Shown here: one piece after another, positions 1 through 42,606 of the stretch
Numbering within the stretch: position 1 is the stretch's first letter
Layout of the letters: each line of letters opens with the position of its first letter
Assembly (NCBI GenBank): GCA_038043805.1
Contig: JBBTBG010000003.1
Coordinates: 1 to 42,606 of the forward strand
Length of the DNA stretch: 42,606 bases
Reading direction: 5' to 3'
Source of the DNA: Nanobdellota archaeon
GTDB lineage: Archaea > Nanobdellota > Nanobdellia > Pacearchaeales > GW2011-AR1
The notes under the pieces: model-generated
What the model was told of the DNA's origin: nothing
What the model saw: the letters and a program-made list of their open reading frames with translations, nothing else
Databases searched by the model: none
Position numbers and translations under genes: made by a program

Positions 1-85
1 TTTGCATTCGATAAGCTATTCTGAGGGGTGGTGACATATGTCATGAACTAGGACATAAAGATAGAAGAGATAGGGCTATAAAAGA

Positions 86-1432
86 CTATTTCTTTGTAGC
101 CCACACAATCATAGAGTCAGAAAAACCACGTTGACGGCCAAATCCTGTTTCAATAGTAACAATATGAACATTTCCAAATCCATTGGCTACAAGAGTATCA
201 TTCACAATCTTCTCATCGATAGGCACAGCATCTAGTTTTTCTACGCCGGAAATATAAAACCGTGCTTGTTTAAGAGCCAACATGCAAAGATGTTTTCCAG
301 AGCCAACTAAAGAACTAATGTTGGAAATATAATTTCTATAGGTTTCAAGTTTATTTGTAATAGATTCTGGGCAAAAAGGAACAATGACAAGATCAGCTTT
401 AGTCTTTTTAGCTGTTAAGCTATTTCTAGGCATATCTAGAGGATTTTTTCGTGAAACATCAACATAAATGGGGTCGAGTGTTTTGACTGCTGTAATCTCT
501 CTCACAGAGAAAAACCCAAAACGTGCTCCTGTATGTTTTTCAAAGAGATAGTAAGTAAAATCTGCATGTTCTTCTCCAGGACGTGCTTTTTGCGTTGAAA
601 GAGGATTCTTTCCACCGGTATGCATCTTCATAATATTAATATTACGGGGGTCAATATCTGCAGGGATAATAGTGTTTATTTCAGGAATCATGGCAAGCGT
701 TTGAGCTTCATCAGGAGTAGGCCCATTGCCCACAATTAGGGCTTTTACATGAGAAGGTAAGAGATGCCTACGCCCAAGAAGAAGGTCATAAAAAGTACGA
801 GCAATAGTCATATCTTCTTTATCAAGGCCGCCATAGTAATAGTCAAGATAATCAATCGGATCAAAGCCACGATAAGCTTCATCTCCTGCAAATTCTCTGC
901 GTAGAACGCGCCGAACGCCTTGATCAGGATGAACATGAACTCGCTCAAGGCCTGTTCCTAACCGATAATAGAACTCAAGTGTTTGTGGAAGCGTATTCTT
1001 TTTGCATCTCTTGAGTTCTTTGCGTATAGTTACAAGATCAACAGGAGCAATATCACGCATAAGAAAGACGAACCAATGCATAGGATCCCACGATACACCT
1101 AGTTTTTTATGAGCCCAGATCACGAAGGGGCTCGAGGGGGTATATCCTTCTTGTACAATATAGTTAAGAAGTTCAATAGGATGCTCAAAGGTATGATGGA
1201 TAAGGGGACGTGCTTGGTAAGGATCTTTCTTCATAAATCCATATTCTACAATCTTTCGTAAAAAAAGACTGTCTGTCCTAGAAAAGAGAGACTTACTTGC
1301 CATTTCTTCAATCATATGTCTACGACTAACACCTAAGAGTTCATTCTTAAATGCACGAAGAAGGTATTCGTAATATATTTTAACGTCACGATCATCTATT
1401 AAAGACATTGCAGTTTGAGTAAACACAGACAT
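86..1432 (-). CDS. Two-domain protein: unrecognised N-terminal domain fused to an NNMT/PNMT/TEMT-like class I SAM-dependent methyltransferase domain
   Basis: 448-aa ORF. The C-terminal ~260 aa carries FDPIDYLDYYYG (family hallmark F-x-P-x-x-YL-x-x-YY), a Gly-rich SAM loop LIVGNGPT, an acidic strand end IPADIDP and a later DLVIVPFC strand. These occur in the same order as in nicotinamide/phenylethanolamine N-methyltransferases. The N-terminal ~185 aa matches nothing I recognise. Confidence 0.45.
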   Translation of the reverse strand: MSVFTQTAMSLIDDRDVKIYYEYLLRAFKNELLGVSRRHMIEEMASKSLFSRTDSLFLRKIVEYGFMKKDPYQARPLIHHTFEHPIELLNYIVQEGYTPSSPFVIWAHKKLGVSWDPMHWFVFLMRDIAPVDLVTIRKELKRCKKNTLPQTLEFYYRLGTGLERVHVHPDQGVRRVLRREFAGDEAYRGFDPIDYLDYYYGGLDKEDMTIARTFYDLLLGRRHLLPSHVKALIVGNGPTPDEAQTLAMIPEINTIIPADIDPRNINIMKMHTGGKNPLSTQKARPGEEHADFTYYLFEKHTGARFGFFSVREITAVKTLDPIYVDVSRKNPLDMPRNSLTAKKTKADLVIVPFCPESITNKLETYRNYISNISSLVGSGKHLCMLALKQARFYISGVEKLDAVPIDEKIVNDTLVANGFGNVHIVTIETGFGRQRGFSDSMIVWATKK

Positions 1433-1470
1433 AGAGCCTCTTAACGTAAGTATACAAAATTACTTTATTA

Positions 1471-2382
1471 ATGTTTCTTCTCAATCAAGACAACCTTCTT
1501 AAACTCTTCTTACGAGCATATTCCATGGCAGGCAGAGCAGCATACGGAATGAGAAAGTATGGTCCGAGTGATTCGCATAACCAGCATAGAAAATCTTTTC
1601 CCGCGCACGCAAGAGAAGTAATCAGAATATCTGACGTAATTTTACAGATTCTAGATGCACGTTTTATCAAAGAAACTCGCAATCCAGAACTTGAAAAAAT
1701 AATCAAGAGTCAAGAAAAATTCATCATCAATGTAATTAATAAAATCGACTTAGTGACTATGGAGGAAATAAAAAATAACCCTATTCTAGAAGAGCTCAAA
1801 CCTTATGTTCTTATTTCTTCTGCAAAACGATTAGGAATAGGAAAACTACGCGAGCGCATAAAGATTGAAGTCAAACGTTTTAAAGTCAAACATGCCAAGG
1901 CCCATGTGGGAGTTATCGGTTACCCTAATACGGGAAAAAGCACATTAATGAACATTCTTTCAGGAAGCGGGAAAGCAAGAGCTTCTCCAGAATCAGGGTT
2001 TACTAAAGGTGTGCAAAAAATTCGTCTAAATAAAGACATTCTCCTTTTAGATACTCCTGGCGTAATTCCAGATAAAGAATATACTTCTCTTTCTCAAAAA
2101 GATGCAAAAAAACATGCAAATATTGGAATAAGAAATGCTGCAAAAGTAAAAGAACCTGAAATTGCAGTTGCAGAGCTCCTTCAGCACAATCGCATAGCTT
2201 TCGAATCATTCTATAATATAGACTCGCAGGGAGATGTAGAGATTTTCTTAGACATTCTTGGAAAAAAGAAAGGATTTCTTAAAAAAGGTGGACTCTCAGA
2301 TACAGATAGAATAGCCCGTCTAGTATTACAAGATTGGCAAGAAGGAAAGATAACAAAGAAGGACCATGGACTCTACTCTTAA
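1471..2382 (+). CDS. Circularly permuted GTPase (YlqF/RbgA/MJ1464-like ribosome-biogenesis GTPase)
   Basis: 303-aa ORF. G4 (INKIDL) lies upstream of the P-loop GYPNTGKST and G3 LLDTPG, giving the permuted order G4-G1-G3. The start is uncertain; an in-frame ATG at 1525 is also possible. Confidence 0.8.
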   Translation: MFLLNQDNLLKLFLRAYSMAGRAAYGMRKYGPSDSHNQHRKSFPAHAREVIRISDVILQILDARFIKETRNPELEKIIKSQEKFIINVINKIDLVTMEEIKNNPILEELKPYVLISSAKRLGIGKLRERIKIEVKRFKVKHAKAHVGVIGYPNTGKSTLMNILSGSGKARASPESGFTKGVQKIRLNKDILLLDTPGVIPDKEYTSLSQKDAKKHANIGIRNAAKVKEPEIAVAELLQHNRIAFESFYNIDSQGDVEIFLDILGKKKGFLKKGGLSDTDRIARLVLQDWQEGKITKKDHGLYS

Positions 2383-2842
2383 GTCCTATCTAGAAAAATA
2401 TAAGGTTAACTACACTCTTTACGAGCACCCTGCAGTTTTCACAGTCACAGAAAGCGACGAAGTAACAAAACATATTCCCGGCGCACGTTCAAAAAACCTT
2501 TTTCTAAAAGACGATCAAAAAAAGTTCTATCTCATCTGTATGCCAGGCCATAAGCGCCTAGATATGAAAGCACTTAAGTTATCTATCAAAGTAAAAGAAC
2601 TACACTTTGCTTCTCCTGAAGATCTAAAGAAAGAATTGAATCTCACTCCAGGAAGCGTATCTATTTTTGGAATGATTCATGCATCGCACACCAAATTACT
2701 TATAGACAAAGAACTCTGGGAAGCCAATCAAGTAGGATTTCACCCCAACATTAATACATCTACACTCTTGGTCAATCATCAGGCACTAGAAATATTTTGT
2801 AAATCGCTTTCTTCTCCTTGGGAGGTTGTCTCTCTTGCATAA
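2366..2842 (+). CDS. YbaK/ProX-like aminoacyl-tRNA trans-editing deacylase domain protein
   Basis: 158-aa ORF with YEHPAVFTV, PGARSKNLFLKD, FYLICMPG..RLDMK and PGSVSIFG segments typical of the YbaK/EbsC/ProX fold. It overlaps the upstream GTPase gene by 17 nt. Confidence 0.7.
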   Translation: MDSTLKSYLEKYKVNYTLYEHPAVFTVTESDEVTKHIPGARSKNLFLKDDQKKFYLICMPGHKRLDMKALKLSIKVKELHFASPEDLKKELNLTPGSVSIFGMIHASHTKLLIDKELWEANQVGFHPNINTSTLLVNHQALEIFCKSLSSPWEVVSLA

Positions 2843-3578
2843 GAGTCTAGCTCTTCTCTTTGCTTTTCTTTTAACAACACTCATAGCTATCAATTACCTA
2901 TTTTTCTCATCAGTTAAGATAGAAGAAAAAGAGACAGTCATTGTAGCAAGAGTAATCGACGGCGATACTCTAAAATTAGCAGATGGTCGCACTATTCGTC
3001 TTCTGAATATCAATGCTCCTGAAAAAAACATGCCTTCTTCACACCTTGCAAAAGAGTTTTTATCAGCCTTTGAAAACAACTCAATTCAGATAGAAGTAAC
3101 TGGCACTGACAAATACCAGCGCTCTCTTGCACGGCTTTATGATTCAAACTATCTTAATCTTGCGCTCGTTGAAAAAGGATTATCTTCAAAATTTCTTGTT
3201 GTTGAAGATGAACTTTTAGTATTCTCTCAAGCAGAACATCAAGCAATAGAAGAAGGAAAGGGCATCTGGGAGCACTCGCTTTGGTACGGCTGCTTTACCA
3301 CCGATATTGATAAAAAGAAAGAAATCGTTTCTTTCATGCGAAAATGTCCTATCCCTTCGATGAAAGGATGGTCTCTCAAAGATGAAAGCAGAAAAACATA
3401 CGTCTTTACTGTCTCTCCAGAAGAGAGATTCATTCTGGAAAGTGGCGAAGGCAATGATAATAAGAGCTCTTTTTTCTGGAAATCAAAGACAGAAATCTGG
3501 AACAATGACAGAGACACGCTCTACCTTTTCGATGAGTATAACAAAATTGTTCACACTCAAAGTTACGGTTATATTTAG
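2826..3578 (+). CDS. Membrane-anchored/secreted staphylococcal-type nuclease (SNase) with a C-terminal lamin-tail-like (LTD) domain
   Basis: An N-terminal hydrophobic anchor (LALLFAFLLTTLIAINYLFF) is followed by the SNase core VARVIDGDTLKL..GRTIRLLNINAPE..YQRSLARLY. The C-terminal ~100 aa (GWSLKDESRKTYVF...NNDRDTLYLFD) resembles an LTD. The start is non-ATG: TTG 2826, or TTG 2835 which is 9 nt after GGAGG at 2821-2825. Confidence 0.7.
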   Translation: MSLLHKSLALLFAFLLTTLIAINYLFFSSVKIEEKETVIVARVIDGDTLKLADGRTIRLLNINAPEKNMPSSHLAKEFLSAFENNSIQIEVTGTDKYQRSLARLYDSNYLNLALVEKGLSSKFLVVEDELLVFSQAEHQAIEEGKGIWEHSLWYGCFTTDIDKKKEIVSFMRKCPIPSMKGWSLKDESRKTYVFTVSPEERFILESGEGNDNKSSFFWKSKTEIWNNDRDTLYLFDEYNKIVHTQSYGYI

Positions 3579-4284
3579 TGTAATTTTATGGAGCCTCTTT
3601 TTTATTTCTTTCGTTGCAGGAGCAACCACTCTCGAAGCTCCTTCAACCATTTCTCTTAAGAATGTATTTACTGTAAAGATCAGCGCAGATACTGTTGAGA
3701 AACATGATGTTAAAATATATATTCGTAACGATTCAGATGCCATTCTTTCAGAGATTCAAGATGGGAACTGGAAAAATGGAAGGTATTATGTTAATGATGC
3801 CTATCCTGAGAAAAAGGAATATATCTTGCGTGCGATTTCTTTTGCAACACCAGTACATCTCTGTGTCAAATTAAGACTTTCAGAAAAAAGAAAGACAAAA
3901 CCTCCAACACCTGAATTCTGTATAGCCATTATCCTCAAGAATCAAGAAGACCCTCTTCCAAAAAATACTTCTAAAGAGACGTCATCAAATGAAAACGATC
4001 CAGAAGAAAAGGTAAAATCCACTCAATTAAAAAATAATTCCAGGCAGAAAAATGCATTACCCTCTCCTTCCATAACTCTTTCTCTTGAGAATACTTCCTC
4101 TCAAGTCGAATCTCAAGAGGAAAAAATAGCCCTCTATCAACCGAAGTCAACAGGAAGAGTTATTATTAATTCACAGGAAAAAGTACATTTTGGGATGATG
4201 GCTACATTTTTTGTGTTTGCTATAAGCATTCTCATCTGGATAGTTAGAAAGGATAGGATAAGAAGAGAGCAGGAGAACATTTAA
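3532..4284 (+). CDS. Type-I membrane surface protein (signal/anchor, beta-rich ectodomain, S/T/E/N-rich stalk, C-terminal TM)
   Basis: The frame is open from 3382, but the first 150 nt overlap the nuclease gene. ATG 3532 precedes a hydrophobic signal VTVIFSVILWSLFFISFVAGA. A C-terminal TM (MMATFFVFAISILIWIV) is followed by a basic stop-transfer RKDRIRR. No motif recognised. Confidence 0.5.
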   Translation: MSITKLFTLKVTVIFSVILWSLFFISFVAGATTLEAPSTISLKNVFTVKISADTVEKHDVKIYIRNDSDAILSEIQDGNWKNGRYYVNDAYPEKKEYILRAISFATPVHLCVKLRLSEKRKTKPPTPEFCIAIILKNQEDPLPKNTSKETSSNENDPEEKVKSTQLKNNSRQKNALPSPSITLSLENTSSQVESQEEKIALYQPKSTGRVIINSQEKVHFGMMATFFVFAISILIWIVRKDRIRREQENI

Positions 4285-4308
4285 AAGAGGAAACATGTAT
4301 TGCTCTGC

Positions 4309-4833
4309 ATGAAAAAGATCAAAGCACGCATGATTCTAGAAATTTTGGGGCGCCCACCAGAGCATATTCAAGAAGCAATGACTGCTTTATTACAAAGGCT
4401 AAAAAGTGAGCCCGGCGTGAAAATTCTTGAAGAAACGCATAACCATGTTGTTCCTGTAGAAGAAAACAAGGATTTTTTTACTACATTTTCTGAGATAGTT
4501 TTTGAAGTAGATAGTTTAACGATGTATTATGGTGTTATTTTTGCGTACATGCCTTCTAACGTAGAAGTGCTTTCACCTCAAGAAGTAGTCATGGCAAATG
4601 CAGACTTAAATGAGATCACTGGTATTCTTACACAGAGGCTTCATGATTACGATTCTATTGCAAAAAGAATGGTAAGTGAACGCCACATTTTAGAGCAGAA
4701 ACTCCGAGAAGTTGCTCCTCACCTCTTCCAGCAAGCTCCTTCACAGACTGTTGGGCAACAATCAGCCATTTCCGATTCCAAGGAAAACAGGAAGAAAAAT
4801 AAAGCAAAAAGCAAGTCCAAGAAGAAATCTTAG
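4309..4833 (+). CDS. Hypothetical cytoplasmic protein with a Lys-rich C-terminal tail
   Basis: The ORF track starts at TTG 4300; the first ATG is at 4309 (MKKIKARMILEILG). An alpha/beta N-terminal half is followed by a helical segment and a KNRKKNKAKSKSKKKS tail. No family recognised. Confidence 0.5.
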   Translation: MKKIKARMILEILGRPPEHIQEAMTALLQRLKSEPGVKILEETHNHVVPVEENKDFFTTFSEIVFEVDSLTMYYGVIFAYMPSNVEVLSPQEVVMANADLNEITGILTQRLHDYDSIAKRMVSERHILEQKLREVAPHLFQQAPSQTVGQQSAISDSKENRKKNKAKSKSKKKS

Positions 4834-6059
4834 GGGATATGTTCAGCTTCTTTTATTTTTTTAGAAAGAGGATTACTTTCAGGCTTAGTTTTTTTATACT
4901 TCCAATATAAATATCCAAGACCTAGGATAACAAGGATTGCAAGAACATATCCTAATGCAGAGCTCCCACTTCCTTCCTCTTTTTCCTTTTCCTTACAAGT
5001 TCCAGTGCAACAGATGCCTTCTTGGCTAATATTAGTGCTACCTACACAATGCTGGCTCGTGGTGCATAATGAGCCTCCGAGCTCACTGCAACGATAGAGC
5101 AAAGAAGAATCATTGACATTGCTTATATTTTCATAAGGTTTTTCTACAAAATCTATTTTAATAGGGAGAAGAACATTCAAATCTCCAGAGCGAGCAGAAA
5201 TTTCATCTTGAATGCGAATGCCGTCTTCTGCTTTAAGGAGGCGAAGGGTATATGTTTGATTTTCTCCAGGATCTAAATTGACTGTTTCATCAGGAGAAAG
5301 AGAAAACATATCTGAAGAATAAGTAATGAGAATCTTTTTCAGAGGTTCTTTTCCAGTATTGACCACTTTGAACGTTATAGTCTTATTTTTTTCCTTCAAT
5401 GAAAAAGTTTTACTAAGATAAGTAGGAGTAAATGCAAACGAAGTTGTCGAAGAAACAATTGATGATGCTTGAGTAAAGTAAACAGGAATACTATAAGAGC
5501 CAACACCAATTTTTTTTACTTGCGCTTCTGCAACATTTTCAAAAGGAAATTTTATAACGTTATCTCCAGGCGCAAGAACAATATCGTGCTTTTGAGGAAA
5601 ATCAATAGAAATAGTGAGAGGTTCATCACGGTAGAGTTGAATATGCATCTGGAATTCTCCTTCACTAATAACAAATCCTGGAGAGATGCTATATGCTGTG
5701 AGATTTCCTTGCACTGAAAAATTCTGTCTGAATTCTATTTTCTTAGGGATTCCAGAAACAGTTGTCGCAACATCTTTTATTATTAACGTATAATTTTGAG
5801 CAATTTTAGAGGCAAGAGCCCAAAGATAGTACTTATCTCCGAGTTTCTTTAAGTCATAAACCATTGGCACTTCTTGTACATTTCCTGTACGAATAAAAGA
5901 AACTTGTTTCACAGAGAGAGATTCAACGATATTTCCTGAAAAATAAAAAATCATTGTTTCTCCAGGCGCATAGATAGCTTTCATATCAGTACTCATAGAG
6001 AGCGTCAAAGGGATAAAGAATATCATAACAAGCGCAAAAAAAACAATTCTTTTTCTCAT
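4830..6059 (-). CDS. Surface protein: signal peptide, Ig/CARDB-like beta domains, Cys-rich juxtamembrane module, C-terminal TM
   Basis: 409 aa with an N-terminal signal (IVFFALVMIFFIPLTLS). A CARDB-like segment is present (FKVVNTGKEPLKKILITYSS...LDPGENQTYTL). The Cys module is CSELGGSLCTTSQHCVGSTNISQEGICCTGTC, followed by the TM LGYVLAILVILGLGYLYW. A TATA box lies ~26 nt upstream of the ATG. Confidence 0.6.
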   Translation of the reverse strand: MRKRIVFFALVMIFFIPLTLSMSTDMKAIYAPGETMIFYFSGNIVESLSVKQVSFIRTGNVQEVPMVYDLKKLGDKYYLWALASKIAQNYTLIIKDVATTVSGIPKKIEFRQNFSVQGNLTAYSISPGFVISEGEFQMHIQLYRDEPLTISIDFPQKHDIVLAPGDNVIKFPFENVAEAQVKKIGVGSYSIPVYFTQASSIVSSTTSFAFTPTYLSKTFSLKEKNKTITFKVVNTGKEPLKKILITYSSDMFSLSPDETVNLDPGENQTYTLRLLKAEDGIRIQDEISARSGDLNVLLPIKIDFVEKPYENISNVNDSSLLYRCSELGGSLCTTSQHCVGSTNISQEGICCTGTCKEKEKEEGSGSSALGYVLAILVILGLGYLYWKYKKTKPESNPLSKKIKEAEHIP

Positions 6060-6080
6060 CAGCTAGTCAGTTGTTTAACG

Positions 6081-6088
6081 TATATAAA
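6081..6088 (-). promoter_or_regulatory. TATA box (minus-strand TTTATATA) for the 4830..6059 gene; leaderless geometry
   Basis: The plus-strand sequence is tatataaa. Its centre is ~26 nt upstream of the start codon at 6059. Confidence 0.45.
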
Positions 6089-6099
6089 TCTTAGCGCCA

Positions 6100-7968
6100 T
6101 CAGCCGCTCATTTCTTTAAGTTTTCTAAACGTCTCTTCCATCTCTTTATCTTTTTCACCGGTTCTTATGCGAGGCATGGGTCGAGGAAGTGGTCGTGGAT
6201 ATCCTGGTGGTGGACGCGGACCTGGAGGGATGCGTGGCGGAAATGCAGGGGCTGGAGGTGCCCCACGACTAACAGGCACGGTTTTAACTTTATGCCTCCA
6301 GCTAAACCATGCAATACGAATCTTTTCTCGATATATAATTGCAATAACGACAAGAACAATCAAGAGAATAAGAATGACAATGAGCGCCCAGTTAGGCCCA
6401 GATGGTTTGTCCTTAGGCAAACAGCAGAGTTTTCCTTCACTACATACAGCCGTAGAAGATCTATCTTCGTCATCTCCACAGCTACTTCTACAAGCGCCAG
6501 AAGAAGGGCAGGTAGAAGGTTCAACTTTAGGAGAGCAAGCAACTGAGCAGCACAGTTCAGAGCTAACACTATCGATACGAGTCCCAAGGCATTCTTCATT
6601 TTCTTTACAGGAAAATCCTTTAACATCTATGCAAGAGAGTTGAGGAACTTTTACAGAACAACAGAATTCACGAGCCTTCAGACATTGATTTGCAGTCAAC
6701 TCTCGCCCCTTAGCATTGAGGCAGGCAGTCTTATCACTTTCACAAGAGGCACCAGGCACAGAGGAGCACAGAGCACCTCCACCACCCCCACCACCCCCAC
6801 CTCCCGACGCCCCTGCGCGAGGCCAAGCAGCATAGAGAATAAAAGAAGTGTCTATAATAGTATCACGAATATTCCAACAACCCTCCTTATTTTGTGTTCC
6901 TTCAAGATATTTCTTAGCCTGAGCAACTTCTACTCGAGGACTAGCGCTGCGGTCTAGGGCAAGAATAGCAAGGCTGGTATCATAATACTTTTTATATGGA
7001 CTTCCAACAATTTCCCAATATTTTCCAGAAGACTGTCTCTGGCTGATTTCACTATACTGATCTTGAGTAGGAGTGAGGAAGTAGATAAATGCGTTCGGGA
7101 AATACTGTTGAGAGTCTTCAGAAACTGCCTGAAGATAAGGAATAATATCATTCACTTCTTTCTTAAGCTGATTCAGGGCCAATGCAGCCCACAAACTTCC
7201 TTCATAATCACATCCATTTGCATTCTTAAAGCATTTAGCATTAACTTGTTCCTTTGTACTCGCATCCGCTCCAGCATTATGGGTTAAAGAAGACACATAT
7301 ACAGTACCACCTACTTTTTTTTCATAGAGGAGTGTGGTGATAAAGTCTTTCTTGCAAGAAATAGTGAATTGCTTGTCAACACAACTATCTGCAATCCTTA
7401 GCCAATACCCTGATACGGAAGGGGTAAAACAGTTCGTAGAAGCTCCAGGACCAATACGCATATCACTCTGAATAGAGATTTCTTTTTGTGTAGAATCATA
7501 ACTCACCATGCAGCTAGAAGGGGTATGGTCAGTAATATCAATTTCTAAATACCATGTCAATCCTACAGCACTCCCTTTGCGCGCTTCAAGCCATGAAACA
7601 ATAGTGTCAGTAGACTGTCCTGCACGCTGGTACGCCAAGGCAACCTGGGCAGTGGTTTTTACATCACACGAAGAAGCAGGCCAGCAGGCATCATTAGACT
7701 TTTTTTCAGAGCTAATCTTATCGATAAGAGGTTTTTGATATCCAAGGGCAATCGTTCCAAAAATTGCTTGTTCAAGAGAAAACGTTGTCTGATTTTTTAC
7801 TCTCGCTTCCAAACAAACATATCCTTTGGCAGGAACTTCCTGAGAGACTTCAGGAACACTCACAGCAGCAGGAGCAATAGTTTTACTATCACTCGTCTTT
7901 GTTTCTTCAGCCAGAATGAAGGGAAGAACTAACACTAAAAAAATACTTAGAAGCACCAGCTTTTTCAT
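6100..7968 (-). CDS. Large surface protein: signal peptide, alpha/alpha-toroid (prenyltransferase/terpene-cyclase-like repeat) ectodomain, Gly10 hinge, three Cys-rich modules, TM, polyproline cytoplasmic tail
   Basis: 622 aa with the signal LVLLSIFLVLVLPFILA. Repeat-like helices are TTAQVALAY, GSLWAALAL, YDTSLAILAL and EGCWNIRDTIIDTSFILYA. The hinge is GGGGGGGGGG. Three modules each end in CC-x2-3-C/P (CCSVKVP, CCSVACSP, CCLPKDKP). The TM is WALIVILILLIVLVVIAIIY and the tail is GAPPAPAFPPRIPPGPRPPPGYPRPLPRPMP. Confidence 0.6.
   Translation of the reverse strand: MKKLVLLSIFLVLVLPFILAEETKTSDSKTIAPAAVSVPEVSQEVPAKGYVCLEARVKNQTTFSLEQAIFGTIALGYQKPLIDKISSEKKSNDACWPASSCDVKTTAQVALAYQRAGQSTDTIVSWLEARKGSAVGLTWYLEIDITDHTPSSCMVSYDSTQKEISIQSDMRIGPGASTNCFTPSVSGYWLRIADSCVDKQFTISCKKDFITTLLYEKKVGGTVYVSSLTHNAGADASTKEQVNAKCFKNANGCDYEGSLWAALALNQLKKEVNDIIPYLQAVSEDSQQYFPNAFIYFLTPTQDQYSEISQRQSSGKYWEIVGSPYKKYYDTSLAILALDRSASPRVEVAQAKKYLEGTQNKEGCWNIRDTIIDTSFILYAAWPRAGASGGGGGGGGGGALCSSVPGASCESDKTACLNAKGRELTANQCLKAREFCCSVKVPQLSCIDVKGFSCKENEECLGTRIDSVSSELCCSVACSPKVEPSTCPSSGACRSSCGDDEDRSSTAVCSEGKLCCLPKDKPSGPNWALIVILILLIVLVVIAIIYREKIRIAWFSWRHKVKTVPVSRGAPPAPAFPPRIPPGPRPPPGYPRPLPRPMPRIRTGEKDKEMEETFRKLKEMSG
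6781..6798. repeat. 9-nt tandem repeat (ACCACCCCC x2, then a degenerate third unit) encoding the poly-Gly hinge
   Basis: Read directly: accaccccc accaccccc acctccc. The repeat is in frame, with a unit of 3 codons. Confidence 0.8.
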
Positions 7969-7989
7969 ATGTCTTGATAGAGGGTGTTC

Positions 7990-7997
7990 TTTAAAAA
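7990..7997 (-). promoter_or_regulatory. TATA box for the 6100..7968 gene; leaderless geometry
   Basis: The plus-strand sequence is tttaaaaa (minus strand tttttaaa). Its centre is ~26 nt upstream of the start codon at 7968. Confidence 0.45.
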
Positions 7998-8009
7998 TCT
8001 TCGTAAAAT

Positions 8010-9587
8010 CTACCTTGATCGCTTTCGCACAGATCTCATCACATCCACAAGAGGATTTTTGACATCAGGTTTTTTATCTAACAATCCCAAGTCTTTGTAA
8101 AAGCTAGGATTTTCATAGTTAGGAGGTAAAATTTTCTTTTTTTGCCGGAAATGCCAGTCTATCTGGCTCTTGAGATATCCTGCCTTTAAAGGAGGCTGAT
8201 TCAACTTATTCCAATCACTAATTTTTATTTCCACGACTTCTCGCGGAAAGCCACATGCACGTAAAAAAGTAATCAGAATAAAGACTCCTCGTTTCTTTCC
8301 ATCTTGCAATCCTCCCCTTAGTAATTTTTTAATCGGAGCAGGAAACATCTCATCAGTCACATCTGTTAATTCTAAGAGTTCTTCAGAGTGATATTCTTTT
8401 CTCTTATTCTTTTCTTGCCTTTCTTCTTCACTTTCTGTCTTTTTCTTCCATTCTAAAGCATCTGCAAGTAATTGACGCGCTTCTCCCTTCAGAGCATCTT
8501 TAACAAATGCGCGAATATTTACTCTAAGGGGATCTGCATCTCGTGGGGAAAATGCTTCTATTTCTTCTCTCGTAAGAACAATGCTTGCAAGAGCAGTCTT
8601 CTCATGTAATGAGTAGGGCATCCTAAATAGATGCCTTGGCGCAACAAGTACTAAATCAAAACCACCAGTATCTTTCTCATGCAATCCTTTTTCCATTTCT
8701 ACAGCTCCACCCTGCAAAGCATCAAGTGTAAATTTGACATTCTTTGATTGAGACTTTTCTATTTTCGCGATATTAGAAATTTTACAATTCAAACATTCAA
8801 AGAACTCTTCTTCATTGCTAATATTCATCTCACTCAGGCATCTCTCACAGCGTAAAATTCTCTTTTTTACAATAGCGCTCTTTTTCTGCCTTATTTCATT
8901 GTTGCAATACTCACATCTAAGAGTGACCCAAGTATCTTGATGGACAGATTCACCACATTGTGGGCAAACAACGTTTACTAGTTCTTCTTTTTTCTTATTT
9001 CTTCGTAGTTGAAGAGCTTTGATATTAGAAATCATATACGTCTTTCTATTGAATTCAGATTTAATTGAATACATGAGAAACTCACAGATAGCTTTAGGCC
9101 ATTCAGGAAACATTTTTTTCGTTTCTTGCCCATCAAATATCTCTGGAAATGCTTTCTGGGGAACAATAATATGCAATCCTTTACTTCCACTAAATTTAAT
9201 GCCATAATTTCTAACTCCATACTTTTCAAGCTCAAAAAGAAGTAACATTGCAGCAATCTTAGAGAAATCAAGAAACGGAGAGTCAATATCAATCAATAAA
9301 TCCCATCCTTTTCGCAATTCTTGCATCTCTCCCACAATCATGTCTGAGTGTAATTGCAAGGGATCATTCCAAATTTCTTCTGAAGCATGAAAAGAAGTGG
9401 CGCCTTTTAAGACCAGACCCATTACATCTGATGGATAATGCAAAGTATCTGGTCGTTTTCCGAATCCCTCAAAGTAACGGGGAACAACTTCTCGGCCAAC
9501 AGCAAAAGCAGCCAAGCACTCTTGAATTTTAGGGTTAGAATAATACAACTGTGTAATCGCTCGAATACGTTTCTCTTTTTCCTCCAT
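8010..9587 (-). CDS. priS: Archaeo-eukaryotic DNA primase: PriS catalytic core with two CxxC..CxxC zinc ribbons, fused to a C-terminal helical accessory domain
   Basis: 525 aa. AEP motif I is DLLIDIDS, motif II is FSGSKGLHIIVP, and motif III is FDLVLVAPRHLFRMPYSLHEKT. The zinc ribbons are CPQC..CEYC and CERC..CLNC. An E/K-rich linker precedes the C-terminal ~115 aa (PIKKLLRGGLQDGKKRGVFILITFLRACGF...LPPNYENP), which contains a single Cys. Confidence 0.8.
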   Translation of the reverse strand: MEEKEKRIRAITQLYYSNPKIQECLAAFAVGREVVPRYFEGFGKRPDTLHYPSDVMGLVLKGATSFHASEEIWNDPLQLHSDMIVGEMQELRKGWDLLIDIDSPFLDFSKIAAMLLLFELEKYGVRNYGIKFSGSKGLHIIVPQKAFPEIFDGQETKKMFPEWPKAICEFLMYSIKSEFNRKTYMISNIKALQLRRNKKKEELVNVVCPQCGESVHQDTWVTLRCEYCNNEIRQKKSAIVKKRILRCERCLSEMNISNEEEFFECLNCKISNIAKIEKSQSKNVKFTLDALQGGAVEMEKGLHEKDTGGFDLVLVAPRHLFRMPYSLHEKTALASIVLTREEIEAFSPRDADPLRVNIRAFVKDALKGEARQLLADALEWKKKTESEEERQEKNKRKEYHSEELLELTDVTDEMFPAPIKKLLRGGLQDGKKRGVFILITFLRACGFPREVVEIKISDWNKLNQPPLKAGYLKSQIDWHFRQKKKILPPNYENPSFYKDLGLLDKKPDVKNPLVDVMRSVRKRSR

Positions 9588-9608
9588 ATACTAAAGCAGC
9601 TTGAGGAC

Positions 9609-9616
9609 TATATAGT
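9609..9616 (-). promoter_or_regulatory. TATA box (minus-strand ACTATATA) for the primase gene; leaderless geometry
   Basis: Its centre is ~26 nt upstream of the start codon at 9587. Confidence 0.4.
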
Positions 9617-9643
9617 ATTTATGTTACTCGCATCACCATAATC

Positions 9644-9651
9644 CTTAAAAG
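9644..9651 (+). promoter_or_regulatory. TATA box (CTTAAAAG) for the PCNA gene; leaderless geometry
   Basis: Its centre is ~26 nt upstream of ATG 9673. Confidence 0.45.
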
Positions 9652-9672
9652 CCTCAAGAGGTCTAAAATAAA

Positions 9673-10398
9673 ATGTTATTGAAGTTGGAAAGCCCCAAAC
9701 TTCTTTCAGATATCGTCTCCATTATCTCGGAGCTGGTCACGGAAGTTAGGCTAAAAATAAACAAAGAGGGAATGTCTATGACTGCAATTGATCCTGCTAA
9801 TGTCGCCATGGTTTATTTTAAGATGCCTGCAGACCTGTTCTCTCAGTACGAAATAGAAAAAGATGAAGTTCTTGGAGTCAACTTAGAGAATCTCCGCATG
9901 GTTCTTAAAAGATGCGGTTTGGGAAGCTCTCTAACTATCAGCAAGGAAGATAATCTTCTTAAATTAAGCATTCAGGATCGCATCAAGCGCGACTTCACAC
10001 TAGCTCTGATTGATATAGAGTCAGACGACAAAGAAATGCCCACTTGGGAATTTAAGTCAGTTATTAAAATGAATGCAGATTCTTTTGTGGAAGTGGTTGA
10101 GGATTGTGGTGTTGTTAGTGATGCGTGCACATTCATGGCCGATCCCGCCAAATTTGTTGTAGAAGCGCATGGTCTTAATTCAGCTCGCGCAGAATTCTCT
10201 TCTGATGAAATAGAACTTTACGCAGACACCAGTACAGCACGTTTCTCTCTAGAATATCTCAACAAATTCATTAAAGGTAGTAAAATCTCAAATCGCGTCA
10301 CCATCTCTTTTTCAGACAATCATCCAATGCGCATTGATTTCCCAACAGGCAACGTCATGCTCTCCTTTGTCCTCGCCCCAAGAGTTGAACAGGATTAG
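9673..10398 (+). CDS. pcn: DNA polymerase sliding clamp (PCNA)
   Basis: 241 aa, the typical PCNA length. The N-terminus (LESPKLLSDIVSIISELVTEVRLKINKEGMSMTAIDPANVAMV) and the two-domain repeat pattern, ending in LSFVLAPRVE, fit PCNA. Confidence 0.9.
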   Translation: MLLKLESPKLLSDIVSIISELVTEVRLKINKEGMSMTAIDPANVAMVYFKMPADLFSQYEIEKDEVLGVNLENLRMVLKRCGLGSSLTISKEDNLLKLSIQDRIKRDFTLALIDIESDDKEMPTWEFKSVIKMNADSFVEVVEDCGVVSDACTFMADPAKFVVEAHGLNSARAEFSSDEIELYADTSTARFSLEYLNKFIKGSKISNRVTISFSDNHPMRIDFPTGNVMLSFVLAPRVEQD

Positions 10399-10448
10399 AT
10401 TATCTATTCTTAAAATACATTTAAATATAAAGTTGTTTAGAGAGAAAT

Positions 10449-11792
10449 GTGAAAAGAAATCTTACAACTGAGCCTATTTCTTCGCTTATAAAGATGATCG
10501 CGATTCCGGCAAGCATTGGGTTTTTCTTTAACACGATGTTTAATGTCGTCGACACGTACTTTGGAGGCCAAATTTCTACAGAGGCACTTGCAGCATTATC
10601 TCTTTCTTTCCCAGTTTTTTTTATCATTATAGCTATAGGAACAGGAATATCAACAGGAACAACGGCATTGATAGCTCATGAGCTAGGAGCTGGAAAAAAG
10701 AAAATGGCAAAACATCTTGCAGTACAATCTATCACTTTCGGAATTATTCTTTCATTTATAATGGTTGCTCTTGGAATTTCTTTGTCACCTTTATTATTCA
10801 AATTACTAGGTGCATCAGGAGAGTATCTTTCAATGTCGCTTGCCTATATGAATGTTATTTTCTACGGGACACTGTTCTTTATGTTAGTCTATATTTTCAA
10901 TGCAATTCTCAATGCAGAAGGAGATACTAAGTCATTTAGGAATTTTCTTATCGCAGGTTTTTTCATGAATATCCTTCTGGATCCTTGGTTCATGTACGGA
11001 TGGTTTGGCTTTCCAGCCCTAGGCATTGCAGGCTTAGCATGGGCAACAGTGGTAATACAGGCATCAGGCATGTTCTATTTAGGTTTCAAGATGTACAAGA
11101 CGCATTTCATCAAACATATTGATCTAAAAGACCTTTTTCCTGAAAAAAGAGCTTTCCTTGAACTGATAAAACAGGGAATTCCTTCATCTCTTAACATGAT
11201 GACAGTAGGGATCGGAATTTTTGTCATCACATATTTTATTAGTGGATATGGAAGTGCAGGTGTTGCAGCATATGGAATAGCAACACGTGTTGAGCAAATA
11301 TTTCTTCTTCCTACAATCGGAATAACAATTGCTACATTAACACTCGTGAGTCAAAATAATGGAGCAAGGAAATTTCAACGTGTAAAAGAGTCGCTCTCCA
11401 TTGGCCTTCGCTATGGTCTTTCGATTATGACGTTAGGTACAATTATCATTTTTATTTTTGCTCAGATGCTAATGAGTATTTTTACGAAAGATCCCGAGGT
11501 TATTATTATCGGAGCACAATATCTTAGAATTGCATCATTCCTTACTTGGGCGTATGTTATCCTGTTTACGAATATTTCAGCTCTTCAAGGATTAAAGAAA
11601 CCACTTTTTGCACTCTGGATAGGGTTAGGAAGACAGATTATTGCTCCTCTTATCATTTTCACTTTTCTTGCACATATTTTAGGATGGGGCTTGTTAGGCA
11701 TTTGGTGGGGAATTTTTATCATCAATTGGATTGCTGCACTTATCACAATCTATTATACTAAAAAAACATTTGCTCATCTAGGGGAAAGATGA
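10449..11792 (+). CDS. MATE family multidrug/efflux transporter
   Basis: 447 aa and about 12 TM segments. The N-terminal MATE signature is IPASIGFFFNTMFNVVDTYFGGQISTEALAALSLSFP. The start is GTG. Confidence 0.85.
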   Translation: MKRNLTTEPISSLIKMIAIPASIGFFFNTMFNVVDTYFGGQISTEALAALSLSFPVFFIIIAIGTGISTGTTALIAHELGAGKKKMAKHLAVQSITFGIILSFIMVALGISLSPLLFKLLGASGEYLSMSLAYMNVIFYGTLFFMLVYIFNAILNAEGDTKSFRNFLIAGFFMNILLDPWFMYGWFGFPALGIAGLAWATVVIQASGMFYLGFKMYKTHFIKHIDLKDLFPEKRAFLELIKQGIPSSLNMMTVGIGIFVITYFISGYGSAGVAAYGIATRVEQIFLLPTIGITIATLTLVSQNNGARKFQRVKESLSIGLRYGLSIMTLGTIIIFIFAQMLMSIFTKDPEVIIIGAQYLRIASFLTWAYVILFTNISALQGLKKPLFALWIGLGRQIIAPLIIFTFLAHILGWGLLGIWWGIFIINWIAALITIYYTKKTFAHLGER

Positions 11793-11796
11793 ATTT

Positions 11797-11815
11797 GGGG
11801 GCTGGTTAGGCCCCC
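11797..11815 (+). terminator. GC-rich hairpin directly after the MATE stop codon (possible terminator or RNA-stability element)
   Basis: GGGGGC (11797-11802) pairs with GCCCCC (11810-11815) around a 7-nt loop. It stands out in an AT-rich spacer, but no T-tract follows. Confidence 0.3.
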
Positions 11816-11925
11816 GATTGTATCAGAACCATCGACATCCTCACAAGGTGCATTGTGTATTCTTATTAAAGAACTCCTTTATTAATCACTTGTGAAGAAA
11901 AATTCCAGAATATCAGTACATAAGG

Positions 11926-11933
11926 CTTAAAAA
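11926..11933 (+). promoter_or_regulatory. TATA box (CTTAAAAA) for the 7TM gene; leaderless geometry
   Basis: Its centre is ~26 nt upstream of ATG 11955. Confidence 0.45.
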
Positions 11934-11954
11934 CTCTCAAGCCTTTCGAGAAAT

Positions 11955-12620
11955 ATGACTTATTATTACCTTATTCCTAATTGGTTTCTCGGATTCGACG
12001 GGGCTTTAGAACTGGTCTTTGGTGTGATTACACTTATCATTGCATGCATGGCTCTTCGTATTTATCAAATCACAAGAGAAAAAAATATCAGGCATTTCAG
12101 TATAGCCTTCTTCTTGATCAGCCTCTCCTATCTTGCATGGGCTACTATAAATCTTTCAGTAGTTAGTAAGTTAGCTGAGGGCGTCTCTGTTCTTTCTCTG
12201 GAAAGCATCTCTCAAATTTGGAGGAGAGGTCTGTATGGTTATATGGCTTTATTTACAGCAGGACTTTCCACTCTAGTATATGCAACGCTTAATATCAAGC
12301 GTAGCGATATTTACTATCTTATTTTAGGTTTGCCTCTGATAGCAATCGCAGGTTCAGCACAGAAAGTCATTCTCTTTAGGCTTGTTGCTGTTTTCCTTCT
12401 TTCTTTTATAGTTCATCATTATCTAGAAGAATATTTACAAAAAAGAAATCCTAAAACTCTTTCTGTGACAGTCGCATTTATTCTTCTACTGATTAGTAAT
12501 ATAGGCCTTATTTTTTCAGCATTCTATACTAGTACATACGTCATCAGCCACCTCATAGAACTGGGCGCATATACTCTCTTCACTATTTCTCTTTTACGCA
12601 CCTTGAAAAAAAACAAATGA
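11955..12620 (+). CDS. Seven-TM integral membrane protein of unknown function
   Basis: 221 aa with seven hydrophobic segments read by eye. Its stop overlaps the downstream wHTH gene start (ATGA at 12617-12620). Confidence 0.55.
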   Translation: MTYYYLIPNWFLGFDGALELVFGVITLIIACMALRIYQITREKNIRHFSIAFFLISLSYLAWATINLSVVSKLAEGVSVLSLESISQIWRRGLYGYMALFTAGLSTLVYATLNIKRSDIYYLILGLPLIAIAGSAQKVILFRLVAVFLLSFIVHHYLEEYLQKRNPKTLSVTVAFILLLISNIGLIFSAFYTSTYVISHLIELGAYTLFTISLLRTLKKNK

Positions 12621-12892
12621 CAAAAAAAAGAAATCGCCTAGAAATTATCAGGGACATCTTGGAAGTCATTAAAAGCAAACAAGGAAGGATAAAACCTACA
12701 CATATTCTCTACAAATCTAATTTATCATATGTAATGATGGAAGAATATCTCTCAGAACTACTTGAAAAAGAATTTATCATAGAACAATCTGCGGGAAAGG
12801 GAAAAACGTATCGTGTCACTGACAAAGGCATTACATATCTTGACAAATACAAGATGGTCTCAGAATTTACTTCTTCTTTCGGTCTTTCTTAA
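12617..12892 (+). CDS. Small archaeal winged-helix DNA-binding protein (HTH_45-like)
   Basis: 91 aa. RLEIIRDILEVIK......KPTHILYKSNLSYVMMEEYLSELLEKEFI....GKGKTYRVTDKGITYL fits the compact archaeal wHTH pattern. Confidence 0.6.
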   Translation: MTKKRNRLEIIRDILEVIKSKQGRIKPTHILYKSNLSYVMMEEYLSELLEKEFIIEQSAGKGKTYRVTDKGITYLDKYKMVSEFTSSFGLS

Positions 12893-12901
12893 AAAAGTAT
12901 T

Positions 12902-12917
12902 TATCGGACAGCCGATA
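12902..12917. repeat. Short perfect hairpin/inverted repeat TATCGG-acag-CCGATA between the wHTH gene and the next promoter
   Basis: Read directly. It lies 10 nt after the wHTH stop and immediately upstream of the TATA box at 12920. Confidence 0.5.
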
Positions 12918-12919
12918 TA

Positions 12920-12927
12920 TTTATATA
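12920..12927 (+). promoter_or_regulatory. TATA box (TTTATATA) for the LUD-domain gene; leaderless geometry
   Basis: Its centre is ~26 nt upstream of ATG 12949, which supports ATG 12949 over GTG 12946 as the start. Confidence 0.45.
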
Positions 12928-12948
12928 CCTCTTATTGCTCTTTGAGTG

Positions 12949-13569
12949 ATGGCCATCCCTATATTTAATCAACTTGCAGAGAAAAAAGCAATCGAACAAA
13001 CAATGGCATCACTTAAATCTAATGGTATCAATGCTTTCTTATATGATTCAGAAGAAGAGGCAAAGAATAAAATTCTCGAACTTGTTCCATCAGGATCAGA
13101 AGTCATGGAAATGACTTCAGTAACGCTTGATAGTCTTGGAATCGGGCAACTCTTGAGGGATTCTAAGAAGTACGTGCTCATTAAAGATAAGCTCAATGCC
13201 CTAGACAGGGCAAAAGATCACCGCAAAATACAGCAAATCGGCGCTGCTCCCCAAATAACAATAGGGAGTGTACATGCAGTAACTCAAGATGGCAAGGTCT
13301 TTATTGCATCTGCAACAGGCAGCCAGCTTCCAGCATATGTGTATGGAGCAGACAAAGTCATATGGGTTGTAGGAACACAGAAGATTGTGAAAGATGCCGA
13401 TGAGGCAATGAAACGTATCTATGAATACACCCTTCCTTTAGAAAGCGAGCGGGCAAAGAAAGCCTATGGAGTAGAAGGAAGTTTTGTTTCCAAACTTCTT
13501 ATGATTCACAAGGAATTTACCCTTGATAGAATTACCCTTATTTTTGTGAATAAGAACCTCGGCTTTTAA
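12949..13569 (+). CDS. LUD (lactate-utilisation B/C, DUF162/YkgG-like) domain protein
   Basis: About 206 aa. The layout and motifs (EEEAKNKILELVP.GSEV....SVTLDSLGI, GAAPQITIGSVHAVTQDG, VIWVVGTQKIV) are consistent with the LUD fold. Confidence 0.55.
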   Translation: MAIPIFNQLAEKKAIEQTMASLKSNGINAFLYDSEEEAKNKILELVPSGSEVMEMTSVTLDSLGIGQLLRDSKKYVLIKDKLNALDRAKDHRKIQQIGAAPQITIGSVHAVTQDGKVFIASATGSQLPAYVYGADKVIWVVGTQKIVKDADEAMKRIYEYTLPLESERAKKAYGVEGSFVSKLLMIHKEFTLDRITLIFVNKNLGF

Positions 13570-13607
13570 AAGAAAATCTTTATCTACTTCTTTAACATTC
13601 TCTTGGG

Positions 13608-14522
13608 ATGAGACTAAAAAAATCTATAATATTATCTATTATCATAGTTAGTATAGTAATAGTTCTTTTCTTTCTTCTAGGCAAAGATCAACCTCTCTAT
13701 CTACTTGATGGCGATACTTTTTCCTATTTTCAAGATCGTCCAATTTCTAAACTAGTCATGACACCTCTCGAAGAAAAGGAAAATTGGAGTTTATCCAAAC
13801 TTCACTTTACTAGCAGGCCATTATTAGGTACTCCAACAGAAGTTTATGGCTTACTTTTTATTCCTAAAAATATCAAAGGCAAAGTATCTGGAGTTGTATT
13901 GCTTCCCGGCGGAGGCGGTACAAAAGAAGGAGAAGCACGCCTCGCAGACATTCTAGTTAAAGAAGGCCTTGCAGTTCTAACTTTCGATCAACGAGGTATC
14001 GGAGAAACAACAGGAAAAACTTTGTCTTTCGAGCAAGATTTTCAACTCTTTCTACAAAAAAACGAGCCACAACAACATCTCATGGTTTATGATGTTCTTG
14101 CCGCTTTTGATATACTCAAGAATCAACCTCAAGTGGACTCTACCAAGGTAATTATCATAGGAGAAAGCATGGGTGGAAGATATGGAATAATCGCAACAGC
14201 ACTTGACCCAAGAATTAAAGGAGTTATTGTCATTAGTAGCGCAGGATTCAATACACAAAGCGATTTCTTGAGTGCACAACAGCGTTACCTCTCATCCATT
14301 GATCCAAGTCGCTATCTTTCCAAAATCGCTCCTCGTCCTCTAGCAATGCTTCACGCCGAAAATGATTCCATCATACCCTTAACATCAGCACAACTTACTA
14401 TTCAGAAAGCCAAAGAACCTAAAAAGTTCTTTCTCACTAATGCAAGTACTTGCAATCATGGCTATTGTGATGCCATGCATGAAAATCTTAAAGAAGCGTT
14501 GAAGTTTGTTTTACAAAACTAG
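13608..14522 (+). CDS. Membrane-anchored alpha/beta hydrolase (dienelactone hydrolase/S9-like)
   Basis: 304 aa with an N-terminal TM (IILSIIIVSIVIVLFFLL). The nucleophile elbow is GESMGG. A late acidic/His pair (ENDSIIP ... CNHGY) completes a catalytic-triad layout. Confidence 0.7.
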   Translation: MRLKKSIILSIIIVSIVIVLFFLLGKDQPLYLLDGDTFSYFQDRPISKLVMTPLEEKENWSLSKLHFTSRPLLGTPTEVYGLLFIPKNIKGKVSGVVLLPGGGGTKEGEARLADILVKEGLAVLTFDQRGIGETTGKTLSFEQDFQLFLQKNEPQQHLMVYDVLAAFDILKNQPQVDSTKVIIIGESMGGRYGIIATALDPRIKGVIVISSAGFNTQSDFLSAQQRYLSSIDPSRYLSKIAPRPLAMLHAENDSIIPLTSAQLTIQKAKEPKKFFLTNASTCNHGYCDAMHENLKEALKFVLQN

Positions 14523-15010
14523 CTTTTACTACGTACAACTTCTTCTGGGTGAGTGACATCACAGGAATAAATAATCATAACGCGCCTTTGGTCATCATGG
14601 GTAATATCGATAAATTCTGGGGCGTTTTCATGTCCAACCATACAAGTATGCTTTGTAATCGCTCCATTCATGACTTGCTGATAGAGGGGGACGCTGCTTT
14701 GTTGGCATCCTAATCTTTTAAAGAGGACTTCATATTTTGAAGAAAGTTTTCTATCTATAGATAATTCCTGCAGGCCTCTATCCGTAAGTAGAATTTGATG
14801 GATTCTGTTACCTTCAAGTTCATGTGTGGTTCCAAATGCAACAGCAACAATATCTTCATACGTATATTGCGTCCCAGTCCCACTAAGGACGCTTTCCAAG
14901 AATTTCTTTTCTGCGGCAGTTCTTCGTTCTTGAGGGCTAAATCCGAGAGGTTTGGCAGTATTCGCAAAAAATGAATTTAATGAAGCATAATGCTGAGGAC
15001 TGTTTGACAT
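14519..15010 (-). CDS. Hypothetical protein (163 aa)
   Basis: An ORF with its own TATA box ~26 nt upstream. No recognisable motif. Its stop overlaps the convergent hydrolase gene stop (CTAG). Confidence 0.45.
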   Translation of the reverse strand: MSNSPQHYASLNSFFANTAKPLGFSPQERRTAAEKKFLESVLSGTGTQYTYEDIVAVAFGTTHELEGNRIHQILLTDRGLQELSIDRKLSSKYEVLFKRLGCQQSSVPLYQQVMNGAITKHTCMVGHENAPEFIDITHDDQRRVMIIYSCDVTHPEEVVRSKS

Positions 15011-15032
15011 ATTTTTTACGCGACTCTTCTCT

Positions 15033-15040
15033 ATTTAAAA
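15033..15040 (-). promoter_or_regulatory. TATA box (minus-strand TTTTAAAT) for the 14519..15010 gene
   Basis: Its centre is ~26 nt upstream of the start codon at 15010. Confidence 0.4.
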
Positions 15041-15077
15041 ACAATGGTGCTCGATCGTAGAGATTAAAGAAATACTT

Positions 15078-15716
15078 TCAAACTGCGTAAATATGTGCCG
15101 CATCATTAATTCTCACAGGCCACCAAAGTCTTTCATCATAACGTAGTTCAGTAATGGAAGTATTATCTATTTCCCATCTCCAAGTCATTGCTTTGTCCGA
15201 CTGCAAAAGAATTGAAAGCAGACATTTAATTGCAACTCCATGAGTGAAGAAAGCAATGCGTTTCGGAGCGTCAGTTCGTTTCAAAATAAAGTTACTGGTT
15301 AAAGTATACATTCTTTTACCAACATCTGCTTGCGATTCTCCTCTAAGAGGGGCAAAGTTCCAGTTATCTCTATCAATAATTGCTTTTTGCTCAGGAGTAT
15401 ATATTTCTCTTTTTAGTTTTCCAACCCACTCTCCTTGGTCAAGTTCCTGTAAATGATCACAATACGCTACCTCTTCCAAAGGAAATCCAGGCAAAGCATA
15501 GCGTAGAGTTTCTCGTGTGCGCACTGCAGGAGAGCAATAAATTTCATCGAAACCAATCTTTTCTCTTTCAAGTCTTTTTCCTAATTCTTCTGCTTGTCTT
15601 TTTCCACAGTCGCTCAAAGGCGTTTCATTCATTCTTCCCCAAATATATTCTCGTGAACAGTTCGCCAGGCTTTCTGCATGACGAATAAGGTAAAGATGTG
15701 TCATTACGTTCTCCAC
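15078..15716 (-). CDS. Histidine phosphatase superfamily protein (phosphoglycerate-mutase-like branch)
   Basis: 212 aa. The N-terminal catalytic motif is LYLIRHAES (RHG-type), and a downstream FFTHG histidine is present. Confidence 0.8.
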   Translation of the reverse strand: MENVMTHLYLIRHAESLANCSREYIWGRMNETPLSDCGKRQAEELGKRLEREKIGFDEIYCSPAVRTRETLRYALPGFPLEEVAYCDHLQELDQGEWVGKLKREIYTPEQKAIIDRDNWNFAPLRGESQADVGKRMYTLTSNFILKRTDAPKRIAFFTHGVAIKCLLSILLQSDKAMTWRWEIDNTSITELRYDERLWWPVRINDAAHIYAV

Positions 15717-16558
15717 TTATTCAACATACTTTCAAACACTTCTAATTCAATTCCATTTTCTCTTTTTCCAAGTAAAGCTCTATTATATCCTGCGCCATGA
15801 AAATCAGAGCCATACGTCATCATTAAACCATGTTTAAGGGAATATTCTCTAAATGACTCATTTTGCTCTCCATAATTAGGTTGTATTTCAAGCCCATCTA
15901 TACCTTCCTCACGTAATCTTCTAAGTTCTTTTTCAATATCTTTAACTTCTTTGAAAGGGTGTGCAATAATGGCAATTCCTCCAGCCTCATGAATAGCATC
16001 TATCGCTTCTTTAGAATGAATAGTTTCACGGTGTTCAATGCGCGCAGCAATACCTTTCTTTCCTAAATAAAATTCAAAACTCTCTCTGGGAGACATCATA
16101 TCTCCATTCTGTTCTAAAATATACTCTCTGCACTCAGGATCAGCCATAGCCGCCATTATCACATTCCACTTTCCAAGTCTAGATTCAGGATATAATCTAA
16201 TTAATTTTTCAAAAGTTAGAGGCATTCCTTGCTTCGCCAAAATGTCTATTCTTTGATGACATTCTTCAATCTGATATTCTTGGCTTCTTTGAAGAAGTTT
16301 TTGCAATCCAATATGGTTAGGATTAACATTCAATCCTAAAATGTGATATCTAGTAGTACTTATTTCAATTCCAGGAAGGATTCTAAATCCATACAGATCA
16401 GCTTCAGCCTTTGCTCGAGAATAACCTGCTAGAGTATCATGATCAGTGAGAGCCATTACATTAACGCCGCTCATGTGCATCGCTCGCACAAGTGATTCTG
16501 GTGTGTCGCTTCCATCAGAGTAGATAGTATGGCTGTGAAGATCGATATACTGCTTCAT
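15704..16558 (-). CDS. PHP-domain metal-dependent phosphoesterase (TrpH/YciV-like)
   Basis: 284 aa with IDLHSHTIYSDGS, ALTDHDTLAGY, AHP and GSDFHG metal-ligand motifs. It overlaps the downstream histidine phosphatase gene by 13 nt. Confidence 0.8.
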   Translation of the reverse strand: MKQYIDLHSHTIYSDGSDTPESLVRAMHMSGVNVMALTDHDTLAGYSRAKAEADLYGFRILPGIEISTTRYHILGLNVNPNHIGLQKLLQRSQEYQIEECHQRIDILAKQGMPLTFEKLIRLYPESRLGKWNVIMAAMADPECREYILEQNGDMMSPRESFEFYLGKKGIAARIEHRETIHSKEAIDAIHEAGGIAIIAHPFKEVKDIEKELRRLREEGIDGLEIQPNYGEQNESFREYSLKHGLMMTYGSDFHGAGYNRALLGKRENGIELEVFESMLNKWRT

Positions 16559-16581
16559 ATTCTATCAATGCATAGGAAAGA

Positions 16582-16589
16582 TTTATATA
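16582..16589 (-). promoter_or_regulatory. AT-rich near-palindromic TATA element between the divergent PHP and AbrB-PhoU genes
   Basis: tttatata is centred ~27 nt upstream of the PHP start at 16558. It may also serve the plus-strand gene, leaving a short leader. Confidence 0.35.
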
Positions 16590-16619
16590 TTTCTTATAGT
16601 ATTTATAGTAATAATAGAA

Positions 16620-17540
16620 ATGAAACGCAAAGTTATCACACAGGCAGGAGGACAGGCATATACTATTACACTTCCCATTGATTGGATAAGAAAAAATGGC
16701 ATCTCAGAAAAGTCCGAGCTAGACCTTACCGATGAAGGAAAGTCCATTATTATTCGCTCTCAAAATAACCCTATTGAAGCAAAAGCGTTGCTGAATGTGG
16801 AAGATTGGACTGAGCGTACGCTTTACGTGCACCTTTCCGCTCTCTATGCGCGAGGTATAGACGAAATAATAATTACCTCAAAAAAAGATATTTCAAAAGG
16901 AATTACTAAAAGTATTGCTCACCTTATAGGGTTCGCTCTTGTATCGCAGCAAGGCTCAACTTACGTCATTAAAGACATTAGTGGTGTGAATTATCCTCAT
17001 CTTGATGAAATTTTCAAGCGAATTTTTCAAATGATATTGCTATTCTACGATGCTGCAGCGCAGGATATTTTTGGCAAGCAGCAAGGAACACTCGAAGATC
17101 TTAAAGCAAGAGATATAGAGGTCAATAAGTTTTGTCTTTATTTGGAAAGAGCAATCAACAGGATGGCCTATGCAGAAACAATTAACGGGAGAATTATTTT
17201 CACTTATTCCTTTATGCTCGAGAAAATAAGCGATGAAATTGAGCGTCTCTGGAGAGCAAATATCAAATACAAGGTAAAAAAGACAAAACTCCTTAAAGAA
17301 ATGATAGAGCTTTCCAAAGAAGGGCTTTCCAAAGCATTTGATCTATATTATCAGTTTAATTCAAAAGATATTAATGAAATTTATGCACTCAGAGACAAAG
17401 TAAGAGAGATGTCATTTTCCTTATCAAAAATTGATGGAGTAACAACTAGATTTGCTCACCACATAGTGAAGATCATCGAAGATGCCGCAGATCTTAATCA
17501 CCTTACCTCAATGAGAGCCTTAGAGAAAACTACTAAATAG
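16620..17540 (+). CDS. AbrB/SpoVT-domain plus PhoU-like helical-domain regulator (archaeal phosphate-uptake-regulator type)
   Basis: 306 aa. The N-terminal swapped-hairpin pattern is KVITQAGGQAYTITLPIDWIRKNGISEKSELDLTDEGKSIIIR. Two helical PhoU-like repeats follow. Confidence 0.65.
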   Translation: MKRKVITQAGGQAYTITLPIDWIRKNGISEKSELDLTDEGKSIIIRSQNNPIEAKALLNVEDWTERTLYVHLSALYARGIDEIIITSKKDISKGITKSIAHLIGFALVSQQGSTYVIKDISGVNYPHLDEIFKRIFQMILLFYDAAAQDIFGKQQGTLEDLKARDIEVNKFCLYLERAINRMAYAETINGRIIFTYSFMLEKISDEIERLWRANIKYKVKKTKLLKEMIELSKEGLSKAFDLYYQFNSKDINEIYALRDKVREMSFSLSKIDGVTTRFAHHIVKIIEDAADLNHLTSMRALEKTTK

Positions 17541-17565
17541 AGTTTTGCAAAAAGCTCGCGTAACC

Positions 17566-17573
17566 TTTAAATA
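17566..17573 (+). promoter_or_regulatory. Consensus TATA box (TTTAAATA) of the ribosomal-protein operon
   Basis: It matches the archaeal TTTAWATA consensus perfectly. The predicted TSS is near 17596, leaving a ~75-nt leader before rpl3 ATG 17673. Confidence 0.45.
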
Positions 17574-17672
17574 CCTCTAAAAACACTTCTCTTTGAATCT
17601 AATTGTGAAATACGACAAGAGTTCTGATAAAACTTGCGTCAAGAGCGAGTTGCATCACCAATATGACAAACA

Positions 17673-18623
17673 ATGGCAAAGTTATCCAATCCGCATGCAG
17701 GAAGTCTGCAATTCTGGCCTCGTAAGAGAGCCGCAAAAATCGTTCCTAGTGTGAACTGGAGTGTTGTTAAAGGAAAAGATAAAACCTCTGGAATATTAGG
17801 ATTTCTAGCATATAAAGCAGCAATGGCCACAGCGTTAGTTAAAGATACAACTTCTGACTCTCTCTCAAAAGGAAAGAAAATATATCTTCCTGTGACAATT
17901 CTTGAAGTTCCTCACTTAAAGATTTTTTCTATTCGTTTTTATAAAAATAGTATTGTTATGAAAGATGTGATTGTTTCTCAAGATAAAGAACTAAAAAAAC
18001 TTCTCAGACTTCCTAAAGATCTCAAAACTTTCGAATCTCAAATTCCTCAAGGCTATGACGACTTAAGGCTGATAGTTTACTCCTTGGCAAAACAAACTTC
18101 CATCAAAAAAACACCTGACCTTGCAGAAGTAGGTATAAGAGCAGAAAACAAACTAGAATTTGTAAAGACTCTTATCGGAAAAGAGATTACCTTAAAAGAT
18201 TTTTTACAATACAATTTATTAGATATGCGCGGATTGACAACTGGAAGAGGTCTTTCAGGTCCAGTCAAGCGATTCGGCATAACCTTAAAACAGCATAAAA
18301 CAGAAAAAGGCGTTCGCCGTCCAGGTTCTTTGGCTCCTTGGCATCCAGCACGCGTCACCTTCAGAACACCTCAAGCAGGTCAACTCGGCATGTTCACTCG
18401 TGTACACTACAATCTCAATGTTATCTCTTCAGGATCTATTGCAGAAAAAAATATCAATCCAGGAACAGGATTCAAACATTACGGAAAAATAAGATCTGAC
18501 TATCTTATTATTAAAGGAAGCGTTCAAGGTCCAGTCAAGCGTCAAATTCTTCTTACTCCTTCATTCCGCCCAACAAAACTCACAGCTAAAAGAAAATATG
18601 AATTTCAGGAGCTCATAACATGA
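17673..18623 (+). CDS. rpl3: Ribosomal protein uL3
   Basis: N-terminal PHAGSLQFWPRKRA, with the expected length and operon position. Confidence 0.95.
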   Translation: MAKLSNPHAGSLQFWPRKRAAKIVPSVNWSVVKGKDKTSGILGFLAYKAAMATALVKDTTSDSLSKGKKIYLPVTILEVPHLKIFSIRFYKNSIVMKDVIVSQDKELKKLLRLPKDLKTFESQIPQGYDDLRLIVYSLAKQTSIKKTPDLAEVGIRAENKLEFVKTLIGKEITLKDFLQYNLLDMRGLTTGRGLSGPVKRFGITLKQHKTEKGVRRPGSLAPWHPARVTFRTPQAGQLGMFTRVHYNLNVISSGSIAEKNINPGTGFKHYGKIRSDYLIIKGSVQGPVKRQILLTPSFRPTKLTAKRKYEFQELIT

Positions 18624-18666
18624 AAATTGGATGCAGGGTGTTGAGAGACCAGCAGGTGGTTTTCAC

Positions 18667-19461
18667 ATGAAAGCACAACTCTATTCAATAGATGGTGAGA
18701 AAAAATCAAATATAGATCTTCCAGATTTATTTAACACCCTTATTCGAGAAGACTTGGCTGCAAAAGTATTTGAAGCTGAAAAATATAAACGCATGCAACC
18801 CTATGCAGGTTACAAAGAAGCAGGAAAGAGACATTCAGCCTCTGGAACGATTAGTCATATGCGTCATACTTGGAAAGGACATTATGGTAAGGGTATCGCT
18901 CGCTTACCAAGAAAAACAATGTATCGACGTGGTACACAATTCTTCTGGGTGGGTGCAGAAGTTTCTCAAACTCGTGGTGGAAGAAGCGCGCATCCTCCGT
19001 TAGGTGTTCATCGACCAAGAAAAATTAATGAAAAAGAACTTCGCATTGCGATACATACTGCTTTCGCAGCAACAACAAACAAAGAAGCACTAGTAAAGAG
19101 ATACGCGACTCTCGCAGCAGCCAAAGATCTTCCTCAAGTTCCATTCATTATAGAATCTCTTCCTCAAAAAACAAAGGAGCTTCATGCAACTATTAATAAG
19201 ATGCTAGGCACTCTTGCTTCACTTGCATTTAAGAGAAAAGAAGTCCGCTCAGGCATCGGAAAACGCAGAGGAAGAAAATATAAGTCAACCGCAGGGCTAC
19301 TCATAGTTAAGGGAAGAACAGAAAAACAAACTTATAGTGGTGTTGATATAAAATCAGTCACAGAAATCTCAATGCATGATCTCTATCCTCTAGGAAGACT
19401 TACACTTTACACACAACAAGCTCTTAAGGAATTACAAGAACAGGAGAAAAAACATGCTTAA
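18667..19461 (+). CDS. rpl4: Ribosomal protein uL4
   Basis: Position after rpl3. ATG 18667 is preceded by an AGGTGG Shine-Dalgarno. The ORF-track start at 18631 is an upstream in-frame extension. Confidence 0.9.
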   Translation: MKAQLYSIDGEKKSNIDLPDLFNTLIREDLAAKVFEAEKYKRMQPYAGYKEAGKRHSASGTISHMRHTWKGHYGKGIARLPRKTMYRRGTQFFWVGAEVSQTRGGRSAHPPLGVHRPRKINEKELRIAIHTAFAATTNKEALVKRYATLAAAKDLPQVPFIIESLPQKTKELHATINKMLGTLASLAFKRKEVRSGIGKRRGRKYKSTAGLLIVKGRTEKQTYSGVDIKSVTEISMHDLYPLGRLTLYTQQALKELQEQEKKHA

Positions 19462-19693
19462 GCCAATAACCACAGAAAAAGCAGTCAAACTTATAGATAG
19501 CGAAAACACTCTTCTCTTTGCCAGTGACAGGCATGCAACAAAGCCAGAAATAAAAAAAGAAGTTGAGTCAGTTTTCAGCGTCAAAGTCGCAGACATTCGT
19601 ACATTCATCAAAAATAATGAAAAATATGCCTATGTTAGGCTCAACAAACAGTTTCCTGCCATCGATGTGGCAACGAAACTAGGAATGATTTAA
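19454..19693 (+). CDS. rpl23: Ribosomal protein uL23
   Basis: 79 aa. KPITTEKAVKLIDSENTLLF...VATKLGMI is the typical uL23 pattern, in the expected position. Confidence 0.9.
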   Translation: MLKPITTEKAVKLIDSENTLLFASDRHATKPEIKKEVESVFSVKVADIRTFIKNNEKYAYVRLNKQFPAIDVATKLGMI

Positions 19694-19694
19694 T

Positions 19695-20072
19695 ATGATA
19701 AAACAAATACTTGAATACGCGCCTGTAACTTCTGAACAACCTACATTGGTTACATATGCTTCTGATTTGCTAAACCTCTCTCCTGGAACAGATGTGAAAG
19801 TGTGTCATATAGGAACTCTTCCTGTTTCACAGCAGACCAGAGATGTGTGGACATTTTACGAGGCAGTAGGAGAAGACAAAGACAGAGTCAGACTTCTTCA
19901 ACGTGTTTTTCCTCGAGAGATTCACATGCTGGCAGCCAATGTGATGAGGGTTACCACTTCTGCAAGAGGTCTTATTTTCCAGAGTGGATTCGACCACCTT
20001 ATTTATATGCCAGATGAAAGAAAAGTCGCCTTTCCCATAGTTGATAAATTCCTCAGGGGGTTCGGCAAGTAA
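19695..20072 (+). CDS. Orphan 125-aa protein embedded between rpl23 and rpl2 (function unknown)
   Basis: ATG lies 1 nt after the rpl23 stop, and its TAA lies 1 nt before the rpl2 ATG. No recognisable motif. Composition (9 Arg, 6 Lys) is unlike the Lys-rich flanking r-proteins. Confidence 0.6.
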   Translation: MIKQILEYAPVTSEQPTLVTYASDLLNLSPGTDVKVCHIGTLPVSQQTRDVWTFYEAVGEDKDRVRLLQRVFPREIHMLAANVMRVTTSARGLIFQSGFDHLIYMPDERKVAFPIVDKFLRGFGK

Positions 20073-20073
20073 C

Positions 20074-20787
20074 ATGGGTAAGCGCATTATTGCACAGGCA
20101 CGCGGGCATGGAAGCTTAACTTATCAGGTACGCAAACGAGCATACATCTATAGAATCAAATATCCTATGCAAGAAGGTTCAGCAGAAATTCTTAGCATTA
20201 TTCACTCAGCAGCGCATTCAGCTCCATTACTTAAATTAAAAGTCAATAATGAAATCTGCTATAACCCTGCATTCAACGGCGCAGTGGTAGGAGACAGCGT
20301 AACTATTAAACCAGATGCTGAGTGTAAGACTGGAAATGTGCTAATGCTCAAAAATATTATTCCTGGGACTAATATTTACAATATAGAAAACAATCCAGGA
20401 GATGGAGGAAAGATGATGCGTGTTGCAGGCACAAGCGCAATACTTCTCAAGAAACTTGACCACAATAAAGTAAGTATTCAAATGCCGAACAAACATGCAA
20501 AGACGAATTTAATAGTTGTAAGCGGAGATTGCAGGGCAACTGTTGGAATCATCGCAGGCTCAGGGCGCAAACTCAAACCATTTATAAAGGCAGGTCCCAA
20601 ATTCTACAAAATGAAGGCAAGAAACAAGCTCTGGCCACGGACTTCTGCGGTAAAGATGAACGCAGTTGATCATCCATTCGGTTCAGGAAGAGGTAAGCGC
20701 ATTAAGCCAAAGATCGCAAAGCGCAATGCTCCTCCAGGAACGCGTGTCGGTCATATTCGTCCTAGAAGGACAGGAAGGAGCAAATAA
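20074..20787 (+). CDS. rpl2: Ribosomal protein uL2
   Basis: MGKRIIAQARGHGS ... VDHPFGSGRGKR ... GHIRPRRTG motifs. The ORF-track start at 20041 is an upstream extension overlapping the orphan gene. Confidence 0.95.
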   Translation: MGKRIIAQARGHGSLTYQVRKRAYIYRIKYPMQEGSAEILSIIHSAAHSAPLLKLKVNNEICYNPAFNGAVVGDSVTIKPDAECKTGNVLMLKNIIPGTNIYNIENNPGDGGKMMRVAGTSAILLKKLDHNKVSIQMPNKHAKTNLIVVSGDCRATVGIIAGSGRKLKPFIKAGPKFYKMKARNKLWPRTSAVKMNAVDHPFGSGRGKRIKPKIAKRNAPPGTRVGHIRPRRTGRSK

Positions 20788-20789
20788 AA

Positions 20790-21194
20790 ATGGCAGAAGA
20801 AGTAATTCTTAAATCTAAGGAAATATTTTATCGAGGCAAAAATCTTGAAGACCTCAAAAAAATGGATGTCAGAGAATCTGCAAAGTTCCTACCTTCACGC
20901 TCAAGAAGAACTGTCTTAAGAAATTTTGATATGATTGAAAAATTCATCAAGCGCTGTGAGAAGAAAGTTGCAATGAAGAAAAAAATCAGAACACACTTAA
21001 GAGATATAGTAGTAGTCCCAAAACTTGTAGGTCATACAATCCAAGTCTACAACGGAAAATTGTTTAATGAAGTAAAAATCTCCGCATTAATGATCGGCCA
21101 TCGTCTGGGAGAATTCTCACTAACGCGTGGAAAAGTCACTCACGGAACACCAGGTCTTGGATCAACAAAGAGCTCGGCAGGAGAGAAGAAGTAA
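20790..21194 (+). CDS. rps19: Ribosomal protein uS19
   Basis: VGHTIQVYNGKLFNEVKI..MIGHRLGEFSLTR motif, in the expected position. Confidence 0.95.
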   Translation: MAEEVILKSKEIFYRGKNLEDLKKMDVRESAKFLPSRSRRTVLRNFDMIEKFIKRCEKKVAMKKKIRTHLRDIVVVPKLVGHTIQVYNGKLFNEVKISALMIGHRLGEFSLTRGKVTHGTPGLGSTKSSAGEKK

Positions 21195-21195
21195 C

Positions 21196-21954
21196 ATGAC
21201 AGAAAAGCCACAGTCTCGTCCAGAAGGAAAACATCATCATCCAACACAACAAAAACAGCAGCAAAAGCAAGAGAAGAAGCAGGTTGCCACAGCAAATACT
21301 ACTAAGGAAACAAAAATTGTCACTCCCTCAATTCCAGTTCCTTCTCCAACTCTTTCACCAATATCTTCATCACCTTCACCGCATTCTCCATCTGATAACA
21401 CTTCTTCTACATCAACACCCTCAGCTCTTCCTCCTCAAGTCTCATCTCCAACCACAACTCCTTCTCAATCTCCATCAGAAAAACCTGCAAAGGCACCTGC
21501 TCCAAAACCAACAAAAAAAGACGAAGCAGTAGCAAGAGGCATAAATCTTCACGCCTCTAAAAAGCATTGCATGTATCTTTGTAACTTCATCAAAGGCAAA
21601 CCTATTGATCAAGCAATCTCCCAACTACAAGAAGTTCTCAAATTCAAGCGCGTTATTCCAATGAAAGGAGAAATTCCTCATCGTTCTGCTCCAGGCATCA
21701 TGTCTGGCCGTTATCCTATCAAAACAACTCAGCAGTTTATTCCATTGCTTAAAGCTCTTAAAGGTAATGCAATTGTTAACGGTCTGGAATTGGATAAAAC
21801 TAGAATTACTTATGGTTCATCAACGTGGGCTTCTCGTCCAGCTAAGCGAGGTGGCATGAGATTTAAAAGGGCATTTGTTGTCCTCAAGGCACGGGAAGTT
21901 CATATGAAAGAAAAAACAAAAAAATCAGAGAAAAAGCAAGAGGAAAAGAAATAA
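21196..21954 (+). CDS. rpl22: Ribosomal protein uL22 with a ~110-aa low-complexity N-terminal extension
   Basis: The core is ARGINLHASKKHCMYLCNFIKGKPIDQAISQL...GRYPIKTT. ATG 21196 is 1 nt after the rps19 stop. I found no in-frame ATG/GTG/TTG between it and the conserved core. Confidence 0.9.
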   Translation: MTEKPQSRPEGKHHHPTQQKQQQKQEKKQVATANTTKETKIVTPSIPVPSPTLSPISSSPSPHSPSDNTSSTSTPSALPPQVSSPTTTPSQSPSEKPAKAPAPKPTKKDEAVARGINLHASKKHCMYLCNFIKGKPIDQAISQLQEVLKFKRVIPMKGEIPHRSAPGIMSGRYPIKTTQQFIPLLKALKGNAIVNGLELDKTRITYGSSTWASRPAKRGGMRFKRAFVVLKAREVHMKEKTKKSEKKQEEKK

Positions 21955-21955
21955 C

Positions 21956-22666
21956 ATGGAAGAAAAAAAATTCGTCGGATTTAAAAAAGAAGAGCTTTCA
22001 GTTAAAGAGTATGTCAAGCGTGCTCTAGGAAAAGGTAAGATTAGCAACGTATCTATTGAATACACTCCAGTAGGAGAGAAAATAGTTATTGCAACAAGTC
22101 GTCCAGGAATGGTGATCGGCAGAAAAGGAGAAAAAATCGAAGAACTCACAAGAGTTATTAAAAAGAAATTTAAGTTTGATAATCCTCACATTGAAATCAG
22201 GGAAATCATGGATGCTTTACTCGATGCACAGCTTGTTGCGGATGAAATTGCACTCAGTCTTGAGCGCGATGGACCGCAAAAATTCAAAGTGATTGCTTAT
22301 AAGATGATCCAAGAAATGATGAATGCAGGAGCTTTAGGAGTGGAAATTGTTCTTTCAGGAAGACTTCCAAGCGAGCGGGCAAGAAGCTGGCGCTTCTCTC
22401 AAGGATATCTCAAAAAGACAGGAGATCCAGCAAAAGTTGTTGATAGAGCAATGTCTCAAGCAACAACACTTCCAGGCGTAGTAGGTATCAAAGTAAGTAT
22501 CTTGCCACCTAATGCACATATTCATGATCGTATCGTAATTGATGAGGAAATGCTTGCAAAATTAAAGACTATGACTGATTCAAAAAGTGAAGAGAGTCAG
22601 GAAGAGAAGGAAGAGGATAAGCCTAAGAAAAAGAAAAAATCACAAAAAGCAGGAGAAAAAACATGA
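21956..22666 (+). CDS. rps3: Ribosomal protein uS3 (KH domain) with an acidic/basic C-terminal tail
   Basis: KH-like PGMVIGRKGEKIEEL and LSGRLPSERARSW motifs, in the expected position. Confidence 0.95.
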   Translation: MEEKKFVGFKKEELSVKEYVKRALGKGKISNVSIEYTPVGEKIVIATSRPGMVIGRKGEKIEELTRVIKKKFKFDNPHIEIREIMDALLDAQLVADEIALSLERDGPQKFKVIAYKMIQEMMNAGALGVEIVLSGRLPSERARSWRFSQGYLKKTGDPAKVVDRAMSQATTLPGVVGIKVSILPPNAHIHDRIVIDEEMLAKLKTMTDSKSEESQEEKEEDKPKKKKKSQKAGEKT

Positions 22667-22872
22667 CTCTATTACGAATGAAAGAAGTAGTAAAAATGAC
22701 TGTCAAGGAGAGGCAGGCAAAAATACAAGAGCTTCGGTTTTCATTAATTAAATCTCATGTAACTGCTCATAAGGCAACCGCCAAGACCAAAGAGATTAAA
22801 AGGGCACTTGCACGTCTTCTAACTGCCAATACCTTCAACAAATCCCTTGCGGAGGAGTTGAAAAAGAAATAA
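22663..22872 (+). CDS. rpl29: Ribosomal protein uL29
   Basis: 69 aa and helical. LRMKEV...ERQAKIQELRFSLIK fits uL29, in the expected position. Confidence 0.9.
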   Translation: MTLLRMKEVVKMTVKERQAKIQELRFSLIKSHVTAHKATAKTKEIKRALARLLTANTFNKSLAEELKKK

Positions 22873-22874
22873 CT

Positions 22875-23174
22875 ATGGACCCTGATCCATCCTTCGGATT
22901 CCCAGAAGAATCCGAATTGTTTGACGAAATCGCGAAGGGCGAACAAAAAATCACCGTGTCGACGGTAGCTCGAAGATACGGAAAGATTACTACCCTTGTA
23001 AGCGGCTTTGACAAGAACTTTGACATCAAAGGAACTGCAAAGCACCTCAAGGAAAAGCTCGCCTGCGGTGGTACCATCAAAGATGGCATCATCGAGCTTC
23101 AAGGAAACCACAAGAAGCAAGTAAGACCCGTTTTAGTAGGGCTGGGTTTTCCCGAAGAATCAATTAGTGATTGA
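22875..23174 (+). CDS. Translation initiation factor aSUI1 (eIF1 homologue)
   Basis: 99 aa. ITVSTVARRYGKITTLVSGF....DIKGTAKHLKEKLACGGTIKDGIIELQGNH is the SUI1 pattern. Confidence 0.9.
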   Translation: MDPDPSFGFPEESELFDEIAKGEQKITVSTVARRYGKITTLVSGFDKNFDIKGTAKHLKEKLACGGTIKDGIIELQGNHKKQVRPVLVGLGFPEESISD

Positions 23175-23195
23175 GCGACCAATACAGACAACACC

Positions 23196-23561
23196 ATGAA
23201 AACAGAAAAGAAACAAAGTAAGAAAGAGCAGAAGGAATCAGTAGCTGGAGCAGAGCATGTCTCGCAGCAGACAATTTCCACAAGAGGAAGAATCTTCGAA
23301 GGAAAAGTCACAAAGAAATTCCCCACACGAGTGGTTGTAGAAAGCGAGAGAACAGTATATGTCAAAAAATATGAGCGCTTCTATAAAAAGAAAAGCAGAA
23401 TTCACGCTCGTCTTCCACAAGGAATGGATGTGCATATAGGAGATCTGGTGCACATTCAAGAGTGTCGACCATTAAGCAAGATTATTCATGCAATTGTTGT
23501 CAAAAAGATAAAATCTGCACAGGCACTTACTCATTCTACAGAAGCGGAGAAGAAACAATGA
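23196..23561 (+). CDS. rps17: Ribosomal protein uS17
   Basis: GRIFEGKVTKKFPTRVVVE...KKYERFYKKKSRIHA...GDLVHIQECRPLSK motifs. Confidence 0.95.
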   Translation: MKTEKKQSKKEQKESVAGAEHVSQQTISTRGRIFEGKVTKKFPTRVVVESERTVYVKKYERFYKKKSRIHARLPQGMDVHIGDLVHIQECRPLSKIIHAIVVKKIKSAQALTHSTEAEKKQ

Positions 23562-23959
23562 AACCTATATCAGCACGCGTTACTCGAGGACTCAATATAG
23601 GAAGCAATGTCGTAGCTGCAGATAATAGCGGTGCGCGTATTGTGAGGATTACAGGAGTTAAGCACGGAAAATCTAAGAGAGGTCGTCAACAATATGCAAA
23701 AGTCGGTGATTGGGTGAAGGTCTCTGTTCGAGCCGGAAAGCCAGAGCTCAAAGGACAGGTTTTTGATGCAGTAGTCATCAGGCAGAAAAAACCTTATATG
23801 CGAATAACGGGAGAGCGTGTCTGTTTTGAAGACAATGCCGTAGCCATTCTCAAAGATGAAAAAGGCAATCCTAAAGGAACATTCATCAAAGGTCCCGTAG
23901 CTAGAGAAATTCATGAACGCTGGAAAGAGGTCGCGAAGATCGCGCAATACGTCTTATGA
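23558..23959 (+). CDS. rpl14: Ribosomal protein uL14
   Basis: The start MKPISARVTRGLNIGSNVVAADNSGAR overlaps the rps17 stop by ATGA. The ORF-track start at 23462 is an upstream extension. Confidence 0.95.
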   Translation: MKPISARVTRGLNIGSNVVAADNSGARIVRITGVKHGKSKRGRQQYAKVGDWVKVSVRAGKPELKGQVFDAVVIRQKKPYMRITGERVCFEDNAVAILKDEKGNPKGTFIKGPVAREIHERWKEVAKIAQYVL

Positions 23960-24381
23960 AATCCACATTTTCAACTTCTTGGAAGTCAAGTATTCAGCCA
24001 AGAAAGCAGCACAAATACAGACATAATGCTCCATTGCACATTAGGCATAAGTTTTTAAGCGCTCATTTATCTAAGGATTTAAGGAAAAAGTATGGCAAGA
24101 GGAATCTTCCCCTTCGAAAAGGGGATGAGGTGCTTGTCGTGCGTGGCGCCTTCAAAAAGAAAAAGGCCAAAGTAGCTTCTGTGGATCACGCTCGTGCACG
24201 GCTGACTCTCGAAGGAATACAACGTACAAAAAAAGATGGCACTAAAGTTTCAGTAGTGTTTAATCCAAGAGCCTTGCAGATTATCGCTCTCATTCTAGAT
24301 GATCCAAGACGTCTTTCAATTGACTCAAAGAAAACAGTAGGAGAAAAAAATGCATCTAACACGTCAACAAGTAACAACTAA
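23956..24381 (+). CDS. rpl24: Ribosomal protein uL24 (KOW)
   Basis: KOW motif LRKGDEVLVVRGAFKKKKAKV, in the expected position. Confidence 0.9.
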   Translation: MKSTFSTSWKSSIQPRKQHKYRHNAPLHIRHKFLSAHLSKDLRKKYGKRNLPLRKGDEVLVVRGAFKKKKAKVASVDHARARLTLEGIQRTKKDGTKVSVVFNPRALQIIALILDDPRRLSIDSKKTVGEKNASNTSTSNN

Positions 24382-24979
24382 ATTACCCATCCCAAGAAAG
24401 GGAACAAAATATATAGCAAGAGCTTCGAGTCATATTTCTCAGTCAGTCAGCGTTCTGCTTGCAATTCGAGACATGCTTAAACTTGCAAAAACTGCCAAGG
24501 AAGCCAGAAGAATGGTTCAGGAAAAACTTCTCAAGATTAATGGAAAAACTATAATGGACGTGCATGAAAGCATTAAGCTTTTCAATATCTTCGAAGCAGA
24601 TAAAACGTATCGTCTTTCTCTTCTTCCTACTAAAAAATTCACACTTGAAGAAGTTTCAGCAAAGGATGCCAAAGAACATCGTCTGGTGAAAGTAACAGAT
24701 AAGCGCCTCATTCAGGGGGGAAAAATACAATTAAATCTTCATGATGGCTCAAATGTTCTTACAACTGAAAAAGTAAAAGTCAATGATTCTCTTTATCTGG
24801 ATGCGGAAGGAAAAGTCAAGAAGCATATCTCTCCAGAGAAGGGAAAAACTGCGATGGTTATTGAAGGTAAACATACGGGAAAGCAAGGAACAATAGAATC
24901 TATATCGGGAAGTATTTGTCATCTCAAAGTCAACAAGGAGGTTCTGGTAGTACAACTTTACCAGCTTATAGTACAATGA
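24350..24979 (+). CDS. rps4e: Ribosomal protein eS4
   Basis: MHLTRQQVTTKLPIPRKGTKYIA...LAIRDMLKLAKTAKEARR is the eS4 N-terminal/S4-domain pattern. This protein is specific to archaea and eukaryotes. Confidence 0.9.
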   Translation: MHLTRQQVTTKLPIPRKGTKYIARASSHISQSVSVLLAIRDMLKLAKTAKEARRMVQEKLLKINGKTIMDVHESIKLFNIFEADKTYRLSLLPTKKFTLEEVSAKDAKEHRLVKVTDKRLIQGGKIQLNLHDGSNVLTTEKVKVNDSLYLDAEGKVKKHISPEKGKTAMVIEGKHTGKQGTIESISGSICHLKVNKEVLVVQLYQLIVQ

Positions 24980-25509
24980 AACAACAGCTAAATAAGCAGG
25001 AAGTAAAAGTAGAAAATACAATACGTTCTCCAAGGATAGAAAAGGTTCTTCTCAGTTGCGGAGCTACAGGAGACGACCTCACAAAGGCAAAAAAACTTCT
25101 TGATCTTATCTCTCAACGCAAGGCGCAAATTATTGCATCTCAGAAACGTATTCCTGATTTCGGTGTACGCCCAGGTTTGGAAGTTGGAACACGAGTCACG
25201 CTTCGCGGAAAAGAAGCTGTAACGTTACTACTCAGGCTCTTAGGTGCAGTAGATAATTTGCTAAAGAAAAAACAAGTTTCCGACAATCATTTTTCTTTTG
25301 GAATCCATGAATATATTGAGATTCCAGGAACCGAATATCAAAGAGATATAGGCATTAGAGGCCTCAATGTTACAGTTGTCTTTTCTCGTAAAGGCTTACG
25401 TGTTACGAATAAGAAAAGAAAGTCAGCACATTTACCAAAAAAACAAAATGTCACAGCCCAAGAAATTATCAAGTACATGGAGGATCACTTCAAGACGAAG
25501 TTTAAGTAA
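24976..25509 (+). CDS. rpl5: Ribosomal protein uL5
   Basis: ATG 24976 overlaps the eS4 stop. [18 protein letters not shown] ... [13 protein letters not shown] motifs are present. Confidence 0.9.
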
Positions 25510-25511
25510 AG

Positions 25512-25745
25512 ATGACAGCAAGCGACTGGAATAAAATAGCAAGTAAACAATTGAAAAATAAGCCAGTAGTTTTACAGAAATTCCTCAAATTTAATAGACC
25601 TAAAGTGCGCAAGATGGGTATCGCATCTAAAAAATGTGAGCGTTGCGGTCGCTTTGGCGCACATCTTAGTCAATATAATCTCAATCTTTGCAGGCAATGC
25701 TTTAGGGAGATTGCTACAAAGATAGGATTCAAAAAATATAGTTAA
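25512..25745 (+). CDS. rps14: Ribosomal protein uS14 (zinc-ribbon type)
   Basis: CERCGR...[17 protein letters not shown], with a ~20-aa N-terminal extension relative to the usual short archaeal form. Confidence 0.9.
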
Positions 25746-25746
25746 C

Positions 25747-26121
25747 ATGAGCCAAGACAAAGTAGCCGATGCACTAAATCAAATCATGAACGCCAAAAGG
25801 GCACGAAAGTCAGTCGTGACTCTTAAAGCACACTCAAAGCTTTTGCTTTCTATTCTCGCGATTGCAAAGCTCAAGGGATATATCAAAAATTATAAAGCAG
25901 ATGGAGTCAAACTAGCTATAGAATTAGGAAGGATTAATGGATGCAACGCAATAAAACCAAGATATTTTATTGCTGTAGAAGACATTGAAAAATATACTAA
26001 GCGATACCTGCCTGCTAAAGACATAGGCATTCTTATCTTGACGACAAATCAAGGACTTATGACACATCAGACTGCTTTAGAAAAAAATATCGGGGGAGGG
26101 CTTCTAGCCTACATATACTAA
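25747..26121 (+). CDS. rps8: Ribosomal protein uS8
   Basis: VADALNQIMNAKRARK ... GGGLLAYIY motifs. Confidence 0.95.
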   Translation: MSQDKVADALNQIMNAKRARKSVVTLKAHSKLLLSILAIAKLKGYIKNYKADGVKLAIELGRINGCNAIKPRYFIAVEDIEKYTKRYLPAKDIGILILTTNQGLMTHQTALEKNIGGGLLAYIY

Positions 26122-26122
26122 C

Positions 26123-26668
26123 ATGAGAAAAGAATTGAAAGAATCCATTACTATTCCTCAAGGAATAGAGTGCAAGGTAGAAGGAAAAATACTAACGTGT
26201 AAAAAAGAAGGAGTAGAAATCTCACGCAAGTTAACTCTTCCAGGAATTCTTATATCTCTAGAATCAAATAATATTACAATACATACGCCAAAGGGAAATA
26301 AAAACGATTACAAAAAAATAAAATCAACAATAGCACATATTCAAAACATGTTTTTTGGAATAAATAATAAATTTACATATTCTTTAGAAGCGTGCAACGT
26401 TCATTTTCCCATGACTCTCAAAACTGAGCCAGGGAAACTAATCATCAATAACTTTCTGGGAGAGAAAGTCCCACGCACAGCAAAAATCCTCCCTCAAGTA
26501 ATCATGGAAGTAAAGGGTACAAAAATTACTCTCACTTCTCAAGATAAAGAAGCAGCAGGTCAAACAGCTGCCAATATAGAGAAAGCAACAAAGATACGCT
26601 ATCGGGACAGGAGAATCTTCCAGGATGGTATTTTTATAACGAGTAAGCCTGAGGAAGGTGTGGCATGA
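26123..26668 (+). CDS. rpl6: Ribosomal protein uL6
   Basis: Two-domain uL6 pattern, in the expected position between rps8 and rpl32e. Confidence 0.9.
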   Translation: MRKELKESITIPQGIECKVEGKILTCKKEGVEISRKLTLPGILISLESNNITIHTPKGNKNDYKKIKSTIAHIQNMFFGINNKFTYSLEACNVHFPMTLKTEPGKLIINNFLGEKVPRTAKILPQVIMEVKGTKITLTSQDKEAAGQTAANIEKATKIRYRDRRIFQDGIFITSKPEEGVA

Positions 26669-27033
26669 GCAAGAAGAATCCTACGTTCCTACGTTCAGAT
26701 ACAGTTCGTCATCTCAGGTTAGGTAAAAAGCGTCGTAAGCTCCAAAAGTGGAGAAGACCTCGAGGACATCATAGCAAAATACGACTTAAGCGTTTTAGTT
26801 ATCCTACTCAACCAGGCGTAGGGTATGGTACTGAAAAGAAAGCAGCAGGAAAAATAGAAGGCCGCCTACTCTTACTCATTCACAATGCCGCTGAACTTGC
26901 AAAAGTAAATCCTAAGACCCATGCAGTAATTCTTGCAAGAATAGGGGCAAAGAAAAAAATAGAACTACTTAAGAAAGCTCAAGAATCAAACATCATCGTA
27001 ATAAACGCTCAAATAGAGAGGACTAAAGCATGA
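26665..27033 (+). CDS. rpl32e: Ribosomal protein eL32
   Basis: RHLRLGKKRRKLQKWRRPRGHHSKIRLK motif. Confidence 0.9.
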   Translation: MSKKNPTFLRSDTVRHLRLGKKRRKLQKWRRPRGHHSKIRLKRFSYPTQPGVGYGTEKKAAGKIEGRLLLLIHNAAELAKVNPKTHAVILARIGAKKKIELLKKAQESNIIVINAQIERTKA

Positions 27034-27437
27034 ACTTAGAAAAAAAGAAAATTCTTGCAGCAAAAACTTTTGGTGTTGGAAAAGAAAGAATAGTTCTTAA
27101 TCAGACGCGTCTTGCAGACATTAAAGAGGCAATAACCAAGCAAGATATTCGAGATCTTTTTACAGATAAAGCGATTGTTATCAAGGAAATAAAAGGGCGT
27201 AAGTCTTCTCCAAAAAGAACAACACGAAGACGTGCAGGAAGTATTAAAAAGAGAGTCAAGAACGGAAAAAGACAATACATTATTTTAACACGCAAATTAC
27301 GAAGACATCTTGCAGAATTAAAGAGAAAAGATCTTATCAAGAAAGAGAACTATCTTACTCTTAGAAAAGAGATTCGAGCAAGAGCATTTAAAGATAAAAA
27401 TCACTTTAAGGAGAGAATAATTCAACTTTCACCATGA
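27030..27437 (+). CDS. rpl19e: Ribosomal protein eL19
   Basis: KKILAAKTFGVGKERIVLN...IKGRKSSPKR motifs. Confidence 0.9.
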   Translation: MNLEKKKILAAKTFGVGKERIVLNQTRLADIKEAITKQDIRDLFTDKAIVIKEIKGRKSSPKRTTRRRAGSIKKRVKNGKRQYIILTRKLRRHLAELKRKDLIKKENYLTLRKEIRARAFKDKNHFKERIIQLSP

Positions 27438-27907
27438 GACGAACATTTAGAAGACGCAGAAAAGAACAGAAAACTGATTATCGTGCACGCTTAGCTCTGC
27501 TCAAATCAGGTAAACCTCGTTTAGTGATTAGAAAGACAAATAAGTTGCTTATTGTTCAGATTGTCGCATCGGAAGGTGCACAAGACAAAGTAATTTTAAC
27601 AGTTACTTCTAAGGACTTGTTTATGCACGGATGGCCTAAAGAATCACCAGGAAGTCTTAAGAGCCTTCCTGCAGCATATCTCACAGGCTATTTGATCGCA
27701 AAAAAAGCCAAAGCAAAAACTCCACAAGCGATTCTTGATATTGGTCTGCAAAGAAGCATTCCCAAATCAAGAGTTTACGCAGTTCTTAAAGGAGCAGTAG
27801 ATGGAGGGCTTACTATTCCTCACAATCCAGAAGTATTTCCTACGCAAGAAATGTTTGCAAAACATAAAAATAATAAACTTATGGAGGGCATAAAGCATAA
27901 AATTTAA
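27434..27907 (+). CDS. rpl18: Ribosomal protein uL18
   Basis: RRRRKEQKTDYRARLALLKSGKPRLVIRKTNK motif. Confidence 0.95.
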   Translation: MRRTFRRRRKEQKTDYRARLALLKSGKPRLVIRKTNKLLIVQIVASEGAQDKVILTVTSKDLFMHGWPKESPGSLKSLPAAYLTGYLIAKKAKAKTPQAILDIGLQRSIPKSRVYAVLKGAVDGGLTIPHNPEVFPTQEMFAKHKNNKLMEGIKHKI

Positions 27908-27909
27908 CT

Positions 27910-28728
27910 ATGGCTGAAAATGATACAATTAATACTATGAAAGACCTTATCGAGGCAACTCCTGAAGAAGTAGCTAAGCTTGAAAAGCAACAGGAAGAAC
28001 AAGCCGCGAGGCTTAGAGAAGAAGAACGTCCTCTCACTAAATCTCAAAGAAAAGCTCAACGGGATGAAGAAAATGAAAAAAAAGCACTTGCTGCATGGGT
28101 TCCCAAGACAGCGTTAGGAAAGGCTGTAAAAGCTGGAAAGGAAAAAGATTTTGATGAACTTCTCACATCTCATAAGAAAATTCTTGAGAGTGAAATTGTT
28201 GATCTCTTGTTACGTTTGGAAAATGATCTGCTATTAATCGGTCAAGCAAAAGGAAAGTTTGGAGGAGGAAAGCGTAGAGCATGGAGGCAGACACAGAAAA
28301 AGACTATGGAAGGAAACGTTGTAACCTTCTCTTCCCTTGCAGTCGTAGGAGATAGGAAGGGTCATGTAGGAATAGGCATGGGTAGGGCAAAGGAAACACT
28401 TCCTTCTAGAACAAAAGCATTGCGACAAGCAAAATTGAGCATCATTAAAGTGGAGCGAGGATATGAGTCTCCAGAGGAAAAAGCATTAAAAGTCGAACCT
28501 CATACAGTCCCATTTATTGTTCAAGGAAAATGTGGTAGCATTCGTATAAAGCTAATTCCTGCACCTAGAGGAACAGGTCTGGTTGTAGGAGATGAATGCA
28601 AAAAAATACTTCGTCTTGCTGGAATTGCAGATGTCTATGCAGTAACACGTGGGCAGACACGGACGACGTTCAATGTGGCAAAAGCGTGCATAGACGCACT
28701 CAAAAAAACAAAGGAGATGCAGCTATGA
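27910..28728 (+). CDS. rps5: Ribosomal protein uS5 with a ~60-aa E/K/Q-rich N-terminal extension
   Basis: The core begins at WVPKTALGKAVKAGK...ESEIVDLLL, with a later dsRBD-like/S5 C-domain (GRAKETLPSRTKALRQAK). Confidence 0.9.
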   Translation: MAENDTINTMKDLIEATPEEVAKLEKQQEEQAARLREEERPLTKSQRKAQRDEENEKKALAAWVPKTALGKAVKAGKEKDFDELLTSHKKILESEIVDLLLRLENDLLLIGQAKGKFGGGKRRAWRQTQKKTMEGNVVTFSSLAVVGDRKGHVGIGMGRAKETLPSRTKALRQAKLSIIKVERGYESPEEKALKVEPHTVPFIVQGKCGSIRIKLIPAPRGTGLVVGDECKKILRLAGIADVYAVTRGQTRTTFNVAKACIDALKKTKEMQL

Positions 28729-29141
28729 TAATCGCAATCCGCATCTCAGGTCTCGTAGAAATGCCTCAAGCGCCGCAAGAAACATTATTCAGAATGAGGC
28801 TGCGAAGAAAATACTCGGCAATTATTTTAGAATCTACACCTTCAAACCTCAAATTGCTTCAGAGTGTGAGAAACTTTATAGCTTATGGTGATATTAATCC
28901 AGAAACACTTGCTCTTTTAGTTGAAAAACGCGGCGTTGCTATCGACAAAAAGAAAGTAGATACAAAAAAAGTGCTCGAGCAACTCGAGAAGAAAGGTCTC
29001 GAAGGTGTAGGTTTAAAACCCTTCTTCCGCCTCCATCCTCCTCGCGGAGGCATTGACAGTAAACTTCACTATCCAATTCGTGGTGGAGTTCTCGGAGATA
29101 ATAAGAAAGATATTAATGAGCTCATTGGGAGGATGTTATGA
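28725..29141 (+). CDS. rpl30: Ribosomal protein uL30
   Basis: The start MIIAIRISGLVEMPQAPQETLFRMRLRR overlaps the rps5 stop by ATGA. Confidence 0.9.
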   Translation: MIIAIRISGLVEMPQAPQETLFRMRLRRKYSAIILESTPSNLKLLQSVRNFIAYGDINPETLALLVEKRGVAIDKKKVDTKKVLEQLEKKGLEGVGLKPFFRLHPPRGGIDSKLHYPIRGGVLGDNKKDINELIGRML

Positions 29142-29253
29142 GTCATCAATCAAATGGAAGTTGTCAGCAAGACGTCAGAAATCAGAGATTCCTGAGCGCC
29201 ATTGAGAACCTTTGGTTCTCAAGGAACCGTAGGTTTCTTACTGAGGATGTTAT
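29129..29253 (+). repeat. 11-nt direct repeat GAGGATGTTAT (29129-29139 and 29243-29253) bracketing a 114-nt insertion at the rpl30/rpl15 junction
   Basis: Read directly. The two repeat starts are 114 nt apart. Deleting one repeat plus the intervening sequence gives GAGGATGTTATAAGATG, i.e. an rpl30 TAA stop, 1 nt, then the rpl15 ATG. Confidence 0.8.
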
Positions 29254-29260
29254 AAGATGA
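29138..29260 (+). CDS. Possible 40-codon micro-ORF (MSHQSNGSCQQDVRNQRFLSAIENLWFSRNRRFLTEDVIR) bridging rpl30 and rpl15
   Basis: Its ATG overlaps the rpl30 stop (ATGA at 29138-29141), and its TGA overlaps the rpl15 ATG (ATGA at 29257-29260). It is below the ORF-track size cut-off. It has 6 Arg and no Lys. Coding status is unproven. Confidence 0.3.
   Translation: MSHQSNGSCQQDVRNQRFLSAIENLWFSRNRRFLTEDVIR
29204..29239 (+). repeat. Two tandem related palindromic hairpins (GAGAACC-TTT-GGTTCTC and AAGGAACC-GTA-GGTTTCTT)
   Basis: Read directly. The first is a 7-bp perfect stem (29204-29220). The second is an 8-bp stem with one G.T pair (29221-29239). Both share the core GAACC-N3-GGTT. Confidence 0.75.
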
Positions 29261-29754
29261 AAACCAAAAAACGTTGCAAATCTTCTCGATTTAGAGGATC
29301 TCAGTCAGCGCGAAGAGGAAGGTCAGCACGCGCACGAGGTTCTGGAAACCAAGGAGGGAAAGGATGGGCTGGCACGGGCAAGCGCGGAGATCAAAAGAAT
29401 TCTCTCGTAGTCAAGATTACAGGAGGCAATAATTATTTTGGTAAAGACCAAACGCTTCGCAGAGGCACTCAACAAAAAAAACTGCAAGTCATCAATCTCT
29501 CAGACGTTCAGCAGAAAGCATCTTCTCTCACATCAAAAGACGGCTTTATCAACTTAGAAGGCTATAAGATACTAGGAGAAGGCGATATTTCTTCTCCTCT
29601 AAAAATTAAAGCAAGCGCCGCATCAAAATCAGTTCAAGAAAAAATTAAGGCAGCTAAAGGAACGCTCATTCTTCCAAGTCAAGCAGATGAAAAGAAGGTA
29701 GAAAAGAAAGAAGAAAAAGTTCCTAAGAAAAAAGCTGAGAAGAAATCAGCTTAA
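29257..29754 (+). CDS. rpl15: Ribosomal protein uL15
   Basis: Gly/Arg-rich N-terminus SRFRGSQSARRGRSARARGSGNQGGKGWAGTGKRG, in the expected position before secY. Confidence 0.9.
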   Translation: MKTKKRCKSSRFRGSQSARRGRSARARGSGNQGGKGWAGTGKRGDQKNSLVVKITGGNNYFGKDQTLRRGTQQKKLQVINLSDVQQKASSLTSKDGFINLEGYKILGEGDISSPLKIKASAASKSVQEKIKAAKGTLILPSQADEKKVEKKEEKVPKKKAEKKSA

Positions 29755-29791
29755 ATTTTCCTGCCCTCGATGAATTAATCTTTCCGCAGGC

Positions 29792-29799
29792 TTTAAAAA
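29792..29799 (+). promoter_or_regulatory. TATA box (TTTAAAAA) for secY; leaderless geometry
   Basis: Its centre is ~26 nt upstream of ATG 29821. Confidence 0.45.
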
Positions 29800-29820
29800 C
29801 TCTTTTTTGTACATCAAAGT

Positions 29821-31209
29821 ATGGATATTAAAAATATTCTGTATAATCTGCCAGAAGTTAGACATCCTCAGGAAAAAAAGGTGAGCTTTAACGTCAAGCT
29901 TAAGTGGACATTGATTATTCTTTTTGCATTCTTTATTCTTGCAAATATCCCTCTCTACGGACTTGGGCCCAATTCTCTGGCAAATTTTGAATATCTTGCA
30001 ATCATTCTAGGAACAGATTTTGGCAGCATCATTAGTCTAGGTATTGGTCCGATCGTTATGGCCTCTATTATATTACAGCTACTTGTGGGTTCAAGCATTC
30101 TCAAAATTGATACCACTACTACCGAAGGGAAAAAGTATTTTCAAGGGTTGCAGAAACTCGGAGTTATTTTCTTTATTCTCTTTGAGGCAATGGTATATGT
30201 TCTCATGGGCGGGCTTCAGCCAGTCACTCCTAATCTCACGCTCATTCTCATTGTCCAGCTCGTTCTTGGAGGTCTTGCTATCATGTTCATGGATGAAGTC
30301 GTTACTAAATGGGGATTTGGATCAGGAACATCGTTGTTTATCGTCGCAGGAGTCGCATGGCGCATGTTTGCACAACTCTTTCAATTCATTACTCCTACAG
30401 GAGAGAATTGTCTTGCGAATTTCTCTGAGGGTCAGACCTCTTGCGTTGGCAAGGTTCTTGTAATTATTCATTCAGTCATCAATGGCGCCCCTACAGAAGC
30501 ACTCGCAGCACTCGCAGCTATTCTTGCAACTATAGTTATTTTTCTCCTCGTTGTTGCTGCTCAAAGCCTTAAAGTAGAGATTCCACTAACCTATGAACGG
30601 CTCCGAGGACATAGCATGAAATGGCCATTGGCATTTTTCTACGCTTCAGTAATTCCAGTTATTCTTGTTGCAGCACTCCTTGCAAACTTACAGCTTTTTG
30701 GAATTCTTCTAGAAAATTCAGGAAATCCTATTCTCGGAACTTTTAGTCAAGGCCAGCCGACTTCAGGTCTGGTATTTTGGTTGACAAATTCAAATCTTCT
30801 TGATGCGACAATCAAAGGAAGTCTTTCACAGCGCCAAATTTGGCAGTCCATTATTCATACTATCTTCTTTATGATTTTCTCAGCAGTTTTTGCGGTGCTT
30901 TGGGTTAGAACATCTGGAATGGACGAGTCATCTCAGGCAAAGAAAATTCTTGCATCAGGCCTTCAGATTCCAGGATTTAGAAAGGACCAGCGCGTTCTTG
31001 AATCAATCTTAAAGCGCTATATCTTTCCCCTCACAGTTATGGGGGGCCTTGCCATTGGACTTCTTTCAGCAATAGCAGATATTCTTGGGGCGCTTGTTTC
31101 AGGAACTGCAATTCTTCTTGCAGTCATGATTATGTATCAACTCTACCAAAGCGTTGCACAGCAGCATGCAGTAGATATGCACCCTGCATTAAGAAAGGTG
31201 ATGGGATAA
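29821..31209 (+). CDS. secY: Protein translocase subunit SecY
   Basis: 462 aa, 10-TM pattern, in the position after rpl15. SLGIGPIVMASIILQLL is the plug/TM2 motif. Confidence 0.95.
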   Translation: MDIKNILYNLPEVRHPQEKKVSFNVKLKWTLIILFAFFILANIPLYGLGPNSLANFEYLAIILGTDFGSIISLGIGPIVMASIILQLLVGSSILKIDTTTTEGKKYFQGLQKLGVIFFILFEAMVYVLMGGLQPVTPNLTLILIVQLVLGGLAIMFMDEVVTKWGFGSGTSLFIVAGVAWRMFAQLFQFITPTGENCLANFSEGQTSCVGKVLVIIHSVINGAPTEALAALAAILATIVIFLLVVAAQSLKVEIPLTYERLRGHSMKWPLAFFYASVIPVILVAALLANLQLFGILLENSGNPILGTFSQGQPTSGLVFWLTNSNLLDATIKGSLSQRQIWQSIIHTIFFMIFSAVFAVLWVRTSGMDESSQAKKILASGLQIPGFRKDQRVLESILKRYIFPLTVMGGLAIGLLSAIADILGALVSGTAILLAVMIMYQLYQSVAQQHAVDMHPALRKVMG

Positions 31210-31239
31210 GAACATGGTCAAAAACAATCAGGTGATACG

Positions 31240-31764
31240 ATGAAAGGAATGAAGCTCTTCCTACTTGTCACAGTTATTGCTCTCTTTATTCCAGCACTCT
31301 GGGATGCATTTCCTATTATTAAAAACACAGGGCATGCGATTCTCGATCCCACTGCAGGAGCTCTTCTAAATTGGAACAAGGACTGGGGCATGGTCATCAT
31401 TGTAGTCGTACTCACATTCATTACAAGTCTAGTGCAGAAAGCAACGATTGATAAAGAAGCAGCTAAACAACTTAAAGCAGAACAGAAAGCTCTTAACGAA
31501 GAAATGAAATTACATAAAGACAATCCTCAAAAGATGATGGAGTTGCAGAAGAAGAGTTTTGAATTCATTCCTCGCACGTTTGAGCTTACGCTTAAGCCAT
31601 CTCTATTTACCATTGCGCCCCTCATCCTTCTTTTCCGGTGGTTTAGTGATTACTTCACAGAAAATCCTGCAACTATATTTGGATTCTTTAGTTGGTTCTG
31701 GGCATACTTAGTATTCACAATCATTATCGCGTCCTTCCTTAGAAAGTGGCTGGATTTAGTTTAA
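31240..31764 (+). CDS. DUF106/EMC3-TMCO1-like archaeal membrane insertase (Oxa1/YidC superfamily)
   Basis: 174 aa. A TM is followed by the coiled coil KEAAKQLKAEQKALNEEMKLHKDNPQKMMELQKK, then TMs with PLILLFRWF, matching the MJ0480-type layout. An AGGTGA Shine-Dalgarno lies upstream. Confidence 0.75.
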   Translation: MKGMKLFLLVTVIALFIPALWDAFPIIKNTGHAILDPTAGALLNWNKDWGMVIIVVVLTFITSLVQKATIDKEAAKQLKAEQKALNEEMKLHKDNPQKMMELQKKSFEFIPRTFELTLKPSLFTIAPLILLFRWFSDYFTENPATIFGFFSWFWAYLVFTIIIASFLRKWLDLV

Positions 31765-31781
31765 ATAATATAAATGAAGGA

Positions 31782-31789
31782 TTTATAAG
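31782..31789 (+). promoter_or_regulatory. TATA box (TTTATAAG) for the small membrane protein gene at 31811
   Basis: Its centre is ~26 nt upstream of ATG 31811. Confidence 0.4.
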
Positions 31790-31810
31790 ATAGATTTATC
31801 TACAGAATAT

Positions 31811-32122
31811 ATGGGCTGGCTAGATGTTAAAGAGGGCAAAGGGGGACAACATCTTCAGATGATTGCTACTGGCAACATAAGTGAGATAGATAGGATCCAA
31901 CAAAGAGAAAGAAGAAGAAAATGGTTTATTTTTCTAGATGTTGTAGCCATTCTCTCTCTGATCGTAAGTTATTTACTGTATAAAGCAAAATTCTACAGCG
32001 AGGCTTATTGGTCTTTTGGAGTTGCTATAGTAATTTTTATTTATCTTATTTTTAAAAAGATAAAAAGCAATCACTATTTTAAAAAAAGAAAAGATAGAAA
32101 TTTTAGAAGAAACCGAAGATAA
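31811..32122 (+). CDS. Small two-TM membrane protein with a basic C-terminal tail
   Basis: 103-aa ORF with two hydrophobic segments. A correctly spaced TATA box supports expression. No family recognised. Confidence 0.45.
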   Translation: MGWLDVKEGKGGQHLQMIATGNISEIDRIQQRERRRKWFIFLDVVAILSLIVSYLLYKAKFYSEAYWSFGVAIVIFIYLIFKKIKSNHYFKKRKDRNFRRNRR

Positions 32123-32175
32123 AAAATTATAGATGTTTACTTCAACTAATAATATCCTCATAAATCAAAGAAAAA

Positions 32176-32901
32176 TTACTTCACATATTTCTTCAAATCA
32201 TCACCGTGCAGACGCATAAGCTTCTCATCTGCAGTTCTGACATAGCCAACATCAAATCTTTGCAAGTCAAAGTTTTTCTCAAGAAGTTCCTTAAATATCT
32301 TAAGAGAAAACTTAATACATTCTTCAATAGTCATGTCTTCGCGATAATCTTTGCGCAGGATTTCTTTTATTTTTTCGTCATTTTCTCCTAAGGCATTTGC
32401 TTTATAGGCAAGGAAATTGCCTGTAACATCTGAAGTGTACAAATGAGCTTTTCCTTTATTCACACCTCCAAGGAGAAATGAGACTCCATACGGACGTGCT
32501 CCTCCATATTGAGTAGACATCTGTTTTCTGTCGGCAATCATTCGAATCACTGCAATAGGTTCAACAGGAGAATCATAAGTTACGCGATTCTGTTGTGCTA
32601 AGACTTGAGCATTGTCAATAAGCACACGTGCATCTGAGAGAAGACCTGATGCAGTAGCGACAATATGCTCATCAATTTCAAAAATCTTATTCATAGACTC
32701 CGGAGCAACAAGTTTATCACGAATTCTTCGGTCAGCAATAATTATCACGCCATCTTTACACACAAAGCCAATACTCGAGCTTCCCCATTTCACTGCTTTT
32801 TCAGCATATTCTACTTGTAATAGATGACCATCAGGAGAGAACATAGTCGCAGCTCTATCATAACCCATAGCCTGATGCTGCATTTCAGTTGGTACGTCCA
32901 T
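32176..32901 (-). CDS. psmA: Proteasome subunit alpha
   Basis: YDRAATMFSPDGHLLQVEYAEKAV signature; 241 aa. Confidence 0.95.
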   Translation of the reverse strand: MDVPTEMQHQAMGYDRAATMFSPDGHLLQVEYAEKAVKWGSSSIGFVCKDGVIIIADRRIRDKLVAPESMNKIFEIDEHIVATASGLLSDARVLIDNAQVLAQQNRVTYDSPVEPIAVIRMIADRKQMSTQYGGARPYGVSFLLGGVNKGKAHLYTSDVTGNFLAYKANALGENDEKIKEILRKDYREDMTIEECIKFSLKIFKELLEKNFDLQRFDVGYVRTADEKLMRLHGDDLKKYVK

Positions 32902-32994
32902 AATAAGAATATCCTCTTCATTCTTTCAAAGAAAAAGGCTATTTAAGCTTTATGGAGAAATCTCTTACGATTTATTCAGACAGAGAATTAGCAG

Positions 32995-33483
32995 CTAACT
33001 GTCTTTACTGCATTCTTCACGACCCCAGGAAGTTTCAGCGCGCCTACAAAGAGAAGTATCTTTTAACGATTTGGCAATGCCTATAAAACAGAGATCACGA
33101 AGAGACGGGCGCGCCTCAGCACCTGCTCGCAGACGAGGAATAACCTCACATATTTCAGGGTCTTGTTGAGCAATAGCAACGTCCACTCTACATCGTTCTT
33201 TGCAATACTGGTCATATTCCCAGCGAGGGCGCGCCGTAGTGAGCTCTTCACAAAGCGAAAGGGCACCTTTCAAAACAATATCCTTATAATTTGTAGGACA
33301 TTCTTCGGGAGAAGTCTGGCACTCTAGACAGTACCACGAAGGAAAGAGCCAGAAACTAAGCAATCCTACAAGAGAAAGAGCAACAAGAATAAGAATAATG
33401 AAAGAAAGATGAGAGAGCACTTTAGAAAGAAAAAATATATTCGTAAACTTTCCGTAAGTTTCTACCGCCTTTTGATAAATCAT
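32995..33483 (-). CDS. Membrane-anchored Cys-rich protein (12 Cys in the ectodomain)
   Basis: ATG 33483 is preceded by a strong GGGAGGTG Shine-Dalgarno. The ORF-track TTG start at 33558 is less likely. The TM is FIILILVALSLVGLLSFWLF. Repeated C..(I/V).....C spacing is present (DPEICEVI, RDLCFIGIA, DTSLCRRA). The gene is Arg-rich and locally GC-richer by eye. Confidence 0.55.
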   Translation of the reverse strand: MIYQKAVETYGKFTNIFFLSKVLSHLSFIILILVALSLVGLLSFWLFPSWYCLECQTSPEECPTNYKDIVLKGALSLCEELTTARPRWEYDQYCKERCRVDVAIAQQDPEICEVIPRLRAGAEARPSLRDLCFIGIAKSLKDTSLCRRAETSWGREECSKDS

Positions 33484-33575
33484 CACAACACCTCCCACCA
33501 ATAGGTTATTGAGGGTTTTAAGCTTTGCGACGTAAAGCTCACCATACTGTTTAAGCAAGAAAAAGTATGATAATC

Positions 33576-33583
33576 TTTATATA
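33576..33583 (+). promoter_or_regulatory. TATA box (TTTATATA) for the SBDS gene; leaderless geometry
   Basis: Its centre is ~26 nt upstream of ATG 33605. Confidence 0.45.
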
Positions 33584-33604
33584 ACCTTCTCTACTCTAAG
33601 ACGT

Positions 33605-34282
33605 ATGCCTCAAGTTACAGCTCGCATTAAAATAAAAAATATCCCCTATGAAATTCTTGTAGATCTTGATGAGGCTTTAAAGGTAAAAACTGGAAAAGGA
33701 AATATCAATAGTGCGTTAGTAACTCCGAATATTTTTTCTGATCTAAAGAAGGGATTGCATGCGGCAAAAGCAGACTTAAAAGATGCTTTCGGAACAGAAG
33801 ATGCCTATCAAATTGCACAAAAAATAATTCTTTCTGGCGAGGTACAGAAAACACAGGAATACCGCGATGCAGAAAGAGACGCAAAAGTGAAACAGGTTCT
33901 TCAATTAATCTTGCGAAACTCTGTAGATCAGAACGGAAGACCTTATACTGAAGAACGCCTTAAGCGCGGATTAGAAGAAGCACATGTTCATATTGACAAC
34001 CGTCCTCCAGAGCAGCAACTTACAGCAGCCATAGAAAAACTACAGACGATTCTCCCCATTCGTCTTGAAACCAAACACATTCGTCTCACGATTCCTGCAA
34101 GATTTACAGGGCAAGTTTATGGCTTGTTAAAGGACTTCAAAGAAAAAGAAGAGTGGCTCTCAAATGGAAATCTCGAGTGTGTTATGAATATCCCTGCAGG
34201 AATGCAGTTGGATTTTTATGATAAGCTTAACGCTATTGCTCACGGAGCCATTCAAAGCGAGGAAATAAAAGAAAAGAAGTGA
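33605..34282 (+). CDS. SBDS-family ribosome maturation protein
   Basis: 225 aa. The N-terminal FYSH-domain pattern is ARIKIKNIPYEILVD..EALKVKTGKG.I......NIFSDLKKG..A....L..AFGTED, and the protein has the three-domain length. Confidence 0.85.
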   Translation: MPQVTARIKIKNIPYEILVDLDEALKVKTGKGNINSALVTPNIFSDLKKGLHAAKADLKDAFGTEDAYQIAQKIILSGEVQKTQEYRDAERDAKVKQVLQLILRNSVDQNGRPYTEERLKRGLEEAHVHIDNRPPEQQLTAAIEKLQTILPIRLETKHIRLTIPARFTGQVYGLLKDFKEKEEWLSNGNLECVMNIPAGMQLDFYDKLNAIAHGAIQSEEIKEKK

Positions 34283-34284
34283 CG

Positions 34285-35196
34285 ATGAAGATACATGTTT
34301 TTTTAGGTATCGCTCTTTTGATGATTGTTGCTTTAGGCTCAGCTCTTTTTTTTAACAACTTCTCTTTTGAAAAGAAAGAGTTTTTTACTCAAAATCCAGC
34401 TCATCTGCAAGAGCAAGTCATTGAGAAATCTCTCATCTTATCATTTCCTATCAATAATACTCAGGAATATCTTGATGGAGAAGTTTATATTGATGGAGTC
34501 ATATACGCAAAGACTAGTCAGGGAATGCTCTCATTAAAAAATTTCTCACGCTTTCCCAGTAATGTCTCTCTTAAGATAAACGCATATACAATCAATTATC
34601 GCATTCCAGAGACTTTTAGTGAACTTAAAGAAATTCATTTAATAGTTTCAGAAGAAGAATATGCAAAATATAAAAGATATCTTTCTCTTTCAACACAAGA
34701 TTCTTTTTCGCAAGCACGGGACGAGCATTGGAATCATATGCCTCTTACATATTTCACTAACTTCTCAGAATATAATTCACAAATAAAAAATAGTAAAGAG
34801 TTAAAAGTAAGATACGCTTTGGAGCGTTTGCACAACGCAGTTCCTACAGTTTCTTTTGAGAAAGCAGCAAAAGAAGAGTCAGCAGATATTGTTTTTAAGG
34901 GAGAGATTCCTCCAAAAGTTAGGGAAAGCACGCGCCCAGATGGAAATTTTAATACTGCGGGTCTTGCTTTTCATACACTTATTGGAAATATTATTGTAAA
35001 GGGAACGGTTTATTTGCCTCTCCCTACAGAAGGAGAAGAATGCCCTTCCTCAGATATTGCCCTTCACGAACTTCTTCATACATTTGGATTAGATCACTCA
35101 ACCAATATCAAAAGTGTTCTCTGGGACACTGCTTCATGTACTAATAATGAAATTATTCCAAAGGATATTGCCTTTCTGAAAGGAATTTATGGATGA
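34285..35196 (+). CDS. Membrane-anchored matrixin-like (metzincin) zinc metalloprotease
   Basis: An N-terminal TM is followed later by the zinc motif HELLHTFGLDHS (HExxHxxGxxH), then SVLW and a C-terminal DIAFLKGIYG, as in M10 matrixins. A GTG at 34279 overlaps the SBDS stop; the first ATG is at 34285. Confidence 0.7.
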   Translation: MKIHVFLGIALLMIVALGSALFFNNFSFEKKEFFTQNPAHLQEQVIEKSLILSFPINNTQEYLDGEVYIDGVIYAKTSQGMLSLKNFSRFPSNVSLKINAYTINYRIPETFSELKEIHLIVSEEEYAKYKRYLSLSTQDSFSQARDEHWNHMPLTYFTNFSEYNSQIKNSKELKVRYALERLHNAVPTVSFEKAAKEESADIVFKGEIPPKVRESTRPDGNFNTAGLAFHTLIGNIIVKGTVYLPLPTEGEECPSSDIALHELLHTFGLDHSTNIKSVLWDTASCTNNEIIPKDIAFLKGIYG

Positions 35197-35201
35197 TAGT
35201 A

Positions 35202-35209
35202 TTTAAAAA
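35202..35209 (+). promoter_or_regulatory. TATA box (TTTAAAAA) for the small membrane protein gene at 35231
   Basis: Its centre is ~26 nt upstream of ATG 35231. Confidence 0.4.
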
Positions 35210-35230
35210 CAAGAGGCTCCTCAATAAAGC

Positions 35231-35509
35231 ATGAAAAGGAATTGGTGGTATGCGCTGTTAGGCATAGCTATTTGGACAATCATCTACTTTTCCTTTTCAC
35301 TAACAATACTTGATGGTTCTTCTTTTACATTCGATCTTCCTCAAATTCTTTTTTCCCAACTATTTCTTTTCTTCGTTCCAGGACTTATTGTCGCCTTACT
35401 TTTTTATGAAATCGCAAATATCAAAAAAGAAAAAGAACGTAATCAGGCATTTTGGGCAGTCTTTATTATTCTCATAATATTCTTTATTGCCTGGAGATAT
35501 TTTTACTAA
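35231..35509 (+). CDS. Small three-TM membrane protein
   Basis: 92-aa hydrophobic ORF with a correctly spaced TATA box. The next gene starts 1 nt after its stop. Confidence 0.45.
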   Translation: MKRNWWYALLGIAIWTIIYFSFSLTILDGSSFTFDLPQILFSQLFLFFVPGLIVALLFYEIANIKKEKERNQAFWAVFIILIIFFIAWRYFY

Positions 35510-35510
35510 T

Positions 35511-35780
35511 ATGGTTGTAACTTACAGGACAATCGGACCTAGAGGAATTGAAGAGCGTTTAGGGCATAGGGCAGCAATGTTTTTATTCAGAAGAAATCGA
35601 GATAATAGAAGTTATACTTTAGGAGTAATAGATTTCAATCAAGATGGTGATCCGTGTCTAAGAGCAGACCGTTACGGCGAGAAAATACCCTTAGTTCACG
35701 GAGATGTTATTCGTATCAAAATAAAAGGAAAAGGTCTGAACTCTATCAGAGATTATGTCTATCTCGATGAATCCGACTAA
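35511..35780 (+). CDS. Hypothetical 89-aa soluble protein
   Basis: ATG 35511 lies directly after the upstream stop. The ORF-track start at 35487 is an overlapping extension. Arg-rich, with no recognised motif. Confidence 0.4.
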   Translation: MVVTYRTIGPRGIEERLGHRAAMFLFRRNRDNRSYTLGVIDFNQDGDPCLRADRYGEKIPLVHGDVIRIKIKGKGLNSIRDYVYLDESD

Positions 35781-35849
35781 ATTTTAAAAATAAGGCAGCA
35801 TAAAGTTTTTAAACCCCTAAGAAGTAGCCTTTTTAATAATGAATGAGCA

Positions 35850-35879
35850 GACAATAGACTATTACGATTATCTATTGTC
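35850..35879. promoter_or_regulatory. Perfect 9-bp inverted repeat GACAATAGA-N12-TCTATTGTC over the predicted rrp4 transcription start (candidate operator)
   Basis: Read directly. It lies between a TATA-like TTTAATAA (35832-35839) and the rrp4 ATG at 35892. Confidence 0.4.
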
Positions 35880-35891
35880 GATTACACAATT

Positions 35892-36608
35892 ATGAGAGAA
35901 ACATTACATGACGAACAAGAAAGTCCTATGGACGCTGGCGAGGATTCTATGAAGAAAAGACGCGTCGTGATTCCAGGTGAAGTGATTGTTTCAGGTGAAG
36001 ATTTCTTACCGAGCGAGGGCGCACGAAGACAAGGAAAAGACATTGTTGCAAATCGCTTCGGTCTGGCTGAAGAAGCGGGAAGAGTTATCAAAGTGATTGC
36101 TATCACAGGCGCATTTGTTCCTCGCAGAAACAATGTCGTAATCGGACGCGTGACTAATATTACATTCAACGGATGGGTAGTCGATATCGATTCAGCATCA
36201 AGCGGATTTCTTCCTATCGATGAATCTCCTCGATTTATTAACAAAGGCGATATGGATCAATTTCTTGCCATCGGCGAGGCAGTTGCAGCAAAAATCTGGT
36301 CAGTCAACACACGAGGCATTGATCTTACTCTCAAAGGCAAAGGTCTAGGCAAGCTTGAGGGAGGATTTATCTTCCGCGTGAGCCCAAATCGTGTTCCGCG
36401 CGTTATAGGTAGAGAAGGTAGTATGATTAATCTCATCAAAGAAAAAACTTCCTGTAATATTACTGTCGGTCAGAACGGCTGGATTTGGGTGAGAGGCACA
36501 ACTATGGAAGGTGAAATCAAGGCACGGAAAGCCATTGAATTTGTTACTGAAAAAGTAGCTGTTGAAGGGCTCACAGAAAAAATGGAGGCCTGGTTCCAGG
36601 AGAATTAA
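35892..36608 (+). CDS. rrp4: Exosome RNA-binding subunit Rrp4 (N-terminal domain, S1, KH)
   Basis: VIPGEVI, an S1-like segment (GRVTNITFNGWVVDI) and a KH segment (RVIGREGSMINLIKEKTSCNITVGQNGWIWV). The start may instead be the internal ATG at 35952. Confidence 0.85.
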   Translation: MRETLHDEQESPMDAGEDSMKKRRVVIPGEVIVSGEDFLPSEGARRQGKDIVANRFGLAEEAGRVIKVIAITGAFVPRRNNVVIGRVTNITFNGWVVDIDSASSGFLPIDESPRFINKGDMDQFLAIGEAVAAKIWSVNTRGIDLTLKGKGLGKLEGGFIFRVSPNRVPRVIGREGSMINLIKEKTSCNITVGQNGWIWVRGTTMEGEIKARKAIEFVTEKVAVEGLTEKMEAWFQEN

Positions 36609-37312
36609 TGTCCGAAAAATTCAAACGCATTGATGGTAGGAAGCCGAGTGAATTAAGGCCGATGATTGCAAAAGTAGGAGTCGTTCCTAACGCAGATGGC
36701 TCTGCAATTTTTGCTTTTGGTAATACTGTTGCAATAGCAGCAGTCTATGGTCCGCGTTTACTGCATCCACAACATATGCAAAATCCTGCAACAGGAATTC
36801 TCAGATGCAATTACGATCTTCTAAGTTTTTCTGTTAACGATAGAAAAAAACCTGGGCCTTCAAGACGATCTCAAGAAATTTCAAAGATGACTGAGTGGGC
36901 ACTTTTACCTGTTCTCGATCTCAGAGAATTCCCTAACACTGTGATCGACGTCCAGATTTATATTATTCAGGCAGACGCAGGGACTCGAACGGCAGGCATT
37001 AATGCCGCCTCACTTGCATTAGCGCATGCAGGAATTCCTATGAAAAATCTTATTTGTTCGGTTGCAATAGGAAAGCAAGATAAAGAAATGGTTGTGGATC
37101 TCACCAAAGAGGAGGAAGACTTTGAAGGTGGGGAAGGTCCTACAGATTTCCCTCTTGCAAAAATAGCAAATACAAATGAGTTTACACTTATTCAATTAGA
37201 TGGGAAAATACCTCCAGAAAGAGTAAAAGAGGTCTTGGACCTTGCAAATAAATCATGTGAAGAAATTTATGAAGTTCAGAAAAAAGCTCTTAAGGAGGTC
37301 GTAACAGCATGA
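36608..37312 (+). CDS. rrp41: Exosome catalytic subunit Rrp41 (RNase PH domain)
   Basis: RIDGRKPSELRP, GSAIFAFGNT and QADAGTRTAGINAASLAL motifs. Confidence 0.9.
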   Translation: MSEKFKRIDGRKPSELRPMIAKVGVVPNADGSAIFAFGNTVAIAAVYGPRLLHPQHMQNPATGILRCNYDLLSFSVNDRKKPGPSRRSQEISKMTEWALLPVLDLREFPNTVIDVQIYIIQADAGTRTAGINAASLALAHAGIPMKNLICSVAIGKQDKEMVVDLTKEEEDFEGGEGPTDFPLAKIANTNEFTLIQLDGKIPPERVKEVLDLANKSCEEIYEVQKKALKEVVTA

Positions 37313-38124
37313 GTTCGATGGAAACGTCAAATTTAACGATCGCCACGTTGAGAAAAATGTTATCAGCGGGAAAGCGATTCGATGGCAGAGGGCTACTTGA
37401 ATATCGTCCTCTCGAAGTAAGTTTCCAAGTTTCTAATTGTGCTGAAGGTTCCTCGCGAGTCAAATTAGGAAAAACAGAGGTTTTAGTAGGCATCAAAATG
37501 GCTCTCGATGAACCCTATCCTGATTCTCGCGATAAAGGAAATCTTATGGTTTCGGGAGATTTGCTTCCTCTTGCTTCTCCTCGCTTTGAATCAGGCCCTC
37601 CAAAATTTGAAGCTATTGAGCTTCCAAGATTAGTAGATCGTGCCATTCGTGAATCTCATGTGATCGACCTCAAGAAACTTGTTGTGAAAGAAGGGGAAAA
37701 AGTCTGGACAGTCATTATTGATGTATACCCTATTAATGATGATGGGAATCTAATAGATGCAGCAACGATAGGAGCTATTTCCGCTTTGAAAAATGCAGTG
37801 CTTCCAGGAATTGATAAAGATGGAAGAGTGGATTACAAACATAGAACAAAGAATGCCCTTCCTCTTTCTAAAGAAACAACTCCTCTTTCTATCAGTTTCT
37901 ATAAACTCGGAGATGCAATTCTTCTGGATCCTACACGTGAAGAACAGGAGGCTTGTGATGTCAGAATCACATTAGGAGTTTCCAAGTGGAACGGCCAATA
38001 TATGCTTAATTCTTGCCAAAAAAGCGGAGAGGATCCTTTTACTCAAGACGAATTGCTCAAAATCATGGAAGTTATACCTCAAAAATATGAAGAATTAAAC
38101 GAAAAGCTTAAAAAGTTTCTTTAA
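37309..38124 (+). CDS. rrp42: Exosome subunit Rrp42 (RNase PH-like, non-catalytic)
   Basis: RFDGRGLLEYRPLEV...AEGSSRVKLGKTEVLVGIK pattern, in the position after rrp41. Confidence 0.9.
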   Translation: MSSMETSNLTIATLRKMLSAGKRFDGRGLLEYRPLEVSFQVSNCAEGSSRVKLGKTEVLVGIKMALDEPYPDSRDKGNLMVSGDLLPLASPRFESGPPKFEAIELPRLVDRAIRESHVIDLKKLVVKEGEKVWTVIIDVYPINDDGNLIDAATIGAISALKNAVLPGIDKDGRVDYKHRTKNALPLSKETTPLSISFYKLGDAILLDPTREEQEACDVRITLGVSKWNGQYMLNSCQKSGEDPFTQDELLKIMEVIPQKYEELNEKLKKFL

Positions 38125-38135
38125 GTCATACCAAA

Positions 38136-38519
38136 ATGGAACAACAAATATTTACTAAATACGAACTTGCGAGAATTATCGGCGCTAGAGCCCTGCAAAT
38201 TACCATGGATGCTCCTCTTCTTCTTAAAATATCTGAGGAAAAGCTTAAAGAATTAAAATATGATTCATTGAAAATCGCAGAACTTGAAGTTGCAGAGCAT
38301 GTTCTCCCAATCGCTATTAGTCGTCCTACTCCAAGAAAGCGCAAAGAAAAACTCTCTGCAGTAAAAGAAGAGAAAGTTTCTGACGAGGAAATTGTTGCAA
38401 AAGAGCAGGAAGTAGAAAAAGAGATTGTTCAGGATGCCACAGAACTGGGATTTGTAGATCGTGATGACGACTCTGCAGAACTCGAGTCCTCCTCAGGATC
38501 AACAATTGATGAACAGTAG
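38136..38519 (+). CDS. rpoK: RNA polymerase subunit Rpo6/RpoK with an acidic C-terminal extension
   Basis: TKYELARIIGARALQI...PIAISRP is the Rpo6/omega core, followed by an E/D-rich tail. Confidence 0.85.
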   Translation: MEQQIFTKYELARIIGARALQITMDAPLLLKISEEKLKELKYDSLKIAELEVAEHVLPIAISRPTPRKRKEKLSAVKEEKVSDEEIVAKEQEVEKEIVQDATELGFVDRDDDSAELESSSGSTIDEQ

Positions 38520-38520
38520 A

Positions 38521-38528
38521 TTTATATA
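38521..38528 (+). promoter_or_regulatory. TATA box (TTTATATA) for the 38550 gene; leaderless geometry
   Basis: Its centre is ~26 nt upstream of ATG 38550. Confidence 0.45.
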
Positions 38529-38549
38529 CTTTATTTTCATTGAAGAAAG

Positions 38550-39401
38550 ATGAAAAGAGGCCCTGGTATTTCTTTGCCCATGGCATACACTATTCTCGGA
38601 ATACTTATTCTCTCTCTTATTGCTTTTTTAGTATGGGGTTCATCACCAAGTGGCTTTTCTGTGATGACTGGACAGGCTATTGAAGAAGGGTCCACTCTAG
38701 AGGTAAGAACACTCTTGCAATGTACAGACTCCGATGGTCGTGGAGCAGTTCAAACCGCAGGCACAGTCACACTCACATATTCTGATGGAAGTAAGGAAGG
38801 ATATACAGATGTCTGTGAAGGAACAGCTACTATCGACTATGCGTGCGAAGGTAAGAATATGATAAGGGAAAGTTACTCCCCAGTGGGTTGTTCATGCACG
38901 AATGGAGCATGTATTCAATGTCTCGCAAATGAATGTAATCCTACTAACAGTCAGCAAATTTGTAGTAATAATGTTTGGACTCTCTGTCAAAATAATCAAG
39001 TCTGTGTAGCAGGAAAATGTGAGACGCCACTTACTATCCCTACAAGAGAGCCGACAGGGGGTGGTGGAGGCTCTAGTGGTGGGGGAACAATAACTCCCTC
39101 TCCATCTGTTTCTTCTTCTGAAAAAGTAATTTCACTAGGAACTCTTTCTTCATCTATAACACAAGATCTTGGAAGCGCTGAACGAGTAGTCTTTAAAATT
39201 AATAGTGAATATACTTTAAAGCCAGCTACCGTTTCTACTTCGGGAGTCTCCTTCATATGGAGATACACTAGTGAAAGTCTCGAACGTAATGTTTTTCTTT
39301 CAGTTGGCGATGAGATAACTATAGATTCCTTCTTACTCAAGCTCAAGTCAGTGAGCACACTTAATAATAAAGCAAAAATAATCATCACGCCAGTCTCATG
39401 A
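38550..39401 (+). CDS. Secreted/anchored Cys-rich surface protein with a Gly/Ser hinge
   Basis: An N-terminal TM/signal is followed by CTDSDGRG...YTDVCEG...DYACEG, then CSCTNGACIQCLANECNP...ICSNNVWTLCQNNQVCVAGKCE. Next come a GGGGGSSGGG hinge and a beta-rich C-terminal domain. Confidence 0.55.
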   Translation: MKRGPGISLPMAYTILGILILSLIAFLVWGSSPSGFSVMTGQAIEEGSTLEVRTLLQCTDSDGRGAVQTAGTVTLTYSDGSKEGYTDVCEGTATIDYACEGKNMIRESYSPVGCSCTNGACIQCLANECNPTNSQQICSNNVWTLCQNNQVCVAGKCETPLTIPTREPTGGGGGSSGGGTITPSPSVSSSEKVISLGTLSSSITQDLGSAERVVFKINSEYTLKPATVSTSGVSFIWRYTSESLERNVFLSVGDEITIDSFLLKLKSVSTLNNKAKIIITPVS

Positions 39402-39946
39402 CTAAAGCAATAAGAGTCGCTTATACGATAGGTATTATTCTTATCCTCTATTTTGTTGCTATCTTTGGAGTGAAGGCATTCTATCCAGAGGGAAGCTATT
39501 ATGACTATCAGGAAAAAATTAAGAACAACTGCGGCTCATATCCGACATACGAACAACTCAAATGCTCTTTTGACACCAATGCAACTCTCGAGAGTACTCA
39601 AGAATGCAAGAAACAAGAAAAAGCATTACGCGAAACATATGAGGAAGCAAACAATCAATACCTCAAATGTAGTGAGAGATACAATCCAGGTAATCATTAC
39701 AAGAGAAATATTTTTATTATTGAAAATATAATGGGTATTGTTTTTGTTATCATAGCATTCTTTCTTCTTCGTATATCTTTATTAGCAAATGGAGCGGCCT
39801 TTGCAGGAGTTCTTCTTATTATAGATGGATTTTATGAAGGATGGAGAGTCTCTGAAAAAACACTCCAGTTTAGTATAGGCCTAGTGATTTTAGCAGTTTT
39901 TATTATTACTGCAATTGCTCTGAATAAAAAAACAAGCAAAGAATAA
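39398..39946 (+). CDS. Membrane protein with a 4-Cys extracytoplasmic loop
   Basis: 182 aa. Its ATGA start overlaps the upstream stop. One N-terminal TM is followed by a loop with 4 Cys, then three more TMs. Confidence 0.5.
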   Translation: MTKAIRVAYTIGIILILYFVAIFGVKAFYPEGSYYDYQEKIKNNCGSYPTYEQLKCSFDTNATLESTQECKKQEKALRETYEEANNQYLKCSERYNPGNHYKRNIFIIENIMGIVFVIIAFFLLRISLLANGAAFAGVLLIIDGFYEGWRVSEKTLQFSIGLVILAVFIITAIALNKKTSKE

Positions 39947-39953
39947 TATAATT

Positions 39954-40169
39954 ATGAAGAGCCAGGATATTGAGGAAGAAGATATTGTAAAGATTAAAAT
40001 AGATATACGTTCCGAAGGTCTTCAAAAAGGAGATATAGGAACAGTCGTAATGATTTATGGGAATCCTCCAAAGGATGCAGATGTTGAATTTGCAGATAGT
40101 CTTAATAAAGGGATCAAACTTGTAATGGTTCCATTAAGATATTTAGAAGTTTCTACAAAGAAAGTCTAA
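39954..40169 (+). CDS. DUF4926-like small protein
   Basis: 71 aa. LQKGDIGTVVMIYGNPPKDADVEF...VMVPLRYLEV resembles the DUF4926 pattern (GD.G.VV.VY......EVEF). Confidence 0.5.
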   Translation: MKSQDIEEEDIVKIKIDIRSEGLQKGDIGTVVMIYGNPPKDADVEFADSLNKGIKLVMVPLRYLEVSTKKV

Positions 40170-40212
40170 CTTCTTTAATAACAAGAAAGCTCTACTTTAG
40201 AAAGCACTAACA

Positions 40213-40220
40213 TTTAAAAA
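40213..40220 (+). promoter_or_regulatory. TATA box (TTTAAAAA) upstream of rps2
   Basis: The predicted TSS is near 40243, which coincides with the first in-frame (TTG) codon of the rps2 reading frame. The first ATG is at 40306. Confidence 0.4.
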
Positions 40221-40305
40221 CCCTCTCTCACTCTCCAAAATATTGAGCACGTACCGGCTGAAACAACTCTGGATTAACCCGTGCACTCATTATACTCAAA
40301 TTACC

Positions 40306-41193
40306 ATGGCAAAGAAAACCGAGACTCTTATCGAACAAGCTGAAAAAGTTGTAGAAAAAACTATCAAAGAAACTGCAGAAGTTATAGAAACTACAGCAGA
40401 AAAGATAGGTGAAGTTGCACAGGAAATAGTTAATGAAAATGATAAGCCTAAAAAGAAGAAATCAGAATTAGTTGAAGATAAAAAGGCAAAGCTTGCAAAA
40501 TTGCTCGAAAAGGCAAAGAAACTGGAAGGCACAGTAGAGGAAGTAAAAGACGTCGATCTCAAAAAGAAAGTCAAACTAGAAGAAGACAAAAAAGAAACAC
40601 TCGTCCCAATGGAAGATTATCTTAAATCCTCTATTCATCTTGGCACACGAGTGATAACTCCAGATATGCGCAAATACGTCTACAGAAGAAGAGCAGATGG
40701 TCTTGCCGTATTTAATACTGCTCTCTTAGACGATAAAATACGTGAATGTGCAGAATTTCTGTCGAAATTTGCCCCAGAAGAAATTATTCTTGTCTGTAAG
40801 CGAGAAGCAGGTTGGAAAGCCGCAAAGAAATTTGCAGAAGTTACAGGAATCAGAGCATTTACTAAGAAATATCCTGCTGGAATTCTCACCAATACAAACT
40901 TAGAAAATTTTACAGAAGCCGAGCTCATTGTTATCTGCGATCCCTGGCTTGACAAGAACGCCCTCCAAGATGCAAACAGGATCAAAGTTCCAGTGATGTC
41001 TATTTGCGACACTAACAATCTTACAAACGGCGTCACACAAGTTCTTCCAGGGAATAACAAAAGCAATAAGAGCCTTGGCATGATCCTCTATCTTCTCACC
41101 AAACTTTACATCGAGAAAAGAAAGCTCGAAGTCACCGTTCCACCTATTCAAGAATTTGTAGAAGGTTGGGATGCTTTGACGCCGCCGAAATAA
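40306..41193 (+). CDS. rps2: Ribosomal protein uS2 with a ~100-aa K/E-rich N-terminal extension
   Basis: The core begins near MEDYLKSSIHLGTRV (ATG 40609). The frame is open and in frame from 40243, with the first ATG at 40306. The conserved C-terminal part is VPVMSICDTNN. Confidence 0.85.
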   Translation: MAKKTETLIEQAEKVVEKTIKETAEVIETTAEKIGEVAQEIVNENDKPKKKKSELVEDKKAKLAKLLEKAKKLEGTVEEVKDVDLKKKVKLEEDKKETLVPMEDYLKSSIHLGTRVITPDMRKYVYRRRADGLAVFNTALLDDKIRECAEFLSKFAPEEIILVCKREAGWKAAKKFAEVTGIRAFTKKYPAGILTNTNLENFTEAELIVICDPWLDKNALQDANRIKVPVMSICDTNNLTNGVTQVLPGNNKSNKSLGMILYLLTKLYIEKRKLEVTVPPIQEFVEGWDALTPPK

Positions 41194-41195
41194 CA

Positions 41196-41203
41196 TTTAA
41201 ATA
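41196..41203 (+). promoter_or_regulatory. TATA box (TTTAAATA) for the 41225 gene; leaderless geometry
   Basis: Its centre is ~26 nt upstream of ATG 41225. Confidence 0.45.
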
Positions 41204-41224
41204 CTTCTATCTACTAAAAAAGGA

Positions 41225-41935
41225 ATGAAAGCAATGAAAGTTGCAGGTGTGATTGGCTTTATTCTGGCTTTGGCTGTTCTTGGAGCGTTCATTTATTCAC
41301 TCACACAATCATCATCAACACCTACGGTGACACAAGGTTCTACGCTTTCAAAAGTCTCTCCAGATCTTCTTCAAAGTGGAGGAATTCTTGCTCTTTTTAT
41401 TATAGTAATTATTGCATCAGAGTTCTTCGCTTATGGATTTTTACGTATGGGAAGAGAAGCAGGTTCACGCTTTCTACCTTTCGCAGCGCGTTGGCAAATG
41501 ATCCTCATTATAGCCTTAGTAGTGCTGGTTCTTATTTTTGGTCTAATGTTTTTCCTTTCAGAAGACAATCCATCCAGCAGTATTGCAGTGCTTCTCTACT
41601 TTTTTCTGATTACTTCTTTCTTGTACAGCTTTGCTGTTATCGTTTCCATTGTTGCAAGTGTAGGGCTTGTAGAAATTTCTCAAAAAGTGCGTTTTGCAAA
41701 ATCAACAGGGATTTTCTTAGGAATCACACTAGGCCTTTCTCTATTTACGCTTATATTCTCTCAACTTTCACTAGCTTTCATGATCATCGCAGCATTCGGG
41801 GGTGGTGGATCGGCTCTTTCTACTCTTCCATATATTCTTAAAACCATTTCAGTACTTACTAATCTCGCGGCAATTACCTATCTAATTTTAGGATCACTTG
41901 CACTTTTCGACGCATCGCGTAAGTTTGAGAAATAA
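41225..41935 (+). CDS. Multi-pass integral membrane protein of unknown function
   Basis: 236 aa with about 6 hydrophobic segments and a correctly spaced TATA box. Confidence 0.55.
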   Translation: MKAMKVAGVIGFILALAVLGAFIYSLTQSSSTPTVTQGSTLSKVSPDLLQSGGILALFIIVIIASEFFAYGFLRMGREAGSRFLPFAARWQMILIIALVVLVLIFGLMFFLSEDNPSSSIAVLLYFFLITSFLYSFAVIVSIVASVGLVEISQKVRFAKSTGIFLGITLGLSLFTLIFSQLSLAFMIIAAFGGGGSALSTLPYILKTISVLTNLAAITYLILGSLALFDASRKFEK

Positions 41936-42113
41936 TTTCAATTCTTTCGTCGATAAATTTAACGAAACCTTTATAAAGCCTTGTAAGGTAATATCTCAAC
42001 GTTACAATGTTAACAATCATGAGTGCCTTACGATATAGTCTACGGAACTCTTGTTCCCGACGACAAATTGCAAAGTAAGGTATGAGGTATGCAAGCAAAT
42101 TAAGTTTTGATTC

Positions 42114-42121
42114 TATATAAA
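42114..42121 (+). promoter_or_regulatory. Candidate rRNA promoter TATA box (TATATAAA)
   Basis: This is the only strong TATA-like element in the AT-rich spacer. It would give a ~120-nt leader before the 16S 5' end. Other AT-rich candidates exist nearby. Confidence 0.3.
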
Positions 42122-42263
42122 AAATAATATTTTTTGAATGTTTAAGAATTTATTCTTGACATTTTTTCCAAGTACACAGATGTGATGAACAGTCGTCAAA
42201 CAGGAGGATTTTGAGTGTTGTTATTTTCTTGCCGAAGGTAACATGAGAATTTTTATAATTCTA

Positions 42264-42606
42264 AATCCAGTTTATCCTGCTGGCGGCTGCGGCTATTTGG
42301 TTTGCACTGAGACATGCAAGTCGTTTGTTTCGTAAGAAGTAAAAGGCGAACCGCTCATTAACACGTAGCTAACCTGCCCTCGAGCCGGTAATACCCTCGG
42401 GAAACTGAGACTAAGGACCGATAGATGATGTTTTCTGGAATGATTCATCGTCGAAAGTTCGCGCGAGGATGGGGCTGCGGCGGATTAGGTAGTTGGCGGG
42501 GTAATAGCCCACCAAGCCGATGATCCGTAAGGGCCTTTAGCGAGGAAGCCCTGAGAGGAAATCTGAGACACTATTTCCAGCCCTACGGGGTGCAGCAGTC
42601 GGGAAA
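42264..42606 (+). rRNA. rrs: 16S (SSU) rRNA gene, 5' ~340 nt only; continues beyond the window
   Basis: The 5' end AATCCAGTTTATCCTGCTGGCGG aligns to archaeal ATTCCGGTTGATCCTGCCGGAGG. Conserved blocks are CATGCAAGTCG, CATTAACACGTAGCTAACCTGCCC, GGGAAACTGAGACTAA and CCTACGGGGTGCAGCAGTCGGGAAA (the archaeal ~340-360 region). Confidence 0.9.

Follow-up and report, generated by a model that had tools for sequence, protein, structure and literature searches.

The junction between the uL23 and uL2 genes in the S10-like ribosomal protein operon of a tiny DPANN archaeon from groundwater (Nanoarchaeota; Pace-/Woesearchaeota-labelled) was found to hold a 125-codon gene, here called ORF A, which on balance is probably a translationally coupled accessory cistron, an exchangeable hitchhiker of the operon, and not a core ribosomal protein (r-protein) gene. 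The family to which it appears to belong is patchy, fast-evolving, variable in the slot that it occupies and once exchanged between genomes, and we therefore read ORF A as an accessory hitchhiker rather than as a constitutive ribosomal protein.

A passenger cistron between uL23 and uL2

The window, by which we mean the whole stretch of 42,606 nt that was analyzed, contains the following features at and around the junction:

17673..31209, + strand: host operon, uL3-uL4-uL23-[ORF A]-uL2-uS19-uL22-uS3-uL29-SUI1-uS17-uL14-uL24-eS4-uL5-uS14-uS8-uL6-eL32-eL19-uL18-uS5-uL30-uL15-SecY (gene calls; Pfam on the identical contig L001)
19454..19693, + strand: uL23 (rpl23), 79 aa (PF00276, E = 1.9e-13; ORF list)
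19691..19697, + strand: left junction TAA-T-ATG, with the uL23 stop, a single spacer base T at 19694 and the ORF A start (sequence)
19695..20072, + strand: ORF A, the 125-codon passenger cistron, with its ATG at 19695 and the protein MIKQILEY...FLRGFGK (sequence; ORF list)
20055..20061, + strand: G-rich AGGGGGT in the last ORF A codons (RGFGK), 13-19 nt upstream of the uL2 ATG (sequence)
20070..20076, + strand: right junction TAA-C-ATG, with the ORF A stop at 20070-20072, a single spacer base C at 20073 and the uL2 start (sequence)
20074..20787, + strand: uL2 (rpl2), 237 aa, with its ATG at 20074 (PF03947, E = 2.3e-33)
For comparison, an empty uL23/uL2 junction (not a feature of the window), DNA: ...GGAATGATATAA-N-ATGGG...

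ORF A is the sole extra cistron in the window's copy of the operon. The gaps of 1 nt that had been described on either side of the ORF were confirmed in both the sequence and the ORF list. The upstream side of the junction is the conserved 3' end of uL23 (...LGMI-TAA, stop codon at 19691-19693), and the downstream flank is uL2, which also served as the anchor gene of our comparative survey. The canonical gene order is uL3-uL4-uL23-uL2 (PMC10833476), and as the original prediction held, uL23 normally abuts uL2, with at most 10 nt between the two genes in about 83 of 145 related loci. The window also carries SUI1, SecY and an EMC3-like gene; its only Rfam match was to the 5' end of SSU rRNA, tRNAs were not found in it, and no integrase occurred among its annotated ORFs outside the batch at 10449-17540.

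The geometry of the locus suggests how ORF A would be expressed. The stop-start junction in which it sits is too tight for ORF A to carry its own promoter or terminator. Ribosomes ending at the uL23 TAA would reinitiate 1 nt downstream at the ORF A ATG, and those ending at the ORF A TAA would reinitiate 1 nt downstream at the uL2 ATG, so that the insert would keep the coupling chain and ORF A would be made in roughly r-protein amounts. The co-transcription and translational coupling that had been proposed for the gene fit this 1-nt stop/start spacing on both sides, from which we also infer the expression level. The AGGGGGT motif, in the stretch coding for the conserved, Gly-rich C-terminus, could conceivably serve as a Shine-Dalgarno-like element for coupled initiation of uL2; matches to such elements upstream of uL2 were modestly enriched (59% of occupied sites as compared with 31% of control windows inside inserts), in a count that leaves out the motif of the window, which is one mismatch from GGAGGT.

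ORF A is a protein-coding gene of native composition

ORF A is a genuine protein-coding gene. Six contigs, drawn from at least five samples, encode exactly the same protein and show no nucleotide differences in the ORF, and independent contigs from multiple samples and assemblers share the 1.3-kb uL23-ORF-uL2 segment to within one nucleotide. Two close homologues were found, with which ORF A forms what we call the A trio; the ORF A frame is the only one that stays open in ORF A as well as in both of these divergent genes, and substitutions within the trio fall by codon position in the order 3 > 1 > 2 (75/50/36, 65/52/42 and 67/53/42). The gene is under relaxed purifying selection (NG86 dN/dS of 0.17-0.41 across the trio, with dS saturated). 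Both homologues lie in the same slot.

The DNA of the gene had seemed GC-richer than its surroundings, which proved not to discriminate: the GC content of ORF A equals that of uL2 (0.43 each; operon range 0.33-0.46), and its GC3 (0.35) and codon usage (CAI-like value 0.65; operon range 0.56-0.74) also lie inside the range of the operon, to which the gene is compositionally native. Phage and IMG/VR searches returned no viral or phage relatives of ORF A, and together with the native composition this led us to reject a foreign or viral origin. Of the explanations put forward originally, that of a domesticated foreign insert nevertheless comes closest in spirit to our reading; what does not hold is its foreignness, given the composition, the empty viral and phage searches and a family internal to the lineage.

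Database searches bore out the statement that the protein has no recognizable motif. ORF A had no Pfam match at E <= 1, only noise in NCBIfam (deoC, E = 0.09), and no match in PHROGs, PADLOC or PDB sequences; scanning the 22 members of the family alignment (A2) gave no r-protein family match, and their sequence-family searches were equally empty. ORF A matched no PADLOC defence model and no toxin-antitoxin Pfam family, with single noise hits only among the 22 family members. In searches of about 1.8-5.8 billion proteins the true homologues of ORF A numbered two, at 50% and 41% identity and each likewise placed between uL23 and uL2, and a word-indexed search of 5.8 billion proteins with the single sequence, an A-trio profile and an A+B profile returned only the query, these two and five members of the B superfamily described below, none with a name or a Pfam domain. 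An extra match from exhaustive phmmer (P0004, 1046 aa, repetitive and WD/TolB-like; E = 3e-4 over 36 residues) was set aside as a repeat-driven chance match. Rpp29, a small beta-barrel protein native to the operon, was likewise rejected as a relative (hhalign of A and B with a 24-sequence Rpp29 alignment from related loci, P = 0.31 and 0.39). Profile and structure searches brought up no well-known family at this position, and our full-text literature searches found no published description of inserts at the uL23/uL2 junction or of the ORF A family.

The product of ORF A is predicted to be small, soluble, near-neutral and beta-rich, with a C-terminal amphipathic helix. AF2 gave a pLDDT of 38 from the single sequence and, from an 8-sequence alignment, a low-confidence model (pLDDT 56.6, pTM 0.49) that is beta-rich with a helix at residues 114-124; Foldseek of this low-confidence model against the PDB gave nothing meaningful (best E = 0.24, TM about 0.2), and no TM segment was found in the protein. 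A likeness of the C-terminal helix to the tail of the aP1 stalk was considered as possible mimicry and dropped, being too short.

ORF A is probably a remote member of a superfamily of junction ORFs

Most occupants of the uL23/uL2 junction belong to a single, highly divergent superfamily of Nanoarchaeota junction ORFs, which we define here as B. Jackhmmer or profile searches recovered 21-27 members in five junction types, B members also being found at uL3/uL4, uL4/uL23, uL2/uS19 and uL22/uS3, and one sub-family (L157, L140 and L123; 31-35% identity) occupies three different junctions. Run against the six-frame ORFs of the loci, about 5,000 in all, the B profile made no unrelated match; two "decoy" matches turned out to be further junction copies. 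Many junction occupants are singletons that could not be classified.

The three A sequences are members of one family, and several comparisons tie this family to B. An hhalign comparison of A with B gave 78.5% (P = 1.7e-5, 81 collinear columns), whereas none of 30 controls, shuffled or reversed, did better than P = 0.11. An HMM built from B only ranked ORF A first among the 272 window ORFs (E = 0.008; next 0.54), at scores for the A sequences of only 10.8-13.1 bits, and MAFFT aligned the A and B families collinearly over their full length. ORF A also occupies the genomic niche of B, filling an r-protein stop-start junction exactly and on the operon strand. Taken together, ORF A is probably a remote member of the B superfamily. 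The term "orphan" was therefore half right: the gene belongs to no known family, but it has two close homologues and, probably, a place in a superfamily that numbers some 35-40 members within its clade.

Members of the family share an architecture of about 105-160 aa, with a DL..L..G..V.V / aromatic-x-G / F / G.I / Y.P core and a C-terminal (Y/F)...L...G helix, which ORF A fits in the end-to-end collinear A2 alignment (conserved columns D, L, L, G, V, G, F, I, G, Y, L, G). The hydrophobic/Gly/aromatic pattern can still be picked up by HMM in taxa whose uL2 proteins share only some 50% identity, a distance at which synonymous sites are long saturated. A catalytic signature is absent, with no conserved Asp, Glu, His or Cys column reported in the family and family-wide conserved positions reported only as Gly, aromatic or aliphatic; binding is therefore more likely than catalysis, and ORF A most likely acts by binding, a suggestion based on this absence of catalytic residues. 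Its cellular role can be put forward only as a tentative best guess: it may be a binding protein that is useful under some conditions and is dosed along with ribosome production, perhaps as a partner, accessory or protective, to the translation machinery or to a nascent r-protein encoded next door.

Occupied and empty junctions are interleaved among relatives

Our survey covered about 165 related Nanoarchaeota loci. An ORF filled the uL23/uL2 gap in 39/145 loci, the position immediately upstream of uL2 being the commonest slot, and in a neighbor-joining tree of uL2 the occupied and empty states were interleaved, even between sister taxa. In two sister pairs (L017/L018 and L125/L120; flanks 87% identical at the nucleotide level), a single whole ORF is all that separates the occupied allele from the empty one. 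The copy number and slot of the B family vary between genomes as well. The family is thus patchy, and B occupies multiple slots. Searching 75.8 kb of wider context with the family HMM matched operon-junction ORFs only, a weak test of absence elsewhere in the genomes, since sampling was anchored on uL2 and only about 25-30 kb of this was non-operon DNA.

Coupling geometry is the same at empty and occupied junctions. The left spacer of occupied sites measured 1 nt in 24/40 cases and -1 nt in 9/40, the right spacer 1 nt in 20 of about 40, and the spacer of empty sites 1 nt in 39/83 and -1 nt in 14/83. In this clade-restricted, very fast-evolving and dispensable family, which fills the same slot or other junctions of the operon in relatives, members come and go between sister lineages, each as a precise unit that runs from ATG to stop.

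One B cassette was transferred between divergent genomes

One B cassette was horizontally transferred. Between L126/L168 and L170 the insert shows 91-92% amino acid identity and a dS of 0.07, whereas the flanking genes are far more diverged (uL23, 73% identity, dS 1.30; uL2, 69%, dS 1.44), and nucleotide identity is 0.91-0.98 in the insert as compared with 0.6-0.8 in the flanks; the difference in dS (0.07 versus about 1.3-1.4) therefore indicates horizontal transfer of the cassette. The L170 sequence is backed by an independent assembly (L171, 99.8%), and dN/dS of the transferred cassette is about 0.5. Around it, high identity runs on for 40-50 nt into the adjoining ends of the flanking genes, tracts that coincide with segments conserved in all taxa anyway. 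Exchange between divergent genomes, with at least this one documented case, probably proceeds by homologous recombination, for which the conserved ends of the r-protein genes on either side would provide the anchor.

This was the only clear transfer pair, and both transfer and slot-switching are directly evidenced in the B branch alone; ORF A and its two close homologues offer no such case. Within the A trio, synonymous sites have diverged about as much as in the flanks (identical-codon fraction 0.45 versus 0.49), which is compatible with plain vertical descent; since this divergence is not clearly above the flanks, allele swapping within the trio was rejected and no transfer is claimed for ORF A itself. 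At non-synonymous sites the gene evolves 6-28 times as fast as uL2.

Alternative explanations

ORF A might instead encode a lineage-specific ribosomal protein, or a constitutive ribosome-associated factor on the large subunit, placed here for r-protein stoichiometry. The position in a core operon, the coupling geometry on both sides, the restriction of the family to r-protein junctions within what was sampled and the purifying selection on the protein all agree with this, as does a very weak profile similarity of its N-terminal 'G..V.V' segment to the SH3-like barrel of bL19 (E = 0.26). We nevertheless consider it unlikely. The count of 9 Arg and 6 Lys and the judgement that the protein is not strongly basic were both right: its pI is 7.9 and its net charge +1, as against 9.4-11.6 and +4 to +34 for 20 r-proteins encoded alongside it, and the median pI of the B family is 6.1. 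The family is missing from many close relatives, sister taxa included, its slots (at least five junctions) and copy numbers vary, the protein diverges at the 6-28-fold dN given above, and one family member was transferred. ORF A thus has neither a match to a curated r-protein model (Pfam, NCBIfam), nor a strongly basic composition, nor a stable presence at a fixed operon position, and these observations together speak against the new r-protein that had been suggested. A looser role as a ribosome-associated factor, also suggested originally, is possible.

An ORF kept open only for translational coupling to uL2, with a functionless amino acid sequence, is more doubtful still. It would account for the exact filling of the gap by an ORF in every case, for the many singletons and for extreme turnover, as in L086 and L087, whose B ORFs are 19% identical while their uL2 is 98% identical. 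A comparable case is found in L174, where an internally deleted, 52-aa remnant of a DEDD exonuclease persists as an in-frame, coupled ORF at uL4/uL23. Against a mere spacer, dN/dS is below 1 both for A (0.17-0.41) and for the recently transferred B cassette, and the hydrophobic/Gly/aromatic pattern is kept across distant taxa. Moreover, empty junctions function without a spacer, and therefore nothing forces retention of an insert.

ORF A could also be a dedicated escort or chaperone of uL2 or uL23, binding the nascent basic r-protein co-translationally until its incorporation into the subunit. Genes that are neighbours in an operon lend themselves to co-translational assembly of their products, and dedicated chaperones of r-proteins are known from eukaryotes; the commonest slot lies directly upstream of uL2 (39/145 loci), and a near-neutral or acidic protein of non-enzymatic look beside very basic neighbours would suit the task. 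The chance of this is slim, as the family also lies upstream of uL4, uL23, uS19 and uS3 in other genomes, many close relatives have no member, the protein resembles no known chaperone, and fast divergence is unexpected in the partner of an ultra-conserved client.

Slimmer yet is the chance of a free-standing selfish gene of the homing endonuclease kind, which would cut the empty uL23/uL2 junction and be copied in by repair, with co-conversion of the flanks. Its precise insertion unit, the sporadic distribution at a highly conserved junction of essential genes and, in the B branch, lateral spread are all as such a gene would show, and the high identity around the transferred cassette reaches into the ends of the flanking genes. 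However, no match to LAGLIDADG, HNH, GIY-YIG, PD-(D/E)XK, EDxHD or any other nuclease family was found (Pfam, NCBIfam, PADLOC, PHROGs, PDB), the family has no conserved acidic, His or Cys residue, the high-identity flank tracts are segments conserved in all taxa, and the family occupies other junctions with different sequences. Finally, an assembly or annotation artefact (a chimeric contig or spurious ORF), which the metagenomic source and the unannotated ORF of no database family might bring to mind, can be dismissed given the near-identical segment on independent contigs, the homologues in the same slot of two other organisms and the clear coding signature.

Comparison with known systems and significance

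Read as a coupled accessory cistron, ORF A resembles the passengers of archaeal S10/spc operons (aIF1/SUI1, Rpp29, adenylate kinase, SecY and the EMC3/DUF106-like insertase) in being a same-strand and presumably co-transcribed non-r-protein cistron; those passengers, however, are ancient, slow, fixed in position and recognizable by Pfam, whereas ORF A and the B family are confined to one clade, occur patchily and in varying slots, are hypervariable and have no Pfam match. Phage morons and free-standing homing endonuclease genes (T4 seg/mob) are optional single-gene inserts between conserved genes, and share with the junction ORFs a sporadic spread, a history decoupled from the flanks and exchange via flanking homology; the junction ORFs differ in lying on a cellular chromosome, in the most conserved operon known, as exact ATG-to-stop units, with no promoter or terminator of their own, no nuclease motif and no viral relatives. 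Integron gene cassettes are promoterless single-ORF units, expressed by the host array and exchangeable between genomes. Like them, ORF A would be an exchangeable, promoterless single ORF relying on its host for expression; unlike them, it has no attC, for which the 1-nt spacers leave no room, and no integrase among the annotated window ORFs outside 10449-17540, and its expression would come from coupling to an essential operon and not from a Pc promoter.

Among ribosomal proteins, the nearest parallels are aL45-aL47 of Sulfolobus/Pyrobaculum, discovered by proteomics and reportedly small and basic, with a stable presence in the lineage that has them. Like these, ORF A is small, lineage-restricted, possibly ribosome-riding and without universal homologues, but it is near-neutral and its family is dispensable and mobile. 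The SH3-like beta-barrel of bL19 was the top, non-significant profile match (E = 0.26-0.31) of the family's N-terminal 'L..G..V.V ... Y.G' segment, and the AF2 model is also beta-rich; bL19 is a bacterial, basic protein, unlike ORF A, and the likeness has no statistical support.

The uL3-uL4-uL23-uL2 block is treated as invariant: phylogenies routinely concatenate it, and it serves as an anchor of synteny. Our survey shows that, in one DPANN clade, the stop-start junctions of this block are permissive landing sites for fast-evolving, dispensable and at least occasionally exchanged small genes. Recombination tracts were documented that end in the terminal 40-50 nt of r-protein markers, which bears on marker-gene phylogenies and on the quality control of MAGs. 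The survey also exposes a Pfam-less, unannotated protein family that is probably made at the level of r-proteins; its hosts have minimal genomes, in which any gene that is kept tells us something. It offers, too, a tractable model for how genes without promoters can be taken up and then expressed by translational coupling. Should the proteins turn out to bind ribosomes, archaea would have their first known ribosome accessories that vary from strain to strain.

We also suggest, as a bolder and somewhat unlikely reading, that the A and B proteins represent a previously undescribed mobile unit: promoterless ATG-to-stop "coupled-cistron cassettes" that would colonize the stop-start junctions of the r-protein operon, which no other operon of the cell exceeds in conservation or expression, hop between junctions and spread between genomes by recombining in the ultra-conserved gene ends, encoding rapidly diversifying binding proteins dosed with ribosomes. 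If so, the proteins could be, for example, ribosome-directed protective or conflict factors in DPANN symbionts. Some relatives have as many as eight extra cistrons in one operon (L173); should the cassette reading be true, operons of this type would be an expression platform for accessory genes in reduced genomes.

A selected protein gene between uL23 and uL2

The 125-codon ORF lying between the uL23 and uL2 genes (hereafter ORF A) is the sole additional cistron in the r-protein operon of the window, a complete and canonical archaeal S10/spc-type operon of 13.5 kb that runs from uL3 to uL15 and SecY. Its position is as originally described, with one-base spacers on both sides:

Features of the operon around ORF A
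19454-19693, forward strand: uL23 (PF00276), with its TAA stop at 19691-19693
19695-20072, forward strand: ORF A, 125 codons, ATG at 19695 (one base past the uL23 stop), TAA at 20070-20072
20074 (ATG), forward strand: uL2 (PF03947), starting one base past the ORF A stop
25512-25745, forward strand: uS14, a member of the same operon

The window is ordinary core chromosome, its other genes including PCNA, primase, proteasome alpha, SBDS, exosome subunits, RpoK, uS2 and the 5’ end of an archaeal SSU rRNA gene. The possibility of an artefact is countered by identical ORF A calls on six contigs from several samples, Hainich groundwater among them, with 0 nucleotide differences within the ORF and one SNP across the flanking 1.3 kb; ORF A is thus not a product of assembly. 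The encoded protein carries 9 Arg and 6 Lys, as counted previously (pI 7.9, net charge +1), and lacks any hydrophobic segment (KD(19) peaks at 0.84). The earlier impression that its DNA is GC-richer proved not to be meaningful, since its GC content of 0.43 equals that of uL2 and lies inside the operon range, with native GC3 and codon usage.

Exhaustive phmmer searching against 1.84 billion cluster representatives yielded two genuine homologues: P0002 (122 aa, 50% identity) and P0003 (133 aa, 41%), both located directly downstream of the 3’ end of a uL23 gene on short contigs, with uL2 89% identical to that of the window. In this A trio, the annotated frame is the only one open in all three sequences, substitutions rank 3 > 1 > 2 by codon position, and NG86 dN/dS is 0.17-0.41, with dS saturated. 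ORF A, first described as an orphan, has both relatives and a signature of constraint, and the conserved frame, position-3 bias, dN/dS and lack of a hydrophobic segment identify its product as real, soluble and under selection. The protein diverges very rapidly, with dN of 0.45-0.54 as compared with 0.02-0.09 for uL2 in the same comparisons; synonymous divergence is about equal to that of the flanks, so that the data agree with vertical inheritance accompanied by fast change of the protein. ORF A is accordingly a genuine gene for a selected, non-basic protein, native in composition and with the spacing of coupled cistrons.

ORF A resembles a superfamily of junction ORFs

No motif had been recognised in the protein by eye, and sequence searches of Pfam, NCBIfam, PHROGs, PADLOC and PDB likewise gave no match for ORF A or its relatives, nor did a profile of the A trio find anything beyond the trio among 5.8 billion proteins. 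AlphaFold2 reached a pLDDT of 38 from the single sequence and 56.6 from an 8-sequence alignment; the latter predicts a beta-rich protein with a helix at the C-terminus, and Foldseek found nothing for it in PDB (best E = 0.24, TM of about 0.2).

Iterative searches of 5,135 six-frame ORFs from all surveyed loci defined a divergent superfamily of Nanoarchaeota junction ORFs (B), a clean family of 21-27 members, set apart by a gap in scores between 1e-13 and 1e-2, in which the only two “decoy” matches were additional junction copies. About ten further slot occupants are remote B members (hhalign P of 1e-6 to 4e-3; 60 shuffled queries never fell below 0.056), and the remainder are unclassifiable or clearly different. 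The A trio and B align collinearly end to end. Against a B-only profile, A scored 78.5% probability in hhalign (P = 1.7e-5, 81 columns), where the best of 30 reversed or column-shuffled controls had P = 0.11, and of the 272 window ORFs a B-only HMM scored ORF A best (E = 0.008, against 0.54 for the runner-up). Profile similarity and the identical genomic niche together make homology of ORF A to B probable. The A/B family is new to curated libraries. Its alignment conserves the columns D, L, L, G, V, G, F, I, G, Y, L, G and no catalytic residue, and the median pI of the B family is 6.1. Rpp29 was also compared and ruled out as a relative (hhalign P of about 0.3-0.4).

Patchy occupancy of the uL23-uL2 junction

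The junction was surveyed, with uL2 as anchor, in 80 genome and 80 metagenome Nanoarchaeota loci (MAGs labelled Pace- or Woesearchaeota), the best uL2 identity to the window being 75%. In about 83 of the 145 loci having both genes, uL23 adjoins uL2, the canonical archaeal state (PMC10833476), the genes being 1 nt apart in 39 of these and overlapping in 14. In 39/145 the gap is exactly filled by an ORF of about 60-195 aa, whose two borders both show the native arrangement, TAA-N-ATG or overlapping. The junction is patchily occupied: empty and occupied states are interleaved in a uL2 neighbour-joining tree, even between sister taxa. Exactly one ORF separates the alleles of two closely related pairs, each occupied in one member and empty in the other (L017/L018 and L125/L120; flanks 87% identical in nucleotides), the insertion unit extending from the ATG to the base after the stop, with no non-coding ends and no repeats other than the start-codon context. 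The slot also accepts unrelated genes, as suggested by a 195-aa ORF at L027:2794-3381 that by eye looks like an HD-domain phosphohydrolase (H...HD...D pattern).

Mobility of B cassettes

Most B members occupy the uL23-uL2 junction, and others occur at uL4-uL23, uL3-uL4, uL2-uS19, uL22-uS3 and possibly uS19-uL22; one sub-family (L157, L140 and L123; 31-35% mutual identity) is found at three junctions in three genomes. The loci L126/L168 and L170 carry nearly the same cassette between diverged flanks:

Divergence between L126/L168 and L170
uL23 flank: 73% amino acid identity, dS 1.30
inserted B ORF: 91-92% amino acid identity, dS 0.07, dN/dS about 0.5
uL2 flank: 69% amino acid identity, dS 1.44

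Nucleotide identity is 0.91-0.98 in the insert and drops to 0.6-0.8 on either side, with the transitions falling near the gene ends, in the final ~50 nt of uL23 and the initial ~40 nt of uL2, which are conserved universally. An independently assembled contig, L171, confirms L170 (99.8% identical). The pattern marks a recent horizontal transfer of the cassette, for which homologous recombination within the conserved gene ends is the simplest account. The converse decoupling is seen between L086 and L087, in which uL2 is 98% identical (47 codons available), the A ORFs are 46% identical and the second ORFs are unalignable. Phage and IMG/VR collections held no relative of the A/B family; none lay outside a junction in the window or 75.8 kb of wider context, a weak test given the operon-anchored sampling. 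The evidence for mobility comes from the B sister branch and not from ORF A itself.

A probable accessory passenger of the operon

The superfamily to which ORF A probably belongs is accessory, hypervariable and multi-slot, and has undergone at least one horizontal transfer. The best explanation is that ORF A is an accessory, exchangeable passenger cistron exploiting the coupling chain of the operon, rather than a constitutive r-protein. It would be expressed by termination-reinitiation at about r-protein dose, and its function is predicted to be binding and non-enzymatic, and linked to translation. A lineage-specific r-protein or factor would share this dosage and the observed selection, to be set beside the many empty junctions and the acidic family pI. 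A spacer ORF retained for coupling alone would match the precise borders; however, the fold pattern is kept over very deep divergence and no self-spreading feature is present, and as a matter of judgement we place a conditionally beneficial, ribosome-dosed host function above both a meaningless spacer and pure selfishness. A dedicated chaperone would suit a near-neutral protein encoded next to r-protein genes, and is again at odds with interleaved occupancy. A homing-endonuclease-like element would account for movement, and is disfavoured by the absence of conserved catalytic residues.

A full-text literature search found no description of inserts at uL23-uL2, nor of hypervariable, dispensable, exchangeable ATG-to-stop cistrons within a core cellular r-protein operon. 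Non-ribosomal passengers known from such operons are ancient and fixed. Phages provide known cases of mobile single genes inserted between conserved ones. That the A/B cistrons constitute a separate kind of mobile coupled-cistron cassette is a tentative proposal, which we consider rather unlikely. For archaeal genomics the finding is unexpected, and one that existing meta-omics could test.

Other junction occupants in the clade

A gene for a DEDD/RNase T-like 3’-5’ exonuclease of ~200-216 aa occurs at uL4-uL23 in several related genomes (L012, L093, L102, L121, L126, L135 and L168; e.g., L168:1946-2596). It diverges at about the uL2 rate, unlike B cassettes, and looks like a vertically inherited resident. 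At the same junction, L174:1915-2073 encodes a 52-aa remnant of the exonuclease, internally deleted, in-frame and coupled, indicating that junction occupants can decay with translatability kept. Small Pfam-less ORFs occupy many other junctions in the clade’s operons, at uL2-uS19 (15), uS17-uL14 (14) and uL14-uL24 (13). A Hainich H43 contig (L173:7324-20357; the same organism as L029) has eight extra Pfam-less cistrons in one r-protein operon, among which the uL23-uL2 cistron is the only A/B member; the other seven look helical and mostly acidic.

Extra cistrons in L173 (length in aa)
uL3-uL4: 113
uL23-uL2: 118
uL2-uS19: 89
uL14-uL24: 127
eS4-uL5: 112
uL5-uS14: 54
uL6-eL32: 77
eL32-eL19: 109

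Additional features of the window and related contigs

A 306-aa ORF (16620-17540) directly precedes uL3 in the same orientation; it has an AbrB/MazE-type N-terminal domain (PF04014, from the identical contig L001) and is possibly a regulator. uL22 (21196-21954; 252 aa) carries an N-terminal low-complexity extension of ~110 residues rich in Q, P, S and T, with the Pfam L22 domain covering residues 114-204 only; GC skew is strongly negative (-0.4 to -0.55) at about 21200-21700, coinciding with the extension. The SUI1-uS17 junction (23174-23196) is a 22-nt gap with no Rpp29 gene, as in the cassette-bearing clade, and Rpp29 is present there in the more distant Woesearchaeota-type loci L046-L085. 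The uS3-uL29-SUI1 block follows uS5 and not uL22 in L172:18420-19636, on a 150-kb contig from Hainich H51, a rearrangement within a normally invariant operon.

Eight loci (L042, DATJPO010000007.1; L052, L057, L060, L061, L068, L076 and L082) are titled “Candidatus Omnitrophota bacterium” or “uncultured Methanosarcinales archaeon”, names that conflict with their Nanoarchaeota-type archaeal r-protein operons; their uL2 is 44-52% identical to that of the window, and mis-binning or mislabelling of the MAG contigs is the probable cause. An ORF at 2826-3578 combines staphylococcal-nuclease (PF00565) and lamin-tail (PF00932) domains, its start and boundaries being uncertain because of overlap with the next called ORF (3382-4284). 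The uS2 ORF (40243-41193; 316 aa from a TTG start) has its best S2 domain match at residues 227-287 only, which means either a long N-terminal extension or a mis-called start. Finally, positions 42264-42606 hold an archaeal SSU rRNA gene truncated by the contig edge (RF01959, 278 bits); its 5’ portion of 343 nt is present, a fragment usable for taxonomic placement of the organism.

Follow-up and report, generated by a model that had tools for sequence, protein, structure and literature searches.

What is the DNA that separates rpl30 from rpl15 in this operon, where did it come from, and how is it accommodated there? The genomes of DPANN archaea are among the smallest known and among the most gene-dense, and one would not expect repeats to do well in them. 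The window, i.e., the whole 42.6-kb stretch of DNA that was analyzed (G+C content 38.6%), carries a Pacearchaeota-like (DPANN) ribosomal protein operon with the gene order L3, L4, L23, L2 ... S5, L30, L15, SecY and contains no tRNA genes. uL30 has 2012 homologues, some of which are named uL30 or L30, and the closest named ones are from MAGs of Pacearchaeota, Nanoarchaeota or Woesearchaeota. A preliminary description of the locus reported that genes abut or overlap everywhere else in the operon. This is correct for nearly all junctions, but a second, shorter insert is present between L3 and L4. The spacer between rpl30 and rpl15 measures 115 nt, and the features of the locus are as follows (three-digit handles such as L003 denote other contigs or loci, as distinct from ribosomal proteins).

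28725 to 29141, forward strand: rpl30 (uL30) coding sequence, recognized as an open reading frame with homologues; stop codon TGA; C-terminus R-M-L, invariant in relatives
29129 to 29142, forward strand: upstream copy of the direct repeat, GAGGATGTTATGAG; contains the rpl30 TGA, and the overlapping ATG is the start of the relay ORF
29138 to 29260, forward strand: relay ORF, 40 codons, with an ATGA overlap at both ends
29243 to 29256, forward strand: downstream copy of the direct repeat, GAGGATGTTATAAG, recognized by comparison with the empty sites of relatives
29257 to 29754, forward strand: rpl15 (uL15) coding sequence, with its ATG at 29257; Pfam PF00828 on an identical product
18618 to 18672: second insert of the same design, 47 nt, at the L3/L4 junction

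Here, we argue that the spacer is probably an insert composed of repeats that is flanked by a duplication of the junction and is tolerated through a stop-free frame bridging the two genes.

The elements to which the preliminary description drew attention are all present. The 11-nt direct repeat GAGGATGTTAT is exact (29129-29139 and 29243-29253) and, when extended, matches at 13 of 14 positions (29129-29142 versus 29243-29256). The two hairpin cores of the form GAACC-N3-GGTT lie at 29206-29217 and 29224-29235, within full hairpins at 29202-29210/29214-29222 and 29221-29228/29232-29239, and a third, imperfect hairpin that had been overlooked lies at 29176-29183/29187-29194. The 40-codon ORF at 29138-29260 shares an ATGA with the rpl30 stop at one end and with the rpl15 start at the other, and it encodes six Arg and no Lys residues. 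The insert is not an assembly artefact because three independent assemblies contain it in identical form, and the end of a fourth contig (L003) has its 3' part with a single SNP, T to G at 29242. Searches with blastn, nhmmer and a covariance model detected no further copies of the insert within the 42.6-kb window, and a search of Rfam over the region with E up to 10 returned no match, only chance-level snoRNA-like ones. A C/D-box sRNA was rejected, as inspection revealed CTGA motifs only, no C box and no Rfam support; a promoter was rejected as well, as inspection of the core by eye revealed no archaeal TATA/BRE at the right distance from the adjacent ATGs. The 11-nt repeat alone is weakly significant, being reached in 10 of 2000 shuffles of the local region, and the window contains nine short-range repeats of at least 11 nt; similarly, the fold energy of the insert is unexceptional (z = -1.62). 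Thus, the significance of the insert derives from the comparison with relatives rather than from the window alone.

To this end, junctions were read in contigs whose L30 proteins are 80-93% identical to that of the window. It had been predicted that removal of one repeat copy together with the intervening sequence recreates a compact junction, and exactly such an empty site exists in L005, which reads GGAGGATGTTATAA-ATG. The L30 end is compact in five lineages, in which it reads GGAGGATGTTATAA or ...TTGTAA; the rpl15 ATG follows after 0-1 nt in four of these (L005, L010, L011 and L012/L014), and in L009 the compact end is followed by a DUF5680-like gene instead of rpl15. Other relatives have filled sites. 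L006, L007 and L008, which have an identical L30 protein, contain a homologous insert built on a 36-nt unit, AAGGGAAGTTGTCAGCAAGAAACCGTAGCTATGGTA, which is present twice in L006 and L007 and three times in L008. L015, L016 and L018 carry a homologous L30/L15 insert of 67 nt with AGGAGGATGTTAT flanking it on both sides; at the S5/L30 junction of L015, the 16-nt repeat GGAGATGTTATCATGA brackets a homologous element, and this element comprises one unit in L015 versus three tandem 71-nt units in L016 and L018. The stop codon of L30 is TGA, making ATGA, at all filled sites and TAA at all empty sites. In a neighbour-joining tree computed from L30 DNA, the filled L015 and the empty L010 are sisters (support 100%), and the window, L004 and L006 group in a 100% clade with the empty L005 and L009. 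Because filled and empty lineages interleave on this tree, there have been at least two gains or, alternatively, several precise losses through the repeat. The coexistence of empty and filled sites and the differing numbers of tandem units in close relatives speak for the mobile element that had been proposed as one explanation of the spacer. Judged against the empty sites, the downstream repeat copy GAGGATGTTATAAG appears to be the original junction sequence, with the Shine-Dalgarno-like GAGG for rpl15, and the final codons of rpl30 (GGG AGG ATG TTA TGA) correspond to the upstream copy of the duplicated junction.

By the same kind of comparison, the 114-nt block at the junction combines members of two dispersed hairpin-repeat families, here called type 1 and type 2. 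Type 1 is a core of ~40 nt consisting of AAGGGAAGTTGA-n-CAAG, a hairpin of 7-9 bp and CTTAC, and type 2 is a double hairpin with the linker TGAGCGCC. In the window, their parts are arranged as follows.

29152 to 29172, forward strand: type-1 5' box, AAATGGAAGTTGTCAGCAAGA, with the consensus AAGGGAAGTTG-n-CAAG; the same box is found in L006-L008 and L046
29171 to 29223, forward strand: type-2 double hairpin, nested in the type-1 copy; blastn match to L019, E = 6e-5
29176-29183/29187-29194, forward strand: type-2 hairpin X
29193 to 29200, forward strand: type-2 linker, TGAGCGCC
29202-29210/29214-29222, forward strand: type-2 hairpin Y
29212 to 29244, forward strand: type-1 3' part, with AAGGAACC at 29221-29228, a GTA loop, GGTTTCTT at 29232-29239, and then AC

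The type-1 5' box is 95% identical to that of L046 over 21 nt (blastn), and the 3' part is recognized by covariance model R1, which was built from 15 copies and for which matches were taken at E below 1e-3, with 27.1 bits and E of about 1e-4 to 8e-4. In L006-L008, the type-1 hairpin (29221-29241 in the window) adjoins the 5' box (29152-29172); in the window, the two are ~52 nt apart, and the piece that separates them matches type 2 (hairpin X, linker TGAGCGC(C/A), hairpin Y). Thus, the two hairpins that had been described as adjacent and related are hairpin Y of type 2 and the hairpin of type 1.

Both families are dispersed. A pattern scan of metagenome contigs yielded 22 loci, and together with model R1 the scan identified 42 type-1 copies elsewhere (37 of them distinct) in 25 sources; the window itself holds one type-1 and one type-2 copy only. 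Eight type-1 copies, in both orientations, are present on the 12.7-kb contig L110. Other copies lie inside canonical tRNA introns, where they are antisense (ARAGORN with introns); in a 491-nt 23S rRNA intron, the homologue of which in a second contig has a copy at a different position; in the terminal loop of an RT-16 RNA (RF03019); in 5' leaders, some of them 0-4 nt upstream of start codons; and at gene junctions. Among the last, a survey of 80 related species genomes located the exact 38-nt core AAGGGAAGTTGTCAGCAAGAAACCGTAGGTTTCTTACG at SecY/DUF106 in L046, whose L30 is ~61% identical, and L046 has degenerate copies at S5/L30 and against the SecY start in addition. L029 has a further copy at another junction, flanked by GAAATAAGATGA, and the type-1 core is found at both S5/L30 and L30/L15 in L015, L016 and L018. 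Type-2 copies are found in at least eight other loci in both orientations, carriers being L019, L042 (at the S17/L14 junction), L046, L011, L100, L101 and L116; singlets or direct tandem arrays predominate among the copies seen, and L046 has two inverted copies at 16181-16294. Hence both halves of the insert are multi-copy in other genomes, with different flanks and in both orientations, as foreseen for a miniature mobile element. Neither repeat pattern had a match in a viral contig collection (0 matches for both), and a viral origin or vector was rejected on these grounds. The family is undescribed in the literature searched, which covered DPANN/Pacearchaeota introns, repeats and MITEs as well as repeats with translational coupling.

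The survey of the 80 related genomes also places the insert among the other occupants of these junctions. S5/L30 could be measured at 79 loci; 58 are ATGA overlaps, only two are not compact, and both of these carry the type-1 repeat. L30/L15 is compact in 33 of the 80 genomes and the gaps elsewhere are real: at least 32 of the 80 carry a coupled small zinc-ribbon gene, roughly 55-105 aa long (most ~60-90) with the motif WECxCG...PxECxxC, and others carry various inserted genes. On this distribution, the L30/L15 junction is a general hot spot. It also raises the question of whether the insert is the decayed remnant of such a zinc-ribbon gene, given that so many relatives carry one at precisely this position; however, the insert and the zinc-ribbon genes have no similarity at the protein or DNA level, the insert matches repeat families at unrelated loci, and the closest relatives have clean compact junctions. 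This origin is unsupported, and we regard it as extremely improbable.

The type-1 hairpin has the consensus AAG[R]nACC - loop - GGT[Y]nCTT. Across the 37 distinct copies, its positions are paired in 97.6% of cases and four of the eight pairs have changed on both sides, a degree of pairing and covariation that was reached by 0 of 500 shuffles; the covariation count leans towards structure because the alignment was fitted to the model. Conservation of this kind could point to a function of the RNA. An RNA regulator specific to uL30/uL15 expression, as considered in the preliminary description, is not supported, given the occurrence of the core in tRNA and rRNA introns, in the loop of an ncRNA and upstream of unrelated genes. 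In a broader version, the repeat family would be a reusable RNA module, and the hairpins would be domesticated to function in cis in the operon mRNA, e.g., as a processing or stability determinant, as a protein-binding site or as a brake on the level of uL15/SecY relative to the upstream genes. Besides the compensatory changes in the hairpin, this version can draw on the orientation of the copies, since those in protein-coding contexts at most ~40 nt from a start codon on the same strand are all sense and several end 0-4 nt before the ATG; on the identity of the 38-nt core between genomes with L30 proteins only ~61% identical; and on the retention of the insert in several lineages. Nevertheless, the core is antisense in tRNA introns, sits at differing positions in the 23S intron and is found in an ncRNA loop, and because these contexts are outside mRNA, an mRNA function cannot apply to these copies. 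Moreover, type-2 copies are found in either orientation, the insert is absent from close relatives, Rfam has no match, and a selfish palindromic repeat would also keep its hairpin if mobility requires it. We therefore consider a cis-acting function in the mRNA unlikely; most likely, the conservation of the hairpin reflects the repeat's own needs in mobility or recombination.

The presence of the core within genuine introns of tRNA genes and within an intron of 23S rRNA, and the fact that removal of one repeat copy and the insert leaves a compact junction, also bear on a different idea, namely that the block is a BHB intron that the splicing endonuclease removes from the operon mRNA to restore this junction. 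A scan for the BHB motif (a 4-bp helix flanked by 3-nt bulges, positioned across the boundaries) recovered the canonical motif in a control pre-tRNA-Ser, but candidates in the junction inserts were no commoner than in shuffled sequence. No candidate was common to the lineages, there was none in L015 or L029 at strict settings, and the sole candidate in the window consists mostly of G-U pairs and would change the C-terminus of uL30. Splicing is also unlikely because a block that is spliced out would not need bridging frames that are open in every lineage. Altogether, a BHB intron has hardly any probability in our assessment.

The bridging frames lead back to the insert of repeats and to its accommodation in the operon. 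Every same-strand junction copy contains a mini-ORF of 16 to 76 aa whose start lies no more than 3 nt from the upstream stop and whose end is equally close to the downstream start.

Window, L30/L15: 40 aa
L007 and L008, L30/L15: 33 and 45 aa, respectively
L015, L30/L15: 23 aa
L015, S5/L30: 24 aa, one ORF per tandem unit
L029 junction: 25 aa
L046, SecY/DUF106: 76 aa
L046, S5/L30: 46 aa
L042, S17/L14 (type 2): 35 aa
Window, L3/L4: 16 aa

After shuffling, the interior of the relay ORF of the window stays stop-free in 6% of cases; for the individual cases (n = 7), the probability of a stop-free frame is 0.007-0.24 each, before the one-in-three length requirement. The frame itself differs between copies. 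Some copies read the shared core as KGSCQQETVGFL and others as GKLSARNRRFL, the ETVGFL frame being used in L006-L008 and at S5/L30 of L015, and the NRRFL frame in the window, at L30/L15 of L015 and in L046. In the third frame of the core, the loop supplies a TAG, which serves as the stop codon of the upstream gene in L105. Across the mini-ORFs, it is openness and register, rather than the peptide, that are conserved.

These observations also bear on the proposal that the insert encodes a new micro-protein, i.e., that the 40-aa product is functional. The open frame has a SD-like sequence upstream, homologous ORFs of 33 and 45 aa are called as genes in ENA contigs, and the single SNP, T to G at 29242 in L003, does not change the amino acid encoded in the frame of the ORF. 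However, lineages translate the shared core in different frames; the length varies from 22 to 76 aa through tandem units, with no conserved sequence or motif; the 40-aa product of the relay ORF has no Pfam match, and there is no called gene on record for the exact product; and the same DNA is found in non-coding contexts. The changes of frame largely refute this proposal, and a functional micro-protein is in our view very unlikely.

Of the points in the preliminary description, the one on translational coupling gains most from the comparison: the bridging frame that could preserve it is retained across the junction copies even though the reading frames differ, and from this retention we infer coupling itself, i.e., that the relay ORF is translated and that selection for coupling keeps its frame open. 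Two points qualify this picture. First, the relay ORF and rpl15 each have their own SD-like GAGG, so that initiation at rpl15 could be independent, in which case an open frame would perhaps be less important. Second, the real genes at the S5/L30 and L30/L15 junctions are likewise tightly coupled, which makes coupling a property of the operon and not of the element.

We suggest the following scenario for how the insert arose and is accommodated. A type-1 copy would have entered the tight rpl30-rpl15 junction, duplicating ~14 nt of junction sequence (GAGGATGTTATAAG), and a type-2 double hairpin would later have become nested in this copy. The upstream duplicate would still encode the end of uL30, with a change from TAA to TGA creating the overlapping ATG there, and the downstream duplicate would still provide the ribosome-binding site of rpl15. 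More generally, a duplication across an overlapping stop-start would provide an insert with a start codon, either from the downstream copy of the start or from TAA to TGA, and with a stop codon. Given a fitting length and an open frame, termination-reinitiation could then carry ribosomes over the insert: They would end uL30, restart at the overlapping ATG, translate through the three hairpins, terminate at the TGA overlapping the start codon of rpl15 and reinitiate at this ATG. The insert would be tolerated only because a stop-free frame joins the rpl30 stop to the rpl15 start in an essential, translationally coupled operon.

For the spread of the repeats, two routes are equally possible, i.e., transposition and microhomology-mediated recombination between similar SD-stop-start junctions. 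No terminal inverted repeats join the ends of the insert, and the type-1 consensus has an internal hairpin and asymmetric ends, AAGGGAAG... and ...CTTAC. The flanking duplications are 8, 11-14, 12, 13-15 or 16 nt, depending on the junction, and about 5 nt in L102; for the intron and intergenic copies, target duplications were not found. No credible partner transposase was seen in the contig fragments examined; L110 has a gene for an rve-type integrase, and nothing ties this gene to the repeat. With duplications ranging from ~5 to 16 nt and neither terminal inverted repeats nor a credible partner transposase in evidence, transposition is at most a candidate mechanism. The two junction inserts of L046 have their last 45 nt in common, including ATGAAAG, and ATGAAAG recurs at the L3/L4 insert of the window, a hint of microhomology-driven copying between similar junctions.

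Beyond this operon, the locus illustrates where small repeats persist in such small, gene-dense genomes and which constraint they apparently satisfy: an insertion within the most conserved operon of the cell appears to be tolerated given a stop-free frame for the handover of ribosomes between genes. A tolerated insert would offer a natural comparative handle on archaeal translational coupling by termination-reinitiation. More tentatively, and with considerable doubt, we raise the possibility that the repeats represent a mobile-element lineage specialized for the ultra-compact genomes of DPANN archaea, junction copies of which become coupling-transparent relay cistrons and possibly raw material for ORFans. 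If so, the repeats would colonize the few tolerant positions, i.e., overlapping stop-start junctions, introns, ncRNA loops and short leaders, and junction copies would duplicate a module of stop, Shine-Dalgarno and start, giving rise to self-contained relay cistrons. Tandem relay cistrons seen here comprise 22, 24 (three times), 33, 45 and 76 codons, and tandem amplification could feed the unannotated ORFan genes of 80-142 aa that are coupled at both ends at other operon junctions; the ORFan genes at neighbouring junctions have no Pfam match that would link them to the repeats. Growth of tandem relay ORFs into new small proteins would be a concrete route to de novo genes. For annotation, these repeats are a warning: such mini-ORFs get called as genes, tRNA, rRNA and ncRNA genes are interrupted by the repeats, and assemblies break at them. 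The view of the uL30 and uL15 proteins themselves is unchanged by these findings.

In comparison with known mobile repeats, the element appears REP-like in form rather than a classical MITE, since it is not bounded by terminal inverted repeats and is flanked by duplications of varying length. REP/REPIN elements of bacteria are mobilized by RAYT tyrosine transposases (PMC3116915, PMC3337134). The present repeats share with them a short (~20-60 nt), imperfect palindrome that is structure-conserved, the hairpin being kept while the stem sequence varies, and that is dispersed in multiple copies at extragenic and inter-cistronic positions between genes inside transcription units; they likewise occur as singlets and tandem clusters, and one inverted type-2 pair, in L046 (16181-16294), looks REPIN-like. 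They differ in that the present family is archaeal (DPANN) and that no partner gene such as a RAYT was identified in the contig fragments examined; in that junction copies have duplications of ~5 to 16 nt, which a single-strand mechanism of the REP/IS200 type does not produce; and in that tRNA and rRNA introns also harbour copies and mini-ORFs run through the repeats.

The MITEs of operons (Correia/CREE, ERIC, RUP and BOX, and archaeal MITEs; PMC10969869) are likewise small, non-autonomous repeats with flanking direct repeats, present in multiple dispersed copies with different flanks, polymorphic for insertion between close relatives and located at transcribed intergenic positions. Archaeal MITEs have been reviewed for Sulfolobus, Halobacterium, Haloquadratum, Desulfurococcus and "several other archaeal genomes," with DPANN unmentioned (PMC10969869). 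In contrast to MITEs, the present repeats have neither terminal inverted repeats nor a target-site duplication of fixed length, they are much shorter than typical MITEs, and no related insertion sequence was identified in the contig fragments examined.

The intron copies have a parallel of their own: like the present copies, related sequences recur in the introns of different archaeal tRNA genes in the case of the mobile introns of Thermoproteales. Thermoproteales have transposed or mobile tRNA introns, whereas the repeat described here is only part of an intron, lies in either orientation, is also found in mRNAs and intergenic DNA and, in its mRNA copies, has no accompanying BHB motif.

Palindromic repeats are also known from a reduced genome in which they are translated, namely the Rickettsia palindromic elements (RPEs; PMC10969869). 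RPEs are ~150 bp and lie in frame within protein genes, whereas the present repeats are 40-60 nt, are placed where a stop and a start codon overlap, give rise to a relay cistron of their own and occasionally supply the last codons and the stop of a gene, as in L105. In both cases, however, palindromic repeats in a reduced, gene-dense genome encode a segment without conserved function and survive, presumably so in the present case, by staying translationally open.

Besides the insert at rpl30/rpl15, the window carries another one built in the same way, located between the genes for L3 and L4.

Window 18618-18672: second junction insert, between L3 and L4

This insert is 47 nt long and has an 8-nt repeat, ACATGAAA, on both flanks. 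It encodes a 16-codon ORF (18620-18670; MKIGCRVLRDQQVVFT) that is joined by ATGA overlaps to the stop of L3 at one end and to the start of L4 at the other. The core of the insert, GGGTGTTGAGAGACCAGCAGGTGG, differs by one mismatch from the 3' end common to the two inserts of contig L046 that bear the type-1 repeat (a hairpin core of about 40 nt) at the SecY/DUF106 and S5/L30 junctions. L4 might instead start at 18631, in which case the element would encode an extension of 12 aa.

The rpl30/rpl15 junction holds genes in some related genomes. In relatives of the window's clade, a conserved small zinc-ribbon protein is encoded directly after rpl30 and before rpl15, and the gene is coupled at each end; its carriers, at least 32 of 80 related species genomes (L017-L096), include L019, L022, L023, L026 and L028. 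The protein has roughly 55-105 aa (most about 60-90), the motif WECxCG...PxECxxC and an acidic or basic tail, and its Pfam matches, all sub-threshold, are rubredoxin-like. The window's clade lacks it. In two lineages, a DUF5680-like gene is inserted at L30/L15. Further genomes have unrelated inserted ORFs there.

Contig L009, 1016-1435: DUF5680-like gene, by Pfam match of the product
Genome L090, after rpl30: DUF5680-like gene, judged by its similar N-terminus

Within the window's clade, various ribosomal protein operon junctions contain unannotated ORFan genes of 80-142 aa, most of which have an ATGA overlap at each end.

Window 19695-20072: ORFan gene
Contig L015, 194-556: ORFan gene
Contig L012, 4810-5238: ORFan gene
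Contig L015, 4013-4414: ORFan gene
Contig L015, 4809-5168: ORFan gene
Contig L005, 811-1059: ORFan gene
Contig L006, 1899-2141: ORFan gene
Contig L009, 345-602: ORFan gene

A Pfam search returned no match for any of these ORFan products. Two of the genes, both at the L14/L24 junction, are distant relatives of each other (E = 7e-7), and comparison of the two at the L23/L2 junction found no relationship.

Two observations concern the surroundings of the rpl30/rpl15 insert. First, contig L004 shares 99.76% identity with the window across 20.4 kb, and 41 of the 49 differences between them are packed into 117 nt of rpl30 (window 28917-29033), ∼100 nt upstream of the insert; this cluster has the appearance of a short tract introduced by recombination from a divergent relative. 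Second, three Logan contigs that carry an rpl15 identical to the window's (L001, L002 and L003) all end 31-223 nt upstream of rpl15, within or close to the insert. Heterogeneity among strains may account for this, or the repeat may have interrupted the assembly.

Other contigs also carry type-1 repeats. On L098 (186-394, minus strand), a terminal loop of a full-length RT-16 RNA (Rfam RF03019, 90.6 bits) holds an insertion of ∼70 nt of type-1 repeat, comprising two copies. On the minus strand of L105 (oriented 2043-2084), a 491-aa ORF, from its N-terminus perhaps a tRNA synthetase, enters a type-1 copy and stops at the hairpin-loop TAG; a few bases separate the repeat from the start of the following gene. 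The 12.7-kb contig L110 has eight type-1 copies in both orientations, several of them preceded by a second box, GGGGTTGATTG. Also on this contig are genes for an rve-family integrase (4123-4977), for two nucleotidyltransferases and for a NYN-domain protein. Finally, an intergenic region of L046 (16181-16294) contains two double hairpins of the type-2 repeat in inverted orientation with GACGCCGTC at the centre, a layout reminiscent of that of a REPIN.
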